A program made the translations under genes and the position numbers. Below are positions 1 through 64,000 of a DNA stretch of 64,000 bases, in pieces (within the stretch, counting starts at the first letter, position 1; every line of letters begins with the position of its first letter). Under the pieces are notes generated by a model. That model was given only the letters and a program-made list of their open reading frames with translations. It did no database searches and was not told the origin of the DNA. The stretch spans positions 285,670 to 349,669 of the forward strand of contig OY760686.1 in the NCBI GenBank assembly GCA_963663865.1. The letters run 5' to 3'. The stretch comes from Spirochaetota bacterium (lineage in GTDB: Bacteria; Spirochaetota; UBA4802; UBA5550).

Positions 1-224
1 AGAATTGACGAAAATCACGTCTTCAATAAGCTCAGTGACGCCATGATCGGGTTTTTGGAGATTTATTATGACTATCTGGAAGCGTTGCAGAAAAGGATTG
101 TATAGCTATAGATTAACTTCCTTTAGGAGATTGAGGAGTTTGTGAAAAAAGATGTGGGAAAACGATAGAAGTAATATTTTCCGCCTACCTTTTTAAGTGT
201 GGTCTGTTTTTTACCACATTAAGC

Positions 225-253
225 TTGACAACAACAATCTGTGGTATTATATT
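225..253 (+). promoter_or_regulatory. sigma70-like promoter (TTGACA-17 nt-TATATT) for the HTH/ImmA pair
   Basis: TTGACA at 225-230, 17-nt spacer, TATATT at 248-253; AGGAGGA Shine-Dalgarno at 290-296 then ATG at 304. Confidence 0.45.
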
Positions 254-303
254 AACCACATTGTTTATTGATACAAATATTGAGGGAGAAGGAGGATAAA
301 TTT

Positions 304-666
304 ATGAACGCTTTTTCTGCTTTTTTTAAAGAAATGCGTCAAAAGAAGGGAATCAGCTTAAGGCAATTTTGTTTGGAAAATCATTTTGACCCAAGCAATA
401 CTTCAAAGATGGAGAGGGGACTAATAAATCCACCGAATGAAGAATTATTAAAAAAATACGCCTTAGCTCTCGAAATAAGCCTGTCATCACGAGAATGGGA
501 AACAATGAGAGATTTAGCTCATGTTGCTAGACAAACAATCCCACCAGAAGTGTTAACAGATGAGCAGGTCGCAGCCAGATTGCCTTTGTTTTTTAGAAGT
601 GCCCGAGGAGAAAAACTTACAGAAGAAGAGTTAAAAGAATTACTGAGCATTATTAAAAAATCATAA
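304..666 (+). CDS. XRE-family (Cro/CI-type) helix-turn-helix transcriptional regulator
   Basis: ORF track 268..666 uses TTG. ATG at 304 with strong SD is preferred. Segment KKGISLRQFCLENHFDPSNTSKMERG fits an HTH_XRE fold. Codon usage is AT-rich relative to neighbours. Confidence 0.7.
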   Translation: MNAFSAFFKEMRQKKGISLRQFCLENHFDPSNTSKMERGLINPPNEELLKKYALALEISLSSREWETMRDLAHVARQTIPPEVLTDEQVAARLPLFFRSARGEKLTEEELKELLSIIKKS

Positions 667-678
667 GAGGGATAATCT

Positions 679-1317
679 ATGGGTAATTACTATCTAAAAT
701 TTCAGCAATTAAAGGACAAAGCAAATGAATTGATATCAATGAATACAGAGTTATTTTCAAGAATACCCGTTGATATTGATTCTTTTGCTGAATTTTTAGG
801 TTTAACTATTATTCCATCCCCTGGGTTCAAAAACACTGTAGCGAGGGATGCTTTTTTATCTCCATGCACAAAAGAGATATATGTTGATCAAGATTTACTA
901 TTAAACACAAGATTAGAATGTAAATATAGATTTGCAATTTCTCACGAAATTGCCCATTATCATTTACACACAGACTATTATAACTCAATTATTACCAAGT
1001 CCCACTCTTGTGAAGATTGGATAAGGATTTATCAAAATATTCCGGAAGAAAATTTCAGCCTCTTTGAGTATCAGGCAAATGCTGTTGGGGCCTGTATATT
1101 AATCCCAGATCATCATCTTGATAATTACTTTGACGATACATTAAAACTTTTTGAAAAACAGATAACAAATGCCAAAACAGGCGGGATTGATAGAGATTCA
1201 TATTTAGAATATGTTATAGACGGAATAGCGAATAGGATTTCGTCAAAGTTTAATGTGTCTGTGCAAGCAATGACTTTGCGATTTAATGATTATAAGTATA
1301 AGAAAAGAATTCCATAA
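679..1317 (+). CDS. ImmA/IrrE-family zinc metallopeptidase
   Basis: HExxH motif in ISHEIAHYHLH; 212 aa; starts 13 nt after HTH stop with AGAGGG SD; classic HTH+ImmA two-gene module. Confidence 0.75.
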   Translation: MGNYYLKFQQLKDKANELISMNTELFSRIPVDIDSFAEFLGLTIIPSPGFKNTVARDAFLSPCTKEIYVDQDLLLNTRLECKYRFAISHEIAHYHLHTDYYNSIITKSHSCEDWIRIYQNIPEENFSLFEYQANAVGACILIPDHHLDNYFDDTLKLFEKQITNAKTGGIDRDSYLEYVIDGIANRISSKFNVSVQAMTLRFNDYKYKKRIP

Positions 1318-1674
1318 TCAATGTAATGAATCATTTATTTAGGAAGTAACTAATTTTCAAGCATTCTCCTATAATTCTACTGACGCCTTATTGAAAAGGA
1401 CAGGCCGAAATGAACATTATTGAACTGCGCTTTTTTTGACATCGTAACAGCTCAAGCCACACCAAACACGCATTATTGCGACTATGGCAAATTGTCAATT
1501 ACACCATTGTACTGCCATCGATGCCGCAGCCCCGTACTGCTTTTGTTAGATAATGATTCGACGAGCTTCCGTTAATAATCTCCTGAAGTCCACATGAGCT
1601 TCATCGCACTTTGACCATCAATATGCAACGAAGCTCACTTCGATGTAACATTGCCCGGCAAACCACCCACCCGG

Positions 1675-2745
1675 TTACTTCACCACTATCTGATCGGGAT
1701 CAAAGGAATCATATTCCTCACCGGCACTACTGTAATCTATATTCTGCCAGACTTCATTTTTAAAATAGCCCACAGATGCTTTATAGTATGGCATTTCAGT
1801 CCAGTCAGTCCACTCGCCTGAATAGCCCAGCACGTAGTAATCTTCACCACAGACAGACATTGACGTTATACGAAAGTTCTCTCCGTATGATGTCGAAAGC
1901 CCCTTCCACTGTCCGTTCACAAAGCAGCCAGCCTTTCTAACCTGATCGTACTGTACAGCAGCTACAACTGAACCGCCCTCCGTCACTCCTATACCTTTAA
2001 TGACGGCATACTCAATTGCCCCCTCTGGCGCAAGCTCAACCCACTCTCCGTTTTTCCAGTAACCGATAGATGAAATATCATTTTCATCCCAGGCGCTGCC
2101 CGCAAAATAAACATCACTGCCCTTTATACAGCTTGACATGACCTGCCCAGAGGACGCCCCGTTTGGAAGGGATAACTCATGAAGCTCCCCGTTTAGCCAG
2201 TATGCAGGTTTAGCATCGACCCAACCTCCAATATAAATATTATTGTCATCTATCTGTATTGTACAGGCAAATGTATCTCTGCCCATCAGTCTCACTGCAC
2301 TCTGATTTTCTCCAACAACATCAATCTGATATGCGACACCACCTGCTGTTGCAACAGCATATACATAAGAGTCCTTAACACTGAGATCCTGTACCCTCAG
2401 ATAATCTCGCGAAACCAGACTGTTCAGCCAGACAAATCCTTCAGGCCCTGAAAAGCCTCCATATTTGCGGCTATATAACCCCAGATATACGCTGGGGCCT
2501 TCAACGAAAAGGCACTCTGCACCCACTACATCAACATTCTCAGGATTAGGTATAACCGTCCATTCTCCGTTAATCTGGTATGCACCATTGCATTTTACGG
2601 TAAAACCTACCTCAGATATAATAGTACCCCCTATAATGATCCCCTTCACATCCTCCGCAGTCTGCTCAGGTAGATTTTCATCCTTTGTTCCATCTGAACA
2701 TGAAGCGAGGAACAAAAAAGCTGTTAACATATATTTGAAATTCAT
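1675..2745 (-). CDS. repeat-containing lipoprotein (beta-propeller-like aromatic repeats), function unknown
   Basis: Signal + lipobox MNFKYMLTAFLFLASC; recurring Y-x-NGEW-x-L units (YQINGEWTVI, YWLNGELHEL, YWKNGEWVEL, FVNGQWKGL, YFKNEVWQNI); 56 nt downstream of and co-directional with M4 peptidase. Confidence 0.6.
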   Translation of the reverse strand: MNFKYMLTAFLFLASCSDGTKDENLPEQTAEDVKGIIIGGTIISEVGFTVKCNGAYQINGEWTVIPNPENVDVVGAECLFVEGPSVYLGLYSRKYGGFSGPEGFVWLNSLVSRDYLRVQDLSVKDSYVYAVATAGGVAYQIDVVGENQSAVRLMGRDTFACTIQIDDNNIYIGGWVDAKPAYWLNGELHELSLPNGASSGQVMSSCIKGSDVYFAGSAWDENDISSIGYWKNGEWVELAPEGAIEYAVIKGIGVTEGGSVVAAVQYDQVRKAGCFVNGQWKGLSTSYGENFRITSMSVCGEDYYVLGYSGEWTDWTEMPYYKASVGYFKNEVWQNIDYSSAGEEYDSFDPDQIVVK

Positions 2746-2801
2746 TCAGGCCTCCTAAACCTCATATATCGATTTAAACTTTTCATAACCAAAAAGAATT
2801 A

Positions 2802-4658
2802 TCATAGAAAATTAATCCCGAACTCCCCTCCGGATGTGTTTATTTCAAAAGCTGGGCAGCAACCAACTGCAGCCCAGGCATCAGCAACAGAGAAAAAGCC
2901 GTTAAGATCAATCAAACCCGCTCTGTAGTATTCACAAGCAGCAAGAATCCACCCTCTTGCCGAATCAATAAAACAAGAATGGGGGGTGCAGTAATAGATA
3001 CAGGCCCTCATAGCGATTCTTCCGGCAGTTTGAACACCCAGTCCATTAACTGAATAGAATACCGGGCTCACTCCCTCTGGAACTCCATAATTATATCCCG
3101 TCCCCCCCTCGCTGAGAAGGTAGAAAGCATAAGTTTGAACAGTGCCCATTGAATAGGAATTTTGTGTATCCCAGTTTATTCCTTCATAAAACATCGCATA
3201 ACCGTTATCTTCCACTGGATTTCTAATATTCCTATATGGATTGCCTGATTCAGTACAGGAATCCTCACCAATATACCAGTCAAAATGACCAGCGATTCTG
3301 TCAGGACACCCAGTGCCATCAGGCTGATAGTAGTTCTCAACCATCAGAGAGAATATATCAGCATACGATTCATTTAATGCGTTTGGCTCACATCCCATCT
3401 TTGGATTTCCAGCAACACTATAATCTACTAATTGCGATGTAAAATTAATTATTGCATGCCCAAACTCATGTGCTATAATATCCAAAGCTACCTGGTCGGT
3501 CCTAGTACTCCCATCCCCTGCACCGAAAAGAAATGTTCCGGGAGGGAGTTTGTAATATTTATAATTGTAAGAAGAAAAGGCTTCGTAACATGCGGATTTT
3601 TTCCGTACACCTTCATGATCAACAAACAAAACAGCCGTTGCATATTTTGGAACTATTCCAGACTTTGAATTTGTATGATTAAAACTTTTCCTGCCAAGAA
3701 TGCTGTAGTTGTAATCCATTACTCTTGAAATATTGTACGCTGCTGAAATCTTATCTTCATCAAAGTTGCCATTTGTCGATGTAAAGATTGTTCCTGCCGT
3801 TAAATATTCAACATAATCCTCATAATAACTTGCCGGTCTACCTAGATAAAGATCATCATAACGGAGTTGATTTGAAGTTCTAATTTGCCACTTTCTGTAA
3901 TCAGGACCGATGCTTCTGAGAGAATAGCTTTCAGATCCAGGTATTATATAATCACCATAACCCCCACTGGTATACTCCACCCAGAAAGATCTGGTAGCGT
4001 TAAAGATTACAGTCCCTCCGCCCTCTCCTTCAAGGCAATTCCCTGAAATAGAACTTGTTTCAAAAACTTCTTCAGCGCCGGAAGTCATTTTAATAATACC
4101 TACAATTTCACCGTTATGCGCACTTGCGTGAATAGAAACAAACTCACCACTGCCATCTTGCATTACAGCGTTAATTTCATAGCAAAGGGTACCGCCCGCA
4201 ATCACAAGACGGGGTTCAATGTCATGCATCAAAACAGTTATCTCTTCGGAAGATTGCTCAATTACACTGACAACATCTTCTAAAGAAATTCTCGGCTCAG
4301 TTGAAAAATTTTCATCTTCAATAATTTTTCCATTAATAAGATAAATAGACCCATCCGGATTTCGGTGTTCAACAAGTTCTCCTCCAATGACCTTTATACC
4401 ATCGTAGAACTGCTGATATCTTGTGTGTGTACAGCCAAGAATGTCTTTTTCTGAAAATAATTTCTCATAATTAGAAAAACTGATTTCAGCAATATTTTGA
4501 ATCATGGTTGTATTTTTGAAGCCTGATTCAAGCATAGTTTTTTCTGTTATTGAACGTTTCGGACTTTTCATACTGCATAAACCCGTTGAAGATATCCAGA
4601 CATCAGTTTGAGAGCATGAAACATTTTTCCCATCTGCTGCCTTAGCAGAATCATTCAT
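2802..4658 (-). CDS. thermolysin-like M4 zinc metallopeptidase (body; N-terminal leader currently out of frame)
   Basis: AHEFGHAI (HExxH) followed by NESYADIFS (NExxSD) = M4 signature; FTP-like propeptide region (CTHTRYQQFYDGIKVIGGELVEH); N-terminus from ATG 4658 lacks signal peptide and SD. Confidence 0.8.
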   Translation of the reverse strand: MNDSAKAADGKNVSCSQTDVWISSTGLCSMKSPKRSITEKTMLESGFKNTTMIQNIAEISFSNYEKLFSEKDILGCTHTRYQQFYDGIKVIGGELVEHRNPDGSIYLINGKIIEDENFSTEPRISLEDVVSVIEQSSEEITVLMHDIEPRLVIAGGTLCYEINAVMQDGSGEFVSIHASAHNGEIVGIIKMTSGAEEVFETSSISGNCLEGEGGGTVIFNATRSFWVEYTSGGYGDYIIPGSESYSLRSIGPDYRKWQIRTSNQLRYDDLYLGRPASYYEDYVEYLTAGTIFTSTNGNFDEDKISAAYNISRVMDYNYSILGRKSFNHTNSKSGIVPKYATAVLFVDHEGVRKKSACYEAFSSYNYKYYKLPPGTFLFGAGDGSTRTDQVALDIIAHEFGHAIINFTSQLVDYSVAGNPKMGCEPNALNESYADIFSLMVENYYQPDGTGCPDRIAGHFDWYIGEDSCTESGNPYRNIRNPVEDNGYAMFYEGINWDTQNSYSMGTVQTYAFYLLSEGGTGYNYGVPEGVSPVFYSVNGLGVQTAGRIAMRACIYYCTPHSCFIDSARGWILAACEYYRAGLIDLNGFFSVADAWAAVGCCPAFEINTSGGEFGINFL

Positions 4659-4683
4659 AGATTGTAAGTCCTGACCTGGAGAA

Positions 4684-4752
4684 CTACAATTGGCGTGAGA
4701 GATAAGAAGCAGAAATATAATTATGAGACCTGAGACCTGAGACCTGAGACAT
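4684..4752 (-). other. SD-equipped ATG plus 22-codon out-of-frame leader ORF (MSQVSGLRSHNYISASYLSRQL*); becomes signal peptide of M4 peptidase if one 7-nt repeat unit is lost
   Basis: ATG (plus cat 4750-4752) preceded by GAGAGG 8 nt upstream; frame offset +1 relative to peptidase ORF; deletion of one GTCTCAG unit gives MSQVSGLIIIFLLLISHANCSSPGQDLQS-MNDSAK... Confidence 0.5.
4724..4751. repeat. heptanucleotide tandem repeat TGAGACC (3 perfect + 1 imperfect units; minus strand GTCTCAG)
   Basis: plus strand atgagacc tgagacc tgagacc tgagaca read directly at 4724-4751. Confidence 0.85.
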
Positions 4753-4789
4753 AAGCACTACCTCTCTGGTTAAACATTTTTATTAAGTT

Positions 4790-4817
4790 TATATATGATA
4801 TACAATTTAAAAGTCAA
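4790..4817 (-). promoter_or_regulatory. sigma70-like promoter for M4 peptidase-lipoprotein operon (TTGACT-16 nt-TATATA)
   Basis: minus-strand TTGACT (plus agtcaa 4812-4817), 16-nt spacer, TATATA (4790-4795); predicted TSS ~4783, ~30 nt before ATG 4752. Confidence 0.5.
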
Positions 4818-4989
4818 GATTTTTTCAGGCAATTACATTCTCTGCCTTTATCATCTCCATTTATGATATCCTCCAAACTCCAAACAGTAAAAACACAAAC
4901 ATTATTGCAAAAAAACACATGCCGTATAGAGTTGCATTAACATCAAAATTCAGAAAGAGGAAACGGGCCATAACGCCCGGATAAAAGCA

Positions 4990-5745
4990 ATGAAACTCAT
5001 CTCCTGGAACGTTAACGGCATACGGGCAGTACTTAAAAAGGGTTTTATGGACTTCATCGAAGAACACGACCCGGACATTCTCTGCCTTCAGGAAACCAAA
5101 GCCACCCCCGATCAGGTTGAGCTTGATCTTCCTCAGTACCCGTATAAGCTCTGGAACTCAGCCGAGAAAAAAGGGTATTCCGGCACGGCAGTTTTTTCCA
5201 AGGTGCAGCCTGTCACGACAGTAAACGGCATTAACACCCCTGAACACGATTCGGAAGGCCGAGTTATAACGGCCGAGTATCCTGATTTTTTTCTCGTGAA
5301 TGTCTACACGCCCAACTCCAAACGGGGCCTTGAGCGCCTGCCATACCGTCAGGAAGAGTGGGACCCGGCATTTCTTAATTACGTGAAGGCGCTGGAAAAA
5401 ACCAGGCCGGTCATCTTCTGCGGCGACCTCAATGTTGCACACAAAGAGATCGACCTTGCCCGCCCGGCTGACAACAGACGCAACGCCGGTTTCACCGACG
5501 AGGAGCGCGCAGGTTTCGACAACATTGTGAACGCCGGCTTTATCGACACCTTCCGGGAATTCGAAAAAGAAGGCGGACACTACTCGTGGTGGAGCTATAT
5601 GGCAAATGCCAGAGAGAAGAACATCGGATGGCGCATTGACTACTTTTGCGTCTCATCTGCTCTCAGGCCAAGACTGAAGGGGGCCTCAATTCTTGCCAAT
5701 ATCATGGGCTCAGACCACGCGCCGGTTGTTCTCGAAATAGAATAA
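4990..5745 (+). CDS. xth: exodeoxyribonuclease III (ExoIII/APE1 family AP endonuclease)
   Basis: [13 protein letters not shown]...LCLQETK N-terminus and C-terminal SDHAPV motif typical of ExoIII. Confidence 0.9.
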
Positions 5746-5816
5746 AAGCAGACTGATTACTGGAGAATATCATTGACAAGTTAGGAATAAATAACTTCCT
5801 TGTGTGATTATAACTT

Positions 5817-6956
5817 TTGCTTTACTTACAAATGTTATCTTATTATAGGAATTTCAATTTAATTATGATTAATCATATTATCAGGCTTTTAATCGTTGTT
5901 CTCATAATTGCAACAATCGGATTCAACAGTCAGCATACTGTTTTGGGAACATCGTTTGGATATTCCGAAACCAAACCTGCCGGCCATAAATTGGGGAGCA
6001 TTCAGAAAACCGCTGACGGCTCCCTTATTATTTCTACCGCCGATCTTGCGGCGCCTATTCGAGGATACGCAGGAAATATTCCGCTAAAAATTTACGTTAG
6101 AGACGGACTTATCACCCGGATTGAACCCCTCGAAAACTCTGAGACCCCTTCGTTCATGAAGTTCATTACGCGCAAGGGTTTTTTCGGCAGCTGGAATGGA
6201 CTCACACTTGAGGAAGCATCAACAAGAGAAGTGGATACCATAACCGGAGCCACAATGTCTACAGACGCCATCATACAGTCAGTCAGGCTCGCGTCGCGGC
6301 ACGCGCTCGGAAAAAACACATCAGAAACCGGCAGCCCCTTCTTTCAGTTGAAAACCCTTCTGATTGTGCTGGTCATTCTTGCCGGATTATGCCTGCCGCT
6401 CTTCTTTCGGTCGAAAAAGTACCGTACATTACAGCTTGCTCTGAACGTTGCCGTTCTTGGATTCTGGGGCGGCACTTTTGTTTCTCTTTCCATGCTGACA
6501 GGTTTTTTCAGCAGCCCGTTTAGTATTGCACTGTCAGCGATACCGGTGCTTCTGATAATAGCGGCCCTCATTATGCCGCTCGCCGGGAAAAGAAGTCATT
6601 ACTGTTTCTGGTTATGCCCCATGGGTTCGGCACAGGAACTTATTGGTAGAATCCCTGTCAAAAAAATCCGCCCATCAGCCAAGACCCTCAGAAAGCTGAC
6701 CCTGTTCAGGGAAGCGCTCTGGTTCACGCTTATGCTCATCATGCTGTGCGGTACCGGGTTGCAGATTATGGATTATGAAATTTTCCCGGCTTTTCTTTTC
6801 AGCTCTGCCTCCCTGCCCGTGCTGATTGCAGCTGGTATATTTCTGCTTCTTTCCCTTTTTATCAACAGGCCCTACTGTCGATTCGTCTGCCCCACGGGAA
6901 CGCTGTTAAAGCTTATTGACCGGGATAAGGAGAAAAAGACTTTGCCGCATGTATAA
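5817..6956 (+). CDS. polytopic membrane protein with FMN-binding domain and CxxCP motifs (NosR/NapH-like redox protein)
   Basis: FMN_bind-like DTITGATMSTDAI; several TM helices; CFWLCPMG and CRFVCPTG motifs; start uncertain (TTG 5817, ATG 5832 or 5865). Confidence 0.55.
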   Translation: MLYLQMLSYYRNFNLIMINHIIRLLIVVLIIATIGFNSQHTVLGTSFGYSETKPAGHKLGSIQKTADGSLIISTADLAAPIRGYAGNIPLKIYVRDGLITRIEPLENSETPSFMKFITRKGFFGSWNGLTLEEASTREVDTITGATMSTDAIIQSVRLASRHALGKNTSETGSPFFQLKTLLIVLVILAGLCLPLFFRSKKYRTLQLALNVAVLGFWGGTFVSLSMLTGFFSSPFSIALSAIPVLLIIAALIMPLAGKRSHYCFWLCPMGSAQELIGRIPVKKIRPSAKTLRKLTLFREALWFTLMLIMLCGTGLQIMDYEIFPAFLFSSASLPVLIAAGIFLLLSLFINRPYCRFVCPTGTLLKLIDRDKEKKTLPHV

Positions 6957-7032
6957 AACATGGTATAAATAAAAACTAAAGGAGGAACGTGCGAGCACTA
7001 CTCCCCGGAGAATAGATGCCGCCCCAAACATC

Positions 7033-7671
7033 ATGAATAAAACAAATCTGCTTACACTGCTTTTAGCCGCTGCTCTGCTCATTGTAACTGTCAGAGCAGC
7101 TCTTTTCAGGATGGAATCAAAAGAGGAAGAGAAAATGACAACTTCAAACAGCGAGTTAATAATCGAAGCAATAAAAGCAAGGACCAGCATAAGGTCATAC
7201 CAGAACAAAAAAATCGAACAGGAAAAGATTACTGAAATCCTTAAAGCTGCCATGTCCGCCCCTTCCGCCCGCAACAGGCAGCCCTGGCTCTTCATTGTCA
7301 TTGATGATAAAGCTGTCCTCAAAGAGCTTGGAGACGCGCTTCCGAATGCAGCTATGACAGCCAGTGCTCCCCTGGCGATAGCGGTGTGCGGCGACCTGTC
7401 AAAGACTCTTGAGGGCGAGTCATCTGAGTACTGGATACAGGACACATCTGCCGCCACAGAGAACCTTCTTCTGGCTGCAAGCGCGATGGGCCTTGGAGCT
7501 GTCTGGACTGGCGTTTATCCGGACAAAGGCAGAATAGGTACTCTTCGTAAGATACTCAACATACCTGAAAACATCATTCCTCTGAACCTTATTCCGATAG
7601 GCTATCCTGAGGGCAGCTCGAAACCCAAAAACAAATGGGATGAGGCCAACATACATAAAAACAGATGGTAA
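7033..7671 (+). CDS. nitroreductase-family flavoprotein with N-terminal hydrophobic/signal segment
   Basis: SIRSYQNKKI...SAPSARNRQPWLFIVI nitroreductase core motifs. Confidence 0.8.
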   Translation: MNKTNLLTLLLAAALLIVTVRAALFRMESKEEEKMTTSNSELIIEAIKARTSIRSYQNKKIEQEKITEILKAAMSAPSARNRQPWLFIVIDDKAVLKELGDALPNAAMTASAPLAIAVCGDLSKTLEGESSEYWIQDTSAATENLLLAASAMGLGAVWTGVYPDKGRIGTLRKILNIPENIIPLNLIPIGYPEGSSKPKNKWDEANIHKNRW

Positions 7672-8762
7672 CAGCCATGAATCCTTTTTTCTTCCAGTCA
7701 CCGGTGAAGGCGTTTATGGGGTATGAATTCGCTCCTCTTCTAAAGCAGCTCTCGGCCCCTTACAGCCGCATAGCTGTCATCACCGGCCAAACGTCTGCCG
7801 TAAAATCTGGATTTATCGACGCGATCAAACCCGCCCTAAAGGACAAAGACCTTCTCTATTTCAGCGAAATCGAAGAGAACCCGTCCATCGAAACCGTAAC
7901 GAGGGGCGCTGGAGAGGTCAGAAAATTTAACCCCGACTGTATCCTCGCGTTCGGCGGCGGCAGCCCTCTTGATGCGGCAAAGGCAATCGGCCTCATGTCG
8001 GCGAACCCGCTTCCCTTCGGGGAGCTCATGACTTCTGACGCGCCAATATCCCCCCCTCCGATAATAGCAGTCCCGGGAACCTGCGGCACCGGAAGCGAGA
8101 TGAACGCCTACTCCATCATAACCGACACGGCTAAAATGGACAAGCTCAACCTTACCAGAGAGAACATGTTCCCACGCTTCGCTGTTCTCGAACCCTGTTT
8201 TCTGAATTCCCTGAGCGACGATACGAGGTTCTCAACCCTGTTTGACGCCTTCTCTCATGCATTCGAAGGCTTTGTATCAAAACGTGCGAATCCCTTTTCC
8301 GATGCACTGGCCCTTCACGCCATTGAAATCATTTTTTCAATTATAGCCGATTACAGCAAAGATATGGGCTTCCACACAGAGCGAGCGCTCTACGCGTCAG
8401 CCGTAGCCGGTGCAGTCATACTGCATACGGGAACGACCATTCTTCACTCACTTGGATACTACCTGACCAACAGGAGGGGCGTTCATCACGGCAAGGCAAA
8501 CGCGCTCCTTCTCGAAGGCTATATGAGCATGCTGCAGGACGGAGGAGCGTCAAAACTCGGAAAAATCCGCGAAATGGAGCGCTCCGCAGGCATAGACATT
8601 TGCAGATTTATCAGGGATTTCTATGGGTCCTCGGGCCTTGAAGGCTACGTCGACGCAGACGACTTTGATGATTTCGCCTCGTACTCGTTGAGCAAATCAA
8701 ACGCAGCGTCTACACCGGTAGCGCTGTCACCCGAGGTTTTAAAAAAGCATTACGCTGATTAA
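7665..8762 (+). CDS. iron-containing alcohol dehydrogenase family protein
   Basis: GGGSPLDAAKAIG Fe-ADH signature; 7-nt overlap with upstream gene suggests operon with FMN-protein and nitroreductase. Confidence 0.8.
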   Translation: MVTAMNPFFFQSPVKAFMGYEFAPLLKQLSAPYSRIAVITGQTSAVKSGFIDAIKPALKDKDLLYFSEIEENPSIETVTRGAGEVRKFNPDCILAFGGGSPLDAAKAIGLMSANPLPFGELMTSDAPISPPPIIAVPGTCGTGSEMNAYSIITDTAKMDKLNLTRENMFPRFAVLEPCFLNSLSDDTRFSTLFDAFSHAFEGFVSKRANPFSDALALHAIEIIFSIIADYSKDMGFHTERALYASAVAGAVILHTGTTILHSLGYYLTNRRGVHHGKANALLLEGYMSMLQDGGASKLGKIREMERSAGIDICRFIRDFYGSSGLEGYVDADDFDDFASYSLSKSNAASTPVALSPEVLKKHYAD

Positions 8763-8802
8763 AACTTCTTTTCTGCGGGGGGATAATGACCTCAAAACCC
8801 CC

Positions 8803-11800
8803 TCAGCCTGTCTGCTCAATACGTGAACCTGTCTGCGACTTGACAACCCTGATCTGAGAGGGGATGCGGTTTCTCAACTCCTGAACATGCGAGATGATCC
8901 CTACCATTCGTCCGCAGCGCACTTCGTCAAGTATCGAAAGGGCCCGGTCAAGAGACGCCTCGTCAAGGGTCCCGAAACCCTCATCAATAAAGACAGAATC
9001 AAGCTCGATTTCACCCGCCCTTGACTGAATAACATCGGCCAACCCCAGAGAAAGCGAGATGGAAGCAAGAAACTTCTCGCCGCCGGAAAGGGACTTAACG
9101 CTGCGCGGGCGCCCGCTGAACGAGTCAAACACCTCAAGTTCAAGGCCAGCCTGAGAACGTCCATCCTCAATCTCAGTGCTCACTGACATTGAATAGCGCC
9201 CCTCAGTCATCCGGTTAAAGCGAAGGTTTGCAGCGGAGGCAACCTCGCTGAGGTAAGCGCTCAGCACGAAGTTCTGAAAGTTTATCCTCCTGGGGTTTTC
9301 GCCGTTGAGGTCTCCGGCAATTTCATCAATACGGACAAGTTCATCCTGAAGACGGGCGGACTCGGCAGAGACTCGAGTGTATTCCGTGATGAGCCCCTGC
9401 AGCCTGTCGATTCTGGAGGCCGCTTCACGCACCTCGCGATCAGCGTCTTTTTTCTTCAGGTTCAAGGCTTCAACTGCCTCTCCAAGAACGCACATAACAG
9501 GTTCAGTTTTACCCTTCAGGTTTTCTTCAGATTGATGAAGCCTTATTTCAGCCTCCCGCAGGCTGTCGCGGAAGCGCTGTACCTTCTCCTGCTGTTCTTT
9601 AATCACGCTCTCAGGCCGGAAGTACCGTTCAGCTTCAGACGCCGAGTCAAACCCTTCTTTAGAACTGCCTTTTTCCGCTTTCTCGACGGCCTTTTCAACC
9701 GACACCCTCAGCCTGGCTGCCGCTTCAGAGAGCTCCCCTTCCCGGCCCTGAATCCGCTTAAGCTCAAGTCCCGCATTGTTCAGCTCAGCATCTATACTTT
9801 TAATTTCAACACCGGCCGCTTTCACCTTTTCTTCTGTTTCCAGAATGCGGTTCTGGATATTGCCAATCCCCTCGAGGTCAGCTTCAAGAGCCAGAGCTGA
9901 GGCCTCGGCAGAAGCCAGCCGGCTTTCAGCCGAAGATATTTTATCCTTCAAAAGGCCAAGCCTGGCTGCAGACTCGTTCAGTTGCACATCCTTTTCATCA
10001 AGACGGTGTCTCGCATCGGCTGCCAGGGAGCTTTTCTCTTCAAGAGCTTCAACTTCATGCTTTAGCTTTTCGAGCTGAACCTTCGCCTCATCCAGCCTGT
10101 CATCTTCATCAAGACCAAGCGCAGCGACAGCACCGTCGACCTCCAGAATCAGCGACTCAGCCTTCCTGAGCCTTTCTTCCGCCGCGGCAGCCGCCGCGAC
10201 ACTGCCCGCTATATTCTCCCGGACTGCGGCAAGCCTTTCGTCGTCGGTAAAAACACCTGCTCCGTCAGCCGGTGCAGGATGCGACAGAGAGCCGCAGACC
10301 GGGCATGGCCTTCCTTCCTCAAGGCCGGCCGCCAGGCCGGCAGCCGCGGCGGCCTCCTTCCTCGCGGTTAGTGCAGCCTCATCGGACCTGTTGACATCCA
10401 ACACCTTATTAATACGCGCTATATCTTCCCTTGCCCCGTCAGCTTCCGAAACATAGGATTTCCTCTTATCAAGCGCTGTTTCCCGTGCGGCTAAGCTTTC
10501 AAACAGTTTTTCCACCTTCACAAGCTCGTTGCGCTTTTCCCGCATTTCCTCAGGCGGGACTGAATTCTGAGTTATCAAAGCTCTCAGGGAAGCTGCCTCG
10601 GCGCAAAGCGCCTCATACTCATGCGAAGCCTTATCTGACTCTCCTCTAACGCTTTCAGCAACCGCCTTAAGCTCTGCGGCCTCCTTTCGCTTCTCAATGA
10701 GCGCGGACGATTTTGCGAGGAGCGGCCTCAGCCTGCCGAGCTCTGAGTTCCCTTCCGAAACGGCTTTCTCCAGCTTCGGCCGACGGGCTGAGGCTGCATC
10801 TGCCGCCTCGGACCTCCTGACAGCGGCGGCCTTTTCCTTTTCAAGCTCTGCAAGCCTTGATTCTGTCTCCACAAGCTCCTTTTTCAGCCTTGCGGCATCT
10901 TCGATAACCGGCCTCAGTTTTTCAGCCCTGATAACCCTCTGCAGCGCTGTCTCAATCTTTTCTATTTCAGGAATTTTTTCTCTAAGAACAGCAACTGCGT
11001 CAGCTCTGGCCTTTTTTTCTTCAAAGGCATTCTGAAGCGACCTTCCCTTTTCAAGCTCTATGAGCGCCACATCGTATTTTAGCTGTATTTGCGCTGCGGC
11101 ATCTTCCTTTTCCTTCAGCTGAAGCTTCAGCCCTTCAAGCTCCTCAGCGCTCCTTTCCGGGTTCAACTCTGATCCAAGCCTCTTTAAATCCGCAAGCTTC
11201 GAGTTAAGTGCAGCGCGTCCAGAATTTCTGAGCTCTCTCGCGCGATTCGAAATTTCCTCATGCGCTCTGACCGGGAAGAGCTTCATGAGGATGGCCCTTT
11301 TCTGATCGGTTGGAGCCACAAGAAAATTCTGAAACTCTCCCTGCGGAAGAAGTACTATTCTCGAAAACTCATCCTTTGAAAGATGAAGAAGCCTTTCAAC
11401 CTCGGCGTTGATCTCCGTCACCTTCCCTTCCACGGGAGCCCAGCCTCCGTCTCTGAAACGGAAAAAGCTGACGTTCTCAGGCTGCTCAACGGTCCCGCTG
11501 CCCCGCCTGGCCGGCCTGTCATGTCTCGGGACTCTCTTTATCTTGTATCGCGATCCTCTGATAGCGAAAGTAAACTCGGAGAATGGCTCGCTGTATTCAG
11601 GCATGTACCCTGAAACCGCGGAAGCAGGGTTTCTGGTCCCTGTAAGCGAACCATAAAGGGCAAACAGAATCGCGTCAAAAACCGTCGTCTTCCCGGAGCC
11701 GGTAGGCCCTGTAATCAGGAAGAAGTCGGCTTCGTTTCTAAATGAAACCGTCTGTTCGGCAGAAAAGGGGCCGAATCGGCATACTCTCAGACACTCAGGC

Positions 11801-11805
11801 CTCAT
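8803..11805 (-). CDS. sbcC: SbcC/Rad50-like ATPase subunit of SbcCD nuclease
   Basis: Walker A GPTGSGKTT, ~700-aa coiled coil with CPVCGS zinc hook, C-terminal LSGGEKF signature and D-loop; 4-nt overlap with sbcD. Confidence 0.85.
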   Translation of the reverse strand: MRPECLRVCRFGPFSAEQTVSFRNEADFFLITGPTGSGKTTVFDAILFALYGSLTGTRNPASAVSGYMPEYSEPFSEFTFAIRGSRYKIKRVPRHDRPARRGSGTVEQPENVSFFRFRDGGWAPVEGKVTEINAEVERLLHLSKDEFSRIVLLPQGEFQNFLVAPTDQKRAILMKLFPVRAHEEISNRARELRNSGRAALNSKLADLKRLGSELNPERSAEELEGLKLQLKEKEDAAAQIQLKYDVALIELEKGRSLQNAFEEKKARADAVAVLREKIPEIEKIETALQRVIRAEKLRPVIEDAARLKKELVETESRLAELEKEKAAAVRRSEAADAASARRPKLEKAVSEGNSELGRLRPLLAKSSALIEKRKEAAELKAVAESVRGESDKASHEYEALCAEAASLRALITQNSVPPEEMREKRNELVKVEKLFESLAARETALDKRKSYVSEADGAREDIARINKVLDVNRSDEAALTARKEAAAAAGLAAGLEEGRPCPVCGSLSHPAPADGAGVFTDDERLAAVRENIAGSVAAAAAAEERLRKAESLILEVDGAVAALGLDEDDRLDEAKVQLEKLKHEVEALEEKSSLAADARHRLDEKDVQLNESAARLGLLKDKISSAESRLASAEASALALEADLEGIGNIQNRILETEEKVKAAGVEIKSIDAELNNAGLELKRIQGREGELSEAAARLRVSVEKAVEKAEKGSSKEGFDSASEAERYFRPESVIKEQQEKVQRFRDSLREAEIRLHQSEENLKGKTEPVMCVLGEAVEALNLKKKDADREVREAASRIDRLQGLITEYTRVSAESARLQDELVRIDEIAGDLNGENPRRINFQNFVLSAYLSEVASAANLRFNRMTEGRYSMSVSTEIEDGRSQAGLELEVFDSFSGRPRSVKSLSGGEKFLASISLSLGLADVIQSRAGEIELDSVFIDEGFGTLDEASLDRALSILDEVRCGRMVGIISHVQELRNRIPSQIRVVKSQTGSRIEQTG

Positions 11806-12923
11806 AGCTCTTCCTCCTTTTTAAGGCTGCGGAAAAGCTCAACCCTCTCCTGACTCGGCTTTTTTCCGTATAGATATTCATGAAAGCTGCCGAAGTCTTC
11901 TTCTATCGTCCGAATATCACTGCCAGTATTTATCCTTATGCTTTCCTTTTTTGCCGCCTGAACCGCCTGCTGCCTGACAGACAGGATACCGGGAAACCTG
12001 TTTCTGAGAAGCTCAATTGGATTCATGACAAGCCCGCCGTCGGTGAGCTCGGCCTCCACATAGCAGTCCGTAAATTCCGCAAACTCCGGCGAGTTCAGAA
12101 GATCATGAAATGCCGCCCTGAGCCGTTTCATTTTGCGGACGGGTTTCAGAGGAATTCTTTCAACTTCCGCCGCACCCTTCTTAACTTCCACCGACAGAAA
12201 GCACTTCTCGTCGGACTCCTCTGAAAATGAATACTGAAGAATTGATCCTGAATAGTGCACTCTGTCTCCAGACCTCTGAGGCCTGTGCAGATGTCCCAGC
12301 GCTGTGTAGTCAAAGGGAGAGAACGCATCTGAATTCACCATACCGGAGCCTCCGACAAAGACCCTCTCGGAATCAGTGGTCTCGCCCCCCTGAGTAAAGA
12401 GATGAGCAGCACAAATATTTACAGCCGATGGATCGCAGGCGGCCTGTACCCTTTTTACTGCTTCCCGCAAAATATCATCCTGCGACAGAGCCGGTGTTTC
12501 CTCGTCTTCAGAGTGAGCTGAAAAAGCTCCGCTTCCGAAAAACGGAAAAAGATAAAAATGATTGTTCTCAATAACTACAGGTTTGACAATATCTTCATAG
12601 CGTGTGCGGATATAGACCCGTCCCAGCTTCATAATCTCCGCTCCGAACGACAGCCTTACAGCGTTGTCGTGGTTGCCTGGAATTATCAGCAGCGGGATAT
12701 CCGTTGCTGACCGCAGGTCATCAAGAAAACAGCTGAAGAGCTCCACTGCCTCGGGAGAAGGAATGCTTCTGTCATAGATATCGCCGGCAATAACCATGGC
12801 GCCGTAACCGCCTGAAGCGGCATTATCAATAATTTGAGAGAGAACAGCTTTCTGATCTTCAATCAGGCTTCTTTCATAAATAATCTTTCCAAGATGCCAG
12901 TCAGAGGTGTGCAGTATTTTCAT
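11802..12923 (-). CDS. sbcD: SbcD/Mre11-like nuclease subunit
   Basis: MKILHTSDWHLGK, GDIYD, GNHD calcineurin-like phosphoesterase motifs. Confidence 0.9.
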   Translation of the reverse strand: MKILHTSDWHLGKIIYERSLIEDQKAVLSQIIDNAASGGYGAMVIAGDIYDRSIPSPEAVELFSCFLDDLRSATDIPLLIIPGNHDNAVRLSFGAEIMKLGRVYIRTRYEDIVKPVVIENNHFYLFPFFGSGAFSAHSEDEETPALSQDDILREAVKRVQAACDPSAVNICAAHLFTQGGETTDSERVFVGGSGMVNSDAFSPFDYTALGHLHRPQRSGDRVHYSGSILQYSFSEESDEKCFLSVEVKKGAAEVERIPLKPVRKMKRLRAAFHDLLNSPEFAEFTDCYVEAELTDGGLVMNPIELLRNRFPGILSVRQQAVQAAKKESIRINTGSDIRTIEEDFGSFHEYLYGKKPSQERVELFRSLKKEEEL

Positions 12924-12983
12924 ATATTTATTACCCGCGAAATTTCAATTCTCATCAGCGGCTGTGTCAAGCATGAAAACTGA

Positions 12984-13012
12984 TTGACAGCGTCTGTAGA
13001 TGCGCATAGACT
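12984..13012 (+). promoter_or_regulatory. candidate sigma70 promoter for yjbQ (TTGACA-17 nt-TAGACT)
   Basis: TTGACA 12984-12989, 17-nt spacer, TAGACT 13007-13012, 46 nt before ATG 13059. Confidence 0.35.
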
Positions 13013-13058
13013 CAATACAACTATTAGCCAGATTCTCCGACTTTAATAACGATTTTTA

Positions 13059-13448
13059 ATGAAAACAATTGAAATTAAATCTTCAAAACGATCAGAACTC
13101 ATAGACATCACAGCAAAGGTTGCGGAACACGTTTCCGGAAGCGGAAACGGTATGTGTATTGTCTATACCCCACATACAACGGCCGCAGTAACAATAAATG
13201 AGAATGCTGACCCTGATGTAAAATCCGATATAGTCAAAGGCCTTGACGCCCTCTCTATTAACCGGATCAGCTACGAACACGCGGAGGGCAACTCACCGGC
13301 CCACATCAAATCGTCCCTGCTCGGATGCTCTGAGCTGATTCCAATCGAAAACGGAAAACTCTGCCTGGGAACATGGCAGGGAATATACTTCTGTGAATTC
13401 GACGGCCCGAGGCAGCGCAGGGTTTATGTACAAATAATAGCCGGCTGA
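13059..13448 (+). CDS. yjbQ: YjbQ/UPF0047 family protein (secondary thiamine-phosphate synthase-like)
   Basis: 129 aa; conserved TPHTTAAVTINE and LGCSELIPIENGKLCLGTWQGIYFCEFDG blocks. Confidence 0.8.
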   Translation: MKTIEIKSSKRSELIDITAKVAEHVSGSGNGMCIVYTPHTTAAVTINENADPDVKSDIVKGLDALSINRISYEHAEGNSPAHIKSSLLGCSELIPIENGKLCLGTWQGIYFCEFDGPRQRRVYVQIIAG

Positions 13449-13484
13449 TTAAACAGCAATTCAACATATTTTACGGAGAAGCAA

Positions 13485-14285
13485 ATGAAAATTTCATCGG
13501 CATTTCAAAAGTGCCATATGCTTATTTTTTTCACCCTGCTTTGCTCATGCGCGACTATTAAAGGCGCAGACATAAGCGAAGAGGGCCTTGATCAGCTGCG
13601 TGCCGAGAACAGCCTTATGAAAAGCACTATATCACTTTTAAAAAGAGATAACAGCGTCACAAGGAAGGAAAATCTTGAATACCGCCGTCAGCTTGAGGAG
13701 CTCAAAGCTTCAGTCGAGAAGCTTAACTCTGACATAGAATCTCTTAAGGAAAATCACAGGAAAGAAATCGCCCTGAAAAACAGCGCTTACCGCGCACTCG
13801 AAAACCAGAATAAAATACTTCAGTCTGAAAGCTCTGCCCGGCTTTCGGCCCTTATGAAATCGAGCAAAGAAAACGAGTCTAAACTCCGCGAACAGATTAC
13901 AACCCTCAACAGGGAGAAGCTCGAACTTGAATCGGCTTTCAACTCCGAAAGAGAAGCTTTAAAAAAGCAGTTTTCTGAAAAGGAGTACGAGTTCACCCGT
14001 TCACTCGAACAGATAAACTCTTCACTCTCAGCGGCAGAAAATGAGGTTAAAATTCTCAGAAAAAAAATTCAGGAAACTGAAGAGACCAACAGCGCTCTGC
14101 GTAGTGAGATCAACTCCCTCCGGACCCGTCTTGGACTTCCAGAGTTAGAGGCGTTGGAAGAAAAGCAAGCACCGGCAGATGAAGCCACTGACATGAATAC
14201 AGGCAAAACTGAAAGCCCGAGTCCTCCGGATGACAGCAGCCCTCTTGAAGAAAACCCGGAAGCGGAGACAAAGTCGAATCAATGA
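13485..14285 (+). CDS. coiled-coil lipoprotein
   Basis: lipobox LLCSCATIKG; long heptad-rich Glu/Lys/Leu region; Pro/Glu-rich tail; ATGA overlap with next gene. Confidence 0.55.
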   Translation: MKISSAFQKCHMLIFFTLLCSCATIKGADISEEGLDQLRAENSLMKSTISLLKRDNSVTRKENLEYRRQLEELKASVEKLNSDIESLKENHRKEIALKNSAYRALENQNKILQSESSARLSALMKSSKENESKLREQITTLNREKLELESAFNSEREALKKQFSEKEYEFTRSLEQINSSLSAAENEVKILRKKIQETEETNSALRSEINSLRTRLGLPELEALEEKQAPADEATDMNTGKTESPSPPDDSSPLEENPEAETKSNQ

Positions 14286-16432
14286 AAACCAGTCATTATC
14301 TGAAATACATAATTGCAGCCTCAACCCTGCTGCTGTTGGGCGCCTCTGATTCAACAAATGAGCCCGCCATCATATCGCTGCTGCTATCATCCAACCTCCA
14401 GGGGCGTTTTACATCAACTGAGAAGGATCAGGATATCAGCGATCCAATGCTCACAACCGCACAGACAATTATTGCCGCCAGAGAGACCAGGCAGCCAGAC
14501 GTCTATATTGATCTTGGGAATTCCTTCGCGCCCGGCGAGCTCTCCCGCTTCAGCCATGGACTCCTCATGTCAGAGTATTTCGCTTTTCTCGGCTGCGACG
14601 CGACGCTCCTTTCATCGTTTGACATCTCTCTTGGAGTAGATACCCTAACATACCTTCAGACTGTCAGCAGGACATCTTTCCTCTCCGCCAATATCAGAAA
14701 AAAGAACAAAAAGCCGTTTGCAGAATACATTATAAAAAAGATCGGCGGTCACTCAATCGCATTCATAGGGCTTTCATCGGACAGTATAATCTTCAGCGCC
14801 GCTGAAAAGGAGCTGTACGACGCCAACCTCGAAGTAATGGAAGACGCCATTGAATATTCCGCGGAACAGGCAAAAGCTGAAGGCGCAGACCACATTGTAC
14901 TCGTCACAGGGCTCAGCCTTCAGGACACCCTCAGAATGCTCAGAGACTTCACAGACATCTCTCTTGCCATTTGCGGGGGCGACAACACGGCCAGAGTTCC
15001 AGGCGGAACGCTCACAAGAGTGGACCTCCCTGACGGCAGAAGCATTGTTATGATGCCGGAAAACCTTAAACTTGAACTTCTTAAGCTAAGGGCCGGCAAG
15101 ATGCTTACACTTGAGTCCTATGAGGAAATTCCGGTTTCACATCACAGAGTCTCAAGCCCTCTATACGGCCAGTACAGCAGAAGGCTCGCTCTCTGGAAAC
15201 GCCAATTTATGGAAGAGGAGGACATCGTTGTAGGAAAAACACCCCCTCAGGGCGGACTTGTAATAGACAGAACCTTTGCTGATTTTCTGCGAAACAGGTT
15301 CAACGCTGAAGCCGCTGTGCTCGAACCGGGCACAATCAATCCGGCGGGCTTCAAAGGATCTGTGAAAGGCTATGAACTTCTTGCGCTTACATCCTCCGAC
15401 CAATTCTTGTTCACCTTTGACCTAACAGGAGCGCAGCTTCTACAGTTAGCGTCAAACTCAAGGGGACTTGTGATATCAGGCATAAAGGACAAAAAGATAC
15501 AGGGCTACCCGGTCCTTCCTTTCCGGACCTACAGAGTAGTCTCAACTCAGCCGGCAATTAATACGGTTTCTTCCATAGTTGGAGAGCAGCTAAAAACAAC
15601 TAACTCATGGCAAAAGATGACTGAAGTCATGAGAGACGACCTTGTAAACTCCGGCACCCTTTTTTATGACAACGCGGAGATCTCAGACAGACGGTTCAGA
15701 ACAACAATCGATATTTTTCTCTCAAACTTTATCGACCGTTCAAAGGTACGCAATGAGAACGACGAGACTCCCCCCGCCGGTATGCCGGAAGACAGCTACA
15801 CAAGATGGGGACTCGAAAACAGGATTAACATAGCCATATACAACTCGTATCACCAGTTTATAATTAACCCTTACCTCTTCTACGACAAACAGGGAGAAGA
15901 CTATCTGAAAAACCGGGCCGGAGGGGCTTTCATCTATAACTATAACTTTTCGGAGAACATCAAGCCTTACCAGAAGTCACAGATGGATACACAGGTGGCA
16001 TCAGTTGACGGCCTGAGGCCGTTTATTCTCAGAGAAACGGTCGGAGCTATACTTGACGCTCCCTGGGAGATTAACAGCAAAAAGGTCATTTCGACAAAGT
16101 GGGGCGTTGGCCTCGAAAAGCAGCTGTCCGGCCCTGAGGAACAGATGCTTTACGGTCTTGAAACAATAATCAACATCAGGCTGCCATTTCTTTCATACTT
16201 TACAATGTTTTCAAACACAAACTCGTTTTTAGCCTATCAGAGATCCGGCGAGAGTTCAAAAAACATTCGCATTGAAACTGAAAACGGAATCAGCGCTGCG
16301 ATCAACAGCCACCTCTCAGCCGCGGTCAAGCATCGTTACTACTACAGATTCAGGGGCTCCGACAAACACCTCTACACCGATTCCCAGCTCATCACATCCA
16401 TAGACCTGAAAGCTGATTTTAAGATTTGGTAG
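14282..16432 (+). CDS. secreted UshA/5'-nucleotidase-like protein with degenerate metal-binding motifs (predicted catalytically inactive) and ~170-aa C-terminal extension
   Basis: signal peptide; blocks matching UshA order but with ligands replaced (HTNDHHG->LSSNLQG, GGD->LGN, GNHEFD->SSFDIS, THMGH->VTGLS, GGHSQ->GGDNT); conserved FLSANI and IAFIGLSSD blocks; ends ...KADFKIW. Confidence 0.6.
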   Translation: MKTSHYLKYIIAASTLLLLGASDSTNEPAIISLLLSSNLQGRFTSTEKDQDISDPMLTTAQTIIAARETRQPDVYIDLGNSFAPGELSRFSHGLLMSEYFAFLGCDATLLSSFDISLGVDTLTYLQTVSRTSFLSANIRKKNKKPFAEYIIKKIGGHSIAFIGLSSDSIIFSAAEKELYDANLEVMEDAIEYSAEQAKAEGADHIVLVTGLSLQDTLRMLRDFTDISLAICGGDNTARVPGGTLTRVDLPDGRSIVMMPENLKLELLKLRAGKMLTLESYEEIPVSHHRVSSPLYGQYSRRLALWKRQFMEEEDIVVGKTPPQGGLVIDRTFADFLRNRFNAEAAVLEPGTINPAGFKGSVKGYELLALTSSDQFLFTFDLTGAQLLQLASNSRGLVISGIKDKKIQGYPVLPFRTYRVVSTQPAINTVSSIVGEQLKTTNSWQKMTEVMRDDLVNSGTLFYDNAEISDRRFRTTIDIFLSNFIDRSKVRNENDETPPAGMPEDSYTRWGLENRINIAIYNSYHQFIINPYLFYDKQGEDYLKNRAGGAFIYNYNFSENIKPYQKSQMDTQVASVDGLRPFILRETVGAILDAPWEINSKKVISTKWGVGLEKQLSGPEEQMLYGLETIINIRLPFLSYFTMFSNTNSFLAYQRSGESSKNIRIETENGISAAINSHLSAAVKHRYYYRFRGSDKHLYTDSQLITSIDLKADFKIW

Positions 16433-16443
16433 GATGGAGCCGT

Positions 16444-16929
16444 ATGGAAAAAGTTTATATAGCATCACCTCTCGGCTTTTCTGAATCAGGTACAGCCTTC
16501 CTCGAAAGCCGGATAATCCCGGCCGTAAAAAGTGCAGGCTTCATTCCCGTCAACCCGTGGGATGAAGCCCCGGAAGCGATGCTGCTTTCTGCGAAAACAA
16601 TGCCGCCGGGAGAAGACAGGCACAGAGCGTGGAGGGATATCTGCCGTGTAATAGGCCGAACAAACGAAGAACTGATCTCCGCATGCGGCATTATGTTAGC
16701 CGTGCTCGACGGACCCGATGTCGACAGCGGCACTGCTTCAGAGATAGGCTACGCGTCGGCTCAAGGCAAACCAGTCATCGGTTACCGAAGCGATTTCAGA
16801 CAGGCCGGAGACAATGAGGGTTCAACGGTAAACCTGCAGGTTGAGCATTTCATCTACAGAAATGGGGGCTTCCTGATTAGCTGCTGCGATGATATACCTG
16901 AAGCATTGAGTAAAATCCGATTGTTGTAA
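16444..16929 (+). CDS. nucleoside 2-deoxyribosyltransferase-like protein
   Basis: VYIASPLGF (YxAGP-like) and DSGTASEIGYASAQGKPVIGY with conserved Glu; track start 16426 is TTG, ATG 16444 with GGAG SD preferred; overlaps end of upstream gene. Confidence 0.55.
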   Translation: MEKVYIASPLGFSESGTAFLESRIIPAVKSAGFIPVNPWDEAPEAMLLSAKTMPPGEDRHRAWRDICRVIGRTNEELISACGIMLAVLDGPDVDSGTASEIGYASAQGKPVIGYRSDFRQAGDNEGSTVNLQVEHFIYRNGGFLISCCDDIPEALSKIRLL

Positions 16930-17035
16930 GGGCATTGTTCTCTTTAGCATTCTACCATCGCCGGACTATCAAAATATAATTGACATTAATCATACAATAA
17001 TCCACTATTTCTAATCACCAAAAAGGGGTTTTCCA

Positions 17036-17623
17036 ATGAAGACACGAAATTCTCTTTTTCTTGCTGCTCTGTTCTTTTTCGCTGCATTTACTGAAATCGG
17101 CTGCGACAATTCTGACTCGTCGGACACTCAAGCGGCAAGCACTACTGAAAACCTGAAAGACACCGTACAGCTGCCTCAGAACTACTATTACGATGATGAA
17201 CTATTCCCCGATGAGCTTTCAGGAATATACGGCGACTGGATTCCATACAGCGCCTGCTCAGGAGACATGGCTGTAGTATGTACAGACCTCACGATTGAAG
17301 AGAATAAACTTGATTATGATTTTCTGAGAATAGAGAGAAATGGAAAGTTCAAACTCTTCAAGGAGAACGAACTCATAATGTACGGGAAGATATATCTTTA
17401 CCGGACAAACGAGAATGAAGAGCCGGCAACCTACAGCATTTTATTCTCTCCGGACAGCAGCCTCGGCTGCGATTCTGCTCCTGTAACTGAAGAAGAAGTA
17501 TGTCCGCAGGTAAACGGTGTCACGACACCTCACATCTCATTCGATTGGGTCAGAATAACTGACAACTCTCTGGTTTTCTACTTTCCCCACCTTTACGAAA
17601 TGGGCTACATCAGGGCTGATTAA
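17036..17623 (+). CDS. lipoprotein of unknown function
   Basis: signal MKTRNSLFLAALFFFAAFTEIGC; no recognisable domain. Confidence 0.5.
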   Translation: MKTRNSLFLAALFFFAAFTEIGCDNSDSSDTQAASTTENLKDTVQLPQNYYYDDELFPDELSGIYGDWIPYSACSGDMAVVCTDLTIEENKLDYDFLRIERNGKFKLFKENELIMYGKIYLYRTNENEEPATYSILFSPDSSLGCDSAPVTEEEVCPQVNGVTTPHISFDWVRITDNSLVFYFPHLYEMGYIRAD

Positions 17624-17631
17624 CTTGCAGA

Positions 17632-17680
17632 GAAGTCTATCAGGTTTAACAAACAGCCTGATAGACTTCACTTATTTCCA
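17632..17680 (+). terminator. rho-independent terminator-like hairpin after lipoprotein gene
   Basis: 13-bp perfect stem gaagtctatcagg/cctgatagacttc with 12-nt loop, followed by ACUUAUUUCC. Confidence 0.45.
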
Positions 17681-17702
17681 CACATCATTTATTAAACAGC
17701 GC

Positions 17703-17828
17703 CTATCTGCAATCATCGCACGGCTCTTCTACATCGGCATTCCTTGCCATCTCAGGGTGAGGAGCGTTGGTACAGAAAGGAAGGTTTAAGCTTGCCGATC
17801 TATTAAATGCCTTATTACTATTGTTCAT
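17703..17828 (-). CDS. candidate 41-aa Cys-containing small protein (MNNSNKAFNRSASLNLPFCTNAPHPEMARNADVEEPCDDCR)
   Basis: ATG preceded by AAGGAGGG SD 4-5 nt upstream; below ORF-track size cutoff; no homology recognised. Confidence 0.2.
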   Translation of the reverse strand: MNNSNKAFNRSASLNLPFCTNAPHPEMARNADVEEPCDDCR

Positions 17829-17880
17829 GGTTTCCCTCCTTGAATCCTCATAATGATCAACTTTCGTAATCTTCATCGTT

Positions 17881-17906
17881 CTGATTATTAAGTGTGTAAT
17901 AATCAG
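17881..17906. promoter_or_regulatory. 10-bp perfect inverted repeat (ctgattatta-N6-taataatcag) upstream of exbB; possible metalloregulator operator
   Basis: read directly; arms resemble Fur-box half sites (TGATAAT-like); 76 nt upstream of exbB ATG. Confidence 0.3.
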
Positions 17907-17981
17907 AAGTTGTTACAGAAAAGTTCTTGAACATTATTCTCTCTGTAAACGTAATCAGTCATTAATTCACAAACACAGGGA

Positions 17982-18617
17982 ATGGCGATGGATATTTTTA
18001 CTCTTAATATTTTCTCAAAAGGCGGCTTCATGATTTTTCCGATTATTCTCGGATCAATCGCCGCTCTCGGACTCACCATTGAACGGGCTATCTATTTTAG
18101 AAGACTTCGCTGCAATACCTCTGCATTCTCGAAGGAGATTCTTGGCCTTGTTGAGAACAATCAAAACTCTGAAGCGGTAACGCGATGCAATACCGAATTA
18201 CATCCTCTTGCCCCTGTTTTTGCAGCCGGCATAAATAGTATCGCCAGTGGGCCGGGAGTCATGGAGCGCGAAATGGAACGCGAAGGAGCCCTTCAGGTAA
18301 CATTGCTCGAAAAGAACCTGCCGGCGCTCATTACCATAGTTGGTATTGAACCAATGATGGGATTTCTGGGAACAATTATTGGACTCATCAAGGCTTTCAT
18401 GAATTGGGAGAAATACGGAACTAGCGTCACGGTTGAGCAGCTCGCCTCAGGCATCTACCAGGCCATGGTCACGACAGCGGCTGGACTGGCTGTAGCGATT
18501 CCATTCTACGTTGCCTACAACCTCTATACAGCACGTGTAAACAGAATAGCCTCTGAGCTCAACTACTTCGGAGACGCTTTGATAAGCGCTGCAGACAAAG
18601 GCGGATCAATCAGGTGA
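17982..18617 (+). CDS. exbB: MotA/TolQ/ExbB-family proton channel
   Basis: 3 TM helices with conserved ExbB C-terminal region (GLLGTIIGLIKAF...). Confidence 0.8.
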   Translation: MAMDIFTLNIFSKGGFMIFPIILGSIAALGLTIERAIYFRRLRCNTSAFSKEILGLVENNQNSEAVTRCNTELHPLAPVFAAGINSIASGPGVMEREMEREGALQVTLLEKNLPALITIVGIEPMMGFLGTIIGLIKAFMNWEKYGTSVTVEQLASGIYQAMVTTAAGLAVAIPFYVAYNLYTARVNRIASELNYFGDALISAADKGGSIR

Positions 18618-19039
18618 AGATTAAAACTCGTTTGAAAAGCAGCGGCACGCTTGATTCTGTCGCCATGACAGACATCATCATGAATCTCTTTATTTTCTTT
18701 TTTGTCAGCTTCAGCCTGCTATACACCTTCAATCCTTACAGCGAGTCCAAAATCAAGATCAGCCTTCCCAGGGGAACAACACAGGTAAAGCCGGAGCAGG
18801 ACGGGCCCGTAATCGTAAGTATTGATTCAGGAAATCAGATATACATTAGCGGTGAGCAAATATCTCCAGAGAAACTCATTGAATCGCTGAAGACAAAAGC
18901 TGAAACCCTCCAGCGTCACGGGGTAATTGTCAGAGCTGACAAGTCGGCAATGGTCGACTTTTTCGTTAAAGTTCTTGATGCCTCAAAACAGGCCGGGGTT
19001 GAAAAAATAGCAATCTCAATAGAACTTGATGAAAAATAG
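18614..19039 (+). CDS. exbD: ExbD/TolR-family biopolymer transport protein
   Basis: single N-terminal TM (MTDIIMNLFIFFFVSF) then periplasmic ExbD-like domain; 4-nt overlap with exbB. Confidence 0.8.
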   Translation: MKIKTRLKSSGTLDSVAMTDIIMNLFIFFFVSFSLLYTFNPYSESKIKISLPRGTTQVKPEQDGPVIVSIDSGNQIYISGEQISPEKLIESLKTKAETLQRHGVIVRADKSAMVDFFVKVLDASKQAGVEKIAISIELDEK

Positions 19040-19042
19040 CTG

Positions 19043-20095
19043 CTACTCGCCGGATGGGCTTTCAAACAGCGATGGGGAATCCTCTCCGGAGAAGTTATAT
19101 TCTCTGCCGATATGTGCATAAGCAGCTGGAGTTGCCATCCTACCGCGGGGAGTCCTCTTGATAAAGCCTATCTGAACGAGAAAAGGCTCATAGTAATCTT
19201 CAATCGTGTCTGTTTCCTCTCCAACCGAGATAGCTATCGTCTTCACTCCTGCCGGGCCGCCGCTGTATTTATCAATAAGTGTGCTCAAAATTTTCCTGTC
19301 CATTCTGTCAAGGCCCATCTCATCAATCTCGAGTCTCTCAAGCGCGAATCGTGTAACCTCAAGATCAATTCTGTCCATTTTTCTGACTATGCTGAAATCT
19401 GCCACCCTCTTCACAAGCCTGTTGACAATACGAGGCGTTCTTCTTGACCTCTGAGCTATCTCAAGGGCGGCATCTGAATCAATCCCGCGTCCCAGAATGC
19501 CGGATGACCTCTCAGCTATTATTTTCAGCTCTTCGGTGTTGTAGTAGTCAAAGCGCAGAGGAATACCGAACCTGTCCCTCAATGCCGAAGTTAAAAGCCC
19601 CGTCCTTGTAGTCGCCCCGATAAGTGTAAAGGGAGCCAAGCCGATCTTGATGCTCTTGGCGCCTACGCCCTGCCCGACCAGGATATCTATAGAACGGTCT
19701 TCCATTGCCGGATACAGTATTTCTTCAAGAGCCGGCGAGAGGCGGTGAATTTCATCTATAAAGAGCACATCATTTTCTTCAAGTCCTGTCAAGATTGAAG
19801 CAAGGTCACCGGCTTTGTCGATCACGGGAGCGGAAGTAGCCCTTAGATTAACCCCCATTTCTCTTGCTACAATAAGAGCGAGGGTTGTTTTCCCAAGCCC
19901 GGGAGGCCCTGCTAAAAGTATATGATCCAGAGCCTGCTTTCTAATTTTAGCTGACTCAATAAATACTTTTAGATTATCTGTAATCTGCTTTTGACCGATA
20001 AACTGGCTGAGGTCCTGAGGCCGTAAAGATTTTTCGACAGGATTACAGTCTTCATCAATTTTTCCGGGACTTACTATGCGCGAGTTATTTTCCAT
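19043..20095 (-). CDS. ruvB: Holliday junction branch-migration helicase RuvB
   Basis: LLAGPPGLGKTTLA Walker A, RuvB-like sensor and C-terminal winged-helix regions. Confidence 0.95.
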   Translation of the reverse strand: MENNSRIVSPGKIDEDCNPVEKSLRPQDLSQFIGQKQITDNLKVFIESAKIRKQALDHILLAGPPGLGKTTLALIVAREMGVNLRATSAPVIDKAGDLASILTGLEENDVLFIDEIHRLSPALEEILYPAMEDRSIDILVGQGVGAKSIKIGLAPFTLIGATTRTGLLTSALRDRFGIPLRFDYYNTEELKIIAERSSGILGRGIDSDAALEIAQRSRRTPRIVNRLVKRVADFSIVRKMDRIDLEVTRFALERLEIDEMGLDRMDRKILSTLIDKYSGGPAGVKTIAISVGEETDTIEDYYEPFLVQIGFIKRTPRGRMATPAAYAHIGREYNFSGEDSPSLFESPSGE

Positions 20096-20113
20096 TATTA
20101 AATGCCGTGTTAT

Positions 20114-20575
20114 CTACTGCTGCTGCTCTTTCAGGGCCTTGAGCACGGCAGAGGCCGTTTTGAGTTTTAAGAGCTCCTCTCTGAATGAGCCGTCGCTCAT
20201 AATCTTTGCTATACTCGCGAGTGTCTTGATATGCTGGGCGAATCTGCTTTTTGGGACAATCAGCAAAATTGCAATCCTTACAGGCGCGTTGTCAACAGCG
20301 TCAAAATCAATCCCGTCGCTGTTCATTGCAAGCATGATGACAACTTCGCTCACATCCTCGGTGGTGCAGTGAGGTATAGCCACGCTGTTGCCTATACCTG
20401 TACTCATGGACTTTTCTCTTTCCACCAGAGACTTTTTTACGGATTTTCTCTTATCCGGATGGATATCTTTATTCTTTACAGCTATATCCAGCATCTCTTC
20501 AATGAGAGCCCATCTGTCCTTCGACTTTGCTTTGAGAATAATATTGTTCTTCTTTAATCCGTCGGCAAGCAGCAT
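20114..20575 (-). CDS. ptsN: PTS EIIA-Ntr-like regulatory protein (PtsN family)
   Basis: PTS_EIIA_2 fold with active-site His in IGNSVAIPHC. Confidence 0.75.
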   Translation of the reverse strand: MLLADGLKKNNIILKAKSKDRWALIEEMLDIAVKNKDIHPDKRKSVKKSLVEREKSMSTGIGNSVAIPHCTTEDVSEVVIMLAMNSDGIDFDAVDNAPVRIAILLIVPKSRFAQHIKTLASIAKIMSDGSFREELLKLKTASAVLKALKEQQQ

Positions 20576-20808
20576 TGATAGAGAAACTCCGGTATATTTT
20601 TAGCTTCTCATGATATTTTATTTGAAGGCGGCATTTTAGTCAAGGTAAACTCATTCTACCAAGTTCCAAAGTTTACTTTTTGTTAAATAGCAAGGAGCAG
20701 TAATATGACACCGTATAGCGGTAAAAATCAGCTCCAACCTGCTGATACACTCTTAAAAAGAAACAATTATAAACCTTGTATATGTAAAATCAATGGCTAA
20801 AAACCGGC

Positions 20809-21396
20809 TCATCGTTTGATCTGAACGGGTTTTGGCACTTTGAGCCTTAAAGCAACAATGTCGCTGAATTTATTCATCAGGTCGCTGCTGCTGTATTCAA
20901 GAAATCTGTACATCGTTGTCCCTTTTATCTTTTCATGGAACAAATCCTTTTCGTTCTCGAATTGTGAGTCATAGTGTTTTTTTGAGTGACCATGAGCAGC
21001 CTTTACCACTCCAAGCCTTCTTATATCTCCATTGAAGTCAGGACTGATATGGTAAAGTTCATGAAAGATCACCCTGAGTTTTTCCTCTGGAGGAAGGTCA
21101 AAAAATCTCGGCATGTAGAAGTATATTATGTACTTCTGTTCAATTCCATTGTAAATCACGGGAGGAATTCTGAACCACCTTCCATAGTGGAGGATTTTTT
21201 CCGCGCCTCCCTTAAAACGGGAAGGAACGACCTTGGCAAAGGTACACCCGCCGGAACCAGCCCTGTTGGTACTCAAACAGACAAGCGTTTTTGACGGGTC
21301 AATGTGAGAAAATCCTGGCACAGATTCTGTAATCTCCCTGATAATGCGCGATAGATTTTCTGTTAGATCAATTTTTTCAGGTGAAGGCCTGTTCAT
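20809..21396 (-). CDS. HExxH-motif protein (putative zinc metallopeptidase, SprT/YgjP-like), co-operonic with recN
   Basis: FHELYHISPDF motif; 4-nt overlap with recN stop. Confidence 0.45.
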   Translation of the reverse strand: MNRPSPEKIDLTENLSRIIREITESVPGFSHIDPSKTLVCLSTNRAGSGGCTFAKVVPSRFKGGAEKILHYGRWFRIPPVIYNGIEQKYIIYFYMPRFFDLPPEEKLRVIFHELYHISPDFNGDIRRLGVVKAAHGHSKKHYDSQFENEKDLFHEKIKGTTMYRFLEYSSSDLMNKFSDIVALRLKVPKPVQIKR

Positions 21397-23114
21397 ACGG
21401 AAGTTCGGACCGTTTGATTCTCAGAAATTCTCACCATTTCCTCTGCATGTTGAAGAGATAGCTCAGTGATAGTTTCGCCGGCCAGCATTCTGGCGATTTC
21501 TCTGACCTTGTCTTTCCGTGAAAGCTTTTTTACAGCTGTTGTTACCCTTTCACCGCTCTTCGCCTTCTGAATATAGAAATGTGTATCCGACATGGATGCT
21601 ATTTGAGGAAGATGCGTAATAAGCAGCACCTGTCTTTTTGCTGACAACAGCTTCAGCTTCTTTCCGACTACATCAGCAGTCTTACCGCCGACACCGGCAT
21701 CAACCTCGTCAAAAATAAGGGTATCAACAATATCGGAACTCAGGATTACATTTTTTATCGCTAACATTATCCTCGACATCTCACCCCCGGAAGCCACCTT
21801 GTTCAGCGGCTTTAAATCCTCGCCTTCGTTCGCGGCAATCATAAATTCAATTCTGTCAAGGCCGTGAGGATAGAGCATATATCTTTTGCCTTCCGACTCC
21901 ACTTCGCCGGATTCACTGATCTCCCGCTTAATCGAAACCTTAAAAAGCGTGCCTCCCATACCCAGGTCCGTAAGCTCAGACATTACTTTTTTTTCTAAAA
22001 CTGAGGCGGCAGACATCCTTCTTTCTGACAGTTCAAGGGCTTTGTCCCGGGCCTGTAATACGACACGTCTTTCATCCTCTTTCAAGCGCTCAATCTCTTC
22101 ATCGCTTGATGTTATAGCATGAAGCTCTCGTCTTGCTTTGTCAGCATATTCCAGAATCTCTTCTATACTGTTCCCGTATTTTTTCCTGAGGCTTGAAATC
22201 AAAGAGAGTCTTTCCTCAATGAAGTTGACCCTTTCCGGTGAAAAATCAATTCTTTCATTATAGCTTCTCAGAAATTGGGCAGCATCTTCCAGGCTGAAGT
22301 AAGACTCTGTCACAGACTCCAGAATGTTTGATATATCGTTATCAAATTCAGAAGCCGAAGAAAGATTCTGCTCTGCCTTTTTTAAAAGCTGTAGAACCGC
22401 TCCTTCGCCATTGAGCAGCTCTGAAGCCGTGCTTACGGATTTGAAAAGCTTTTCTGCGTTGGCAAGCATGTTTGCTTCATTTTTAAGCTCAACCTCTTCA
22501 GAGATGTTCAGTCCCGCGTCTTCTATTTCCTTGATCGCAAACGAATTAAACTCAATTCTTCTCAGTTTCTCTCGCTCATCTATTTCGAATGAAGAAAGCT
22601 TTTCCCGGATACTGTTCAGATGTTCGTGAATTTTCCTCATCCCGGAAACCGAATCCTGAAACCCGCCGAAAGAATCGAGAAGGTCTCTGTGCTTTGATAT
22701 TCTTGCGATTTCCTGGTGTTCGTTCTGGCCGTGAATATCAATCAGATACTGCGAGATTTCTCGGACCTTGGCCAATGGGACCTGTACGGCATTAACAAAG
22801 CACCGTCCCTTGCCGCTTGAGTATAGCTCTCTCCTCATAATCAGCGTGTCATCATATTCTATTCCTGCGTCATTGAGTAGGCCGGCAACTTCGGGCAACC
22901 CGGATACATCGAAAACCCCCTCGAGAGTTGCCTTTTCGAAACCCGTGCGAATCATATCCGTAGTCATCTTTTCGCCAAGAATTCCCGAAATAGCGTCTAT
23001 CAGAATGGATTTTCCCGCGCCGGTCTCACCGGTAAGGACATTCATTCCATCGCTGAATTCCATTGACAGGTCTTCGATTATAACAAAGTTCTTAATCCTG
23101 AGTTCAAGAAGCAT
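21393..23114 (-). CDS. recN: DNA repair protein RecN
   Basis: MLLELRIKNFVIIE...GETGAGKSIL Walker A; SMC-like coiled coil; track start 23183, ATG 23114 (ML..L.I.NF) preferred, 4 nt after nadK stop. Confidence 0.9.
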   Translation of the reverse strand: MLLELRIKNFVIIEDLSMEFSDGMNVLTGETGAGKSILIDAISGILGEKMTTDMIRTGFEKATLEGVFDVSGLPEVAGLLNDAGIEYDDTLIMRRELYSSGKGRCFVNAVQVPLAKVREISQYLIDIHGQNEHQEIARISKHRDLLDSFGGFQDSVSGMRKIHEHLNSIREKLSSFEIDEREKLRRIEFNSFAIKEIEDAGLNISEEVELKNEANMLANAEKLFKSVSTASELLNGEGAVLQLLKKAEQNLSSASEFDNDISNILESVTESYFSLEDAAQFLRSYNERIDFSPERVNFIEERLSLISSLRKKYGNSIEEILEYADKARRELHAITSSDEEIERLKEDERRVVLQARDKALELSERRMSAASVLEKKVMSELTDLGMGGTLFKVSIKREISESGEVESEGKRYMLYPHGLDRIEFMIAANEGEDLKPLNKVASGGEMSRIMLAIKNVILSSDIVDTLIFDEVDAGVGGKTADVVGKKLKLLSAKRQVLLITHLPQIASMSDTHFYIQKAKSGERVTTAVKKLSRKDKVREIARMLAGETITELSLQHAEEMVRISENQTVRTSV

Positions 23115-23118
23115 ATAA

Positions 23119-23982
23119 CTATCGTCCCCAGTTGAGTTTTTCTCGGAGTATTGTGTAGAAGCTTTTTTCGGGATGTGATACAAGGCTGACGCTTTTATCG
23201 GTCAGCCGGAAGACTACCTCGTCTCTGCTGTCAATATCGATAGCAACCTGACCGTCAATTGTCAATAATAAATTGTTGGCCTCAGATACTATCCTGGCCA
23301 GCAGATTTGACGATGAAGGAAGAACCATCGGCCTTGTTCCAAGAGAATGCGGGCAGACAGGGTTCATCAAGAAAACATCAGTCGCGTCAGGTGAAATAAT
23401 AGGTCCGCCTGCCGACAGCGAATATGCAGTCGAGCCGGTAGCTGTTGAAATTATAAGCCCATCGCCATAGTACGAATTCAGAAAGTTGCCGTTAAGCTCC
23501 AGTTCAAGTTTGATTGCCCTAGAAAATGAACCCTTTGAAAGAACACCGTCATTGACAAAGTACTGCCTGCTTAACTGTTTCCCCTTTCTGTAGAGAATTG
23601 CCTCAAGCACGGATCTTCGTACAATATTGAAACAGCCGGAAAGGAGATCAGGCAGATATTTTTTAAACTCTTCAGGGCTGAATTCAGTTAGAAATCCCAG
23701 CCTTCCTCTGTTAACTCCGAGAATGGGCTTTTCGTTTTCGACAAACATCCGCGCTGTACGCAAAAAAGTCCCATCCCCCCCTATTGAAAAAACCAGATCG
23801 GCTCCCTGCACAAATTCACCCGAGCAGACAATATGCTTTTTCAGCTTTCCTGAACGGACAATATCATAGTCCGGAAGCTGAATAGAGATGCCTCTCTCTT
23901 CAGCCGCTCGGATCAGGTCATTTATTATAATTACAGATATTTCGTCGTCAGGTTTCAGGTTGACAGAAACTGTCTTAATCAT
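23119..23982 (-). CDS. nadK: NAD+ kinase
   Basis: GGDGTFL and NRGRLGFL motifs. Confidence 0.9.
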   Translation of the reverse strand: MIKTVSVNLKPDDEISVIIINDLIRAAEERGISIQLPDYDIVRSGKLKKHIVCSGEFVQGADLVFSIGGDGTFLRTARMFVENEKPILGVNRGRLGFLTEFSPEEFKKYLPDLLSGCFNIVRRSVLEAILYRKGKQLSRQYFVNDGVLSKGSFSRAIKLELELNGNFLNSYYGDGLIISTATGSTAYSLSAGGPIISPDATDVFLMNPVCPHSLGTRPMVLPSSSNLLARIVSEANNLLLTIDGQVAIDIDSRDEVVFRLTDKSVSLVSHPEKSFYTILREKLNWGR

Positions 23983-23997
23983 TGCGTTCCGACCTTT

Positions 23998-25224
23998 CTA
24001 TTCTTCATCCGGATATCTGGACTGTATCGCCCTGATTTCTTCAAGGCTTTCAAAAAATATTTCCACAAGAGCCGGGTCAAACTTCTTCCCCTTTAGCAGT
24101 CTGATCTCCTGAAGAACATCATCCTCGTTCCATGCTTCCTTATAAACCCTTTTAGACGACAGAGCGTCAAAAACGTCCGCGAGCGCGACAATCCTTCCAA
24201 ACAGAGGAATCTCTTCTCCCTTAAGCGGAAGGGGCTTTTCGTCCTCACCTGCTTCAAGAGTCTCCCCTGTCATGGGGTCTATTTTCCCTGGATATCCGGT
24301 TCCATCCCAATTTTCATGATGAGTCAGGGCAACCTCTGCGGCCACATCGTCAAGGATGGACTGTCTGTCTCTGAAAAGCCTGGCTCCAAGGTAGGTATGG
24401 GCCTTCATTATTTCATACTCTTCATCGGTAAAGCGGGCCTTCTTTTTCAAAATGGTGTCTGAAATAGCAACTTTGCCCGCGTCATGCAGCATCGATGCCA
24501 TTCTGAGAACATCCCTTGAAAGCATTACTTCCTTTTCCGGCAGGCCGGCCTTCTGCGCCCACTTTTCGTACAGAACAACCGAATATGAAGCAACCCTGTT
24601 AACATGCGCTCCTGTCTCCCGGGGGTCTCTCAGCTCAGCCATGAGAATCATTCTCAGGAGCAGCGTTCTGGTAAGTATCGCACGCTGAAGAACCATGCTT
24701 GCGCTACCGGCAAAATGCGAAATGTACATCTCGTCTACCGCGCTGAATGTCTTTATTTTGCCCTTTTGGTTTTTTGCGTTTATTATCTGAATTACACCGA
24801 GTATCTCACCGTTTACATTTTTTAACGGAACAGTCAGCATCGAAGAGGTCCGGTATCCTGATTTTACATCATAAGTCGGATCAAAGCGGTAAGGTGCTTC
24901 ACTGCTGATCGAATACACATCGGGGATGTTGAGCGGTTTTCCTGTGACAGCGACATACCCTGCTATGGAACCCTTGTTTATGGGTATCGTAAACAACGAG
25001 TATATGAGCTTTTTGCCGGGAGCAAGCTTTTTCTGCTGCGTCTCGTTCTGTGTATTGGAGAATACAAGCTGATCGCCATCCCTGCTGTAAATAGTCCCGG
25101 CATCTGCTGACGCGAACTTTCTTGCCTCCAGCAGAATCCTTTCAAGAAGGATATCAACGTCCTGAACCGTGTGCAGTTCGGAGCCAAGCCTGATTATCTC
25201 CTTTAATTTCTGGTTCTCATTCAT
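23998..25224 (-). CDS. GAF-domain HD-GYP cyclic-di-GMP phosphodiesterase
   Basis: N-terminal GAF; HD (MLHDAGK) and HHENWDGTGYP motifs. Confidence 0.85.
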   Translation of the reverse strand: MNENQKLKEIIRLGSELHTVQDVDILLERILLEARKFASADAGTIYSRDGDQLVFSNTQNETQQKKLAPGKKLIYSLFTIPINKGSIAGYVAVTGKPLNIPDVYSISSEAPYRFDPTYDVKSGYRTSSMLTVPLKNVNGEILGVIQIINAKNQKGKIKTFSAVDEMYISHFAGSASMVLQRAILTRTLLLRMILMAELRDPRETGAHVNRVASYSVVLYEKWAQKAGLPEKEVMLSRDVLRMASMLHDAGKVAISDTILKKKARFTDEEYEIMKAHTYLGARLFRDRQSILDDVAAEVALTHHENWDGTGYPGKIDPMTGETLEAGEDEKPLPLKGEEIPLFGRIVALADVFDALSSKRVYKEAWNEDDVLQEIRLLKGKKFDPALVEIFFESLEEIRAIQSRYPDEE

Positions 25225-25414
25225 CTTAAACCTGAATCCGTCTAATCTCTTGTCAATACTAGAATCCGTACCGTTACTGCTGTCAAGATATAAAGATATG
25301 CTTACTCCTGAACTGCTGTTAATAAATAACGTAAAAACCTGATAATTAATTCAGTATTATTTTTTACGAAGAATTTAACTTTTCGTAATTATTACATAAA
25401 ATCACCATAAGTTA

Positions 25415-26266
25415 TTGATTAGAGTTCTTCATTATATGATAATGGTAAAAAAACTGGGCTGGTATATTATGTCAGGTATTTTCGGCAAACATGATTTTGA
25501 TTTTTTTCTTTCGATTATTGAATCAGCAGGAGAGCTGGCGCACAGCTATCAGAAGAAGGGTTTTAATATTGAGGAGAAAGCGGACTCTACCATCGTAACA
25601 GAAGCCGACTTCAAGGTCCAGGAGCTCATAGTAGAGAGAATATCCTCAAATTATCCGGATGTGAACTTTGTACATGAAGAAAACTTTGACACATCAGTCA
25701 ACCGTATCAACCCTGACACTCTAACTGTTATAATTGATCCAATTGACGGAACCTCCGTTTTTAGCATGTACCTGCCAATGTGGTGTATTTCAATAGGTGT
25801 TTTTGAAGGATATAACCCTCTCTACGGATTTGTCTATTCCCCCGGCAGCGGATTCCTTTTTTACAACGACAATGACAGAGCCTATCTCAACGGCAAGGAG
25901 CTGGAAGCCGTATATGGCACCCGGGTAAATACCGAAACAAGCTTTTTCTGTGCTTCAGAGATTAGCAACATGATTCTCCCGGAATTTCCCGGGAAGATAA
26001 GAAATCTTGGTTCTACTGCAATGCACGCATGTTTGACTGCGGATAATGCCCGCAACAGATCCCTTGCTTTCATAGGACAGTCTTACCTGTGGGATTGGGC
26101 CGGAGCCATCCCGGTACTGCTGAAAGCAGGGGTAAAGCTTAATCATCTTAATGGCGAAGAACCGGATTACAAAAAAATTGCGGAAAACGGCTATTATATT
26201 CCAGAACCTCTCATAGCCCATACAGCGGAAAACTTCGAGGACATAAAGAAGTACCTCAAGAAATGA
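25415..26266 (+). CDS. inositol monophosphatase family protein
   Basis: FVHEENF, IDPIDGT, WDWAG motifs; start uncertain (TTG 25415, ATG 25436 or 25469). Confidence 0.75.
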   Translation: MIRVLHYMIMVKKLGWYIMSGIFGKHDFDFFLSIIESAGELAHSYQKKGFNIEEKADSTIVTEADFKVQELIVERISSNYPDVNFVHEENFDTSVNRINPDTLTVIIDPIDGTSVFSMYLPMWCISIGVFEGYNPLYGFVYSPGSGFLFYNDNDRAYLNGKELEAVYGTRVNTETSFFCASEISNMILPEFPGKIRNLGSTAMHACLTADNARNRSLAFIGQSYLWDWAGAIPVLLKAGVKLNHLNGEEPDYKKIAENGYYIPEPLIAHTAENFEDIKKYLKK

Positions 26267-26267
26267 G

Positions 26268-27623
26268 CTATTTCCCTATGCAGAAACGGCTGAATATTGA
26301 GCCCAAGACATCGTCCGGGGTTATTTCGCCGGTAATATCCGAAAGCTGATCTATCGCCGTCTGAAGTTCAAAGGCAATGATCTCTGCCGATTCACCGGTT
26401 CTGGCCAGGTCAGCCGCTCTTTTTACTGAGGATATCGCTTCACCGGCAAGACTTCGCATTCGGGCATCGGCGATAAAAAAATTATCATTCACGTCGATTC
26501 CCTTCGAAAGAACCTCCTTCATGGCTCTTTCAAGTTCGCCAAGACCTTCCCCTTTGCGTGCTGAAACCTTAACGGCAGCTGTTCCGAGTTCTTTTTCTAT
26601 CCCAGAAACGATATCATGATCAGCAATGTCGCATTTATTTATTATGTAAATCTTCTCTCTTCCGCCAAGTTCGCAAATGATCTTTCTGTCTGCTGATGTC
26701 AGCCCTTCAGCTCCATCAATGACAACGAGAATAACGGATGCCCGCTCAATACTCTTTCTGCTTAGCTCAATGCCCTGTCTTTCGATCTCGTCCCGCGGAT
26801 CATCTATTCCGGCAGTATCAGAGATATTTACAGGTACTCCGCCAATATGAACCGATTCGCTTATTATATCCCTGGTTGTCCCTGGAATATTGGAAACAAT
26901 GGCTCTCTCACGGTTTAGAATAGCGTTCAGAAGGCTCGACTTGCCAACATTAGGCCTCCCGGCGATTGTAACATCAACCCCCTGGGATATCTTCGCGCCA
27001 AGCAGGCATCTTTTTAAAAATTCGGTTAGCTGAAATATAATCTCATCAGCTTTTTTTTCCGCATTGTCTCTGCTTATGAACTCTATATCCTCTTCATAAA
27101 AATCAATAGCGGATTCAATGTCTGCCTTGAGCTCGGTCAGCATCTCTTTAATCGATTCAACACGCTGCTTCATAGAGCCGTGCATTTGCACAATTGCAGA
27201 AGCAATTTCCCAATCGCTATTAGCGTTGATCACACCATTAATTGCCTCAGCCCCTGTCAGGTCAATTTTACCGTTTATAAAGGCCCTTCTGCTGAACTCC
27301 CCAGGAAGAGCTGCTCTTGCGCCCCGTGATAAAAGCAGTAAGATAATTTTTGATGTAATAAGCGGATTGCCGTGACAGAAGATTTCAACCATATCCTCCC
27401 CGGTAAAGCTCGCAGGAGAAAAATACGGCAGGAAAATCACATCATCGACGGTTTTACCTTCATCAAGAATGGAACCGTACACGGCTTTTCTATCGGCAAT
27501 GTCGCCCGGGCGGGAAAAAAAGGATGCAGCCAGCCGGATACAGCCCGGGCCGCTTACTCTTATAATAGCAAGCGGTGACCTCACCGGGGCTGTAGCCGGA
27601 GCACATATTATATCGTCTATCAT
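26268..27623 (-). CDS. mnmE: tRNA modification GTPase MnmE (TrmE)
   Basis: N-terminal THF-binding domain, G-domain GRPNVGKSSL, C-terminal CIGK. Confidence 0.95.
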   Translation of the reverse strand: MIDDIICAPATAPVRSPLAIIRVSGPGCIRLAASFFSRPGDIADRKAVYGSILDEGKTVDDVIFLPYFSPASFTGEDMVEIFCHGNPLITSKIILLLLSRGARAALPGEFSRRAFINGKIDLTGAEAINGVINANSDWEIASAIVQMHGSMKQRVESIKEMLTELKADIESAIDFYEEDIEFISRDNAEKKADEIIFQLTEFLKRCLLGAKISQGVDVTIAGRPNVGKSSLLNAILNRERAIVSNIPGTTRDIISESVHIGGVPVNISDTAGIDDPRDEIERQGIELSRKSIERASVILVVIDGAEGLTSADRKIICELGGREKIYIINKCDIADHDIVSGIEKELGTAAVKVSARKGEGLGELERAMKEVLSKGIDVNDNFFIADARMRSLAGEAISSVKRAADLARTGESAEIIAFELQTAIDQLSDITGEITPDDVLGSIFSRFCIGK

Positions 27624-27624
27624 A

Positions 27625-28272
27625 TTAAAGCTGTGAGTCTTTCGGCATAACTTTTATTTTACGGTATATTCCCTGGCCTTCACTTTTAGTCATTACACGG
27701 CTGTCGTTTTGGAGGGCCAGGTGTATCAAACGTCTCTCAAAAGGATTCATGGGCTCAAGTGTCCATGGCTTTCCCGTTCTAACAACCTTCAACGCGATTT
27801 CTTTAGAGAGTTTTCTCAGAGCCTTTTCCCGTTTATCTCTGTAATCTTCAATATCGAGAATAATCTTTTTTTCAGTACCTGTACGGTTCCCAACTATGAG
27901 ATTGACCATAAACTGTAGAGCTTCAAGGGTTTTCCCCTTCCGTCCTATTACGATTCCAGAACTTTCACTGCTTTCGAGCTCAACATAGACTTTTGACTCA
28001 ATCTCTCTGGTCTCCTTGATAGTGGTATTTAGTCCCATTCTGCTGAGAATCTCTGATATTACTTCCTTTGTTACAGAAGCAATCTCGGCTGTGTCCTGGC
28101 TTAGAAAAGCTCTTATCTTTGCCTGCTTTGAGACTCCAAATCCGAAAAGCCCGCTTTTCCCCTGTTCGAGAACCTCAACTCTGATCGCGGAAGGATCTTT
28201 GACACCAAAGTTTTCCATAGCCTTTTTTGTTGCTTCATCAACCGATTTCCCTTCGACTTCAATCACTTTCAT
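27625..28272 (-). CDS. jag: Jag/KhpB RNA-binding protein (KH + R3H)
   Basis: KH-like and R3H (LTKSEGQGIYRKIKV) regions; ATG 28272 with GGAGGA SD preferred over track start 28332; conserved position after yidC. Confidence 0.8.
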   Translation of the reverse strand: MKVIEVEGKSVDEATKKAMENFGVKDPSAIRVEVLEQGKSGLFGFGVSKQAKIRAFLSQDTAEIASVTKEVISEILSRMGLNTTIKETREIESKVYVELESSESSGIVIGRKGKTLEALQFMVNLIVGNRTGTEKKIILDIEDYRDKREKALRKLSKEIALKVVRTGKPWTLEPMNPFERRLIHLALQNDSRVMTKSEGQGIYRKIKVMPKDSQL

Positions 28273-28300
28273 CCGGCTTCCTCCGTATGTAGTATGAAAC

Positions 28301-29968
28301 TCAACTGTTCGATTTTCCGAATTTATTGACAATCAGCTGATGCGCTATCTGGAATACGTTCTGCAGTGTCCAATACAACACAAGCCCTGAAGGCATTGAC
28401 CAGAAAATGAAGATAAACACAAGCGGCATCGCCATCATCATAAACTTCTGCTGCCCGCCCTGTCCGGTATCAACCATGCTGATTTTCTGTTGAATAAATG
28501 TCGTTATCGTCATAACAATGGGGAGAATATTGACATTGAACCCTGAAAGTGTAGCGACAGTATCAGGCATGGAAAGGTCATTAATCCACAGAATAAAAGG
28601 AGCATTCCATAGATCCATACTGTTGATCAGGGCGCTGTAAAGCGCAAAGAAGAAAGGCATCTGGAGCAGTATAGGAAGACATCCGCCCATTGGATTGACC
28701 TTGTTTTCCTTATACAGCTCCATCATTTTCTTCTGCATAACATCAGGCTTATCCTTATACTTAGCTTTAAGCTCGTTGATTTTTGGAGTAAGCTTCTGCA
28801 TTTTTTTCATTGAGTCAGTTGATTTTTTTGTCAGCGGCATGAAGACAATTTTTGTCAGTATGGAAAAGACAACAAGCGCCCATCCCATATTTCCAAAGAG
28901 TTTGTTTATATTAAGAAGACACCACATTACAAAATAGCGAATCGGCTCAATCCACTTGCTCACATCGGCTGCATCTTTCAGCCCGGGGTCAACAGCCTCA
29001 AGTCTCGACTTTTCCTTTTCTCCAACGTAAACTCTAAACTCTCGGACTGCCTCCTCTCCGGGTTTAAGGCTGTTCAGAGCAACCTTCATCCCTGTACGAA
29101 AGCCCTTGTTTGTACGGTTGTCAAAGACTATACCGGTTCCGGTAAAATTAACCGGCTTCATGATGGCAAGAAGATAACGGCTTGTTACTCCCACCCAGTC
29201 AGTTGAACCATCCTCTGATTTCAGGTCTCCCGCTTTTGAGAAGAATCCGCTGCCCTTGTGTTCAAGAGTAAAATCACCGGCGATTGAAAAGATACCAGCC
29301 GGCATATTGTAGTTGTTGGAATAATCAAGCTCCGGGCCGGTAAGATCTGTAGGTGAGAAAATTATGCTGGAATCGGGGAAAAAAACCTCTGTTCGTCCAG
29401 TGTTTTTAAAGCTGTAATAAACATTGAAAGCATCTCCCTTTTCGGGTACAGTATAGCGCTTTGTTACATTTATCGTGCCTCCGTTAAGGGAGACTGACGC
29501 TGTGTATTCCTGCGCTCCGTCATTGCGTTGAAAATGCCGCCAATTTATTGAATCAAGCGATCCTGTACCGAGAAATTCTCCCTTGCTGAAATGCACAGCG
29601 AAATCAAGACTGCCTTTAGCAGCAAAAGGATTCTCGCCCGCTGTTGCCTTTATATCCCTGTCCTTTAGTCTCATTTTCTTGACTGAAGCGCCAAGTGTTG
29701 AGATTTCCATTTCAAACTGGGAGCTTTGAAGGCTGACAACTGACTCCTTTACTCCTGAAGCCGCTGTAAGCGCTTTTACAAGAACTTCCTGTGTCCGGGA
29801 GGGGGCATCAGAGGCCTTCACCTGTTCAGGGTTGCTGTTGCTTGTCTGTTCAGCTATTTTTGCTGGCGGCTGGCTTTGTTTTGTATCATCTGCAGGATTG
29901 AATATATAAAACCATGCAATCCACACAGCGGCAGTTAAAACAACCGCCAATAAAGTTCTTTTTTCCAT
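28301..29968 (-). CDS. yidC: membrane protein insertase YidC
   Basis: N-terminal TM, large periplasmic domain, C-terminal 5-TM core with conserved PF02096 blocks. Confidence 0.9.
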   Translation of the reverse strand: MEKRTLLAVVLTAAVWIAWFYIFNPADDTKQSQPPAKIAEQTSNSNPEQVKASDAPSRTQEVLVKALTAASGVKESVVSLQSSQFEMEISTLGASVKKMRLKDRDIKATAGENPFAAKGSLDFAVHFSKGEFLGTGSLDSINWRHFQRNDGAQEYTASVSLNGGTINVTKRYTVPEKGDAFNVYYSFKNTGRTEVFFPDSSIIFSPTDLTGPELDYSNNYNMPAGIFSIAGDFTLEHKGSGFFSKAGDLKSEDGSTDWVGVTSRYLLAIMKPVNFTGTGIVFDNRTNKGFRTGMKVALNSLKPGEEAVREFRVYVGEKEKSRLEAVDPGLKDAADVSKWIEPIRYFVMWCLLNINKLFGNMGWALVVFSILTKIVFMPLTKKSTDSMKKMQKLTPKINELKAKYKDKPDVMQKKMMELYKENKVNPMGGCLPILLQMPFFFALYSALINSMDLWNAPFILWINDLSMPDTVATLSGFNVNILPIVMTITTFIQQKISMVDTGQGGQQKFMMMAMPLVFIFIFWSMPSGLVLYWTLQNVFQIAHQLIVNKFGKSNS

Positions 29969-30055
29969 TACCTTCTCCCGGTGAATAATTAATAATAGGG
30001 TATTAAAGACCTTGATTCAAGCGAAAAGGCATGGAAATGACTATGAAGAGAGGGT

Positions 30056-30322
30056 TTACTTCTTGTTATACTGAAAGCGGTATGAAAATTTTTCCGGTAC
30101 TGGATCATATCCGCCTTCAAAAAAACGATTACACCGCAAAATCCTCATCACAGAAAGCCAAAGCCCTCGAAGAAGTCCGAATCTTTTTAAAGATTCCGCG
30201 GCATAAGCAGAACAGGTCGGATAAAATCTACACGACGCAGGAAGAAGCACCGAAATAAAAACCTTATATAGAGCAATAATCACCACAAGAATATTTGCCG
30301 GAAGCCGCCCTAAAAAACTCAT
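30056..30322 (-). CDS. yidD: membrane protein insertion efficiency factor YidD
   Basis: [27 protein letters not shown] motif; ATG 30322 overlaps rnpA stop as ATGA. Confidence 0.85.
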
Positions 30323-30681
30323 TGCTTTTCTTGTATAGGACACTCGTCAAAAACTCCGTTTTTTTTAAGGGCAAACCTTATTAGACGCTCAATCTCCTGA
30401 TAACTCATTCCCTTGCTGACCTCATAAAAGCGAATCAGAACATGGCAATCCTTCTTCATTCCGGAGATCATCCCCCTAACAATAGACCTTGCCATTCTTT
30501 TCGTGTGATTTCTCTCAAAAGCCTTACCAAACCTTCTTTCAAACGAAAAGCCGATTTTCGGGACATCGCTCTCCTGAACAGAAAGAATATAGAAAAGCAT
30601 TCCCTTTGTTCTGAACCTGTAACCGCTTTTAAATAGTTCCTGAAATCCTCTTCTGCCTTTTAATGAATAAAGCCTTTTCAC
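30319..30681 (-). CDS. rnpA: RNase P protein component
   Basis: basic protein with [15 protein letters not shown] (RNR-motif region); GTG start 12 nt after rpmH stop. Confidence 0.85.
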
Positions 30682-30693
30682 CCGGCCTGCTGC

Positions 30694-30852
30694 TTATTTC
30701 GGCAGTCTTTTCTCGTCAGAAACAGTCAGTTTCTTTCTTCCCTTCAGTCTTCTTCTTTTTAGCACCTTACGTCCTTCAGCAGTGCTCATCCTGCTTAAAA
30801 AACCATGTGTTCTGTTTCTTTTCAGCCTGCTTGGTTGAAATGTTCTTTTCAT
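30694..30852 (-). CDS. rpmH: 50S ribosomal protein L34
   Basis: translates to [52 protein letters not shown]; 52 aa, below ORF-track cutoff; canonical rpmH-rnpA-yidD-yidC-jag-mnmE order. Confidence 0.9.
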
Positions 30853-31007
30853 GAAAAATGACTCCTTTATAGCTAATAGTCTGGAATAATCGCTTCAAAT
30901 TACGAGAGGGTTCTCGAAAGCCTTAACGCCCCATTAGAGCGGAAATAGACTCACGTTCTCAAAAGAAATAAATGCGACGGGGTTGTTTTTTTGTCAATAA
31001 TATTAAT

Positions 31008-31391
31008 TCATTCATCCAACTCAAGAACTCCATCAAGGGTTTTTGAGCTGATTTTTTCTATTAGAGTGTTCTCGTCCTTGATTATTTTGAAATACTTCTT
31101 AACTCCCGTGATATCGAGCAGGCCTCTAATAGATTCATTAGTGTTCATCATGTACAGCTGGACGCCCTTAGACGAAAGATCCTGCATGATTTTTACAAGG
31201 AGGGATAGCGCTGAGCTGTTAATAAATGGAACTTTTGCAAAGTTTAATATAACCTGGACTTTATCGGCAGCAAGCTCAGTGGAGATAAACTCTTCAATAC
31301 GCTTCGAATCTTCAAAGGATATTTCACCTACTATATCAATTATATCGTATCCGAATTTCTTTCTATGAGTGAGCATCAGTTTTTCTTCCAT
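31008..31391 (-). CDS. STAS-domain anti-sigma-factor antagonist
   Basis: SpoIIAA-like fold with conserved Ser region (FINSSALSLLV); second ATG 31391 with GAGAGGGG SD preferred. Confidence 0.8.
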   Translation of the reverse strand: MEEKLMLTHRKKFGYDIIDIVGEISFEDSKRIEEFISTELAADKVQVILNFAKVPFINSSALSLLVKIMQDLSSKGVQLYMMNTNESIRGLLDITGVKKYFKIIKDENTLIEKISSKTLDGVLELDE

Positions 31392-31736
31392 TAAGGTCCC
31401 CTCTCGCATAAACTTCCCATGAAAACAACGCTATGTCAACTCAATTATTGACACGCGAAATACATCACCAACCGTTATAAAGGAAAGGAAACAGCACTAC
31501 TAAAATATCGGCATCTTCCAGTGCTTAATTAACTCATTATTGTGACTGCGAGGCTATCCAACTGGCCCGTTAGTGTCATTCATCATTTATTTGTTATTGA
31601 GCACCCGGAATGAGATCTAATAACCACTTTTCTTATGCCCCTTCAGTCGTCAACTAGTATGTTCCTTTTTTTCTTAACCTTTTTTTTCATTATGTAATCT
31701 ACAAATACGTTACACTTACATAACAGGAGGTAAAAA

Positions 31737-32759
31737 ATGATAAAATCATCAACCCGCCTTTATGCGGTTTTAGCCCTTTTCTTATTACTCGTCTCATGCT
31801 CAGATCAAATACCCGATACAAGCCAGGTTTCTACGAATACCGAAAACAGCACGCCTTTGCCCGGGACTCAAAGCGGAAGTGAAAATAGCGAACCAGATGT
31901 AAATGACAGCCATGATACCGGAGGAGATGTAATTACTCCAGAACAATCCCCGATTTCTACATTAAAAGCCATTTCTTCATCAGGTATTCTTTCTCCGTCC
32001 TTTTTACCGGAAACACACGAATACACAATTCTTCTGATCAATAGCGATCCGGTTTTCTTTCTCGAGTTTGACAAAGAAGATGAAAAATCCTCAGCGGTAC
32101 TTTCCGTTGATGGCGAGGAAAAACCATGTTCAGAAAATCATATTCAAATTAACAAAGTCGTTTCATTTGTAACAATCATTATTACATCTGAAGACGGCAA
32201 TTCGACTACCGAATACCGCTTTAATATTTCCAGTCCGGAAAACCTGATTGATAACTTCTCGTTTGAGCAGTTATCTGATGAATCACTCCCAATAGCATGG
32301 CAAATGAACAGCAGCGGAGGATATGTTATATCTTCTGAAAATGCCTTTGATGGTGATCTTGCATTTTCCTTCGATAGTCTGACCCAGTCGATTTCAGGAA
32401 GAGAACTTGTTTCCGGCCCCTGTCCTCTCACAGGGGATAAAAGCTGCATACGGCTGTCAGCCTCATTTTTTCTCCCATTTGACTCCGTATCTGACAACAC
32501 CCAGAGGGTACTCTTCAGCCTCAAACTCTATTTTTATGCTGATATTGAATGCACCACTCCTGCATCCACAGCATACAGAACAATGAAATCAACGGGTGTT
32601 TCTGAAGAGGCCGTCTGGACGGAGCTTTCGTTTGACATTAATGAAGTGCCGGATGATTGCATAGCAGTCAAGGCTGCTGTCAGAGCCTGCTACAACCCGG
32701 GTTTAGGCTCGCGTGAAACAGCCCACTTCATTGACTCGGTATCCCTTATTGAGTATTAG
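31737..32759 (+). CDS. lipoprotein of unknown function
   Basis: strong SD AGGAGGT; signal + lipobox LLLVSCSDQ; Ser/Thr/Glu-rich linker. Confidence 0.5.
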   Translation: MIKSSTRLYAVLALFLLLVSCSDQIPDTSQVSTNTENSTPLPGTQSGSENSEPDVNDSHDTGGDVITPEQSPISTLKAISSSGILSPSFLPETHEYTILLINSDPVFFLEFDKEDEKSSAVLSVDGEEKPCSENHIQINKVVSFVTIIITSEDGNSTTEYRFNISSPENLIDNFSFEQLSDESLPIAWQMNSSGGYVISSENAFDGDLAFSFDSLTQSISGRELVSGPCPLTGDKSCIRLSASFFLPFDSVSDNTQRVLFSLKLYFYADIECTTPASTAYRTMKSTGVSEEAVWTELSFDINEVPDDCIAVKAAVRACYNPGLGSRETAHFIDSVSLIEY

Positions 32760-32823
32760 AGACGAGTCAATTCAGCAAAGCATTGATACATACTTCTTGT
32801 AGCCGCAAAGTCCATCATTTAAA

Positions 32824-32865
32824 GAGACAGGAGAACCCCGTGGTGGATTTTCCTGTCTCCCCCTT
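32824..32865 (+). terminator. hairpin downstream of lipoprotein gene (possible terminator)
   Basis: 9-bp stem gagacagga/tcctgtctc with 18-nt loop followed by CCCCCUUUG. Confidence 0.3.
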
Positions 32866-32988
32866 TGACACGGGAAGGTTATCCAATTTACCCATTTATC
32901 CATTCAAAGAAAATAACTTTACTTATAGCACCACAACCCCTTTATGATATACAGTCAATTATGACAAATCTTATTGGAGTTAAACAGC

Positions 32989-33702
32989 ATGCCAACATCA
33001 CTGGAGAACAACTACCTTTCTTTACAGAAAAATCCATATCCCGGACGAGGCATTATCTGCGGTATCAATTCTGATGCGGATAAGTTCTTTCAAATATACT
33101 GGATAATGGGAAGAAGCGCAAACAGCAGAAACAGGGTTTTTGCGTTAAACGAAGACGGCTCAGTCAGGACAAAAGCATTTGACGAATCAAAGCTCGAAGA
33201 CCCTTCTTTAATTATATATAATCCGGCAAGAAACGTTGAAAAAAACCACATTATGACCAACGGAGATCAAACCGACACTATTTATGAATACATCAAAAAA
33301 GGCAATACATTTGAGGAAGCAATCAAAAGCAGGGAGTTCGAGCCGGACAACCCGAATTACACTCCGCGAATATCCGCTATAACAAAAGAGGATTTCAGCT
33401 GTATTTTATCTATCAATAAAACACTAAACAACAATCCAGATTATCCAGCCGTTTATTTCTACCACTTCAAAAACTTTGCCCCTGGAACAGGCCGAATGAT
33501 CACAACTTATGCTGGAGATGGAAATCCTCTTCCATCCTTCATGGGAGAACCGGTTCCTGTGCCCGTAAAGGACAGCCTCGCTGAGAATTTAGATTATTAC
33601 TGGCAGGCTTTGAACCAGGAGAACAGGGTTTCCCTTCTTGTTAAAGAAATAGACATGAAATCAGCTCTATTCAATACAAAAATTGTGAACTCTCACTCTT
33701 GA
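32989..33702 (+). CDS. purO: archaeal-type IMP cyclohydrolase PurO-like protein
   Basis: NPYPGRGIICGINSDADKFFQIYWIMGRSANSRNR and TNGDQTDTI, NYTPRISAI blocks match the PurO family as recalled from memory. Confidence 0.6.
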   Translation: MPTSLENNYLSLQKNPYPGRGIICGINSDADKFFQIYWIMGRSANSRNRVFALNEDGSVRTKAFDESKLEDPSLIIYNPARNVEKNHIMTNGDQTDTIYEYIKKGNTFEEAIKSREFEPDNPNYTPRISAITKEDFSCILSINKTLNNNPDYPAVYFYHFKNFAPGTGRMITTYAGDGNPLPSFMGEPVPVPVKDSLAENLDYYWQALNQENRVSLLVKEIDMKSALFNTKIVNSHS

Positions 33703-33711
33703 TTTCATCCC

Positions 33712-33748
33712 AGGGAATCCTTTTCCGGATTCCCTTATATCAAAAATA
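33712..33748 (+). terminator. rho-independent terminator-like hairpin after purO
   Basis: 9-bp stem agggaatcc/ggattccct, 6-nt loop, then UAUAUCAAAAAUACUUU. Confidence 0.4.
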
Positions 33749-33914
33749 CTTTACAATCCTGTATATTGCCGTTACATTTATTGACAGGACAAAATTATAC
33801 TGGTAACAATGTCTCAAGATAATTCATTTTTGAAAATTCTCAATGGGAAAGCTGCGTGCTTCTTTCTGTTTAATTTGCAGTTTTTCAAAACAAGACCATA
33901 CCAAGGAGCCGGCA

Positions 33915-35393
33915 ATGTACAGAAACAAGATATTCAACATTCTTTTCTTCTCAACAATTCTTTTTTTGGCCGGATGTGAACTCGACGTCCCAATCAATGA
34001 GATGTCCAGAGCCCACAGCCTGATAACCAGAGCAGATGAAGTCTCAGCAAAAAAATATGCTGATGAGAGCTACAGCAAATCTGTTGCGCTTCTTATTCAG
34101 GCTCAGAAAGATATCAGCGAAGAGAAAACGGACGAAGCAAAATCAAATGCTGAAAAGGCATCAGATCTCGCTCAAAAAGCAATAGATGATTCCCTTCCAC
34201 TACTTTCCACTGACTCTTTGGAATTAGCGAAATCAGCATTAACTAAAGCTGAAAATCTTAACTCTGATTCATACGCAGCTGAGCAATATAACAACGCTAA
34301 ATCACTTTATTCCTCAGCTGAAAAACAAAACAATGAGAAAAACTTCTGGGAATCTCACCTCTCGTCCTTAGCGGCCATTTCCGCGGCTGAATCTGCCGCG
34401 GATAAATCGAGGACACGAATCCCTGAACTTATTGAGAAACTGCGCAAAATTGAAACCGATGTCAAAACACTATCTCAACAAAAAGTAGACAATCCTGAAT
34501 ACACAAACCTTGTTTCAAAGACCGCAGAGCTTCTTAAAGACGCTGATTCCCAAATCACTTCAGGCGACCTGAAAAAAGCACTGGTGTCAATCGTCAACGC
34601 TGAAAAAACCGTTCAACAGGCGGACCTTATCGCACGCCTGGAAACACAGCAAAAGCGTATGAATTCCGCTTCGGTTCGTCTGGAAGAGCAAAAAGCAAGA
34701 CCTGAGTCGAAACATGCCTCTGATCTTCTGGAAAAGGCAGCGGACCATTTGAATACCGCAAAAAGCCACATTGAAGCCTCCGATCCAGAAAAAGCCGCAG
34801 TAGAAACGGAATCAGCTGAAAAGCTTATTGATCAGTCAGCACTTTCAATGCAGAAAGGTTCAGCAGAAGAAAGGCTGAAATCCCTCGAAAGCAAAATCGC
34901 ATCGGTCAGCGCTGAAGCGCCCGACGGACAGTTTATTGACGAAATAAATTCAATTAACAGCCACCTTGCCGCAAGCCGTTCAAGCATAGCTGATAACAAT
35001 TTCACTAACGCGTCCGGCAGCATGGACAAAGCCGATGCTGAAATAAGCAGGCTTGAAAGCAGTATTTCTGAGTACGCTGCCGCACGCCAGAGAGAAGCCG
35101 AAGAGGCAAAAAAAGCTGCTGAAGCCGAGTCACCCAGAGAACCTGAAATAGAACCGGTATATTATGTTGTTCAATACAACCCTAAAAACAGGGACTGCCT
35201 CTGGAAGATCGCGGGCAGACATTACAAAAATCCTGCGCTCTGGCCACTTATTTACATAGCCAACAAAAACCAGATAAAGGATCCCGATCTCATTTTCCCC
35301 GGGCAGAAGTTTCTGATTCCGCCGGAAAAGAAAGATGAAGAGATTCTTAATGAAGCAGAAAGCTCCACGGAAGCAACTGTAGATAAACAATAA
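33915..35393 (+). CDS. coiled-coil lipoprotein with C-terminal LysM peptidoglycan-binding domain
   Basis: AAGGAG SD before ATG 33915; leader MYRNKIFNILFFSTILFLAGC; LysM block YYVVQYNPKNRDCLWKIAGRHY...IFPGQKFLIP. Confidence 0.7.
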   Translation: MYRNKIFNILFFSTILFLAGCELDVPINEMSRAHSLITRADEVSAKKYADESYSKSVALLIQAQKDISEEKTDEAKSNAEKASDLAQKAIDDSLPLLSTDSLELAKSALTKAENLNSDSYAAEQYNNAKSLYSSAEKQNNEKNFWESHLSSLAAISAAESAADKSRTRIPELIEKLRKIETDVKTLSQQKVDNPEYTNLVSKTAELLKDADSQITSGDLKKALVSIVNAEKTVQQADLIARLETQQKRMNSASVRLEEQKARPESKHASDLLEKAADHLNTAKSHIEASDPEKAAVETESAEKLIDQSALSMQKGSAEERLKSLESKIASVSAEAPDGQFIDEINSINSHLAASRSSIADNNFTNASGSMDKADAEISRLESSISEYAAARQREAEEAKKAAEAESPREPEIEPVYYVVQYNPKNRDCLWKIAGRHYKNPALWPLIYIANKNQIKDPDLIFPGQKFLIPPEKKDEEILNEAESSTEATVDKQ

Positions 35394-35418
35394 AATCCAG
35401 ACATTGTTATATTCGGCC

Positions 35419-36645
35419 ATGAAAATATTCAGTCCAATACGGGCGGCTTTTTACGCCGCCCTTTTCTTCTTCTTTAGCTTAATACCTACAACATTGCACT
35501 CCAGGTATATAGACCTTGACTCAATCTATATCAAAGATTGCAGCATGTTTAACGATCTGCAAGCAAACCGGCTTCTTTCTTACAGAAAATGCGGATCTGC
35601 TCTGGTTTCTCCGTCGGCTGTGTTTTCACAATGGGTTGATGGAGATAAAATAGCTTTCATTTCGGAGAAAGGCCCGGTCTCTATAGTAAACATGTACAGC
35701 AGAAAAGAGAAACGCTCAGTTGAATTATACCGCTTTTCGGGAACTACAACATGCGCATTATTATCCGGCAACAGGCGATATCTATTTATAAAATCTGTCA
35801 CAACTGGAAGAAGTGGTGTCCCATTGTCGCATTTTTACAGCCTCGGACTTTCAGATTCATCATTGATCAAATATAAATCATCATATCCTTTTCTGGACTT
35901 CTCTGTTTTAACCGCCACAGAAAACTATATTACTGCTGCCGCAACAGGCTTGTCGCTACACAGCCCGGAATCAACCAGGAAGGAAGGGATTGCAATATCA
36001 GAGAAAGAAAAGGAATTCCTTCGAAACTCAGAATCCAACATTCTCTGTCTAATCTCGCCAAACAGACGCAATCGCTTGCTGATGTCAGGAAGCGGCGGTT
36101 ATTACAAGGCCCTCATAGCCAAGGATGGGTCATTACGCAACATCACAGGAATTATCGGTTCATCCGCAGAAACCCACTGGCTTGACAACCGCGTAATAAT
36201 AACAAGGACAGGATCCCCGGGACATCTTTCAGCGGAACTAATTGACGCTCACACGGGAACCCGGAGAAGCCTTATTGGAAGTTCTTTCAATACCGGGATA
36301 ACTTACTCCCCCTACCCGGGCATTGTATCAATTCTGGACAATCAGATAATCAGGCTTTATTATCATCCTTCCGGCAGAGCCCTTAATACTGGACTTGAAG
36401 GAGAAGATGTCTTTTTTTCTCCGGACGGGCTTCACTTCACAAGCATAATCTCCGGAAAATTGTATGTTACCAGACTCCAAAAAACCGTCCTTAACCGCTC
36501 TGAGCTTGTATCGATGTCTCAAAAACAGATACGGCTGTATAACAGACTCCTTCAGAAAAAAAAACTATGGCAGAACCAATTTACCGGAGATTACATCCAA
36601 AGCAAGATAAGCTCATACCGCAATTTCATCAATCAGGCAGATTAG
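35419..36645 (+). CDS. secreted hypothetical protein (possible beta-propeller)
   Basis: signal peptide MKIFSPIRAAFYAALFFFFSLIPTTLHS; no confident domain. Confidence 0.45.
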   Translation: MKIFSPIRAAFYAALFFFFSLIPTTLHSRYIDLDSIYIKDCSMFNDLQANRLLSYRKCGSALVSPSAVFSQWVDGDKIAFISEKGPVSIVNMYSRKEKRSVELYRFSGTTTCALLSGNRRYLFIKSVTTGRSGVPLSHFYSLGLSDSSLIKYKSSYPFLDFSVLTATENYITAAATGLSLHSPESTRKEGIAISEKEKEFLRNSESNILCLISPNRRNRLLMSGSGGYYKALIAKDGSLRNITGIIGSSAETHWLDNRVIITRTGSPGHLSAELIDAHTGTRRSLIGSSFNTGITYSPYPGIVSILDNQIIRLYYHPSGRALNTGLEGEDVFFSPDGLHFTSIISGKLYVTRLQKTVLNRSELVSMSQKQIRLYNRLLQKKKLWQNQFTGDYIQSKISSYRNFINQAD

Positions 36646-39600
36646 CTTCTTTTCCAACAGCACAAACTTCATATTTATCAATCCCCCTGATTCTCTCCTC
36701 AGCAATATTTTTTTCCTTTCTGAAAATAAGGTATGGAATAATATCCTCATTTTTCAAACCGGAAGTCCCGTCATATTCGATAGTTACGATTGGAATCCCT
36801 GTTACCCTTTCAATCTCCCCGGCCATTGCCTCGGTTACAAGCGATGGGCAGCAGAACGCCGGGTTTAACTGTACAAATAGGCTGATATCTTTATTGTGTG
36901 AAGCCAGAGAATATAGCTTAAGGATGTTCTCAACAGATTCACCGCTTTGCTCGATTCTAACGTTAAACTTTTTCAGCACATCAACAGGATTCATTGAAAA
37001 TTCCTGCGCGGGTTCCTTAAGGATACGATAGAAATACTTGTAATAACGGTTTTCAAACAGGCTGATCGCCTTTAAAAGCACTTTCGATGTAACAACCTCA
37101 AGATAGTTTCCTTCCTTAACCCATTTCTTAAGGTATGGCGCGGCTATGATCTTAATAAGCTCGCTATACGGCGTTGTAATGACCTCGCCGCCGTTATTTT
37201 CTATAACCCTGATAATATCCTGGTTCATCACCCTGTTGTCTCTAACATAGAAATCTCCAAAAATTGCGACCCTCGGTCTCTTTCCGGGGATAATTTTTAT
37301 TGTTTCGAAATCTTTTATTATGTTCTCCAGCACCGCAGTAAAGTCACTGCCTTTTTTGAAAGCTTCCTCCAGCTTCGAAGCAGACGCTTCAATTACACCG
37401 TCAGTTGTTCCAGTGACAGCCTCATAAGGCCTGATACGGCAGCCCATGAGCCTGAGATAGCCGCTAAACATAAAAGCGAGATACATGTTGATAGAAGCCC
37501 TTACCGGCATTTCATAGAAACTAATAGCGCCCGCGTATACGTCAATTTTCTCATTACCATCACCATAATCTTCAAGCAGTGTCTTTGCGTAATAAGGAAA
37601 CATTCCCAGGTTACATGAAATTCTTGATTCAATATTCCAGAGAACAGTTTTTTCCGGGTCAAGACTGTACTTTCTAACGTATTCAACACACTCATGCACA
37701 ATAATATTAAGGGGAATACACTGTCCGCTGTTTGTGCTCAGACTGCGGTGTATCATTGCCTCGTCCTCTTCGAGAAGCCTGGCATCGACCCCCTCCCTTT
37801 GCAGATTCGCAGTCATAAATCTTCCGAGAATATCATCCCAATTTGCCAGCAGCAGAGTTTTCCCCGCCAGGGCTTTTCTTCCTCTCTTGACAACTGGAAC
37901 TACTCCAGATTTTGCAAAGCTCGTTTTCTTTTGTTCTTTTTCATACAAATGATTCCTGAAAGACCTGATTCCAGCTTCAATTCTCGTCTCATATCCGACG
38001 TTTGAATCGTGTTCATCAATCTGTAGAACAAGGTAAGGCTTGCCCGCTTCATCCATTATTTTTTTGAAATAATCAACAGCGTAAGCATCAGGTGTGCACT
38101 TAAAGGATGTAATTAATACGGGATAAACACCTTCTGTCCGGGAGGCGTATGAAGCATATTCTATGATCTTCGCAGCATAGTTCCAGTGAAATGCTGAAAG
38201 GAGACCTTTTACATCAGCAATGCTCTTTGCCCTGCTTTCCACCATGTCCATATAGAAGACCCTGACACCAAGTCTTGCGAAAATGTCAGGAATGCCCTTA
38301 TTCATACCCTTCGAAAGAATTGTGTATGGCCTTCCAAGTAGAATAACATTCAACCCTTCTCTATCTCTGTTCTTATCATAAATGTCGATAAGGCTTTTCT
38401 TTACTTTTTCTGAAAACTTCTCTGCTGCTTTTAATGCTTTGAATATCTGGCGAAAACTCACCTTTCCCCCGGTAATCTGATTCACTGCGTCATACAGTTC
38501 CTTTAACATAAAAAATCCGGGATTAAGTGAATATAGAAGCGGGCTGATAATTTTCGCTCCCCCCATGCAACCAGCCTCTTCAACAAGAGACGAGATAAAC
38601 TGTGTATAATAGCAGTATTGTCTTCTGTTTTTCCTGCTAGCCCTCCTGTCTCTTCTCTCAAGATATGTTGGAATAAAAATATAATCTGCCCTTTCCGACA
38701 GATACCTGACATGACCGTGCATTTCAGAAACGGGGGCACAAAACTCCGCTCCGCTTAATCTCTTTCCCGTTTTTACTGCATCTCTGAGTCCTTCACTGGT
38801 CAGAGTTTTGATTCCGAGTTCTTTGAAAAAAAACTTCCACATTGGAATATCTTCAAAAAGATGCAGCGCTGCCGGAAGACCAACTACTACCTGCTGTTTA
38901 CCATCAGAAAGAGGACTTACAGTACTAACTCTGCTTCTTTCCTTGAAAAGATCAAAACCGCTTGTGTTGGTATTTATAAACTTCCTGGTATCGTAGTCAC
39001 GACCACATAGAAAACCGAATGCTACAGTCTGGCTCCCAACTTCAGCAATTTTAATTTTACAATGATTTGTACACAAGTCACAGATCTCTGTTTTTACAGG
39101 TATTGTTTCGCTATAGATTCCGATACCTCTAAAGGCTGTTGTCTCTAACCTCATTTCCTGAAGGCATAGCGCGACCCCAAGAGCTCCCGTCAAATGGCAG
39201 TAAGGAGATACCATTATTGGTTTCTTAAGACGCTGCTCAAAAGCGGCTACAAGCGCCCTGTTTCTGGCTGTAGCTCCCTGAAAGAAAATCTTCTTCCCGA
39301 TATTTTTTTCAACCGCAACCTTTGTCAGATAATTATCTCTGACGGAGTGGAGCACAGAGGCAAGTATCTCATCAACATCAAAACCTTCTGTCAGAAAGGA
39401 GTTCAGGTCTCTTTCCATAAAGACTGTGCACCTGTCACTCGACAGCGGAGCCTCTCGCCCCTCAGCCCTTTTAGAATACTCCGAAAGCGGGCAACCCAGC
39501 TTCCTCGCCTGTTCTTCAATGAAGCTTCCGGTTCCAGCAGCGCAAACATTGTTCATTATTGAGAAGGTCACCATACCATTTTTAAGTGTAGTAAACTTCG

Positions 39601-40924
39601 CATCCTGTCCGCCAATCTCAATGATAGTATCGACCTCGGGATCAAGCTGTGCTGCAGCCCGCGCATGGGCCGTAATCTCATCTAATTCCAGGTCTGCTCC
39701 TATTATTCTGCCAATGAGCTTTCTGCCGGATCCGGTTGTACCTGCTCCGCAAGTTACAAATTTAATTCCTTTCTTTTCTTCGATATCGGCTACCGCTTCA
39801 AATATTGTCTGAACGGCCGCAACCGGTCTCCCTGATGTTCGAGTGTATAGCCCTGCAATTACCTCACTATTTGTATTCGTAATAACTGCTTTTGTGCTCG
39901 TTGAACCTATGTCAATGCCAAGAAAAACTTCTTCCGACTGACCCGCTTGAAGAGCCATGTAAATATCAACCTCTACGGGTGTAGAACCTGGGTTTTTTAT
40001 TGAATTAAAGTTATATTTCTCAAAGCTTGAAAATTCCGGATAGTTGGAGAGCTCTAACTTTAAAGGTTTATAGTAATACTTTTTCTCTTTACTTTCCTTT
40101 CTTAAAAGCTCTCGCGGAAAAACATTTTCGGCAAGTTGTTTCGAAGAACTGTCTCCCAGCATGCAAAGAACCGCACCGAGAGCTCCGTATAGATGTGACA
40201 TCTCTTCAACTTCAAGCTCAACTCCAATAAGTTTTTCAAGGTGTTGTGTAACGGCAGGGTTTTTTGAAACACCACCGGTCATTATAAGCGGAAGAACCGG
40301 ATTTGAATTATCGAAAAGGGTATCGACTATATTTTTTGCCAGACCAAAGCAAAGGCCATCACATATTTCATCAAGGGAGTAACCTTCCTGCTGTGCATGA
40401 ATTAGGTCCGTCTTTGCAAAAACGGCGCAACGCGAAGCAATCTTCGGGATATCCCCCTTATTGGTAAACGCAGTTTCACTGAATTCCTGGATTGTTTTCA
40501 GATTAAGCCTTCTGGCCTGCTGATCCAGGAAACTTCCCGTTCCAGCAGCGCATGAGCTGTTAGATCTGTAGTTAAGATAATTACCCTCTTCATCGAAGGT
40601 CACAACGCCGAACTTCTCCCCTCCGACAATAAGCAATGTTCCGGGTTTTCTCCCGTCACGGCACGCTGAACGGATAAAACATACTCTGCTGTCATAGATG
40701 TTGGCTGATTCAATGATGTCAGGCGTAGAAGATGTTATTCCAATCGCCTGGATTTCTCCGGGTTTATACTCTTCTATAAATTTTTCGACTTTTGTTCTTA
40801 TGTCTCCTTCGTGAAAATAATATTCCCATCGGAGAATCCGGCCTTCTTCGTCAACAAGAACAGCCGCAACAGCGATAGATCCTGCATCTATTCCAAGGTA
40901 CTTTTTTTTGTCTTTAGTGCTCAC
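36629..40924 (-). CDS. giant fused CoA-substrate-specific enzyme activase: two BadF/BadG/BcrA/BcrD (HgdC-like) ATPase domains plus 2-hydroxyacyl-CoA dehydratase (HgdA/B)-like domains
   Basis: two acetate/sugar-kinase-fold ATPase starts (GIDAGSIAVAAVL, GIDIGSTSTKAVI); downstream DUF2229-like blocks with conserved Cys (TGSGR, AAGTGSF). Confidence 0.8.
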   Translation of the reverse strand: MSTKDKKKYLGIDAGSIAVAAVLVDEEGRILRWEYYFHEGDIRTKVEKFIEEYKPGEIQAIGITSSTPDIIESANIYDSRVCFIRSACRDGRKPGTLLIVGGEKFGVVTFDEEGNYLNYRSNSSCAAGTGSFLDQQARRLNLKTIQEFSETAFTNKGDIPKIASRCAVFAKTDLIHAQQEGYSLDEICDGLCFGLAKNIVDTLFDNSNPVLPLIMTGGVSKNPAVTQHLEKLIGVELEVEEMSHLYGALGAVLCMLGDSSSKQLAENVFPRELLRKESKEKKYYYKPLKLELSNYPEFSSFEKYNFNSIKNPGSTPVEVDIYMALQAGQSEEVFLGIDIGSTSTKAVITNTNSEVIAGLYTRTSGRPVAAVQTIFEAVADIEEKKGIKFVTCGAGTTGSGRKLIGRIIGADLELDEITAHARAAAQLDPEVDTIIEIGGQDAKFTTLKNGMVTFSIMNNVCAAGTGSFIEEQARKLGCPLSEYSKRAEGREAPLSSDRCTVFMERDLNSFLTEGFDVDEILASVLHSVRDNYLTKVAVEKNIGKKIFFQGATARNRALVAAFEQRLKKPIMVSPYCHLTGALGVALCLQEMRLETTAFRGIGIYSETIPVKTEICDLCTNHCKIKIAEVGSQTVAFGFLCGRDYDTRKFINTNTSGFDLFKERSRVSTVSPLSDGKQQVVVGLPAALHLFEDIPMWKFFFKELGIKTLTSEGLRDAVKTGKRLSGAEFCAPVSEMHGHVRYLSERADYIFIPTYLERRDRRASRKNRRQYCYYTQFISSLVEEAGCMGGAKIISPLLYSLNPGFFMLKELYDAVNQITGGKVSFRQIFKALKAAEKFSEKVKKSLIDIYDKNRDREGLNVILLGRPYTILSKGMNKGIPDIFARLGVRVFYMDMVESRAKSIADVKGLLSAFHWNYAAKIIEYASYASRTEGVYPVLITSFKCTPDAYAVDYFKKIMDEAGKPYLVLQIDEHDSNVGYETRIEAGIRSFRNHLYEKEQKKTSFAKSGVVPVVKRGRKALAGKTLLLANWDDILGRFMTANLQREGVDARLLEEDEAMIHRSLSTNSGQCIPLNIIVHECVEYVRKYSLDPEKTVLWNIESRISCNLGMFPYYAKTLLEDYGDGNEKIDVYAGAISFYEMPVRASINMYLAFMFSGYLRLMGCRIRPYEAVTGTTDGVIEASASKLEEAFKKGSDFTAVLENIIKDFETIKIIPGKRPRVAIFGDFYVRDNRVMNQDIIRVIENNGGEVITTPYSELIKIIAAPYLKKWVKEGNYLEVVTSKVLLKAISLFENRYYKYFYRILKEPAQEFSMNPVDVLKKFNVRIEQSGESVENILKLYSLASHNKDISLFVQLNPAFCCPSLVTEAMAGEIERVTGIPIVTIEYDGTSGLKNEDIIPYLIFRKEKNIAEERIRGIDKYEVCAVGKEANLPD

Positions 40925-41140
40925 TCTGTTACCCCTTTTACCATTAATAAACCGGAGAGTCTCTTAGTTACTTTTACGTTATCCGCCTTTCAGAAAGCAG
41001 TCATACTGCCTAAGCCTGTCACAGCTTTTAATGTCCTGTTTCAGAGAGGATATTTTCAATGCGGAACAAAACTTGTCGGTCTATAAATTAGAACTTTGTA
41101 TTATAACAATAGCGGGTTATTGACATCGGGTCGACCGGAA

Positions 41141-42244
41141 TTATAATTCCGGAATAATTTCGTTTTGTAGATTAGATCTGAAGCGCGCCGGAGACTTGCC
41201 TGTACTGCGGGTAAAAACATCATAAAATACTGACTTGGAGTTAAAACCTGAGGACAGCGCTATGTCAAGAAGTGACCTCTGGGGATTATCCTTCATCTGA
41301 CTGATTGCCTCTTTTACGCGATACTCATTGATATAGGAATTAAAGTTGCTGTGCATGTAACTGTTTAAAAACGCGGAGAGCTGGTGCGGAGAAACATCAA
41401 GCATCGTGGAAAGACGGGACAGGCTGAGATCCTCATCACAGTATATCCTCTCCTCCTCCATCAGGAGTGTTATTCGCAACTTGAGCATCTCAGGATTCTT
41501 AACAGAAGATTCGTTCTCCCTGCCCTTTTTTTCACGCTTACTTCCCTTTTTCAGGTCGTGAAAAATGTAAGGATACTTCTGCCCCATAATAAACCAGAAA
41601 AGCATAAATGAACTGATAAGGAACATTGTCGCTCTTGCGTATCGCGGGTTGTGAAACAGATAGGTAGCCGTCAATGCCACCATAATAGCAAGAAGCCAGG
41701 CCGTTGCCGCGGCAGCGACCATAGTTGTCTTTCCTACACTATGCCTGGAAGGCAGAGAAAGCAAGTCCAGCTGAAAAAAAATTGCGGATAGATATATAAG
41801 CCCGGAAACAATACCAAAGGAATGGAAAAGCCTTACAAGCTGTTCTTTGATCTGAGGTTCCGAGAATAATGAAACAAATCCCGATCTTTCGGAGAGTACA
41901 ATCGCGAGAACAAGTAGAAAAGCGCAAAGTGCTGGAATATAATGTATGAGAGTTTTATTAGCAAAGCTAAACTTTTTATTAAATACCGTACAGTAAAATA
42001 TATACAATGATGGTCCAAGTACGAACTGGGCCAGCATTACCGGATGATCTCCAACCCTGACAACTCCATTGCCTCCTGCCATTAAAAAATACTGCTGCAG
42101 CTGTATAATCGCAATACTGGAAAAAATAATGAACAGCATGTAGTTCTTCACACCGCGTTTTTCCCTGACGAACTGCGAAACGGCAAACAGGAATGCCAGA
42201 AATCCGCCAAAAAGAATATACGAGTCTGCTAAGTTGAGAACCAT
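41141..42244 (-). CDS. AraC-family transcriptional regulator with N-terminal multi-TM sensor domain
   Basis: ~6-7 hydrophobic helices N-terminally; C-terminal HTH_AraC (LSLSRLSTMLDVSPHQLSAFLN...IALSSGFNSKSVFYDVFTRSTGKSP). Confidence 0.8.
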   Translation of the reverse strand: MVLNLADSYILFGGFLAFLFAVSQFVREKRGVKNYMLFIIFSSIAIIQLQQYFLMAGGNGVVRVGDHPVMLAQFVLGPSLYIFYCTVFNKKFSFANKTLIHYIPALCAFLLVLAIVLSERSGFVSLFSEPQIKEQLVRLFHSFGIVSGLIYLSAIFFQLDLLSLPSRHSVGKTTMVAAAATAWLLAIMVALTATYLFHNPRYARATMFLISSFMLFWFIMGQKYPYIFHDLKKGSKREKKGRENESSVKNPEMLKLRITLLMEEERIYCDEDLSLSRLSTMLDVSPHQLSAFLNSYMHSNFNSYINEYRVKEAISQMKDNPQRSLLDIALSSGFNSKSVFYDVFTRSTGKSPARFRSNLQNEIIPEL

Positions 42245-42442
42245 TGATACACCGTCCAGTTTTCAATATAATCTCATTCTTATGAAATCTGTCACCAACA
42301 TTTTTCCATCTTTTATAACTGAGCCCCTACTTCGTTTTCTAAAATACTCTAAAGACAGAGGCACATAACCGATATAAAGAGAAAGATTGTGAATGATTGG
42401 CAATTTTTAGCTGAGATAAAATCAGATAAAGAACGGTTCCAT

Positions 42443-43915
42443 ATGAAAACCATAAATAAAATATTTCTTATAACTGTCATTGCGGCTCTATCTCATCACG
42501 CTGTCCATGCAGGCAACTTTGTTAAAATCAAATCTGTCGACAGCAGGAACTCCTATCCTTCTATAGTTGTAAACATATCCGCGGGCGGGCCGGACTTTTC
42601 TGCTCTCACAGGCCTCTCGGAAGAAAATATTCAGATATTTGAAGACGGCTATCTTGTTAACTATTTCAAAGTTATCCCTCTTGATGAGACATTTACTGTC
42701 CAGTCAGTCATTGTTTTTGACTCAAGCAGAAGCATAAGCTCATCTGACTTTTCTCTAATGAAAAAAGCCGTTAACTCATTTCTTCAATGTTGCGGCAGCA
42801 ATGTAAACGCAGCCTTGATCCGGTTTAACGGGAAAAAACACATACTCAGCGGCTTCACAGAAAAACACTCCGAGATAATGGACGGAATAAACACCATTCA
42901 CCCGGAGGGAAAGATGACGCTTCTTTTTGATACCCTCTACGATGCCGTCAAACTTCTTCAGTCGGACGCCGGACACAAAAAGACAATTTTCCTTGTAACA
43001 GACGGGAAAGATGAGGGAAGCAGCATCAAGCCGGATGATATCATTCAATCAGCAGTCAATTCGGGAGTGAGAATATACACTCTGATTATTGGGAGGCCGC
43101 ACAGCGCCAGGGAAACAGTCCGTATATCCAGCCTGTCGGGAGGGAAATCCGTATATTTGTCCGAGCCTGAAGAGATGACAGCATTTTTTCGGCACATCAG
43201 CTCTCCATCACACAAAAAATACCGCCTTGAGTATAAAACCGATATAACTTCAGAAAACAACAAACACACGCTTGAAGTCAGGCTCAAAAAGAATACATTG
43301 ATGGACCGAGACTTTTCAGAGTTTACCATCAGTTCAAGATCAGCTTCACTAAAACGATTTCTTGAATCGAGGTTCCTTTTCCCGGCCATGGCCGTTGTTT
43401 TCGTCCTGATTGTCCTTATGATTATATTAAGGATTGTTAAATCGGTCAAAAGTCACAGAAAAACTAAAAATGATAAAGATAAATTCATCTTTCAGAGGTC
43501 CCGAGAGGATTCATTTAAAGACAACGGCATTGTCAATAATCCGGAGATTAGCCCCTGCGCTCAGGCGGAAACAACCCCAGTAACACCAGACGAAATAAAA
43601 ACTGAAAGTCAATATATTAAAGCCTGGCTCATTGCGAGAGATTCAGATTCCGGACAAAAGTATATTATTCAGTCCGATGAAACTACGATGGGCTCTTCCA
43701 GAGACAATGACATTCCTCTTGATGATGATTACGTATCAGAGTATCATTCAAAAATAAAGAGAGTAAACACTGTGTTTTTTCTTTTTGATCTCGTCAGTGA
43801 AAACGGAACATTTCTCAACGGAAAGAAACTGCTGCGGCCTAAACAACTCCATGATTGGGATGAAATTCAAATGGGGAAATCCTTTCTCATTTTCCGCGGA
43901 TCAAACTTGTCATAG
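42443..43915 (+). CDS. VWA-domain / transmembrane / FHA-domain signalling protein
   Basis: signal peptide; VWA MIDAS motif VIVFDSSRSIS; central TM FLFPAMAVVFVLIVLMIIL; C-terminal FHA (SRDNDIPLDDDYVSEYHSKI...ENGTFLNGKKL); track start 42389 is GTG, ATG 42443 preferred. Confidence 0.8.
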   Translation: MKTINKIFLITVIAALSHHAVHAGNFVKIKSVDSRNSYPSIVVNISAGGPDFSALTGLSEENIQIFEDGYLVNYFKVIPLDETFTVQSVIVFDSSRSISSSDFSLMKKAVNSFLQCCGSNVNAALIRFNGKKHILSGFTEKHSEIMDGINTIHPEGKMTLLFDTLYDAVKLLQSDAGHKKTIFLVTDGKDEGSSIKPDDIIQSAVNSGVRIYTLIIGRPHSARETVRISSLSGGKSVYLSEPEEMTAFFRHISSPSHKKYRLEYKTDITSENNKHTLEVRLKKNTLMDRDFSEFTISSRSASLKRFLESRFLFPAMAVVFVLIVLMIILRIVKSVKSHRKTKNDKDKFIFQRSREDSFKDNGIVNNPEISPCAQAETTPVTPDEIKTESQYIKAWLIARDSDSGQKYIIQSDETTMGSSRDNDIPLDDDYVSEYHSKIKRVNTVFFLFDLVSENGTFLNGKKLLRPKQLHDWDEIQMGKSFLIFRGSNLS

Positions 43916-43944
43916 AAGCGACTGGCCAATCGGCTGAATATTCC

Positions 43945-43973
43945 TTGACGATGGCAATATCCCTGTGTAATAA
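43945..43973 (+). promoter_or_regulatory. candidate sigma70 promoter for rhomboid gene (TTGACG-17 nt-TAATAA)
   Basis: TTGACG 43945-43950, 17-nt spacer, TAATAA 43968-43973. Confidence 0.3.
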
Positions 43974-44012
43974 TAAATTTTCTTTACATCTCATCTTACG
44001 GAAGAACAATAA

Positions 44013-44879
44013 ATGGCATACGGTCAGAATTTAAATATCAGGTTCGGCGGACCAGTGACCCCCATGGTTAAAAGGCTGCTTATAATCAATGCATCAGTTT
44101 TCCTTCTTCAACAGATACTATCTCTAATGGCTCCCGGTACAATCGAATCAATTTTTGGACTATCTCACGACGGGCTGACAAGCAGCTTCAGGTTCTGGCA
44201 AATTTTCACGTACATGTTTCTTCATGGCGGATGGCTGCACATAATATTTAATCTCCTCGCCTTGTGGATGTTCGCAGGAGAGCTGGAACGTCTCTGGGGC
44301 AGCGTTTTTTTCCTTAAGTATTATCTTTATTCAGGAATTGGCGCTGGTCTTTTTATCGCCGGTATGAACACCTACCTGTTCCATATGACTGGCGCTTCTC
44401 CTGTAACTCTCGGAGCTTCCGGTGCTATCTATGCCCTGCTCCTGGCATACGGCATCAACTGGCCCAACAGGGAAGTTCTCCTTTACTTCCTTATCCCGGT
44501 TAAGATCAAGTACCTTCTTGTTGTTTTTGGACTCATTGAATTCTTCGGAACCATCTCAACTGCTTCGAGCGGCGGCAAAGGGATAAGCCATATCGGTCAT
44601 CTTGGCGGGCTTATTACCGGTCTTGTCATACTTTATTTCAGGTCAGGACGAATCCCTATATTTAAAAATATCAACTTCGCCTCCAGGCTGCTTAAGAAAC
44701 TCCGGCTTAAGAAAAAAAAGAAACAGATAGACAAGCGCATTAAAGCAAAGGTAATCATTGACCAGCTTCTCGAAAAAATAGCAAGAAGCGGAATGCAGTC
44801 CCTTTCATCTGAGGAAAAAAAACAGCTTGAATGGGCAAGACGTCATTATTACCCGGACAAGAAAAACACCTTTCACTGA
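44013..44879 (+). CDS. rhomboid-family intramembrane serine protease
   Basis: 6 TM; GASGAIYALL (GxSG) and catalytic His in IGHLGGL; Lys-rich cytoplasmic tail. Confidence 0.85.
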   Translation: MAYGQNLNIRFGGPVTPMVKRLLIINASVFLLQQILSLMAPGTIESIFGLSHDGLTSSFRFWQIFTYMFLHGGWLHIIFNLLALWMFAGELERLWGSVFFLKYYLYSGIGAGLFIAGMNTYLFHMTGASPVTLGASGAIYALLLAYGINWPNREVLLYFLIPVKIKYLLVVFGLIEFFGTISTASSGGKGISHIGHLGGLITGLVILYFRSGRIPIFKNINFASRLLKKLRLKKKKKQIDKRIKAKVIIDQLLEKIARSGMQSLSSEEKKQLEWARRHYYPDKKNTFH

Positions 44880-44952
44880 TTATATCATTAACTGTTAAAC
44901 CAAATCTTAAATCCTTTCGATAATAATAATAGATTATCGGAAGGACGCCAGA

Positions 44953-46689
44953 ATGAAGAACACGCCCCGTCGCCACTACCTGAAGCGGCACAGTCAGTAT
45001 ATTGAAAACCGCTTATCAGTAATAAAACAACTCCTTGATTCGCTTCATTCCCCGGAAAGAGACAACACACTTATAGACATCATGTCCTTTTTTATGTCAC
45101 ATAACACACTCCCAGTTTCAGCTGAAACACTCACTCCTGCAGCCCAAAGCATTTCTGAAATAAAGGAGCTGATTAAACGATGGGACATAGTTTCCAATGG
45201 AGATATATTGGGATACATTTATCAGAAATTAAAGTGCAGCGCCGGGAAAAAAAAGATAGGCCAATTCTTCACGCCTGGAGACATAGTCTCTCATTTAACT
45301 GAGAGTGCGATCAGAATCACAGAAAATCCCTCTTCTGTGATTCTTGATCCGGCATGCGGCTCAGGTCAATTTCTCATGAGCGCGTACATATTTCTTCATG
45401 AACAGCTTTCAACCTCACAACGTGAAAATCCAGAAACGATAATAAGTAAATATATATACGGTATCGACACCGACCCTGTTGCTGTTCAAATCTGTAAGTT
45501 CAATCTATCCAGAATTTCCGGGGTAGAAGAAAGCAAAATCAACATTGTTTGCTCAAATTTCCTTGGGGATGATAACTTAATAGAGGGTATAAAACCTGAC
45601 ATCATTATCGGAAACCCGCCCTGGGGAGGAATGCTCACAAAAGAAGAAAAGAAGCGTTTCAGGAACAAATTTATTTCTTCGCAGTCAGGGATAAACACTT
45701 TCACACTTTTTCTCGAACAAGCATTCAGAATAACAAACGGAAACGGCATAGTTGCTTTTCTAATCCCTGAGGCATATCTAAACATCAAAGCACACAGAGA
45801 ATCGCGGAAGTTCGTTCTCAAGCACGCATCTATTAAAGAGATAGCACTATGGGGCGAAAGGTTCAAGGGCGTTTTTGCCCCAGCGGCTTCTATAATAGCA
45901 AAAAAAGAAAGTAACCAGTCAATTATATCACGAAACATAGTTTGCATCAAGGACACAAAAGATACATTCCATCAGACAGCCTCCCGGCTTGTCCCTCAGG
46001 ATTCATTCAAAAAAACTCCAGACAATATTTTTAACATAAACTATTCCAGAAAATGCGTGAATATTATTGAAACCATAAGCGATAACGCAGGGCTTACTCT
46101 TAAAAACAGATCTGTTTTTTTTCTCGGAATAGTCAGCGGAGATAATACGAGACACATAAGCCCCACCAAAACCCAGAAACACATGGACCCCATACTTATT
46201 GGCAAGGATTTATCAAAATACCATATCAATTTCAGCGGCCATTATTTTCACTACAACCCGGAAGACCTTCAGCAGGTAGCACCACAACATTTGTACCAGC
46301 AGAAGAACAAGGTTCTGTACAGGTTCATTGGCAAGAAACTGACTTTCGCCATTGACCGTTCCGGATATTACACTCTTAACAACATCAACGGATTTATTCC
46401 TTCGATTGAAGAGCTCAATACTGAAACAATTGTCTCATTATTAAACTCAGACCTTATACAATACTATTACGAGAATAATTTTTTTACAGTGAAGGTTCTT
46501 AAGGGAAACCTGGAGAGGCTCCCTTTAAAACGTATATCCCGGGAGAATCAGGAAAAGATTAAAACATACTATTCTGATCTCGAAAATGGCTGCGGAAACG
46601 CCGACTATTTAAAAGCCAATATTGATGATATAATTTTTCATGAGTATGGAATAAAAGACAGAGAGGCATATCTTACTGCAGCAGTTTAG
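44953..46689 (+). CDS. gamma-class N6-adenine DNA methyltransferase (Eco57I/TaqI-like) with C-terminal target-recognition region; no adjacent nuclease
   Basis: motif X GQFFTP, motif I DPACGSGQFL, motif IV IIGNPPWG; ~300-aa C-terminal TRD-like region. Confidence 0.85.
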   Translation: MKNTPRRHYLKRHSQYIENRLSVIKQLLDSLHSPERDNTLIDIMSFFMSHNTLPVSAETLTPAAQSISEIKELIKRWDIVSNGDILGYIYQKLKCSAGKKKIGQFFTPGDIVSHLTESAIRITENPSSVILDPACGSGQFLMSAYIFLHEQLSTSQRENPETIISKYIYGIDTDPVAVQICKFNLSRISGVEESKINIVCSNFLGDDNLIEGIKPDIIIGNPPWGGMLTKEEKKRFRNKFISSQSGINTFTLFLEQAFRITNGNGIVAFLIPEAYLNIKAHRESRKFVLKHASIKEIALWGERFKGVFAPAASIIAKKESNQSIISRNIVCIKDTKDTFHQTASRLVPQDSFKKTPDNIFNINYSRKCVNIIETISDNAGLTLKNRSVFFLGIVSGDNTRHISPTKTQKHMDPILIGKDLSKYHINFSGHYFHYNPEDLQQVAPQHLYQQKNKVLYRFIGKKLTFAIDRSGYYTLNNINGFIPSIEELNTETIVSLLNSDLIQYYYENNFFTVKVLKGNLERLPLKRISRENQEKIKTYYSDLENGCGNADYLKANIDDIIFHEYGIKDREAYLTAAV

Positions 46690-46708
46690 AGCCGGACTAC
46701 TTTCCGGC

Positions 46709-47419
46709 CTAAAAAGCTTCCGAATCTCTTTTAATTATCGGATACCTTCTCGGATACAAGCCTGCTGTTTTTTTAACCTTCTCAAAAACAAGACCATAAC
46801 GAGAAAGATTATCCGCATTCTCACTTGCAGGTTCAAGACCGAGTCTAACGGCATGCTTAATTACTCCGGAAGGCAGCTCGTCAAACGTGAGCTTTGAATA
46901 AACAAACAGCCTCCCTGTGACTTTCAGAAAGGGAGCGGCCATTTCAAGTACCACATATACTTCAGCAAAAGCCCTGGACAGAACAAGATCATACTCTCCC
47001 CTGAGCATCTTTTCCCGTCCGGCCTCCTCTATTCTCACCTTACTGGCGGAGACATTATCTACCTTTAGCTCACCAAGCGTTCTATTGATAAAATCAATCT
47101 TCTTGCCATTAGAATCAAAGAGAACCCCCTCAACGCCGGGAAAGCATATCGCGAAAGGTATGCCGGGGACTCCCGCCCCCGTTCCGAGATCCGCAAATTT
47201 TGTTCCACGTGGAACATTCTCTCCAACAAAAGGAACAAGGCTTTTAACTACGAGCTCAGACTCTATTTGCTCAATGGTTTTAAATCCGGTCAGATTAAAC
47301 ATACCGGAAGCCTCTGATACCATTGCCGCATATTGCTTCAATTTACTGACTATCTCGTTGTCTTTAAACCCGGCAGCTGCTGCCCACTCTTCAATTGTCA
47401 CAAGTTCCACGTGGAACAT
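46709..47419 (-). CDS. rsmG: 16S rRNA m7G527 methyltransferase RsmG (GidB)
   Basis: N-terminus aligns with RsmG; SAM motif [11 protein letters not shown]. Confidence 0.9.
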
Positions 47420-49277
47420 CCCCCTTTTGTCTTGCGTTGTTTTCCAGATGATATATCAACACGGAAATATGTGAAGGGTCAACGCCGGATATCCTTGAGG
47501 CCTGACCAACGGTCGCAGGTCGGATTTTCATCAACTTATCAAGCGCTTCTCTTTTGATTCCATTGATAGACGAATAGTCAAAATCAGAGGGGATGCTGAA
47601 CAACTCCATCTTTTCAATTTTAGCGATCTTTTCCTCAGCCCTTTTTATATACCCTTCATACTTAATCTCCATTTCGACAACTGAAGCTGTAATTTCATCG
47701 ATCACAAGGCCAGTCAAAGGGATAACCTTTGAGGCTTCGATTCCGGGACGTTTAAGAAGCCTGCCGCAGTTTATTCTACCCGGAGCAAGTCCTCCGGTGT
47801 ACTCACCAGGAAGACCGCTAATAAACGTACTGTCGATTGTCACTGACGATGCGTTTAATCTCTCAACACATTCATCAATCTTTCGATATTTTTCGAGCAT
47901 CATTTCATAGCTTTCTTTTCTCAAAAGCCCTGTTTCAACCCCATACTTCATCAGCCGTCTGTCGCAGTTGTCCTGTCTTAGCATCAGCCTGTGTTCAGCA
48001 CGGGAAGTAAACATCCTGTATGGTTCATTCGTGCCCTTTGTTACAAGGTCATCAATGAGAACACCTATGTAGGCTTCTGATCTTTTCAAAACAAGCGGCT
48101 TTTTCCCTTTTATCAAGTTGCTTGCGTTGATTGCTGCTATCAGGCCCTGCGCGGCAGCTTCTTCATAACCTGAAGTTCCATTGATCTGTCCGGCGTGAAA
48201 AAGCCCTCTAACTCTTTTCGTTTCAAGGGATGGATAAAGCTCTGTTGGAGGAACAAAGTCATATTCTATCGCGTAGGCTGGACGCATAACAACCGCACTC
48301 TCAAGTCCGGGAATAGTCTTCATCATTTTAAGCTGTACATCTTCAGGAAGAGAGCTTGAAAATCCGTTAATGTAAAACTCATTTGTATTTAGTCCTTCAG
48401 GCTCAAGAAAGAGCTGATGCCGATCCTTTCCGGAAAACCTTACAACCTTATCTTCTATTGAAGGACAATACCTGGCTCCGGTTCCTTTTATCGCTCCGCC
48501 GTAAAGAGGAGACCTGTCAAGACTGCCTTTAATTATTTTGTGTGTTTCTTCGTTGGTATATGTAATCCAGCAAGGTACCTGAGTATTGTTTATTTTTTCT
48601 GTAGAATATGAAAACGGAACAGGAATTTCATCCGGATGCTGAATCTCACATCTTGAGAAATCAATACTTGAGCCGTTTACTCTTGGAGGAGTTCCTGTCT
48701 TTAACCTGAAAATGGGAAACCCTATTTTTTCAAGAGATTGGCTTAGCTTTTCAGAAGCAAAATCAGCAAGCCTCCCCGCTCTCTCCTGATATTCACCAAT
48801 ATGGATTAACCCTCTTAAAAATGTTCCTGTGCAGATTATTACCGTTTTTGATTCAAACTCAATACCCCTGGATGTTCTGATTCCTCTTACAACAGAATCT
48901 TCAACCAGTATTTCGTCGGCAATGTCTTGAAAGAGATGAAGGTTTTCTCGATCTTCAAGTTTTTTCTTGGCAAGTTCCTGGTAGCGTTTTTTGTCTGCCT
49001 GTGCTCTGGGAGACCACACCGCAGCACCCCTGCTCCTGTTAAGCATTTTAAAATGAATACCTGTTTCATCAATAATACGTCCCATTACGCCGCCAAGCGC
49101 GTCTATTTCCTTAACGAGATGGCCCTTGGCTAAACCTCCAATCGCTGGATTACAGCTCATCTGAGCAATTGTATCAAGATTACCCGTTATTAAAAGAGTC
49201 GACATGCCCATTCCGGCTGCCCCCATAGCCGCCTCTACTCCGGCATGCCCTCCCCCGATAATTATAACATCATACAT
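47391..49277 (-). CDS. mnmG: tRNA uridine-5-carboxymethylaminomethyl modification enzyme MnmG (GidA)
   Basis: FAD motif [13 protein letters not shown]; full-length 628 aa. Confidence 0.95.
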
Positions 49278-49560
49278 TTCAACACCTCTTGTTTGATTAA
49301 TGTCCTATAACTGTTTCCGGGTTTGAGGTGCAAACATTAATTAAAATATTTTTAGGTCATTCAATAATGCCGGCTGGTAAATTACTTTTTCTCTGGAGGG
49401 GTTGATGCTATATTTGTTAATTATTCAACTCTGCAAAATTTCTCAGCTTGATGAGTCCTATTACTAGCCTAATATAATTGTTTAATATTTTTTGTTTTTC
49501 GATTTGAAACATACTAATGAAGTGAGCCTTATCTGACATAATCTATGAATTCACTAAAAA

Positions 49561-49926
49561 TTAAAACCCATCCAACTTCATAATAACTGACAACGCTTTT
49601 TGCAGGTTGTCAATATCCTTTACTAACAAATCATATGCGTCTTTTACTTCGTTTTCAGATGCAGCTGCGGAAGCTTTTTCCAGCATCAATGCCGAGTTGT
49701 ACGCGGATTCACATGAAAAGTTTGAAATTGAGCCCTTTAATGTATGTGCTGTTTTTCGAAGCATTGGGAAATCAGAGTTATCAATGTTTGTTTTTATCAA
49801 CTTCATAAGCCTTGCGGAGTCCTCAATAAACAACTCGGCAAGTTCACGAAAAAGATCAAAATCATAATCAAGGCGTGAAGCAATGTCTTTCATGTCAATA
49901 ATTCTTGAAGCCTCTGCTCTATCCAT
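49561..49926 (-). CDS. Hpt (histidine phosphotransfer) domain protein
   Basis: LRKTAHTLKGSISNF with phospho-accepting His. Confidence 0.7.
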   Translation of the reverse strand: MDRAEASRIIDMKDIASRLDYDFDLFRELAELFIEDSARLMKLIKTNIDNSDFPMLRKTAHTLKGSISNFSCESAYNSALMLEKASAAASENEVKDAYDLLVKDIDNLQKALSVIMKLDGF

Positions 49927-49938
49927 TCCTCTGCTCCT

Positions 49939-51087
49939 TTAAAACTCTATTGATAAAAAAGCTATGTCATCATCTCTTTCGTCTATTGCGGTAAATGATT
50001 TTACATCATTAAGTATTGCTTCATTAAATGACTTCGCTGACAGAGCATGGTTCTTTTTTATTGATGCTGCAAGACGGCCAACTCCATACTCTTCCTTATC
50101 TCTGCCCTTTAGTTCCGTCACGCCGTCCGTGTATAACAGTAGTCTATCTCCCTCTGCTACAGCTATTGATTTCTGCTCATATTCGACATCATCTGCTATT
50201 CCAACAAACAGTCCGTATGCGTCCAGAGCCAGCACATTGCCGCTGGCTTTTCGGTAATATAGGGCCTTTGTATGTCCGGCATTAGAAAAAGTAATTCTCC
50301 CGGTCTCCTTATTATATATAACGTAAAAAGCCGTGATATACTGTCCGCCAATTAGAAATTTCAGCATTTCATTATTAATTACTGAAAAGAATTCACTCGT
50401 CTGCGTGTACCGTGGGGCATAAAGACTGAAGAGCATTTTCGACATTGACATTATTAATGCAGCTGGAATCCCGTGCCCGGTAACATCGGCTATCAGAAAT
50501 CCTGTTGTATAACTGTTAATTTCATAACAGTCATAATAATCTCCGCCAATATCCTCAATAGGAAGATAGGTGCCTGTAATATGAGGATATGTAACTCCAG
50601 GAAAGTCAACAGGGACTATAAACTTTTGTATCTGCTTGGCTATGTCGAGTTCGAACTCAATAAGTTTATTTTTTTCATAAAGTTCATCATGAAGATATTT
50701 AAGCCTCAAAAGAGATTGAACCCTTGCGACAAGCTCCTTTTCATTGAGAGGTTTGAGAAGATAATCATCTGCTCCTATTTGGAGCCCCTTAATCTTGGAG
50801 TTTAAATCATCGCTTCCGGTCATAAGTATAACTGGAATAAATCTCTCAGCGGAAATTTTTTTAAATCTTTGAAGAAATCCAAAACCGTCCAGCCTCGGCA
50901 TTATAATATCGAGCAGAACAAGATCGAATTGTTTTTTTGATAAAAGCTCAAGGGCCTCAATTCCATCCCCGGCTTCATCAACGCTTAGATTAAGTTGAGC
51001 GAGAGTTTTTATAACCATTGCTCTGTTCAACTTGCTGTCATCAACGACAAGAACGTTCCAGTCGGAATTCAGGTAGCTTAAATCCAT
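49939..51087 (-). CDS. response-regulator receiver fused to PP2C/SpoIIE-family serine phosphatase (RsbU-like)
   Basis: REC: VLVVDDSKLNR...LVLLDIIMP; PP2C blocks GDYYDCY, DVTGHGIPAA, LLLYTDGVTE. Confidence 0.85.
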   Translation of the reverse strand: MDLSYLNSDWNVLVVDDSKLNRAMVIKTLAQLNLSVDEAGDGIEALELLSKKQFDLVLLDIIMPRLDGFGFLQRFKKISAERFIPVILMTGSDDLNSKIKGLQIGADDYLLKPLNEKELVARVQSLLRLKYLHDELYEKNKLIEFELDIAKQIQKFIVPVDFPGVTYPHITGTYLPIEDIGGDYYDCYEINSYTTGFLIADVTGHGIPAALIMSMSKMLFSLYAPRYTQTSEFFSVINNEMLKFLIGGQYITAFYVIYNKETGRITFSNAGHTKALYYRKASGNVLALDAYGLFVGIADDVEYEQKSIAVAEGDRLLLYTDGVTELKGRDKEEYGVGRLAASIKKNHALSAKSFNEAILNDVKSFTAIDERDDDIAFLSIEF

Positions 51088-51303
51088 AATATCATCCGTT
51101 ATTGGTTTAAAATTACTCTTATGCTTTTCTCTCGTCTCTTGTAAAACAGTGAATGGTTATTGTTAATATCGGCATTTGACTATTTCTACAATAGTATCTA
51201 CGGCGTAATAAAGCAACAATTATAGTCAGGCAGTTTTACGCGTTATAAGGGTATAATATCGAGGTTGGTTTTATTTCCGCTTTTTGGGAATTGGTGTGTA
51301 GTA

Positions 51304-52881
51304 CTATTTATTACGGTAATCCATAAAGTTAATATTAAGTTTCTTAATTTTGTAATTGAGTATTCTCTTGGTTGTTCCCAGTCTCTGTGCGGCTTTTGTA
51401 ATATTACCGGAAGTAATTTTAAGATTATCAATTATGATATCCTTAATATACTGGTTTTCTATCTCATCAAGGGTCATGTTCCTCTGACTCACAGACTCAG
51501 CAATCTGCAGGGATGGAGGCAGATGAGTACTTCGTATAACATTCTCCTCGTTTATAATAACAGCCCTCTGAATGCAGTTTTCAAGCTCCCGAACATTGCC
51601 GGGCCAGTGATAGCTTACAAGCATATTTATGGCCTCCGAGCTAATTCTGTTAATCCGTTTTTTAAGTTCTGCACTGTACTTTTCGAGAAAGTAATCAGCC
51701 AAAAGCATTATATCAGCTTTTCGTTCACGAAGAGGAGGAGAATAGATTTGAAACACGTTCAGCCTGTAGTAAAGATCAAGCCTGAAATTTCCTTCTTCAA
51801 CTTTCTTTTCAAGATTCTGGTGAGTTGCGGCAATTATTCTAACATCAAGCGGTATTGTCTTTGTTCCGCCAATTCTCTCTATGCTTTTTTCCTGAAGGAC
51901 TCTAAGAAGCTTAACCTGCCCCTGCAGATTCAAGTCACCTATTTCATCCAGAAATATTGTTCCGCCATTAGCAAGTTCGAACCTCCCCTTCTTCTGTGAA
52001 TGTGCGCCGGTAAAGGCCCCTTTTTCATGTCCGAAGAGTTCACTTTCAATCAAGTTATCCGGAAGAGCGGCAATATTAACCTTAACATAGGGCATACCCT
52101 TTCTGTCGCTGTTCTCATAGACTTCATCAGCGATTATCTCCTTACCTGTTCCGCTTTCGCCGTTAATTAGAACTGTCGATTTTGTCGGTGCGACTAAAAG
52201 AATTTTCTCATATATATCTCTCATAAGCTGGGAATTTCCGATAAGCTTTCCGGATGATTTCGACCTGTTAAGCTTTATCTTTAAAAGCCTGTTCTCTTCC
52301 TTAAGCTCCTCTTCCCTCATTAATGCATGTCTTCTTTCGTCAACGGCCGTAGCAATCATGATGGCTACCGTTGATAGAATATTTAATTCCTCAAGAAAAC
52401 TCTCAGAATACTGTTTTTCCTTGTCTATAGATATTGTTCCAATAACACTTCCCTTTGTTTCAATTGGTACGCAAATAAAGACACAGTTGCCCTGTCCTCT
52501 GCCCTTTCTTGCACCGGTTTTATTCAAAAACAACGGCTCATTGTCTATCGAAGGTACCACTATGGGTTTACCAGTCTTAAACACTGTACCAATAACGCCC
52601 TCTCCTGGCTTATACATTCCCTTTTTTACTTCTTCACTTGTGTAGCCATATGAGGAATCAATATATATTCTTTCCTGCTGTTCGTTATAAACATTAATGG
52701 CTCCCCTTATTACTGAAAGCCTTTTCGCAAGCTGCTCCATAACCTGGTTAAGCATTGAGACAAGATCTTCTCCGGCAGAAAAAATTCTGCCAATCTTGTA
52801 TATCAGATCAGTAGATTCAATTTCCTTCTGAATTCGTTCGTAGAGTTCTTCGTTTAAGCTTTCTAAAACAGTGCCGCTCAT
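51304..52881 (-). CDS. sigma-54-dependent transcriptional activator with N-terminal GAF domain (NifA-like architecture)
   Basis: GAF region; AAA+ GESGTGKE; GAFTGA motif in [10 protein letters not shown]; C-terminal Fis-type HTH. Confidence 0.9.
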
Positions 52882-53082
52882 ATTATCCCGCCGAATTTAT
52901 AATACTTATTTATTTGCTAAGACTGTAATAGTCTTCTGCTTTATATTAAAGTAAACAGTGCCTGTTAAGTATAACGGTATTATGGTTGAGATGTCAGAAA
53001 AGGGGTATAAAATTATTGCTATGCCGGATATTTAAGATGATATTTTACATAATTGTAACTAAAAAGGCTCTATCCACCCTCC

Positions 53083-53118
53083 AAAAAACAGAAACAGGGC
53101 GTCAAACAGCCCTGTTTC
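53083..53118 (-). terminator. rho-independent terminator after outer-membrane-protein gene
   Basis: minus-strand hairpin stem gaaacagggc/gccctgtttc (10 bp), 8-nt loop, followed by UGUUUUUU. Confidence 0.5.
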
Positions 53119-53138
53119 ATGCTTGAGGCTTTATGAGA

Positions 53139-53933
53139 CTATATCGAACAGGATACACCGAATGTGGCATAGAACCTGTTGATATCCTTTTTATCGTTCA
53201 GATCATAATAGTAATCCTTCGACGGAACCACAACATAATGGAAACCGGCGCTGTAAGTAATGATCCCGCTGGTCACAGCAAAGTCTGCAGAAAAGTTTAT
53301 ATCGCTTATTCCAGCTGTATCGAATGCAGCGCTTTTGTAATAACCAGCCATAACACCAAGGTCAAGAGAGGCTGCATCCTTAACCAGTTCAAAGGAATGA
53401 CTTCCTCCGGCCTGAATGTAGAAGTCCTTGCCCTTATCAATGCCTTCACCAATATCTCCTGTGTAGTAATCATGGTTGTAAACTACTGTTGGAGACAGCG
53501 GAAGAGTATCGAAAGTTAAAGAAACCGTTCCGGTAGCAAAAGAATAATCATTTTCCCAAAGCATGTAGTACCACACGCTTGCTCCCAGAGTAACAGCATC
53601 AGCGAAGGTGTATGAATAATCTGCTCCAAAGTCAGTTGCCTGAAGGTCCTTAACGGAATCACCGACATTGACACCATCAAAAAGATAATCCTCTGAAAAC
53701 TCGCCGCTTACAGTTAGCGAAAGGCCGCTTCCCATTACATCGAAGGACGCACTTGGGAAAAAAGCTCCGTCATTCTGAAACCAGTAAGAACCTCTCCACA
53801 GGTAGTTGCTCATATAATCCACGCCTACCGTAATTCCCAGAGAATTATCCTCTTGTGCACTCGCTGAAACTGCTGTCATTGAGATTGAGGCTACAGCTAA
53901 AAGACTCATAAAATAAACTTTAACTTTTTTCAT
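53139..53933 (-). CDS. outer-membrane beta-barrel protein (porin-like), last gene of amt-glnB cluster
   Basis: signal peptide MKKVKVYFMSLLAVASISMTAVSASAQE; alternating amphipathic Tyr/Gly-rich strands; AAAGGAG SD. Confidence 0.6.
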   Translation of the reverse strand: MKKVKVYFMSLLAVASISMTAVSASAQEDNSLGITVGVDYMSNYLWRGSYWFQNDGAFFPSASFDVMGSGLSLTVSGEFSEDYLFDGVNVGDSVKDLQATDFGADYSYTFADAVTLGASVWYYMLWENDYSFATGTVSLTFDTLPLSPTVVYNHDYYTGDIGEGIDKGKDFYIQAGGSHSFELVKDAASLDLGVMAGYYKSAAFDTAGISDINFSADFAVTSGIITYSAGFHYVVVPSKDYYYDLNDKKDINRFYATFGVSCSI

Positions 53934-53950
53934 TTTTTTCTCCTTTGTTT

Positions 53951-53977
53951 ACGGTAAGGGAGTAACTCCCTTACCGT
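53951..53977 (-). other. 12-bp perfect GC-rich hairpin with 3-nt loop between glnB stop and OMP start (RNA processing/stability or attenuator element)
   Basis: acggtaagggag-taa-ctcccttaccgt read directly; no U-tract follows on minus strand (AAACAAAGGAG then OMP ATG). Confidence 0.6.
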
Positions 53978-53984
53978 TGTATTT

Positions 53985-54326
53985 TTAACCTATAGCGATT
54001 TCGCCCTCTTCGCCTGTTCTTATCCTTATACATCTCGTCAGTTCAGTTATAAATATCTTACCATCACCAATATTGCCTGTTCTGGCACCTTTAATAATAG
54101 CATCGATAGTCTTCTGAACAAAATCTTCATTTACCGCTACTTCGATGCGAACTTTTTTTATCAGATTTACTTCAGTATCAACACCTCTGTAAGTCTCAAT
54201 ATATCCACCCTGCTGACCGCAGCCAAGAGAGTTTGTTACTGACATCTTTTTTATGTCCGCCCTGAATAAAGCCTCTTTAACATCAGTAAGCTTTTCCGGT
54301 TGTATATAAGCTGTAATAAGTTTCAT
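53985..54326 (-). CDS. glnB: nitrogen regulatory protein P-II (GlnK/GlnB)
   Basis: [20 protein letters not shown] and T-loop [11 protein letters not shown] with modifiable Tyr; directly downstream of amt. Confidence 0.9.
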
Positions 54327-54337
54327 TATGCACCTCC

Positions 54338-55681
54338 TTACTGAACATTAAATATCTGGAATGAAGAATAAGCTTCGCTTCCATGCTCTTCAACATCAAG
54401 GCCGCGTAATTCTTCTTCTCTGGATACTCTGAGTCCAACAGTCTTCTTAATCACCAGGAATACAATTCCCATTGTCAAAGTAGCCCACAGGAATACTGAA
54501 CCTACACCAAGAGCCTGTACTCCAAGAAGTCCGAATCCGCCGTCATTGATAAGCCCTTTTACTCCCTCGCCTGCAAATTTTGGATCAGCAAAAACTCCGA
54601 CAAGAATTGTTCCGACTGCGCCGCATACGCCATGAACTGAAATTGCACCAACCGGATCATCAATCTTTAATTTGAAATCGATGAACTCAACCGACAGTAC
54701 AACAATAACTCCCGATATTGCGCCAATTGCGATAGCGCTTAGCGGCGAAACAGAAGCGCATCCGGCTGTTATTCCAACAAGTCCCGCAAGAGCTCCATTA
54801 AGTGTCATTGACACATCCGGCTTACCGGATTTAATCCAAATAGTAATCATTGCCATCACAGCTCCTGCTGCTGCTGCAAGGCTGGTATTCATGGATATAA
54901 ATCCTATAGACAGGGATTCTCCAGATACCGTACTACCCGCGTTAAAGCCGAACCATCCAAACCAGAGTATAAAAACACCAAGCGCTGCAAGCGGCAAGTT
55001 GTGTCCTGGAATAGCCTTAGGTTTACCATCAGGTCCATATTTACCCGTTCTTGGACCGAGAACCAGAGCACCTACAAGGGCCGCCCATCCTCCAACCGAG
55101 TGAACAACAGTTGAACCGGCAAAATCCACAAACCCTTTCTCAGAAAGCCATCCGCCACCCCATATCCAGTGGCCGGATATCGGATACACTACGGCAGATA
55201 TCACAAGACTATACAGCAGATAGGAAACGAATTTTGTTCTTTCTGCCATAGCACCTGATACAATGGTTGCTGCTGTTGCAGCAAAGACTGCCTGAAAAAG
55301 CCAGTATGCGTACTGCCACAGGCCGTCCGGATTTCCGGGATCACCAGAAGATACCATAAAATTTGACCAGCCAAAGAGGCCGTTTACGGTATCTCCATAC
55401 ATCAAGGCGTAACCTATAACAAAGAAAACAAGTGATCCTACTGAAAAATCCATCACATTCTTCATTATGATATTACCCGCATTCTTCGCCCTGGTAAAAC
55501 CAACCTCAACCATTGCGAAACCGGCCTGCATAAAGAAAACAAGAAATGCCGCGACCAGTGTCCAAACTACATTGATTGCCTTCACCGACGAGGCTGTTTC
55601 AGACGCTGCTTCCTGCGCAAACAGAGGAGCAGCAATTGCGATCAGCAGTCCCGCGATGATAAATCTTTTAGACGTTCTCAT
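54338..55681 (-). CDS. amt: ammonium transporter Amt
   Basis: signal + 11 TM; Amt/MEP blocks ([26 protein letters not shown], twin-His region). Confidence 0.9.
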
Positions 55682-55720
55682 AAAACCTCCTTAAAAAAGT
55701 TACTCTTTACCTGTAGTTAA

Positions 55721-55736
55721 AGCAGGTTCCGTGCCA
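55721..55736 (-). promoter_or_regulatory. sigma-54 (-24/-12) promoter for amt-glnB-OMP operon
   Basis: minus strand TGGCAC-GGAAC-CTGCT (consensus TGGCAC-N5-TTGCW; GG and GC correctly spaced); ~40 nt upstream of AAGGAGG SD and amt ATG. Confidence 0.5.
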
Positions 55737-55924
55737 GGTTTTATAAATATGTATTTAAATATTCTTTTTATTATTGTTCAGTGAAGGATATCCTGATTTT
55801 TGACACCTTTTAACATGCACGCAACATTAATAAGTTCAAAAAAGGAACATATAGATTCTAAAGAAGAAGTTGAAATTGAAGGAAAGATTAAAGCACCTAT
55901 AATTTGATACATTTATGTGTCATT

Positions 55925-55962
55925 TGCAATAATATAATACATATTTGTATTATATTATTGCA
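55925..55962. promoter_or_regulatory. 16-bp perfect inverted repeat with 6-bp spacer (tgcaataatataatac-atattt-gtattatattattgca); candidate enhancer/UAS for the sigma-54 amt promoter
   Basis: sequence read directly; ~230 bp upstream of predicted amt TSS; contains TGC-N10-ACA resembling NifA-type TGT-N10-ACA sites. Confidence 0.35.
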
Positions 55963-56023
55963 GAGAATAATCTGACTCTTTATACTACGCATTGTGCTAA
56001 ATTTAAAGTTGTTTTTGATGGTT

Positions 56024-56061
56024 CAATAATAAAATAACCCCCTTTTTTTGAAGGAGGTTAT
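56024..56061 (-). terminator. rho-independent terminator ending the gyrB-gyrA(-small ORF) transcription unit
   Basis: minus-strand hairpin ATAACCTCCTT-caaaaa-AAGGGGGTTAT (11 bp, one mismatch) followed by UUUAUUAUUG. Confidence 0.5.
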
Positions 56062-56099
56062 AATAAAATCATTTAGGACGCTTTTTTGTTACATTTTTG

Positions 56100-56282
56100 T
56101 CATTCTTCAATTCTGTGATCATCCGGCAACTTGTTAACAGTGGATTTCATTGCGAAAACAATGCCAAAGAATATTGACGCTATATATAATACCGCGCCAT
56201 ACAACAGGTTGATATCAATAAAGAAAAAATATATACATCCGCCCAGAGAAAGAACTGAAAAAAGAAGAAGCAGTTTATCCAT
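56100..56282 (-). CDS. candidate 60-aa two-TM small membrane protein downstream of gyrA
   Basis: ATG at 56282 preceded by GAGGTG 5 nt upstream; MDKLLLLFSVLSLGGCIYFFFIDINLLYGAVLYIASIFFGIVFAM...; no homology recognised. Confidence 0.3.
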   Translation of the reverse strand: MDKLLLLFSVLSLGGCIYFFFIDINLLYGAVLYIASIFFGIVFAMKSTVNKLPDDHRIEE

Positions 56283-56331
56283 TTCACACCTCAATATTTC
56301 GGTCCGTTGAAATGAAACAACGGACAAATTC

Positions 56332-58788
56332 TCAATCAGATATTACAGCAAAATCCGATACTGAATCATCATCACCAATTCCAAGAAGCTTAATGCCGGC
56401 AGCAGTTCTTCCCTGAGTGGAAATATCGCTGCTAAGAAGCCTTATAGTCATTCCGCTTTTTGAAATAATAATTATCTCATCATCAGGAAAAACAGAGCGT
56501 ATACCGGCTGATAGACCATGCTTTTCAGTTTTTACATATGTCATTCCTTTTCCGCCGCGGCCCTTATTGATAAAGTTATCGTATTTTACCTTCTTTCCAT
56601 ATCCGTTATCGGTAATTACGAAAAGTTCAGAATTCTCCTTCACTACATCCATTCCGATTATACAATCACCTTCTTCTAATCGCATACCGATAATTCCGGC
56701 AGCGGAGCGTCCCATTGAGCGCATCTTCAGTAGATTTGTTCTGAGTATAAGCCCATGCCTGGAGGCAATAACTATATCATCTCCCTTCGATACGACCTTA
56801 ACATCTACAAGCTCATCATCTTTCTTGAGGCTTATGGCTATTATTCCGCCTTTTCTTGTGTTGACAAACTCTGTTACATCTGTTTTCTTTAGAATACCGT
56901 TTTTAGTTACCATACAAAGATATACGTCCGTCGATGAATCATCAATTGAACATATCTCAGTTATCACTTCTCCTGATGCAAGGTTGATTATTCCTTTCAT
57001 CGACTTTCCCCGGCTGGTTTTTGACGCAACCGGTACCTCGTACGCTTTCATGGCAAAAATCTTTCCTTTATTTGAAAAGAAAAATAGAGTATCGTGAGTA
57101 GAGGCAATTGTCATCATTCTGACAAAATCTTCCTTCTTGTTGCTTGCACCAATAACACCTTTTCCGCCTCTCCTCTGTTTTTTATATGTGTCAATAGGCA
57201 TTCGGCGAATGAATCCGTCATTGGTCAGGGATATTACCATATCCTCATCTGCTATTAAGTCCTCGGCGTTAAACTCAGTCGAGTCGTTGCCGCCTTCCTG
57301 TATCTGAGTTCTTCTCGAATCGTTGAATTTTTCCTTAACATCGATAAGCTCTTTTTTAATTATGTTAAGAATTTTGGTTTCGCTTTTAAGAATAGATTTA
57401 TATTCCTCTATGAGCTTCAAAAGCAACTTCAGTTCATCAACAATCTTTTTTACTTCAAGGCTCGTCAGTCTCTGAAGCCTCATCTCAAGTATTGCCTTGG
57501 CCTGAATCTCAGATAAACTGAAAGTTTTTATAAGAGTTTTAGATGCCTCGTCAGGAGTTTTCGAAGATTTTATTATTCTTATTACTTCATCAATATTATC
57601 GAGGGCGATCTTTAGCCCTTCTAAAATATGAGCCCTTTCCTCGGCTTTCTTAAGCTCATACTGTGTTCTTCTATATACTACTTCGCGCCTGTGTAATATA
57701 TAGTGATTGAGTATTGATTTAATGTCGAGTATCTTCGGAACTCCGTCTACTATAGACAGCATTATGATTCCGTAAGATGTCTGAAGCGATGTGTTTTTAT
57801 AAAGCTGGTTTATAATGATACTACTGTTGGCATCCTTTTTAAGACCAATATAAATTCTCATGCCCGTACGGTCAGACTCGTCTCTTAGCTCTGAAATTCC
57901 ATCTATTACCTTGTTATTTACGAGTTCTGCGATTCTCTGAACAAGAGTGGCTTTATTAACCTGATATGGAATTTCAGTAATTATAATACACTCACGCCCC
58001 CGCTTGGTCTCTTCAATTGTGAGGTTACCTCGGACCTTAATGCTTCCTCTTCCGGTCGTGTAGGCCTTTATAATCCCCTCAGAACCCATTATTGTAGCTC
58101 CGGTTGGGAAATCAGGGCCCTTAATATGCCGCATAAGCTGCTTAACAGTTATTTCCGGATTATCAATTAAAGCTATCGTTCCGTCGACTATCTCTCCCAG
58201 ATTATGCGGCGGTATCTTTGTCGCCATGCCAACTGCAATACCGTCCGAGCCGTTTACCAGAAGATTTGGATACGCGGCCGGAAGAACTACAGGCTCCTTC
58301 CGCGTATCATCAAAGTTAGGCGTAAAGTTAACAGTTTCCTTGTCAATATCCCTTAATAATTCCTCAGCAAACTTATTAAGCCTTGCCTCTGTATATCGGT
58401 AAGCAGCTGCGGGGTCACCGTCAACAGAGCCAAAGTTTCCCTGGCCGTCTATGATTGGCATTCTCATTGAGAAATCCTGAGCCATCCTTACCATCGTATC
58501 ATAAACAGCAGTATCTCCGTGCGGGTGGAAATTACCAATAACCTCACCAACAATCTTCGCTGACTTAACAAAGGGCCTGTCGCTTCTCCATGCCCTCTCA
58601 TTCATCGCATGAAGGATTCTTCTGTGAACTGGCTTCAAACCGTCTCTAATATCTGGAAGAGCTCTTCCTATGATTACGCTCATTGCGTAATCGAGATATG
58701 CTCCTCTCATCTGGTCTTCTATTTCAACATCGAGGACCTTTTCAAACAGGTCGCCTGATTCGTTTCCATCATTTGTTTTCTTTGGCAC
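56332..58788 (-). CDS. gyrA: DNA gyrase subunit A
   Basis: active-site/QRDR region AAYRYTEARL; C-terminal beta-pinwheel repeats; 818 aa. Confidence 0.95.
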   Translation of the reverse strand: MPKKTNDGNESGDLFEKVLDVEIEDQMRGAYLDYAMSVIIGRALPDIRDGLKPVHRRILHAMNERAWRSDRPFVKSAKIVGEVIGNFHPHGDTAVYDTMVRMAQDFSMRMPIIDGQGNFGSVDGDPAAAYRYTEARLNKFAEELLRDIDKETVNFTPNFDDTRKEPVVLPAAYPNLLVNGSDGIAVGMATKIPPHNLGEIVDGTIALIDNPEITVKQLMRHIKGPDFPTGATIMGSEGIIKAYTTGRGSIKVRGNLTIEETKRGRECIIITEIPYQVNKATLVQRIAELVNNKVIDGISELRDESDRTGMRIYIGLKKDANSSIIINQLYKNTSLQTSYGIIMLSIVDGVPKILDIKSILNHYILHRREVVYRRTQYELKKAEERAHILEGLKIALDNIDEVIRIIKSSKTPDEASKTLIKTFSLSEIQAKAILEMRLQRLTSLEVKKIVDELKLLLKLIEEYKSILKSETKILNIIKKELIDVKEKFNDSRRTQIQEGGNDSTEFNAEDLIADEDMVISLTNDGFIRRMPIDTYKKQRRGGKGVIGASNKKEDFVRMMTIASTHDTLFFFSNKGKIFAMKAYEVPVASKTSRGKSMKGIINLASGEVITEICSIDDSSTDVYLCMVTKNGILKKTDVTEFVNTRKGGIIAISLKKDDELVDVKVVSKGDDIVIASRHGLILRTNLLKMRSMGRSAAGIIGMRLEEGDCIIGMDVVKENSELFVITDNGYGKKVKYDNFINKGRGGKGMTYVKTEKHGLSAGIRSVFPDDEIIIISKSGMTIRLLSSDISTQGRTAAGIKLLGIGDDDSVSDFAVISD

Positions 58789-58872
58789 TTTTTTACTCCG
58801 TATGATCCTAATCTTAAATTGTTAATTTAATTTTTGCACATAAGCTACATACATATTATAAATCATTCAGAA

Positions 58873-60789
58873 TCAAAGATCCAGATTCTGAACGTTTTTT
58901 GCGTTCTCTTCAATAAACTTTCTTCTTGGCTCAACAACATCTCCCATCAGCACTGAGAAGACATTTTCCGCTTCAATATCGTCATCTATTTTTACCTTCA
59001 GCATTGTTCTACGCGCCGGATCCATTGTTGTTTCCCAGAGTTGTTCTGGATTCATTTCTCCAAGTCCTTTATACCGCTGTATACCTATGTTTTTCCCCTT
59101 ATGCTGATTAATAATTTTATCTCTCTCCGCATCAGAATACGCATAGAAAGACTCCTTTCCCACTTTTATGCTATATAGAGGAGGTTGAGCAATGTACAGA
59201 TATCCATTGTCAATAAGGCCTTTTAAGTATCTAAAGAAAAAGGTCAACATTAGAGTCCGAATATGAGCTCCATCAACATCAGCGTCAGTCATGATGACAA
59301 TTTTGTGATATCTGGCTTTAGAGATATCAAATTCCTCATCTCCAATTCCGGTCCCAAATGCTGTTATCATTGACCTGATTTCTTCATTTGAGAGCATTTT
59401 ATCAAGACGAGCCTTTTCAACATTGAGTATTTTTCCTCTCAAAGGCAAAATCGCCTGAAAAGTTCTATCCCGACCCATCTTTGCTGAACCGCCGGCTGAA
59501 TTTCCCTCAACAATAAACAGCTCGCACTTTTCAGGCTCACTGCTTGAGCAGTCTGCCAGTTTTCCCGGGAGTGAATTGCTTTCCAGAGCGTTCTTCCGCC
59601 TCGTAAGATCTTTGGCTTTTTTTGCAGCTATTCTTGCCAATGCGCTCTGCATGCATTTCTCAATTATCTTTTTTGCTTCCTGAGGGTTTTCCTCCATGTA
59701 GAAACCAAGGTTCTCATTTGTTGCGGATTCAACTATTCCTTTAACCTCGCTGTTACCGAGCTTCATCTTAGTCTGACCCTCAAACTGAGGATTGGGAATT
59801 TTAACGCTGATTACCGCAACAAGTCCTTCTCTAACATCGTCTCCTGAAAGCTGACTGATATTTTTATCCATCTTATTTTTTTTCAGCGCATCATTTATAA
59901 CTCGAGTTAAGGCCGCTCTGAAACCAATCAGGTGAGTACCTCCCTCACGGGTGTTAATGTTGTTTGCGTATGTGAAAACGGTTTCAGAGTACGAATCTAT
60001 ATACTGCATTGCTATTTCAATTTCAATATTATCTCGGTTTGTTCTGAAGAATATAGGCTTTTTAACAATAGCTGTTTTTGTTTCGTTGAGATGTTCAACA
60101 AAGGATATTATACCGCCTTTAAAATGAAAAATGCTTTCGTTTTCTTTTCCGGCCTTTTTCTTGTCATCTCTTTCATCAGTCAGAATTATAGTAATTCCTG
60201 CATTTAGAAATGCCAGTTCCCTGAGTCTTTTTGCAAGTGTATCAAAATTAAACTCGGTTTCTTCAAAAATCTCTGCGTCAGGCCAGAAATGAATATTTGT
60301 TCCTGTTTTAGCAGTTTTCCCAGTCTCTTTCATCGGAGCTACCGGAATGCCTTTTTTATAGCTTTGTGAAAAAACTTTGCCTTCCCTTAAAACCTCGACT
60401 CTCATATCGGTTGAAAGCGCATTAACAACTGAGACTCCTACTCCGTGAAGGCCTCCCGATACCTTGTAAGAGTTATTATCAAACTTTCCACCGGCGTGAA
60501 GTTTTGTTAATACAACCTCAAGTGCTGAAACTTTATATACTGAGTGTGTTTCTGTAGGAATTCCCCGGCCATTATCCCTTACCTCTATGGAATTATCCTT
60601 ATGTATAATCACTTTAATATCTGTGCAATGTCCAGCAAGGGCTTCATCTATTGAGTTATCCACAATCTCATAAACAAGATGATGGAGTCCATGTGTATCT
60701 GTTGAACCAATATACATGGCCGGTCTTTTTCTTACCGCCTCCAGGCCTTCAAGAACCTGAATATTATCTGCGTTGTATTTTTTTGTCAT
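58873..60789 (-). CDS. gyrB: DNA gyrase subunit B
   Basis: GHKL ATPase, Toprim (EGDSAGG) and [12 protein letters not shown] motifs. Confidence 0.95.
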
Positions 60790-60937
60790 TCTTTAGTCTC
60801 CAGATTGTATCTGATTATTATTTAGCTTTAAAAAATTAAAGACCTGCTTACATTGTAATAAAATCTTTGCTTAATGAATTATCATTTCAATTCATTACAT
60901 TACATTACGGTCCCATGATTTCAATACATAATGATAT

Positions 60938-61147
60938 TTATCTGTTATTTCTGCTAATAACAGTGAAGGGGCTGACTTTGCTGGTTATTAGAGATCCATC
61001 TCTTCGTACAACAACTGTTTTTACATTTTCCTCGATAGAATCTACGATTTCACGATTAAGCTCACTTTCACGAAGAATTTGAGCATTGAAAATACCGACT
61101 AGATTTCTATCTGAAACAATTTTTCCTTCTCCTACGTGAATGTACAT
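60938..61147 (-). CDS. DUF370 (RemB/YaaB-like) small protein between recF module and gyrB
   Basis: MYIHVGEGKIVSDRNLVGIFN... matches the MYIH-start DUF370 family found at recF-gyrB junctions (from memory). Confidence 0.6.
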   Translation of the reverse strand: MYIHVGEGKIVSDRNLVGIFNAQILRESELNREIVDSIEENVKTVVVRRDGSLITSKVSPFTVISRNNR

Positions 61148-61149
61148 TT

Positions 61150-61500
61150 TTACCCTTTGTTTTTCCTGAACGGTGAGGGGGTCTTCTTTAATTCCGTCCT
61201 TATATTTTTTACTAAACTTCCGCCTGCCAGCCTGTTAATCTCATCAATCAAACGTGATGTAGACATGTTTATTTCGTTGGAGTACACCGGGTGATCTGAT
61301 TTAACAAAAAGCGTCTTTTTAAAAATTCTGTCAGGTTCAGTATGAACCGCAAGAATAGCTCCTGCAATCTCCTTCCATTTTGACTTTATTTCTTCTATCT
61401 GCATCGGCGCAGACAGACTGTATTGATCAGATATCGCGGCAAGCAAATCAGAAAAATTGCTCATATTGCCGATTCTTTTTTCTTTAAATATGAATTTCAT
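61150..61500 (-). CDS. DUF721 protein (DciA-like, putative replicative-helicase loader/operator)
   Basis: pattern W-x2-I-x-G-x-ILAVHTEP...LFVKSDHPVYSNEINM...LIDEIN matches DUF721; conserved position after recF. Confidence 0.6.
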   Translation of the reverse strand: MKFIFKEKRIGNMSNFSDLLAAISDQYSLSAPMQIEEIKSKWKEIAGAILAVHTEPDRIFKKTLFVKSDHPVYSNEINMSTSRLIDEINRLAGGSLVKNIRTELKKTPSPFRKNKG

Positions 61501-61607
61501 TCCGGTATGAATCTTTATAATTTGAGGTATCTAATCTAATAATTAGATCATAAGGATTTTATCCTTGCGGCATTTTTTTTGTCAAGTTATTGAAACCATT
61601 AAGGTAT

Positions 61608-62717
61608 TTATTTTTGGTATGTAGTCAAATTTTCATCAATATAAAATTTTTTAACATTACTAAATACTTCCTGATCAAGTCCGCTGTCAGAAACCATTGT
61701 AAATATAACCTGATTTCCACCAGACAGAAGTCTAACCATATTATTTTTTCTCTTTTGATCAAGTTCAGAAAAGATATCGTCTACAAGTAAAACTGATTTT
61801 TCAGTGTATGTTTTTTCGATTATTTCTGATTCAGCAATTTTAAGAGATATAGATGCTGTACGTCTCTGACCTTGAGATGCATAAGAATCAAAACTAATAG
61901 CTTTGCTTTTCATTAAGAGATAGTCATCCCTTTGAGGACCAAAGCTTGTAGATGAAATAGCAATATCTTTTCTTCTCACACTCTGCAATGTCGACAATAT
62001 ATCACTATAATCTGAGTTATCAGCTGAATTTGCGTATTCTATAACAGGGGGGGAATCATTCTCTGAAATTGATAAATATGATTCAATAAAAACCTGATTG
62101 AATTTTTCAATAAATGCTGCTCTCTTTTTAATTATCTTTGATGCTTTATCGGCAAACATTTGATCCCAGATATCAAGTTCATTAAAGTTTGATGAACTCT
62201 TCTCTCGTATGCTCTTGAGTAAACGATTTCTTGATATAAGTACTTTCTTGAATGAATTTAACAATTCAATATAAGGAGGATCAACCTTTGATATTACGCT
62301 GTCAAAAAATCTTCTTCTTAAATCTGGAGAACCGTTAATAAGATTAATATCTGATGGTAGAAATACAACTGCCAAAAACTTTCCAAAAAAATCAGATGCT
62401 TTTTTTACTTCATGTCCGTCAATCTTTACTTTTTTCCGTATTTTCCCTGCTTCATTAGAACATCCTATCTCAAAAAGGCTGTTTACAGAGCCGAAGATTT
62501 CACCGGAACAAAAATATGAAGAAGCTCCCCATCTTATCATATCACTGTCAGACGCATTTCTAAAAGACCTTAGAACCGAAAGCAAGGAAACTGCTTCAAT
62601 TATATTCGTTTTTCCAGATCCGTTATTACCTAAAATGAAGTTTATTTTTGGAGAGAAATCAACGCAAAGGGATTCATAGTTTCTAAAACCCTTTGCGGTA
62701 ATCCTTTTTATATACAT
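61608..62717 (-). CDS. recF: DNA replication/repair protein RecF
   Basis: Walker A GNNGSGKTN; SMC-like signature and Walker B (LLVDDIFSELD). Confidence 0.9.
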   Translation of the reverse strand: MYIKRITAKGFRNYESLCVDFSPKINFILGNNGSGKTNIIEAVSLLSVLRSFRNASDSDMIRWGASSYFCSGEIFGSVNSLFEIGCSNEAGKIRKKVKIDGHEVKKASDFFGKFLAVVFLPSDINLINGSPDLRRRFFDSVISKVDPPYIELLNSFKKVLISRNRLLKSIREKSSSNFNELDIWDQMFADKASKIIKKRAAFIEKFNQVFIESYLSISENDSPPVIEYANSADNSDYSDILSTLQSVRRKDIAISSTSFGPQRDDYLLMKSKAISFDSYASQGQRRTASISLKIAESEIIEKTYTEKSVLLVDDIFSELDQKRKNNMVRLLSGGNQVIFTMVSDSGLDQEVFSNVKKFYIDENLTTYQK

Positions 62718-62763
62718 AAATAATACTTAACCCGTTTCTAAATCTGTCAACACTGGAATTAAA

Positions 62764-63903
62764 TTATTCAACTCCCGCAGATTTAATCTGGATCGGCATA
62801 ATAACTGAGACGTAATTCACATCGTCTTCAGGCGACAGGGTAACAGGACTCATATTTCCGGTTATCCCACACTTTATAGAGAAGGAATCCATTTCTCTGA
62901 GGGCATCAACAAGAAATTGAGCATTTAAACCAAGCGTCATTTCTTCATCACTGTTTGATTCAATTTCAATCTCTTCTTCGGCATGACCAAGATCAGGTGT
63001 ATTTGCCTCAATAATAAGTCTGTTTTTTGTAAAATGAAGTATAATTTTATTAGCAGGTTCCTTTGTAAAAATCATTACTCTTCTGACTGAATCAAGTAGA
63101 AGCTTTGTTTCTATTGAAGTTTCAATAATATATTCTTTTGGGATAACATGCCTGTAATTTGGAAACTGCCCATCAACAATTCGCGAAATAATCTCAGTTT
63201 TGCTTGTCTTAAAAAAACACTGATTGCTGTTATACGAAAGCATGCAGTTTCCACTGCTTTCAAGCTGTTTATAAATCTCACCAACTGTTTTTATAGGAAG
63301 GATAAAACCTTCATTTTCTTCTGCTTTTCCTTTGAAATCAATTGCTCTATGAATCATGGCCAATCTTCTTGAGTCTGTAGATACTGCCGTAATTCCATTT
63401 CCTTTTTCAATTAGAATATATATACCATTAAATACGGGTTTTATTGTATCATGTGAAGCGGCATAGATTACTTTTCTGAACATTTCCCTGAGAACAGACT
63501 GCTCAATCTCTATAGAGCCTGTTTCTTCAAATTCAGGTATATCCGGATAATCTTCCGCGTCAGCGGCTATAAGCGAAAAATTACCTTTAATATTCTTTGC
63601 GTTCATTGACATATCAATAGTCAATTTTTCGCTTATATTAAGCTGCAGCTCTCCTGAGGGAAGCTCTTTTAGTATACTGCTTAACTTTTTACCGTTAGCT
63701 ATGAATGACATGGAAGAATCTGAAACTGCATCAACCCTTGTTCTTATTGCTATCTCATTATCAGTCGATATTATCTCTATTTCATCTCTTGCTATATTAA
63801 AAAGACAATTTGATAAAGTAGTATTAAGGTTTTTAGAAGAAATACCTGATTCAGCAATATTAACAGCTTTATAGAAATCCTCTTTATCTATTGAAAGTTT
63901 CAT
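62764..63903 (-). CDS. dnaN: DNA polymerase III beta sliding clamp
   Basis: 379 aa, three-domain beta-clamp; position between dnaA and recF. Confidence 0.9.
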   Translation of the reverse strand: MKLSIDKEDFYKAVNIAESGISSKNLNTTLSNCLFNIARDEIEIISTDNEIAIRTRVDAVSDSSMSFIANGKKLSSILKELPSGELQLNISEKLTIDMSMNAKNIKGNFSLIAADAEDYPDIPEFEETGSIEIEQSVLREMFRKVIYAASHDTIKPVFNGIYILIEKGNGITAVSTDSRRLAMIHRAIDFKGKAEENEGFILPIKTVGEIYKQLESSGNCMLSYNSNQCFFKTSKTEIISRIVDGQFPNYRHVIPKEYIIETSIETKLLLDSVRRVMIFTKEPANKIILHFTKNRLIIEANTPDLGHAEEEIEIESNSDEEMTLGLNAQFLVDALREMDSFSIKCGITGNMSPVTLSPEDDVNYVSVIMPIQIKSAGVE

Positions 63904-63950
63904 TTAAATAACCCGTTTATTTATTATAATTATAGTGAAAATATTGTAGT

Positions 63951-64000
63951 TTAGCTTTTTAATTCAACAGTAATATCATCCAGCAGCTCTTTGAACTCAT
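63951..64000 (-). CDS. dnaA: 3' end of chromosomal replication initiator DnaA (partial, continues beyond window)
   Basis: minus-strand frame reads ...EFKELLDDITVELKS* ending 47 nt before dnaN start; assignment rests mainly on synteny. Confidence 0.5.
   Translation of the reverse strand, partial: EFKELLDDITVELKS

Follow-up and report, generated by a model that had tools for sequence, protein, structure and literature searches.

The window, a 64,000-nt stretch of DNA from an uncultured spirochaete, carries on its minus strand a gene for a metallopeptidase of the M4 (thermolysin) family, followed by a gene for a repeat lipoprotein. The features of the locus are collected in Table 1.

An earlier reading of the locus, made from the letters of the DNA and hereafter called the sequence-only reading, had assigned the protein to family M4. 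Three Pfam domains above their gathering cut-offs bear this out: Peptidase_M4 with 34.7 bits (cut-off 22.4), Peptidase_M4_C with 64.6 bits (24.4) and FTP with 52.8 bits (21). The zinc-binding motif AHEFGHAI and the downstream Glu-ligand motif ALNESYADIF are both present, and the protein aligns to thermolysin in the PDB (5a3y, E=1.2e-13). In the phmmer alignment, the thermolysin segment 'gvhinsgii', which holds His231 within the motif GGVHxNSG, faces 'ysmgtvq', a segment with no histidine in which the alignment is weak. The paralogues described below likewise lack the His231 motif.

The lipoprotein encoded downstream has a canonical lipobox, FLFLASC. Its gene had been thought to share the promoter of the peptidase gene. 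The 56-nt gap between the two (2746-2801) contains no terminator-like site, so that the two genes may be co-transcribed. The lipoprotein gene has a strong Shine-Dalgarno sequence of its own, AGGAGG.

Table 1 Features of the M4 peptidase locus, in window coordinates.
Feature	Position	Strand	Basis or remark
-35-like hexamer TTGACT	4812..4817	-	Sequence reading; consensus match only
-10-like hexamer TATATA	4790..4795	-	16-nt spacer after TTGACT; lacks the conserved last T
Shine-Dalgarno sequence GAGAGG	4761..4766	-	8 nt 5' of ATG 4752
ATG 4752, SD-equipped, proposed true peptidase start	4750..4752	-	Sequence reading and in-silico frames
Heptanucleotide repeat (TCTCAGG)x3 + TCTCAT, proposed hypermutable frame-setting tract	4724..4750	-	TRF
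Predicted OFF product: 22-codon out-of-frame ORF from ATG 4752	4684..4752	-	n=3 allele; ends with TAG 4686-4684
Export leader LIIIFLLLISHANC, peptidase frame	4686..4727	-	Hydrophobic core, then Cys; without its own start codon at n=3
ATG 4658, earliest in-frame ATG of the peptidase ORF; the 618-aa protein P0001 begins here	4656..4658	-	3' of the leader
M4 (thermolysin-family) peptidase body with FTP propeptide, intact, HEFGH and NESYAD motifs	2802..4724	-	Pfam, PDB alignment, orthologue P0049
356-aa lipoprotein with GYWKNGEW-type repeats	1675..2745	-	Accompanies the peptidase at each paralogous locus

Start region and export leader

The GAGAGG Shine-Dalgarno sequence and the ATG at 4752 are found on the minus strand where the sequence-only reading had located them. 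The near-consensus promoter that it placed before them is less secure: TTGACT and TATATA are present with their 16-nt spacer, but the -10 hexamer misses T6, its final T, and a consensus promoter scan did not list the pair. We regard the two hexamers as promoter-like, with a putative function in transcription. A TTGAC(A/T) hexamer recurs 5' of the SD-equipped ATG in the paralogues.

Translated in silico, ATG 4752 of the present allele gives MSQVSGLRSHNYISASYLSRQL and then a stop, which confirms that it opens a 22-codon ORF out of the peptidase frame. The peptidase frame itself, open from 4757, runs ...LIIIFLLLISHANCSSPGQDLQS-MNDSAKA... and meets no ATG, GTG or TTG before 4658. That this codon has 'no convincing SD' was too strong a statement, since AGGA sits 10 nt upstream of it; for the window as a whole, SD cores precede 13 of the 32 long ORFs, against 10% of random positions. 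A start at ATG 4658 would yield a protein devoid of an export signal. As anticipated, its N-terminus does not resemble a signal peptide, with a peak Kyte-Doolittle mean (10 aa) of 1.06 as compared with 3.56 for the leader encoded upstream.

This leader is homologous to those of protein P0053 and of paralogue 3. Besides hydropathy, we judged it by a PROSITE-type regular expression (PS51257-type), [LIVMFWSTAG](2)-[LIVMFYSTAGCQ]-[AGS]-C after an uncharged hydrophobic stretch. Paralogue 2 (AISTSC), paralogue 3 (ATTTSC) and the downstream lipoprotein (FLASC) all match this pattern. The window copy, ISHAN↓C, fails it at -1 (N) and -3 (H), and an SPase I site, SHA↓N, would be an alternative. Spirochaetal lipoboxes are reported to be looser than the general pattern (SpLip). 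Of the signal or lipoprotein-type leader described earlier, the export signal with its hydrophobic core and Cys therefore stands, while lipoprotein status is insecure because of the non-canonical lipobox; for this reason we call the element an export leader.

A heptanucleotide tract predicted to set the reading frame

Between ATG 4752 and the leader lies the tract of three perfect heptamers and an imperfect one that had been noticed before: (TCTCAGG)x3 at 4749-4729 on the minus strand, then TCTCAT. Tandem Repeats Finder (TRF) reports it at 4724-4750 with period 7, 3.9 copies, 100% matches and a score of 54, the top tandem repeat of the 64 kb window. To define the chance level, the window was simulated 300 times with a first-order Markov model. 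The longest period-7 tract had a mean length of 15 nt over these simulations and reached 21 nt at most, against 27 nt for the tract observed. Other repeats of 4-9-nt units with 3 or more copies were absent, besides one CATTA x3.2, from the ~125 kb surveyed in two lineages (the window, L001-L004 and L087).

The tract thus has a unit whose length is not a multiple of 3, and it lies inside the translated region, between start codon and peptidase body. The unit TCTCAGG is free of stop codons in all three frames. With a unit of this length, the copy number n sets the frame in which the leader is reached, and the effect of this on the product is evident in silico. For n from 0 to 12, proteins of 647, 654, 661 and 668 aa result at n=2, 5, 8 and 11, and products of 5-43 aa at all remaining values, so that a change in copy number toggles between full-length and truncated products. 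Frame arithmetic demands n = 2 mod 3 for the ON phase. When n = 0 mod 3, translation proceeds to the TAG at 4686-4684 and gives a peptide of 22 codons (n=3) or 36 codons (n=9); when n = 1 mod 3, a TAA or TGA straight after the tract ends it.

With n=3, hence 0 mod 3, the window allele is in the OFF phase as regards export. The two changes predicted to restore the frame, loss of one unit and gain of two, do join ATG 4752 in silico to the leader and the body of 618 aa, in products of 647 or 654 aa. The leader carries no positive charge at n=2; three extra units add one more SQVSGLR heptapeptide with a single Arg.

We also considered a link to restriction-modification through the GGTCTC contained in the repeat, and rejected it: the site is not depleted (22 observed, 21.1 expected). 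The N6-methyltransferase encoded at 44953-46689 resembles the Alw26I/Eco31I/Esp3I family only weakly, its 54.5 bits lying far below the cut-off of 353.5.

Paralogous peptidase genes

Paralogues of the peptidase gene share the layout of TTGAC(A/T), Shine-Dalgarno sequence, ATG, heptamer tract and signal peptide. Their repeat unit is ATTCCAG, and their Shine-Dalgarno sequence, GGAGG, stands 5 nt 5' of the ATG. Genes with the two unit sequences are only 33-39% identical, and the tract nevertheless occupies the same site with a period of 7. The occurrence of two different period-7 units at one site in such divergent genes argues that the frame-shifting property has been maintained.

Paralogue 3 begins with GGAGG, 5 nt, ATG, (ATTCCAG)n and then a lipoprotein signal of canonical type. 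Its copy on L004, which we assign to the window-like lineage because identical proteins (P0178, P0002) are recorded on a 3.16 Mb contig, has n=12 (tract region 3384-3470), is in frame and translates the tract (MIPDSRFQ...); this same copy is interrupted by an IS (rve transposase). In the syntenic contig L087 paralogue 3 has n=4 (tract region 3316-3347), a 56-nt gap relative to L004, and is out of frame; a 622-aa ORF is called there from an internal Met, with no signal peptide. L087 additionally holds a C-terminal peptidase remnant. Paralogue 2 retains a 2-unit remnant, ATTCCCG ATTCCCA, to which one extra unit would restore MIPDSRFPILRFSF..., and in the window lineage it bears a nonsense change from GGA to TGA. 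It also possesses an additional in-frame ATG, without SD, 19 nt upstream of its SD-equipped ATG.

In a protein search, only this organism's own copies exceeded 36% identity, and a scan of GTDB genomes, a collection from which the species is accordingly absent, returned no match closer than 29%; the closest GyrB is 78% identical. The exact flank plus repeat had zero matches in JGI metagenomes. A metagenome scan for ATG(ATTCCAG)3 brought up 22 contigs, all of which we rejected: they are unrelated arrays of the GATTCCA type, with unrelated flanks, no GGAGG-ATG and no peptidase.

Tract length in a second lineage

A second lineage, here lineage B (ENA ERZ21862645, contig ctg38490l, designated L002), shares a cassette of ~5 kb with the window lineage at ~99.6% identity. 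Its tract has 9 units (L002 4933-5001) as opposed to 3 in the window, a 42-nt gap between flanks that differ by one SNP in ~400 nt. The peptidase genes of the two lineages differ at 7 of 1,923 positions, and the neighbouring genes are ~92% identical. As the numbers of 3 and 9 units are found on a near-identical gene, the six-unit change falls within the time of 0.4% point divergence. These assembled sequences show that tract length has changed between lineages. Close relatives with conserved flanks thus differ by whole units, through the 42-nt gap here and the 56-nt gap in paralogue 3.

The orthologue P0049 (640 aa) keeps the leader as a coding signal peptide (MIIFLLLISHANCSS...), and the 651-codon frame that includes the leader is intact in both lineages. 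The sequence-only reading had recommended searching relatives for length steps of 7 nt and orthologues for an in-frame leader; the former appear as 3 versus 9 units on conserved flanks, the latter in P0049 and the paralogues. Its worry that 3-4 units are few for slippage is eased by the alleles of 9 and 12 units; the three units of the window allele are still a short tract.

Both known alleles of this gene, n=3 and n=9, are OFF, and an ON allele is not seen among the two. Under random phase this has a chance of ~4/9, and so says little for or against a switch.

Lineage B has, by an A-to-G change, an in-frame ATG directly 3' of the tract (MIIFLLL..., P0049), and expression in this lineage may be independent of the tract. 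Apparent start-codon capture of this kind, by the new post-tract ATG, has a counterpart in the upstream in-frame ATG of paralogue 2.

Could the real start of the gene be this post-tract codon, ATG in lineage B and ATA (4724-4722) in the window? The SD-equipped ATG and the repeat would then form an upstream ORF (uORF), whose phase would modulate translation by start occlusion or ATGA coupling with no protein fusion, and the window lineage would have lost the start (ATG to ATA) or would use a weak ATA/ATT start. L002 does read CTC ATG ATT where the window reads CTC ATA ATT, and gene callers start P0049 there. At n = 1 mod 3 the L002 uORF ends in TCATGA, overlapping the post-tract ATG; each unit offers a partial SD, AGGT, 4 nt 5' of that ATG; and the extra SD-less ATG of paralogue 2 is a further point in favour. 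We nonetheless find this distinctly improbable. A signal starting at the post-tract codon, MIIFLLLISHANC, would have 13 residues and no n-region, and in the window lineage a canonical start is absent from that site. Moreover, in the paralogues with canonical signals no start other than the SD-equipped ATG is plausible, and translation runs through the tract. Even the uORF would still amount to phase variation by the same repeat, with a different read-out alone.

A programmed +1 frameshift or transcriptional slippage, resulting in constitutive expression, is very improbable. Of the four OFF alleles, three would need a +1 shift (n=3 and n=9 of the window gene, paralogue 1, and n=4 of paralogue 3), and the tract holds AGG codons as well as SD-like AGGT motifs. 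Yet the stretch from 4752 to 4684 is free of known slippery motifs, whether +1 or -1, and paralogue 2 needs the opposite shift. Searches of the window with Rfam at gathering thresholds and with a tRNA scan returned no structured RNA or frameshift element, and transcriptional slippage requires homopolymers, not heptamers. The variant that the frame is an assembly error is improbable as well. L085, an independent and indel-prone assembly of the window strain, has 3 units too, which argues against an artefact; its errors are of the 1-nt homopolymer type, unlike the differences between genomes, which are exact multiples of 7 nt (42, 56).

A proposed translational switch

We propose, with a probability of roughly 0.7, that the tract is a hypermutable simple sequence repeat which switches an exported M4 metallopeptidase by translational phase variation and so constitutes a contingency locus. 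Transcription would probably start just 3' of TTGACT/TATATA, and ribosomes would initiate at the SD-equipped ATG 4752. They would then traverse the stop-free (TCTCAGG)n, with n deciding the frame in which they reach the leader. At n = 2 mod 3 the gene would be ON: ATG 4752 would be fused to the leader, the Cys and the protease body, the tract encoding the n-region. From the OFF allele of the window, nothing more than a cytoplasmic protein without leader could arise, started at ATG 4658. Replication would shift n in steps of 7 nt through slipped-strand mispairing, at a presumed rate and with presumed reversibility. The ATTCCAG tracts would act likewise on the sister peptidase genes, and the members of this family of proteases and partner lipoproteins would thus be switched individually and at random.

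Slipped-strand translational phase variation, the mechanism suggested in the sequence-only reading, finds support at the comparative level in the tracts of 3 versus 9 and 4 versus 12 units and in the conserved leader. The main rival is decay of a pseudogene, in which the 5' frameshift would be a fixed lesion, the repeat functionless and its length differences neutral. Irreversible lesions do occur in the family: the nonsense codon of paralogue 2, the IS in paralogue 3, the peptidase remnant of L087 and, in L002, a change from TCA to TAA in the partner lipoprotein. The n=3 and n=9 alleles are both out of frame, and 5 of the 7 substitutions between the peptidase genes are non-synonymous and 2 synonymous, numbers too small for a test.

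Against decay stands the leader-containing frame of 651 codons, intact in both lineages. A perfect repeat at an identical position in three or four paralogues of 33-39% identity, made of two unrelated units, is hard to obtain without selection, and the perfect 9- and 12-unit tracts point to ongoing slippage. The n=12 allele of paralogue 3 is in frame. A mixture of ON and OFF alleles with dead copies is, furthermore, typical of the contingency families studied experimentally; neuO is OFF in 65.6% of genomes (PMC13001214). On these grounds we consider decay unlikely, and retain the phase-variation switch.

Comparison with known systems

The proposed mechanism is not new: the tract is most likely a known type of switch in a new organism and gene family. 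In E. coli K1, the O-acetyltransferase gene neuO of prophage CUS-3 carries the heptanucleotide AAGACTC in its 5' coding region and is ON if n is divisible by 3, with 3-53 repeats (PMC13001214). As in neuO, a 7-nt unit just after the start leaves one full-length phase in three, the ON-phase tract is translated into heptapeptide repeats, and copy numbers range widely (here 3 and 9, 4 and 12). The two differ in unit, phylum and product, neuO encoding a cytoplasmic acetyltransferase and our gene an exported M4 peptidase. Unlike in neuO, the tract lies within the n-region of a signal peptide, and a whole paralogous family carries such tracts. Switching of neuO has been measured experimentally, whereas here we infer it from genome comparison.

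In the opa genes of Neisseria, CTCTT repeats lie within the coding region of the leader peptide (PMC3960869), and the copies, which encode surface proteins, switch independently via slipped-strand mispairing (PMC3960869; bioRxiv 10.1101/2020.09.16.300947). Common to both cases are a repeat in signal or leader coding sequence and a multi-copy family. The opa repeat is a pentamer in the hydrophobic core, while the present heptamer encodes a polar, Arg-containing n-region 5' of the core; and where opa specifies host-adhesion beta-barrels of an obligate human pathogen, we deal with a protease of an uncultured spirochaete.

The sialidase gene nanH3 of Gardnerella likewise encodes an exported hydrolase. 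Its OFF alleles are annotated without a signal peptide because the gene caller starts 3' of the tract, an artefact that we meet here in P0001 and the 622-aa ORF of L087. The nanH3 tract is a homopolymer, poly-C, after the signal peptide, in contrast to a heptamer before the hydrophobic core. Within Spirochaetota, repeat-based phase variation is known from Treponema pallidum, a host-restricted pathogen in which poly-G tracts in promoters upstream of tpr genes act transcriptionally. The tracts described here differ from these promoter homopolymers in being coding heptamers that would act on the translational frame.

To our knowledge, the documented cases of repeat-driven phase variation come nearly all from host-adapted pathogens, most of them involving homopolymers, tetramers or pentamers, and exported metalloproteases are rarely listed among phase-variable proteins.

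Significance

If our reading is correct, an uncultured lineage of Spirochaetota possesses a family-wide heptanucleotide switch that acts on exported metalloproteases. One consequence concerns annotation. In automatic gene calling, such proteases come out as leaderless and seemingly cytoplasmic, as P0001 and the 622-aa ORF of L087 do, or begin at odd codons, because the proposed true start would be out of phase. The locus would also provide a testable case, for long-read metagenomes, of contingency loci in environmental bacteria, and would show a repeat building the n-region of a signal peptide.

A bolder extension, which we put forward tentatively and find rather doubtful ourselves, is that a probably free-living spirochaete runs its whole family of exported M4 protease/lipoprotein cassettes as independent contingency genes, with the tracts doubling as an export rheostat. 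It builds on the combination of reversible silencing by simple sequence repeats (SSR), apparent start-codon capture, irreversible knock-outs and recent cassette transfer between lineages of ~92% identity. Were it true, the repeats of the n-region (SQVSGLR or IPDSRFQ, one Arg per three units) would tune the efficiency of export. It would further imply that extracellular proteolysis, or these proteins as surface targets, are under strong and fluctuating selection outside the classical host-pathogen setting, for which public-good cheating, phage pressure or predator pressure are possible causes.

Repeat tract and start region

Upstream of the M4 peptidase frame, on the minus strand, a start codon with a Shine-Dalgarno (SD) sequence runs directly into a heptamer tract. 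Tandem Repeats Finder (TRF) places it at 4724-4750: 3.9 copies of a 7-nt period, 100% matches and a score of 54, the top value for any repeat in the window. When the window was simulated 300 times under a first-order Markov model, period-7 tracts reached at most 21 nt and the longest one per simulation averaged 15 nt; the real tract spans 27 nt.

Features of the peptidase loci, with lesions found in family members
Feature	Location	Strand	Remarks
TTGACT, -35-like	4817-4812	minus	sequence reading; 16 nt to the -10-like element
TATATA, -10-like	4795-4790	minus	sequence reading; lacks the conserved final T
GAGAGG, Shine-Dalgarno	4766-4761	minus	sequence reading; 8 nt to the ATG
ATG, SD-equipped	4752-4750	minus	sequence reading
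(TCTCAGG)x3, then TCTCAT	4749-4729	minus	sequence reading
Partner lipoprotein	window 1675-2745		own AGGAGG SD
Partner lipoproteins elsewhere	L001 7007-8074; L003 7007-8038; L004 1831-2886, 6770-7837; L087 5310-6365, 7001-8068		
GGA to TGA, paralogue 2 of the window lineage	L001 6565-6567		splits into 522 + 110 aa
IS with rve transposase in paralogue 3	L004 3750-5000		
C-terminal peptidase remnant	L087		
TCA to TAA, partner lipoprotein of lineage B	L002 ~7900 (= window ~1820)		356 to 308 aa

The ORF opened by ATG 4752 translates to MSQVSGLRSHNYISASYLSRQL and stops at TAG 4686-4684. In the +1 frame, which has no stop from 4757 to 2802 and reads ...LIIIFLLLISHANCSSPGQDLQS-MNDSAKA..., the earliest ATG, GTG or TTG is at 4658. 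A sequence-only reading had described this start codon, its GAGAGG, the tract, the out-of-frame ORF and the M4 frame, all of which are borne out by the sequence, TRF and Pfam. It had also denied ATG 4658 a convincing SD; that codon is indeed the first in-frame start, but AGGA lies 10 nt upstream. The near-consensus promoter it proposed is present, although its -10 element is imperfect and the site is absent from the output of a consensus promoter scan of the window. SD cores precede 13 of 32 long window ORFs, against 10% at random positions; SD-led initiation is therefore in use in this organism, though not for every gene.

Further upstream of the promoter-like site, a minus-strand block (4858-4885) contains TTTGGAG x2.1 (TRF 4871-4885) and ends in GGAGGA, followed after 8 nt by an 11-codon mini-ORF (ATG 4860, minus strand; MEMIKAENVIA, then a stop). 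The mini-ORF is kept in the second lineage (L002), as is the entire block. Every heptamer unit (window 4725-4744) also holds GGTCTC, the Eco31I/BsaI site; GTCTC is the Alw26I site. The N6-adenine methyltransferase encoded at 44953-46689, whose specificity domain is TaqI_C, matches the Alw26I/Eco31I/Esp3I methylase family weakly (54.5 bits; cut-off 353.5), and no GGTCTC depletion was found in the window. The pairing of site and enzyme is probably a coincidence.

The peptidase and its leader

The long-frame protein exceeds the gathering cut-offs of Pfam FTP, Peptidase_M4 and Peptidase_M4_C, contains HEFGH and NESYAD and is alignable to thermolysin structures; the +1 frame thus encodes a thermolysin-family peptidase. 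It is a near-orphan, with more than 36% identity only to its own copies from the same organism in a protein search. At the thermolysin GGVH(231)xNSG position, the peptidase and its paralogues have an S-M-G-T-V-Q-like sequence without His (residues ~520-535 of P0049, the 640-aa orthologue): either this stretch is misaligned or these proteins would form an M4 subfamily without the transition-state His. Of the signal or lipoprotein-type leader in the sequence-only reading, the export leader and its Cys stand. The PROSITE-type test found no canonical lipobox before that Cys, and for this reason the window copy is not classed as a lipoprotein; the paralogues passed the same test.

Reading frame as a function of repeat number

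In silico, the unit count n decides what follows ATG 4752. When n = 2 mod 3, the ATG is joined to leader and body, and the product is 647, 654 or 661 aa long at n = 2, 5 and 8, respectively; each three added units contribute one SQVSGLR heptapeptide, with one Arg. When n = 0 mod 3, a short peptide ends at TAG 4686-4684, and when n = 1 mod 3, translation stops right after the tract, at TAA (TGA in L002). With n = 3 the window allele is OFF; as had been proposed, it would be turned ON by loss of one unit or gain of two. In the proposed mechanism, slipped-strand mispairing would change tract length frequently and reversibly, translation would initiate at ATG 4752, and the exported protease would be produced in the ON phase only.

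Repeat number in a second lineage

The 90% cluster of the peptidase includes P0049, with N-terminus MIIFLLLISHANCSS..., encoded at L002 (ENA ERZ21862645, ctg38490l, 1.8 Mb). Across ~400 nt, L002 differs from the window by a single 42-nt gap within the tract (nine units against three) and one SNP immediately 3' of it, ATA to ATG. A further assembly of the window strain (L085, ERZ21862383; 0 mismatches and 56 one-base gaps in 10.4 kb) also has three units, so the window count is not an assembly artefact.

Divergence between the lineages is ~8% in neighbouring genes (window 5250-9700, ~92% identical) and ~0.4% from ~250 to 5250 (~99.6% identical). Because of this disparity, the peptidase/lipoprotein cassette looks like the result of recent homologous recombination or horizontal transfer between lineages. 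Between the lineages, the 1,923 nt of the peptidase gene itself differ at 7 positions (5 non-synonymous and 2 synonymous substitutions); a six-unit tract change during such scant build-up of point mutations is the behaviour that would be expected of a hypermutable repeat. An extra zero-SNP block lies at window 7750-7999.

The SNP creates an in-frame ATG that bypasses the repeat (L002 5001-5003, = window 4722-4724). This ATG might be the working start in L002, its use modulated by tract phase, as by the TCATGA overlap that arises when n = 1 mod 3; we consider this improbable, and it would still be phase variation by the same heptamer repeat. A second bypassing ATG, SD-less, is the sole in-frame ATG of paralogue 2 as present (L001/L003 5001-5003), 19 nt upstream of its SD-equipped ATG, where paralogue 3 has AAAATC. 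Both may be point mutations locking expression ON.

Paralogues share the design

Other M4 peptidase genes of the organism are 33-39% identical to the window peptidase, and each is followed by a ~350-aa lipoprotein with GYWKNGEW-type repeats. In L004, paralogue 3 reads TTGACA...GGAGG, 5 nt, ATG, (ATTCCAG)x12, then IFHFLFISIILLLAATTTSCGS..., a canonical lipoprotein signal; with n = 12 it is in frame, and it is disrupted downstream by the IS. The syntenic L087, on the same contig as L002, has identical flanks and (ATTCCAG)x4, a 56-nt gap. At n = 4 the ATG is out of frame and gene prediction gives a 622-aa ORF starting at an internal Met 3' of the signal peptide, the annotation symptom seen with the window protein P0001. 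Variants in 7-nt steps, whose search among strains had been suggested, thus occur at the window peptidase gene (3 against 9) and at paralogue 3 (4 against 12). Paralogue 2 (L001, L003), alike in both lineages, has GGAGG, 5 nt, ATG, ATTCCCG ATTCCCA ATTCTTC, that is, two units and a decayed third; one more unit would yield MIPDSRFPILRFSFISIILLLTAISTSC..., matching paralogue 3. From these layouts, all family members have a heptamer tract, in two unit sequences, between an SD-equipped ATG and the hydrophobic core of a predicted export signal. Elsewhere in ~125 kb from the two lineages, no 4-9 nt unit reaches three copies except one CATTA x3.2.

A broken frame could in principle also reflect a programmed frameshift, slippage during transcription or an error of assembly. 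No slippery motif lies between 4752 and 4684, Rfam has no match in the window, the shift required by paralogue 2 would run in the opposite direction, and genomes differ from one another in whole multiples of 7 nt, which makes such explanations very remote.

Pseudogene decay is the more serious alternative, albeit an unlikely one. Family members do carry irreversible lesions (table), and both alleles of the window peptidase gene are OFF. Nevertheless, both lineages retain an uninterrupted frame of 651 codons, perfect tracts persist at a shared site in paralogues of ancient divergence, an allele of one paralogue is in frame, and populations that are mostly OFF are usual for loci of this kind: neuO of E. 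coli K1 is OFF in most genomes (65.6%; PMC13001214).

At the paralogue-3 locus, the genes are arrayed in tandem, and the array has been rearranged between genomes. L087 (3414-8068) has the repeat-bearing peptidase (622 aa), a 351-aa lipoprotein, the peptidase remnant and a 355-aa lipoprotein; L004 (1831-7837) has a 351-aa lipoprotein, the IS-interrupted repeat-bearing peptidase and a 355-aa lipoprotein. The 622-aa protein is a mosaic, 76% identical to P0051. Recombination or gene conversion among the copies is suggested by these arrangements. (GATTCCA)n arrays of 3-6 units occur on 22 unrelated metagenome contigs (L088-L109, JGI and other), often beside degenerate copies (translated IWNLES or DSRF) and without peptidase context; they may represent a widespread heptamer repeat class.

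Partner lipoprotein and neighbouring genes

At every locus examined, a ~350-aa lipoprotein with (G)YW(K)NGEW repeats lies 3' of the peptidase gene. It has no Pfam match and, among ~5.8 billion proteins, no relatives above 26% identity outside the organism: it is an orphan partner of the peptidase. The 56-nt gap between the two window genes contains no terminator-like site, and the lipoprotein is probably co-transcribed with the peptidase but independently translated. In lineage B, a serpin gene (L002 9992-11320) lies ~2 kb past the partner lipoprotein, beyond the window's low end, with XRE-HTH (window 268-666) and IrrE/ImmA, Peptidase_M78 (679-1317) genes in between; the proximity of a protease-inhibitor gene to the cassette may matter for its function.

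Organism and relation to known systems

The window contains gyrB, gyrA, mnmG, yidC and recN. Its GyrB shares no more than 78% identity with any other entry of the protein collection, named relatives being Spirochaetota-labelled MAGs such as 'Spirochaetae bacterium HGW-Spirochaetae-1', and the species was found in neither the GTDB genome collection nor the JGI metagenome collection.

The closest functional analogue is neuO of E. coli K1, with 3-53 (AAGACTC)n repeats in its 5' coding region and ON if n is divisible by 3 (PMC13001214). Neisseria opa genes, a multi-copy family, carry (CTCTT)n within the leader-peptide coding sequence (PMC3960869), and in Gardnerella the signal peptide is missing from the annotation of OFF alleles of nanH3, which encodes an exported hydrolase (bioRxiv 10.1101/2020.09.16.300947).

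The anatomy, the frame logic and the unit-step polymorphism between strains are those of translational phase variation by simple sequence repeats. The evidence supports the phase-variation reading first made for the window gene and extends it to paralogues with heptamer tracts of their own: a probable switch of known kind, across an exported M4 peptidase family, in an uncultured spirochaete. The mechanism is classical; what is new lies in the organism, in its target proteins and heptamer units, and in a design shared by the whole family.

Follow-up and report, generated by a model that had tools for sequence, protein, structure and literature searches.

A metal-ligand-free 5'-nucleotidase homologue fused to a predicted outer-membrane barrel and paired with a coiled-coil lipoprotein in Spirochaetota and Desulfobacterota

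A two-gene unit, composed of a coiled-coil lipoprotein and a 5'-nucleotidase homologue that has lost every metal ligand and ends in a predicted outer-membrane β-barrel, is conserved in Spirochaetota and Desulfobacterota. It was found in a 64,000-nt stretch of a Spirochaetota genome, the whole of which is called the window below. We know of no earlier 5'-nucleotidase-fold pseudo-enzyme fused to a membrane barrel; full-text searches of the literature returned no paper on this architecture, and neither Pfam nor NCBIfam holds a model covering the barrel or the lipoprotein. If this reading is true, the two phyla share a so far uncharacterised family of outer-membrane proteins whose members obligatorily pair with a lipoprotein, and the bacterial envelope provides a clean case of an enzyme fold put to a new use. 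Testable leads to envelope-stress signalling would follow as well, in organisms with little-understood envelopes.

Architecture of the locus

The genes and sites of the locus are the following (positions are those of the window):

12984-13012, promoter-like site upstream of the yjbQ gene
13059..13448, + strand, yjbQ/UPF0047 gene (Pfam 3e-42, NCBIfam 2e-47), directly 5' of the lipoprotein gene
13485..14285, + strand, coiled-coil lipoprotein gene, 266 aa (ORF; signal peptide with lipobox)
14282..16432 including the stop codon, + strand, putative outer-membrane pseudo-5'-nucleotidase gene, 716 aa
14366..15130, + strand, metallophosphatase-like N-domain, aa 29-283, with five degenerate motifs (hhalign and HMM alignments)
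15158..15220, + strand, long helix linking the two domains as in UshA, aa 293-313 (AF2 model, DSSP)
15227..15649, + strand, fold resembling the 5'-nucleotidase C-terminal domain, aa 316-456 (sub-threshold Pfam 5_nucleotid_C match, E 0.0024; Foldseek)
15698..16429, + strand, predicted 12-stranded outer-membrane β-barrel, aa 473-716, ending in ...DFKIW
16444..16929, + strand, nucleoside 2-deoxyribosyltransferase (NDT)-family gene, 161 aa (Pfam PF05014, 1.4e-21)
17036..17623, + strand, orphan lipoprotein-like gene, 195 aa (singleton cluster)
17632-17669, terminator-like hairpin with a 15-bp stem, 3' of the 195-aa gene (terminator scan)

The start of the pseudo-nucleotidase gene overlaps the stop of the lipoprotein gene in the ATGA at 14282-14285, as originally predicted, and this coupling is conserved in relatives, where the gap between the two genes ranges from about -4 to +98 nt and 4-nt overlaps are frequent. 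Coupling had also been proposed on the downstream side, to the NDT-like gene, and here the outcome depends on the start codon. The third ORF runs from a TTG at 16426 to 16929 (167 aa), and if translation begins there the two genes overlap; from the ATG at 16444, which gives the 161-aa product, the gene is preceded by GGAG and lies 11 nt beyond the pseudo-nucleotidase gene, with no overlap. The NDT-like gene is probably co-transcribed with the pair at this locus, in a transcript for which yjbQ is a possible first gene and the hairpin at 17632-17669 the likely end. The 195-aa lipoprotein-like protein belongs to no family in Pfam, NCBIfam or PADLOC, the Rfam scan of the whole window gave no match, and the PADLOC anti-phage defence models picked up coiled-coil noise only.

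A 5'-nucleotidase fold without metal ligands

The 716-aa protein is a homologue of UshA and other 5'-nucleotidases, well past chance, and on this point the original prediction was borne out by profile and structure comparisons alike. Its NCBIfam matches were UshA_like_PCGU (1.4e-14) and SoxB (6e-7), all far under the model cut-offs, and the search of the PDB with the family profile retrieved SoxB (1.5e-8) and the Thermus 5'-nucleotidase (3.9e-6), while hhalign against a canonical 5'-nucleotidase gave a probability of 97.4. With the AF2 model (pLDDT 83), Foldseek returned 2z1a at 4e-24, UshA at ~1e-22 and CD73 at ~1e-19, in alignments that span both nucleotidase domains (~510-540 columns). The Pfam scan gave no Metallophos match and scored 5_nucleotid_C at 18.4 bits (gathering score 23.6; E 0.0024). 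The protein is ~39% identical to every relative. It has in common with E. coli UshA, Thermus 2Z1A, CD73, NadN and SoxB the two-domain fold with a long linker helix and export by a signal peptide (here of type I); the blocks FLSANI and IAFIGLSSD are both present, as had been claimed, and the LSANI block is kept together with the GG of motif V. It differs from these enzymes in having no metal ligands, no catalytic His-Asp dyad and no phosphate-clamp Arg, and in its barrel fusion and lipoprotein partner, which occur in no characterised member.

The claim that every metal ligand is replaced had been made from a manual alignment, and this alignment proved right in three independent profile alignments (hhalign to the canonical enzyme and HMM alignments to SoxB and to the Thermus 5'-nucleotidase), which agree on the replacements. 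The DxH of motif I corresponds to N38..Q40, the GD of motif II to G79-N80, the GNHE of motif III to S111-S112-F113-D114, the His of motif IV to G210 and the GHxH of motif V to G233-D234-N235-T236, and the degenerate motifs read TSNLQG, DLGN, SSFD, VTGLS and GGDNT. Across 79 relatives the replacement residues are close to invariant (N80, D114, G210 and D234 in all 79, N38 in 78, S112 in 75), and His occurs at none of the metal-ligand positions. Some 13-17 of the 26 positions of the N-domain that are at least 95% conserved are located within the five former motifs or next to them. The position of the catalytic His, F113 in this protein, is occupied by K, R, N, Q, M, F or S across the family, with Lys or Arg in 53 of the 79 sequences, and that of the dyad Asp, here S116, is variable as well. 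Distant subfamilies with the same barrel also have degenerate nucleotidase motifs, with other residues at the former ligand positions. Because the loss of ligands is family-wide, it reflects neither a sequencing artefact nor a decaying gene, and the protein is, by its sequence, a genuine pseudo-enzyme in which none of the six metal ligands survives, nor the catalytic His.

The near-invariance of the replacement residues indicates that the old cleft is maintained, either as a remodelled pocket that may bind a ligand or as a core held together by hydrogen bonds and salt bridges in place of metal. Fold stabilisation alone could account for the invariance, and the Lys or Arg at the catalytic-His position may fill the former metal site. 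The proposal of a nucleotide-binding scaffold found no support, since the canonical phosphate-binding Arg is lost too: at position 353, where the canonical enzyme has the Arg of GGIR, the family has N, S, T, K, L or Q and Arg never dominates, and 5_nucleotid_C stays under its gathering threshold. The first base-stacking aromatic aligns to the variable position 372, with a conserved Y/F at 374. Vps29 and the B-subunits of eukaryotic DNA polymerases are metallophosphatase-fold pseudo-enzymes that serve as scaffolds, and they likewise keep the calcineurin-like fold, lack metal ligands and have a non-catalytic role. Those proteins, from eukaryotes or archaea, are cytosolic and consist of a single domain, whereas the present protein belongs to the bacterial envelope and to the 5'-nucleotidase subfamily and carries a barrel.

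The outer-membrane barrel

What had been described as a C-terminal extension of ~170 aa is instead a region of ~245 aa (residues 473-716) that is predicted to form a 12-stranded β-barrel. The protein, taken at first for a secreted one, would therefore be integral to the outer membrane. The family alignment shows the barrel to be as conserved as the soluble domain, and among 1.84 billion proteins it was seen solely in fusion with the dead nucleotidase module (76 representatives). Its profile had no matches in the PDB at E ≤ 10, and Pfam offered only sub-threshold DUF481 and OMP_b-brl. With the small 12-stranded barrels Tsx, KdgM/NanC, PcoB and OMPLA it has 6-11% sequence identity and no Pfam matches; those barrels stand alone (PcoB bears a disordered N-terminus only), whereas the present one always comes with a 450-residue folded module. 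The segment that links this module to strand 1 consists of 16 residues with a helix of 4-6 residues, and because it is so short and has no long pore helix, the dead domain would be expected in the periplasm.

The lipoprotein partner and the conserved unit

The 266-aa protein has a signal peptide with the lipobox LLCSC, in which the acylated residue is Cys22 (codon 13548-13550). Nearly all of its relatives have [LFI]-S/A-C followed by T, A or S, and the lipobox Cys is invariant in the family alignment. The conserved N-terminal motif L-x-AEN-x-LMK...RxN-x-V...EN is followed by ~200 residues of coiled coil and by a variable acidic/Pro-rich tail; Pfam and NCBIfam returned generic coiled-coil noise only.

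Co-conservation was assessed by tblastn (E ≤ 1e-3) of the window neighbours SbcCD, YjbQ, NDT, the 195-aa lipoprotein, ExbBD, RuvB and PTS-IIA against 80 related loci. The sole window neighbour that recurs across them is the coiled-coil lipoprotein, and all-versus-all clustering of 1095 ORFs again found only the lipoprotein recurring with the barrel protein; yjbQ was present at none of the 80 loci. A lipoprotein homologue immediately precedes the barrel-protein gene, in the same orientation, at 67 of the 80 loci according to tblastn and at 71 of 78 according to clustering, in Spirochaetota and Desulfobacterota, and a coiled-coil lipoprotein also precedes the barrel protein in a distant subfamily. 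The lipoprotein family is as rare as the pseudo-nucleotidase family (27 clusters, on the same contigs), each family being exclusive to the other. The conserved unit thus comprises two genes, those of the lipoprotein and the pseudo-nucleotidase-barrel protein. The module was present in 98 of 185,579 species genomes, and because of this rarity it is not a core component of the envelope. Among its hosts, Desulfosarcina variabilis and Desulfopila sp. IMCC35006 are in culture.

The neighbouring NDT-like gene

The NDT signature recognised in the 161-aa protein was confirmed by Pfam PF05014 (77.2 bits, gathering score 28.8, E 1.4e-21) and by matches to NDTs in the PDB (1.6e-9 to 1e-7). Aligned with 7m5h and 8pqp, the protein keeps DxG(T/V)xxE(I/L)G and Y(I/L)ASP, and the Tyr (YIASP), the Asp and the nucleophile Glu (DSGTASEIG) of the solved NDTs are all conserved; to judge from these alignments, it is a bona fide member of the Nuc_deoxyrib_tr family. 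It has no signal peptide and would therefore be a protein of the cytoplasm, outside the envelope. The original prediction had treated the three genes as one unit, to be abandoned if they were not co-conserved in other genomes. The NDT-like gene was found at none of the 80 related loci by tblastn (E ≤ 1e-3) and adjoins the module only in strains at least 90% identical (the present species), and it is a local neighbour outside the conserved module.

Proposed role and alternatives

On balance, we favour the view that the pair serves the envelope, and not nucleotide metabolism, as a binding, scaffold or sensor unit devoid of catalysis, in which a periplasmic dead domain works with the lipoprotein. 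The 716-aa product would be exported by its type-I signal peptide and inserted into the outer membrane by its C-terminal 12-stranded barrel, which would hold, on the periplasmic face, a two-domain UshA/5'-nucleotidase-fold module unable to carry out metallophosphatase chemistry. The co-translated lipoprotein would be targeted to the outer membrane, where the conserved helix that lies next to the membrane probably touches the barrel protein, and its ~200-residue coiled coil would reach into the periplasm. Both the periplasmic orientation and a physical complex of lipoprotein and barrel protein are what these features lead us to infer.

An N-terminal passenger followed by a C-terminal 12-stranded barrel is also the layout of type Va autotransporters, and it is conceivable, if rather unlikely, that the barrel exports the dead nucleotidase to the cell surface, there to bind, without catalysis, targets such as extracellular nucleotides, eDNA or ligands of host or partner cells. 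Type Va autotransporters with α/β passengers, such as EstA and AaaA, have a long α-helical linker that spans the pore, which the 16-residue pre-barrel segment does not provide; the barrel also has no match to PF03797 (Autotransporter beta-domain), and an obligate lipoprotein partner sets the present protein apart from them.

For a periplasmic unit of pseudo-nucleotidase and lipoprotein, a place in envelope-stress sensing or signalling is a speculative extension suggested by the neighbours of the module in other clades. At seven Desulfobulbales loci pspF is fused into the module operon and pspA/pspC are divergent, and at six Leptospirales loci the module is directly followed by genes for a secreted TPR protein, a HAMP-SpoIIE phosphatase and a STAS protein. 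The pair could then be a trans-envelope sensor, following an RcsF-like logic but made from an enzyme fossil, that responds to a ligand in the envelope, or to a mechanical or chemical disturbance, and passes the signal on to inner-membrane stress regulators (PspF/PspA in Desulfobulbales; a periplasmic TPR protein, a HAMP-PP2C phosphatase and a STAS partner switch in Leptospirales). We regard this as doubtful: the stress-signalling neighbours are limited to these subclades and absent from the present window, and a sigma-54 promoter upstream of the lipoprotein gene, sought as a test of PspF control, was found neither at any of 71 loci nor in the window.

The nucleoside or nucleotide sensing or scavenging system of the original prediction, in which the dead nucleotidase would bind nucleotides, a Tsx-like barrel conduct nucleosides and the NDT-like enzyme process them, has become improbable. 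The NDT-like protein would be cytoplasmic and its gene is absent from the related loci, the phosphate-binding Arg has given way to a variable residue, and no gene for nucleoside or nucleotide transport, salvage or metabolism recurs in the neighbourhoods of the related loci. The likeness of the barrel to Tsx is not robust either, as other 12-stranded barrels score within one Z unit, Tsx is missing from the 50 best Foldseek hits and the Pfam model Channel_Tsx gives no match. Equally improbable is a tether or spacer, with an Lpp-like lipoprotein and an OmpA-like barrel protein that hold the outer membrane to the wall or set the width of the periplasm. The lipoprotein is of the outer-membrane-sorted kind (Thr/Ala/Ser at +2), its coiled coil is long enough for the periplasm, and its partner would bear a periplasmic domain; but the C-terminal Lys of Lpp is not conserved (K in 17 of 71), the tail of the lipoprotein varies and is disordered, Pfam and NCBIfam showed no peptidoglycan-binding domain, and a core tether would be more widespread in these phyla than the module is. 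A cryptic periplasmic enzyme, using an Asn/Asp/Ser pocket with a hard metal (Ca2+ or Mg2+, which Asn and Asp are able to ligate) or with none for another hydrolytic or transfer reaction, would fit the invariance of the substituted positions, a sign that the pocket is under selection, but it is about as improbable, given that the positions of the general acid/base His and the dyad Asp vary, that distant subfamilies differ at the substituted positions and that we know of no enzyme with a metallophosphatase fold that dispenses with His ligands altogether.

The assignment of the two proteins to a non-catalytic envelope pair would also correct likely misannotations of both families under their JGI names. 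In the JGI annotation, the lipoprotein partner appears as "chromosome segregation ATPase".

Gene organisation at the locus

The three reading frames of the original prediction were found where it had placed them, within the following order of features:

13059-13448, yjbQ, upstream of the lipoprotein gene
13485-14285, coiled-coil lipoprotein gene (266 aa)
14282-16432, gene of the 716-aa protein, its ATG overlapping the upstream TGA (caATGAaa)
16426-16929, open reading frame of the nucleoside 2-deoxyribosyltransferase-like (NDT-like) protein, first ATG at 16444 just downstream of GGAG, giving 161 aa
17036-17623, orphan gene of a 195-aa lipoprotein-like protein, downstream of the NDT-like gene
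17632-17669, strong terminator-like hairpin (15-bp stem), 3′ of the 195-aa gene

The ATG at 16444 follows the stop codon of the preceding gene by 11 nt and is the start chosen by the gene caller in a 98%-identical metagenomic genome. Based on the gene order and the hairpin, consensus scans suggest that the five genes may form one local transcript. The 195-aa product has no Pfam, NCBIfam or PADLOC family and stands alone in its 90%-identity cluster within a collection of 15 billion proteins. A MotA/ExbB-ExbD pair (17982-19039), separated from the lipoprotein/716-aa module by the terminator-like hairpin, has no TonB/TolA-like gene adjoining it.

A UshA-type protein without metal ligands

Sensitive comparisons leave no doubt that the 716-aa protein is a UshA-type homologue. 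Pfam returned no Metallophos match and a 5_nucleotid_C score of 18.4 bits, under the gathering score; NCBIfam gave UshA_like_PCGU (1.4e-14) and SoxB (6e-7). Searching the PDB with the single sequence retrieved SoxB at 3e-4, and a profile of 21 relatives retrieved it at 1.5e-8, followed by NadN, the Thermus 5′-nucleotidase and CD73. Alignment of the family profile by hhalign with P0038, a canonical Metallophos plus 5_nucleotid_C protein, had a probability of 97.4 over 357 columns. An AlphaFold2 model built from the family alignment (mean pLDDT 83.2) matched the Thermus 5′-nucleotidase, E. coli UshA and CD73 with E values of 4e-24 to 1e-19 over ~510-540 columns. The motif placement first proposed by eye was reproduced identically by all three sequence alignments.

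Canonical motifs and their counterparts in the 716-aa protein (three sequence alignments)
D-x-H: N38-L-Q40
G-D: G79-N80
G-N-H-E: S111-S112-F113-D114
Motif IV H: G210
G-H-x-H: G233-D234-N235-T236

The substituted residues are themselves conserved among the 79 full-length relatives, in which N80, D114, G210 and D234 are invariant, N38 is present in 78 and S112 in 75, and no His occurs at any former metal-ligand position. Residues differ at the site of the former catalytic His (K 38, R 15, N 8, Q 5, M 4, others), and the Lys or Arg found there in 53 sequences may fill the metal site. About half of the N-domain positions conserved at ≥95% lie in or beside the five former motifs, which points to a cleft that is being maintained rather than decaying. 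This cleft could form a new binding pocket, or it could equally be a metal-free polar core. The earlier idea of a nucleotide-binding scaffold found no support, because the position that corresponds to the C-domain's phosphate-clamp Arg (GGIR) is variable (N/S/T/K). The distant subfamilies P0102-P0122 display the same architecture and likewise miss the ligands.

The C-terminal region is an outer-membrane barrel

What had been read as a C-terminal extension turned out to be an outer-membrane barrel. The full-length model contains 12 long beta-strands between residues 473 and 715, and a barrel-only model (residues 458-716, 15 relatives) gives the same 12 strands with a pLDDT of 83.2 and a pTM of 0.77. 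Hydrophobic and polar faces alternate in most of the strands and the chain terminates in ...DFKIW. The barrel sequence had no PDB match at E≤10 and only sub-threshold Pfam matches to DUF481/OMP_b-brl. A profile search run exhaustively over 1.84 billion representatives recovered only 76 proteins, and every full-length match is 690-760 aa long with the barrel at its C-terminus, which indicates that, across this collection, the barrel occurs only in fusion with the dead nucleotidase module. It is conserved to the same degree as the soluble domain, an uncommon situation among barrels that suggests constraint on the lumen.

A conserved two-gene unit

Relatives were detected in 98 of 185,579 species (one genome per species), and the best 80 loci, from Spirochaetota (many labelled Leptospirales) and Desulfobacterota (including Desulfosarcina variabilis, Desulfopila sp. 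IMCC35006, Desulfatitalea and Desulfuromonas), were compared. When the window neighbours were searched against these loci by tblastn, only the coiled-coil lipoprotein recurred (67 of 80), always immediately upstream and on the same strand; several of the misses come from loci truncated on the upstream side. Clustering of 1095 ORFs yielded only two universal families, a 722-aa protein and a ~269-aa lipoprotein (71 loci), the third-ranking family being present in 9 loci. The intergenic gap is mostly -4 to +98 nt. Almost all members of the lipoprotein family carry a lipobox ([LFI]-S/A-C, with T/A/S at +2), and they share a membrane-proximal motif (L-x-AEN-x-LMKKRL-x-L-x-EREN-x-VL-x-x-EN), followed by ~160 more alignable coiled-coil residues and a variable tail. 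A lipoprotein profile search found only 27 clusters, several of them on contigs shared with the barrel protein. The lipoprotein is an obligate partner of the barrel protein; of the distant subfamilies, P0113 also has a coiled-coil lipoprotein upstream and P0107 has none.

The original prediction had joined the NDT-like gene to this pair as a three-gene nucleoside-handling system. The dead UshA-type protein survives from that proposal and the three-gene unit does not, since the NDT-like gene, like yjbQ, the 195-aa gene and exbBD, was found in none of the 80 loci (one unrelated exbB match aside). Its adjacency to the module is restricted to strains at least 90% identical to the window. The NDT-like protein itself is a good family member (Pfam 1.4e-21; Tyr, Asp and Glu aligned to solved NDTs) and has no signal peptide, and is therefore cytoplasmic.

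Neither Pfam nor NCBIfam holds a model for the barrel or the lipoprotein, and full-text literature searching found nothing on a barrel-fused pseudo-5′-nucleotidase with a lipoprotein. The pair is real, conserved, uncharacterised and rare, and constitutes a new architectural variant of the 5′-nucleotidase superfamily, with a partner family that is likewise new. Annotations at the source are either generic or incorrect: in public entries such as P0008, P0021 and P0125, JGI names family members '2′,3′-cyclic-nucleotide 2′-phosphodiesterase (5′-nucleotidase family)' and the lipoprotein 'chromosome segregation ATPase', both probably misleading given the ligand loss, the lipobox and the coiled coil.

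Clade-specific neighbours

In seven Desulfobulbales loci (L006, L007, L012, L015, L017, L021, L023) the pair follows, almost without a gap, a PspF-type sigma-54 activator composed of AAA+ and HTH domains and lacking a receiver domain, opposite a divergent set of pspA, pspC and a gene for a universal stress protein (pspC<pspA<, then pspF>lipoprotein>pseudo-nucleotidase; ~1.8-4 kb on the upstream side of the match at ~8001). Searching ahead of the lipoprotein gene for a sigma-54 promoter motif gave no match in any of 71 loci. In six Leptospirales loci (L042, L051, L062, L064, L066, L070) the pair is followed within ~40 nt by genes for a secreted TPR protein of 653 aa and for a membrane phosphatase of the HAMP-SpoIIE (PP2C) type, downstream of the match and with a STAS protein nearby, a combination that looks like a partner-switching signalling set. 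Close linkage to stress-signalling regulators is seen twice independently, each time within a subclade only, and is suggestive. Upstream of the pair, at 280-500 nt, five Desulfosarcina-type loci have a membrane GT2 synthase and five other loci a low-molecular-weight phosphotyrosine phosphatase.

Possible role of the pair

The 716-aa protein and its lipoprotein combine export signals, a barrel anchor and lost catalytic machinery. An even-stranded barrel has both ends in the periplasm, and the dead domain would face this compartment because, in addition, the pre-barrel segment is short. The periplasmic orientation, this short segment and the absence of an Autotransporter signature in the barrel make a non-catalytic module in the periplasm the preferred reading, one that would serve binding, scaffolding or sensing together with the lipoprotein. 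Architecture and non-catalytic role, taken jointly, are on balance probable, if only slightly so; confidence in sensing as the specific role is far lower. Autotransporter-like display of the dead domain at the cell surface is unlikely: type Va autotransporters thread a helix of ~20-30 residues through the pore, whereas the models place only 16 residues before strand 1, including a helix of just 4-6, and the signature is missing. Nucleoside scavenging by a Tsx-like channel with the NDT, a cryptic enzyme and an Lpp/OmpA-like tether, which the non-conserved terminal Lys of the lipoprotein speaks against, are all very improbable.

Other features of the window

The presence of mnmE, yidC, mnmG, gyrA and gyrB (26268-29968 and 47391-63903) suggests that the window comes from the part of the chromosome around the replication origin; GC skew is uniformly negative throughout. 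The G+C content is 0.49-0.535 across the sbcC/sbcD region and 0.33-0.45 in most of the window, a rise that could stem from compositional heterogeneity or from a foreign origin. Further genes were noted:

6001-12000, sbcC/sbcD region of high G+C
20809-23183 (- strand), PhageMetallopep (PF18894) protein adjoining an SMC/AAA_23-type ATPase, a pairing that resembles defence or mobile-element genes
36629-40924 (- strand), very large (1431 aa) BcrAD_BadFG/DUF2229 CoA-enzyme-activase-type protein
44953-46689, Eco57I/TaqI_C/N6_Mtase-type DNA methyltransferase, a candidate type IIG/IIS restriction-modification enzyme

Follow-up and report, generated by a model that had tools for sequence, protein, structure and literature searches.

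In a 64,000-nucleotide stretch of Spirochaetota DNA (contig OY760686.1; called the window here), the ammonium transporter gene amt is preceded by an intergenic region that contains a perfect 38-bp palindrome. This raises the question of how the gene is controlled: which promoter is used, which part of the upstream DNA serves as the enhancer, and which protein reads it. We consider it probable that the interval contains everything that controls an amt-glnB-porin operon, and that a GAF-domain activator encoded nearby acts on two dyads to open a sigma-54 promoter.

The genes around the control region are encoded on the minus strand, in the order gyrB, gyrA, a 75-residue ORF, a terminator, the control region, amt, a P-II gene, a gene for an outer-membrane protein (OMP), a second terminator and the activator gene; 3' of the latter come a gene for a SpoIIE-domain response regulator, an Hpt gene and mnmG. 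The amt gene (54338–55681) encodes a transporter of 447 residues (Pfam PF00909, E = 3.7e-135), and its ribosome-binding site, AAGGAGG, can be read directly from the sequence at 55686–55692. It is followed by the genes for a glnB/glnK-type P-II protein of 113 residues (53985–54326, Pfam PF00543) and for the OMP, which has 264 residues and a signal peptide (53139–53933) and is described as a 12-stranded β-barrel from AlphaFold, Foldseek and its gene linkage. The activator (51304–52881, 525 residues) consists of a GAF domain, a sigma-54 AAA+ domain and an HTH_8 domain, as judged from Pfam and alignment.

Three structures were computed on the minus strand: an intrinsic terminator for the gyrB-gyrA-75aa unit (56034–56061), an intrinsic terminator that closes the amt-glnB-OMP operon (53091–53118), and, between the P-II and porin genes, a GC-rich hairpin that has no U tail (53951–53977). 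The hairpin is at the same place in eight of the nine cassette loci described below. Because it lacks a U tail, and because a true terminator follows the OMP gene, amt, glnB and the OMP gene are likely to be co-transcribed, and this arrangement is conserved.

The putative promoter, TGGCACGGAACCTGCT, is located at 55721–55736 on the minus strand. It reads TGGCAC-GGAAC-CTGCT, as first described, and its 3' end is 40 nucleotides from the amt ATG (55681). The GG (55735–55734) and GC (55723–55722) doublets are in the TGGCAC-N5-TTGC register, with a single departure, a C for a T before the GC. Across the 64 kb, TGGCACGGAACCTGCT is the only match to TGGCAC-N6-TGCW with no mismatch. When one mismatch is allowed, the window contains four matches where 5.2 are expected by chance, so the pattern count proves little, and the evidence for the promoter lies in its position and conservation. 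In all nine cassette loci, TGGCAYG-N4-yTGC begins 51–59 nucleotides 5' of the amt ATG, and the chance of one such match per ~400 bp is about 0.003. The amt loci of Treponema and Spirochaetaceae also carry a -24/-12 element; these loci came from a contig search with Amt, which returned relatives of at most 62% identity from many phyla.

No sigma-70-like match was found on the minus strand of the promoter interval. Elsewhere in the window no credible sigma-54 promoter was seen, and a candidate at 24485–24500 was rejected since it lies inside a GAF-HD gene. The proposal of a sigma-54 promoter for amt-glnB-OMP is thus well supported at the sequence level by a -24/-12 position that is kept in nine genomic contexts, and transcription of amt would start near 55710. 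The rpoN gene is absent from the scanned ORFs of the window; the presence of a GAFTGA activator implies that the genome encodes sigma-54.

To place the locus among its relatives, contigs were collected with the activator and Amt homologues. The relatives of the activator belong to the Spirochaetota and share 55–70% identity. A cassette of amt, the P-II gene, an OMP gene (251–284 residues) and a GAF activator of what we call group A was found in nine loci (the window, L081, L093, L095, L097, L099, L100, L101 and L102), each with different flanking genes. The cassette contains no other conserved regulator gene. In two further loci, L082 and L083, the activator gene lies at the gyrA locus and amt is absent. 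A separate metagenome search with the OMP gave seven loci, most of which end before the promoter.

Shared upstream elements were sought by counting palindromes in the nine amt upstream regions and in the upstream regions of eleven group-A activator genes. The patterns, 2816 in all, were every 4-nucleotide half-site followed, after a gap of 0–10, by its reverse complement. TACA-N4-TGTA, equivalent to TAC-N6-GTA, ranked first in the amt regions and was present in eight of the nine; the next pattern reaches four. TACA-N4-TGTA averaged 0.07 in dinucleotide shuffles of these regions, where the highest-ranking pattern reached 3.7 on average and never more than 5. TACA-N4-TGTA was first in the activator upstream regions as well, with exact copies in 6 of 11 (shuffle mean 0.00). 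The symmetrised consensus of the sites is TG(A/G)TACA-W4-TGTA(T/C)CA, and the flanking G/C is conserved in 33 of 42 cases, although it was no part of site selection.

When one mismatch is allowed, the amt sites are situated 165–240 bp upstream of the -24 element, usually as pairs 30 bp apart. The spacing is 30 bp in the window, L097, L099, L100 and L102, and 29 bp in L095. Measured from the amt ATG, the pairs are at -268/-238 in the window, -269/-239 in L097, -258/-228 in both L099 and L102, -280/-250 in L100 and -272/-243 in L095. The proximal site thus has a common position in the window and L097 (-238/-239). The closest relative, L081, contains a one-mismatch site only.

A matrix was then built from the sites of the other genomes, with those of the window left out, and the whole 64 kb was scanned with it. 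The three best matches are the two dyads upstream of amt and a site 5' of the activator gene. The first (17.4 bits) is the proximal dyad, TGACACATAAATGTATCA in the minus-strand reading, at 55905–55922. The second (14.8 bits) is the distal dyad, TAATACAAATATGTATTA, at 55935–55952; the palindrome is centred on it. The third, AGTTACAATTATGTAAAA, is a related dyad of the form GTTACA-N4-TGTAAAAT at 53043–53060, 176 nucleotides 5' of the activator gene. Rank four, TGTTACATTTTTGTCATT at 56087–56104, overlaps the stop of the 75-residue ORF and is a weak candidate for a third, far-upstream amt dyad, as it scores 11.8 bits, the same as the null maximum. Given a null maximum of 11.8 ± 2.4 bits that can reach 19.1, a single match, even one as strong as the top ones, is not significant genome-wide on its own. 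One such match can arise by chance, but the clustering of the top matches cannot. Two TACA-N4-TGTA sites at 1500 and 33752, whose neighbours have no nitrogen link, were treated as chance occurrences.

The distal dyad is an exact TAC-N6-GTA site without the conserved flanking G/C, and the proximal dyad reads CAC-N6-GTA. Counted upstream from the base that opens the -24 TGGCAC hexamer (55736), their centres are at about 177 and 207 bp, 30 bp apart. Bacterial enhancers for AAA+ activators consist of dyad sites 80–250 bp or more upstream of -24, and both dyads have this layout, as phased multiples upstream of the promoter. The preliminary description had implied a single enhancer site, and the proximal dyad, 30 bp nearer the promoter, was overlooked. 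Its statement that the DNA between palindrome and promoter is AT-rich holds: the spacer (55737–55904), the presumed looping region, has 25.6% G+C compared with 42.8% for the window.

The palindrome itself occupies 55925–55962 and is the longest perfect hairpin-type repeat across the 64 kb. The repeat is perfect, as had been claimed, and it is better described as two 17-nucleotide arms with a 4-nucleotide spacer (17+4+17) than as 16-bp arms around a 6-bp spacer. Its outer arms, TGCAATAATATAA, were found in this window only, and no second copy of an arm exists there at up to two mismatches. Nothing in the relatives corresponds to the outer 13 nucleotides of either arm; the orthologous sites there are dyads of 12–18 bp. 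The palindrome therefore reads as the distal dyad, its symmetry drawn out to an unusual length in a way specific to this lineage, and the conserved recognition element would be its centre, TACA-N4-TGTA, to the exclusion of the arms. In this sense the palindrome does lie in the enhancer, as first proposed; the site is its centre, and at least one further site belongs to the enhancer.

These observations bear on the earlier argument that the arms of the palindrome hold half-sites resembling TGT-N10-ACA and make it an upstream activator sequence of the NifA type. The idea draws some strength from the activator, for which NifA is both the best NCBIfam model (TIGR01817) and the closest solved structure. 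That model match scores 477.9 bits against a cut-off of 528.85, and it covers only residues 26–454, so that the HTH lies outside it. The arms were said to read TGC-N10-ACA, but their true spacing is N11 (TGC-N11-ACA). The TGC-N10-ACA pattern is missing from the whole amt intergenic region, and the supposed likeness to TGT-N10-ACA stems from a miscount, no such half-site being present in 55682–56099. With the centre conserved and the arms found in no relative, the NifA-type reading of the arms is refuted at the sequence level by direct pattern search, and we give it almost no credence.

The preliminary description had itself raised the concern that the palindrome might belong to a terminator or a REP-like repeat. 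More generally, it could be a structural or transcript element, such as a terminator, a repeat or an RNA hairpin, with no role as an enhancer. Besides its length, its predicted RNA fold speaks for this possibility (-22.4 kcal/mol, z = -4.3). The stem, however, has only 16% G+C and no T run on either strand, and it received no terminator call. The true terminator of the gyrB-gyrA-75aa unit is 75 bp upstream of the palindrome, which places the palindrome outside that transcript. The element is present as a single copy in the window, its centre matches the cross-genome motif, and no Rfam family was found for the leader or the palindrome, apart from sub-threshold miRNA-hairpin noise. A purely structural role is thus very unlikely.

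The protein that would bind the dyads was sought among the genes of the window. The activator at 51304–52881 contains the GAFTGA and Walker motifs, an HTH and one GAF domain, and it is the only sigma-54 AAA+ protein there; as no second gene of this kind was found, its description as the only enhancer-binding protein of the window stands. Its N terminus is a GAF domain and not a receiver domain. A receiver-domain NtrC was not found in the window either, which agrees with the earlier remark that no NtrBC pair is nearby; with neither a receiver domain nor a second sigma-54 AAA+ gene, the window does not present NtrBC control.

The dyads are not confined to the amt promoters of the cassettes. Of the 11 group-A activator genes examined, 10 have on their 5' side a variant that we call the T flavour, GTTACA-N4-TGTAA(C/AAT), and they include genes of amt-less loci; the L102 activator gene has no T-flavour site within one mismatch. 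The variant also occurs 5' of gltB in L095 and L101 and 5' of amt in the metagenomic locus L092. None of all these genes, the activator genes included, has a canonical -24/-12 element, and one was looked for specifically upstream of gltB in L095 and L101 and not found. The TGTAAAAT flank was also read as a possible -10 box with a matching -35 element, with results that were inconsistent between loci. The related dyad 5' of the activator gene suggests autoregulation. The T flavour may mean that the activator also serves promoters of other types, for autoregulation and at gltBD, or that a second factor shares the core of the site.

The latter leads to a different account, in which the promoter is real but the dyads are bound by another, phylum-wide nitrogen regulator, and the GAF activator acts elsewhere or from solution. 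The T-flavour sites at genes without -24/-12 elements fit this account. So does a second group of spirochaete activators, group B, labelled NifA (GITERxMGLRV; L001, L024, L028, L029 and L042). These adjoin amt promoters that have TAC-N6-GTA pairs 30–31 bp apart, a pairing counted in four group-B loci. The recognition helix is ITERxMGLR in this group and TTKRILNYK in the activator of the window. As the same dyad pairs lie beside differing recognition helices, the dyad could belong to another, shared factor. Against this, the dyad still accompanies the activator gene in L082 and L083, where amt is lacking, and no further regulator gene travels with the cassette. The distance, pairing and 30-bp phasing of the sites are those of an enhancer, and TAC-N6-GTA has been shown experimentally to be a site for GAF activators (PMC7294313). 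We regard binding by another regulator as rather unlikely.

The adjacent GAF activator is likely to be the enhancer-binding protein. Four things make it the best candidate by sequence: it is linked with the operon in nine contexts, the dyad remains with it where amt is missing, the geometry is that expected of an enhancer, and the type of site is documented for GAF activators. The earlier suggestion of this activator as the partner gains from the recurrence of the four-gene cassette with its dyads in nine contexts, from which we infer the binding.

The observed elements, with their conservation, phasing and gene linkage, suggest how the proteins may bind, what may be sensed and in which direction the operon may be regulated. 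Sigma-54 holoenzyme would form a closed complex at 55721–55736. Dimers of the activator would occupy 55905–55922 and 55935–55952, with centres some 205 and 235 bp 5' of the predicted start, and would there nucleate an activator oligomer that contacts the promoter by looping of the AT-rich spacer. Hydrolysis of ATP, transmitted via the GAFTGA loop, would then open the promoter near 55710. Looping and ATP-driven opening are the established sigma-54 mechanism. The NifA-like GAF domain would most likely sense nitrogen status via 2-oxoglutarate, the P-II protein of the operon, or both.

The presence of an OMP gene in such an operon had been considered unusual. It is instead a conserved part of the cassette: the other eight cassette loci have it 3' of amt-glnB, and so do four further metagenomic loci. 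The AlphaFold model of the window OMP (pLDDT 88.9, pTM 0.81) contains an N-terminal helix and 12 strands, and with its signal peptide and closed antiparallel barrel it has the features of an outer-membrane β-barrel. Foldseek matched it with a probability of 1.0 to OmpG, PcoB, FapF and an oligogalacturonate porin, at TM scores of 0.5–0.6. The family is small, with 36 clusters found, and a sister strain encodes an OMP that is 96% identical. The window OMP has no Pfam match. Gcw_chp (PF09694) matches 3 of 33 family members, with a best E-value of 3.5e-7, and one homologue has a precomputed PF09694 match. The modelled protein thus resembles a monomeric porin or channel-like barrel and may be a distant relative of Gcw_chp. 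The literature on amtB-linked porins and on Gcw_chp/TorF yielded nothing usable.

Taken together, the results describe a nitrogen-control switch that is real but fairly ordinary; the earlier functional reading was essentially right, and its NifA-site argument was wrong. The principle is textbook sigma-54 biology, and the value of the locus lies in annotation and regulon prediction, with no new mechanism. What it adds is a defined dyad motif, a cassette of four genes that is portable, and a porin that is a candidate for ammonium passage. For a spirochaete lineage that is largely uncultured, the promoter, the phased dyads and the linked activator amount to a cis-regulatory code of nitrogen control that can be tested. 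In these genomes, 'NifA' is probably a label on general regulators of ammonium assimilation with AnfA/VnfA-like DNA specificity, and a conserved, uncharacterised outer-membrane barrel is flagged as a likely partner of AmtB. A broader picture can be drawn only tentatively, and it is somewhat more likely wrong than right: many Spirochaetota might run ammonium assimilation by a portable cassette in which the activator replaces NtrBC altogether and the porin, co-regulated with AmtB, is an ammonium gate of the outer membrane. The activator might in that case read paired TAC-N6-GTA dyads and also touch sigma-70 promoters, those of its own gene and gltBD, via the site variant GTTACA-N4-TGTAAC.

Among known systems, NtrC acts at the enterobacterial glnAp2 and glnK-amtB promoters as a phosphorylated response regulator with NtrB as its partner, and it recognizes TGCACC-N5-GGTGCA. 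The locus described here is similar in having a presumably nitrogen-regulated sigma-54 promoter in front of amt and P-II genes, two dyads about three helical turns apart, and a presumed looping arrangement. It differs in sensing by a GAF domain without a kinase, and in having its sites further upstream, at about -205 and -235. NifA is the closest protein family by sequence, with a GAF and an AAA+ domain, and is likewise a one-component GAF sensor of nitrogen status. In contrast to NifA systems, the TGT-N10-ACA site is absent here, the activator scores below the equivalog cut-off, and its recognition helix differs from that of the NifA-labelled spirochaete group.

The dyads find a closer counterpart in AnfA of Rhodobacter capsulatus, which has two TAC-N6-GTA dyads, one distal and one proximal. 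Both are bound by AnfA in vitro, and both are needed for full activation of the sigma-54 promoter (PMC7294313). The proposed VnfA site in Azotobacter is GTAC-N6-GTAC, and the NifA site is TGT-N10-ACA (PMC7294313). The window shares with AnfA and VnfA a GAF-AAA+-HTH activator and two dyads 5' of a sigma-54 promoter, the dyad being the same as TACA-N4-TGTA. The target and the phylum are different: the activator has no cysteines in its N-terminal region, the dyads stand before amt-glnB-porin, an ammonium uptake operon, instead of an alternative nitrogenase, and the scanned ORFs of the window contain no nif, anf or vnf genes. Judged by its sequence, the enhancer appears AnfA/VnfA-like in its sites and layout and NtrC-like in its two phased dyads.

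A comparison by target gene leads to another spirochaete. In Leptospira interrogans, the GAF activator EbpA drives amtB and two lipoprotein genes together with sigma-54 (RpoN); it has no cognate kinase and binds upstream of its targets, and amtB is driven from a -24/-12 promoter (review PMC12655853, citing Hu et al. 2017). The two systems have in common a sigma-54 activator of the GAF type that acts, here presumably, on amt and on genes for envelope proteins, which in Leptospira are of unknown function. EbpA is described as FhlA-like with two GAF domains, compared with one here, and an amt-glnB-porin-activator arrangement is not reported for Leptospira in that review (PMC12655853). By analogy, the EbpA-RpoN-amtB system of Leptospira appears to be the closest functional precedent for the control region upstream of amt.

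In L092, a metagenome contig (Ga0272440_1009952), there is an amt-glnB-OMP operon with a 75% identical Amt, and the dyad GTTACATTAGTGTAAAAT, a "T-flavour" form of the predicted enhancer site TACA-N4-TGTA, lies at positions 3005-3022, ~115 nt upstream of the ATG. The -24/-12 element is absent from this upstream region, so the dyad also accompanies a promoter that is not of the sigma-54 type. In two further comparison loci, L095 (7480-8000) and L101 (7503-8000), gltB-gltD is divergent from amt. Both carry a GTTACA-N4-TGTAAC dyad at -141/-142 from the gltB ATG, and neither has a canonical -24/-12 element at gltB. Glutamate synthase could be part of this regulon, under another type of promoter.

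Directly 5' of the window -24 element is the sequence AATATTTAAATACATATTTATA (55742-55763), which resembles the core of the 38-bp palindrome and is 82% complementary to 55928-49. It includes a one-mismatch dyad, TACATATTTATA. No similar sequence was seen at the equivalent position in the relatives.

Eleven group-A activator genes, for GAF sigma-54 activators of the cassette type, were compared, and a conserved asymmetric element, (G/A)TTACA-N4-TGT(A/T)AAA(T/A), is situated 115-360 nt 5' of ten of them. It occurs at 53043-53060 in the window and in L081-L085, L093, L095, L097, L099, and L101; none was found in L102 at ≤1 mismatch. The AAA right flank is present at all sites (10/10), and the element may overlap a -10-like box, for which no consistent -35 was found among the sites compared.

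Comparison of window 49561-60789 with L081-L083 reveals that gyrA and the activator flank the amt-glnB-porin block in the window and L081. L082 and L083 lack the block, and genes for a HAD hydrolase, CsgG/TPR, and radical-SAM proteins surround the activator there instead. The block behaves as an insertable cassette close to the replication-origin gene cluster (yidC, mnmE, mnmG, gyrBA). Directly 3' of gyrA, a small hydrophobic ORF of 59-75 residues is conserved in the window lineage (window 56100-56327; L081 1523-1717; L082 4615-4818; L083 4680-4859), with no family match. Between glnB and the porin gene, the window contains a GC-rich hairpin with perfect 13-nt arms and no U tail (53951-53977). 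A stable hairpin occupies this gap in eight of the nine cassette loci, without sequence conservation. It might set the ratio of amt/P-II to porin, either through partial termination or through an effect on mRNA stability.

Elsewhere, window 6001-12000 has a G+C content of 49-53%, compared with ~42% in the remainder, and may be foreign DNA; it contains a 1000-residue SbcC/Rad50-like ORF (8803-11805). A second GAF-domain protein, combining GAF with an HD-type phosphohydrolase, is encoded at 23998-25224. The -24/-12-like string with one mismatch within its coding sequence (24485-24500) is probably due to chance.

Loci L001, L024, L028, L029, and L042, from Spirochaetaceae/Treponema MAGs, encode GAF activators named "NifA" by NCBI. 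They are immediately 5' of sigma-54-dependent amt genes with TAC-N6-GTA pairs. These proteins are likely general nitrogen regulators and not nif-specific ones.
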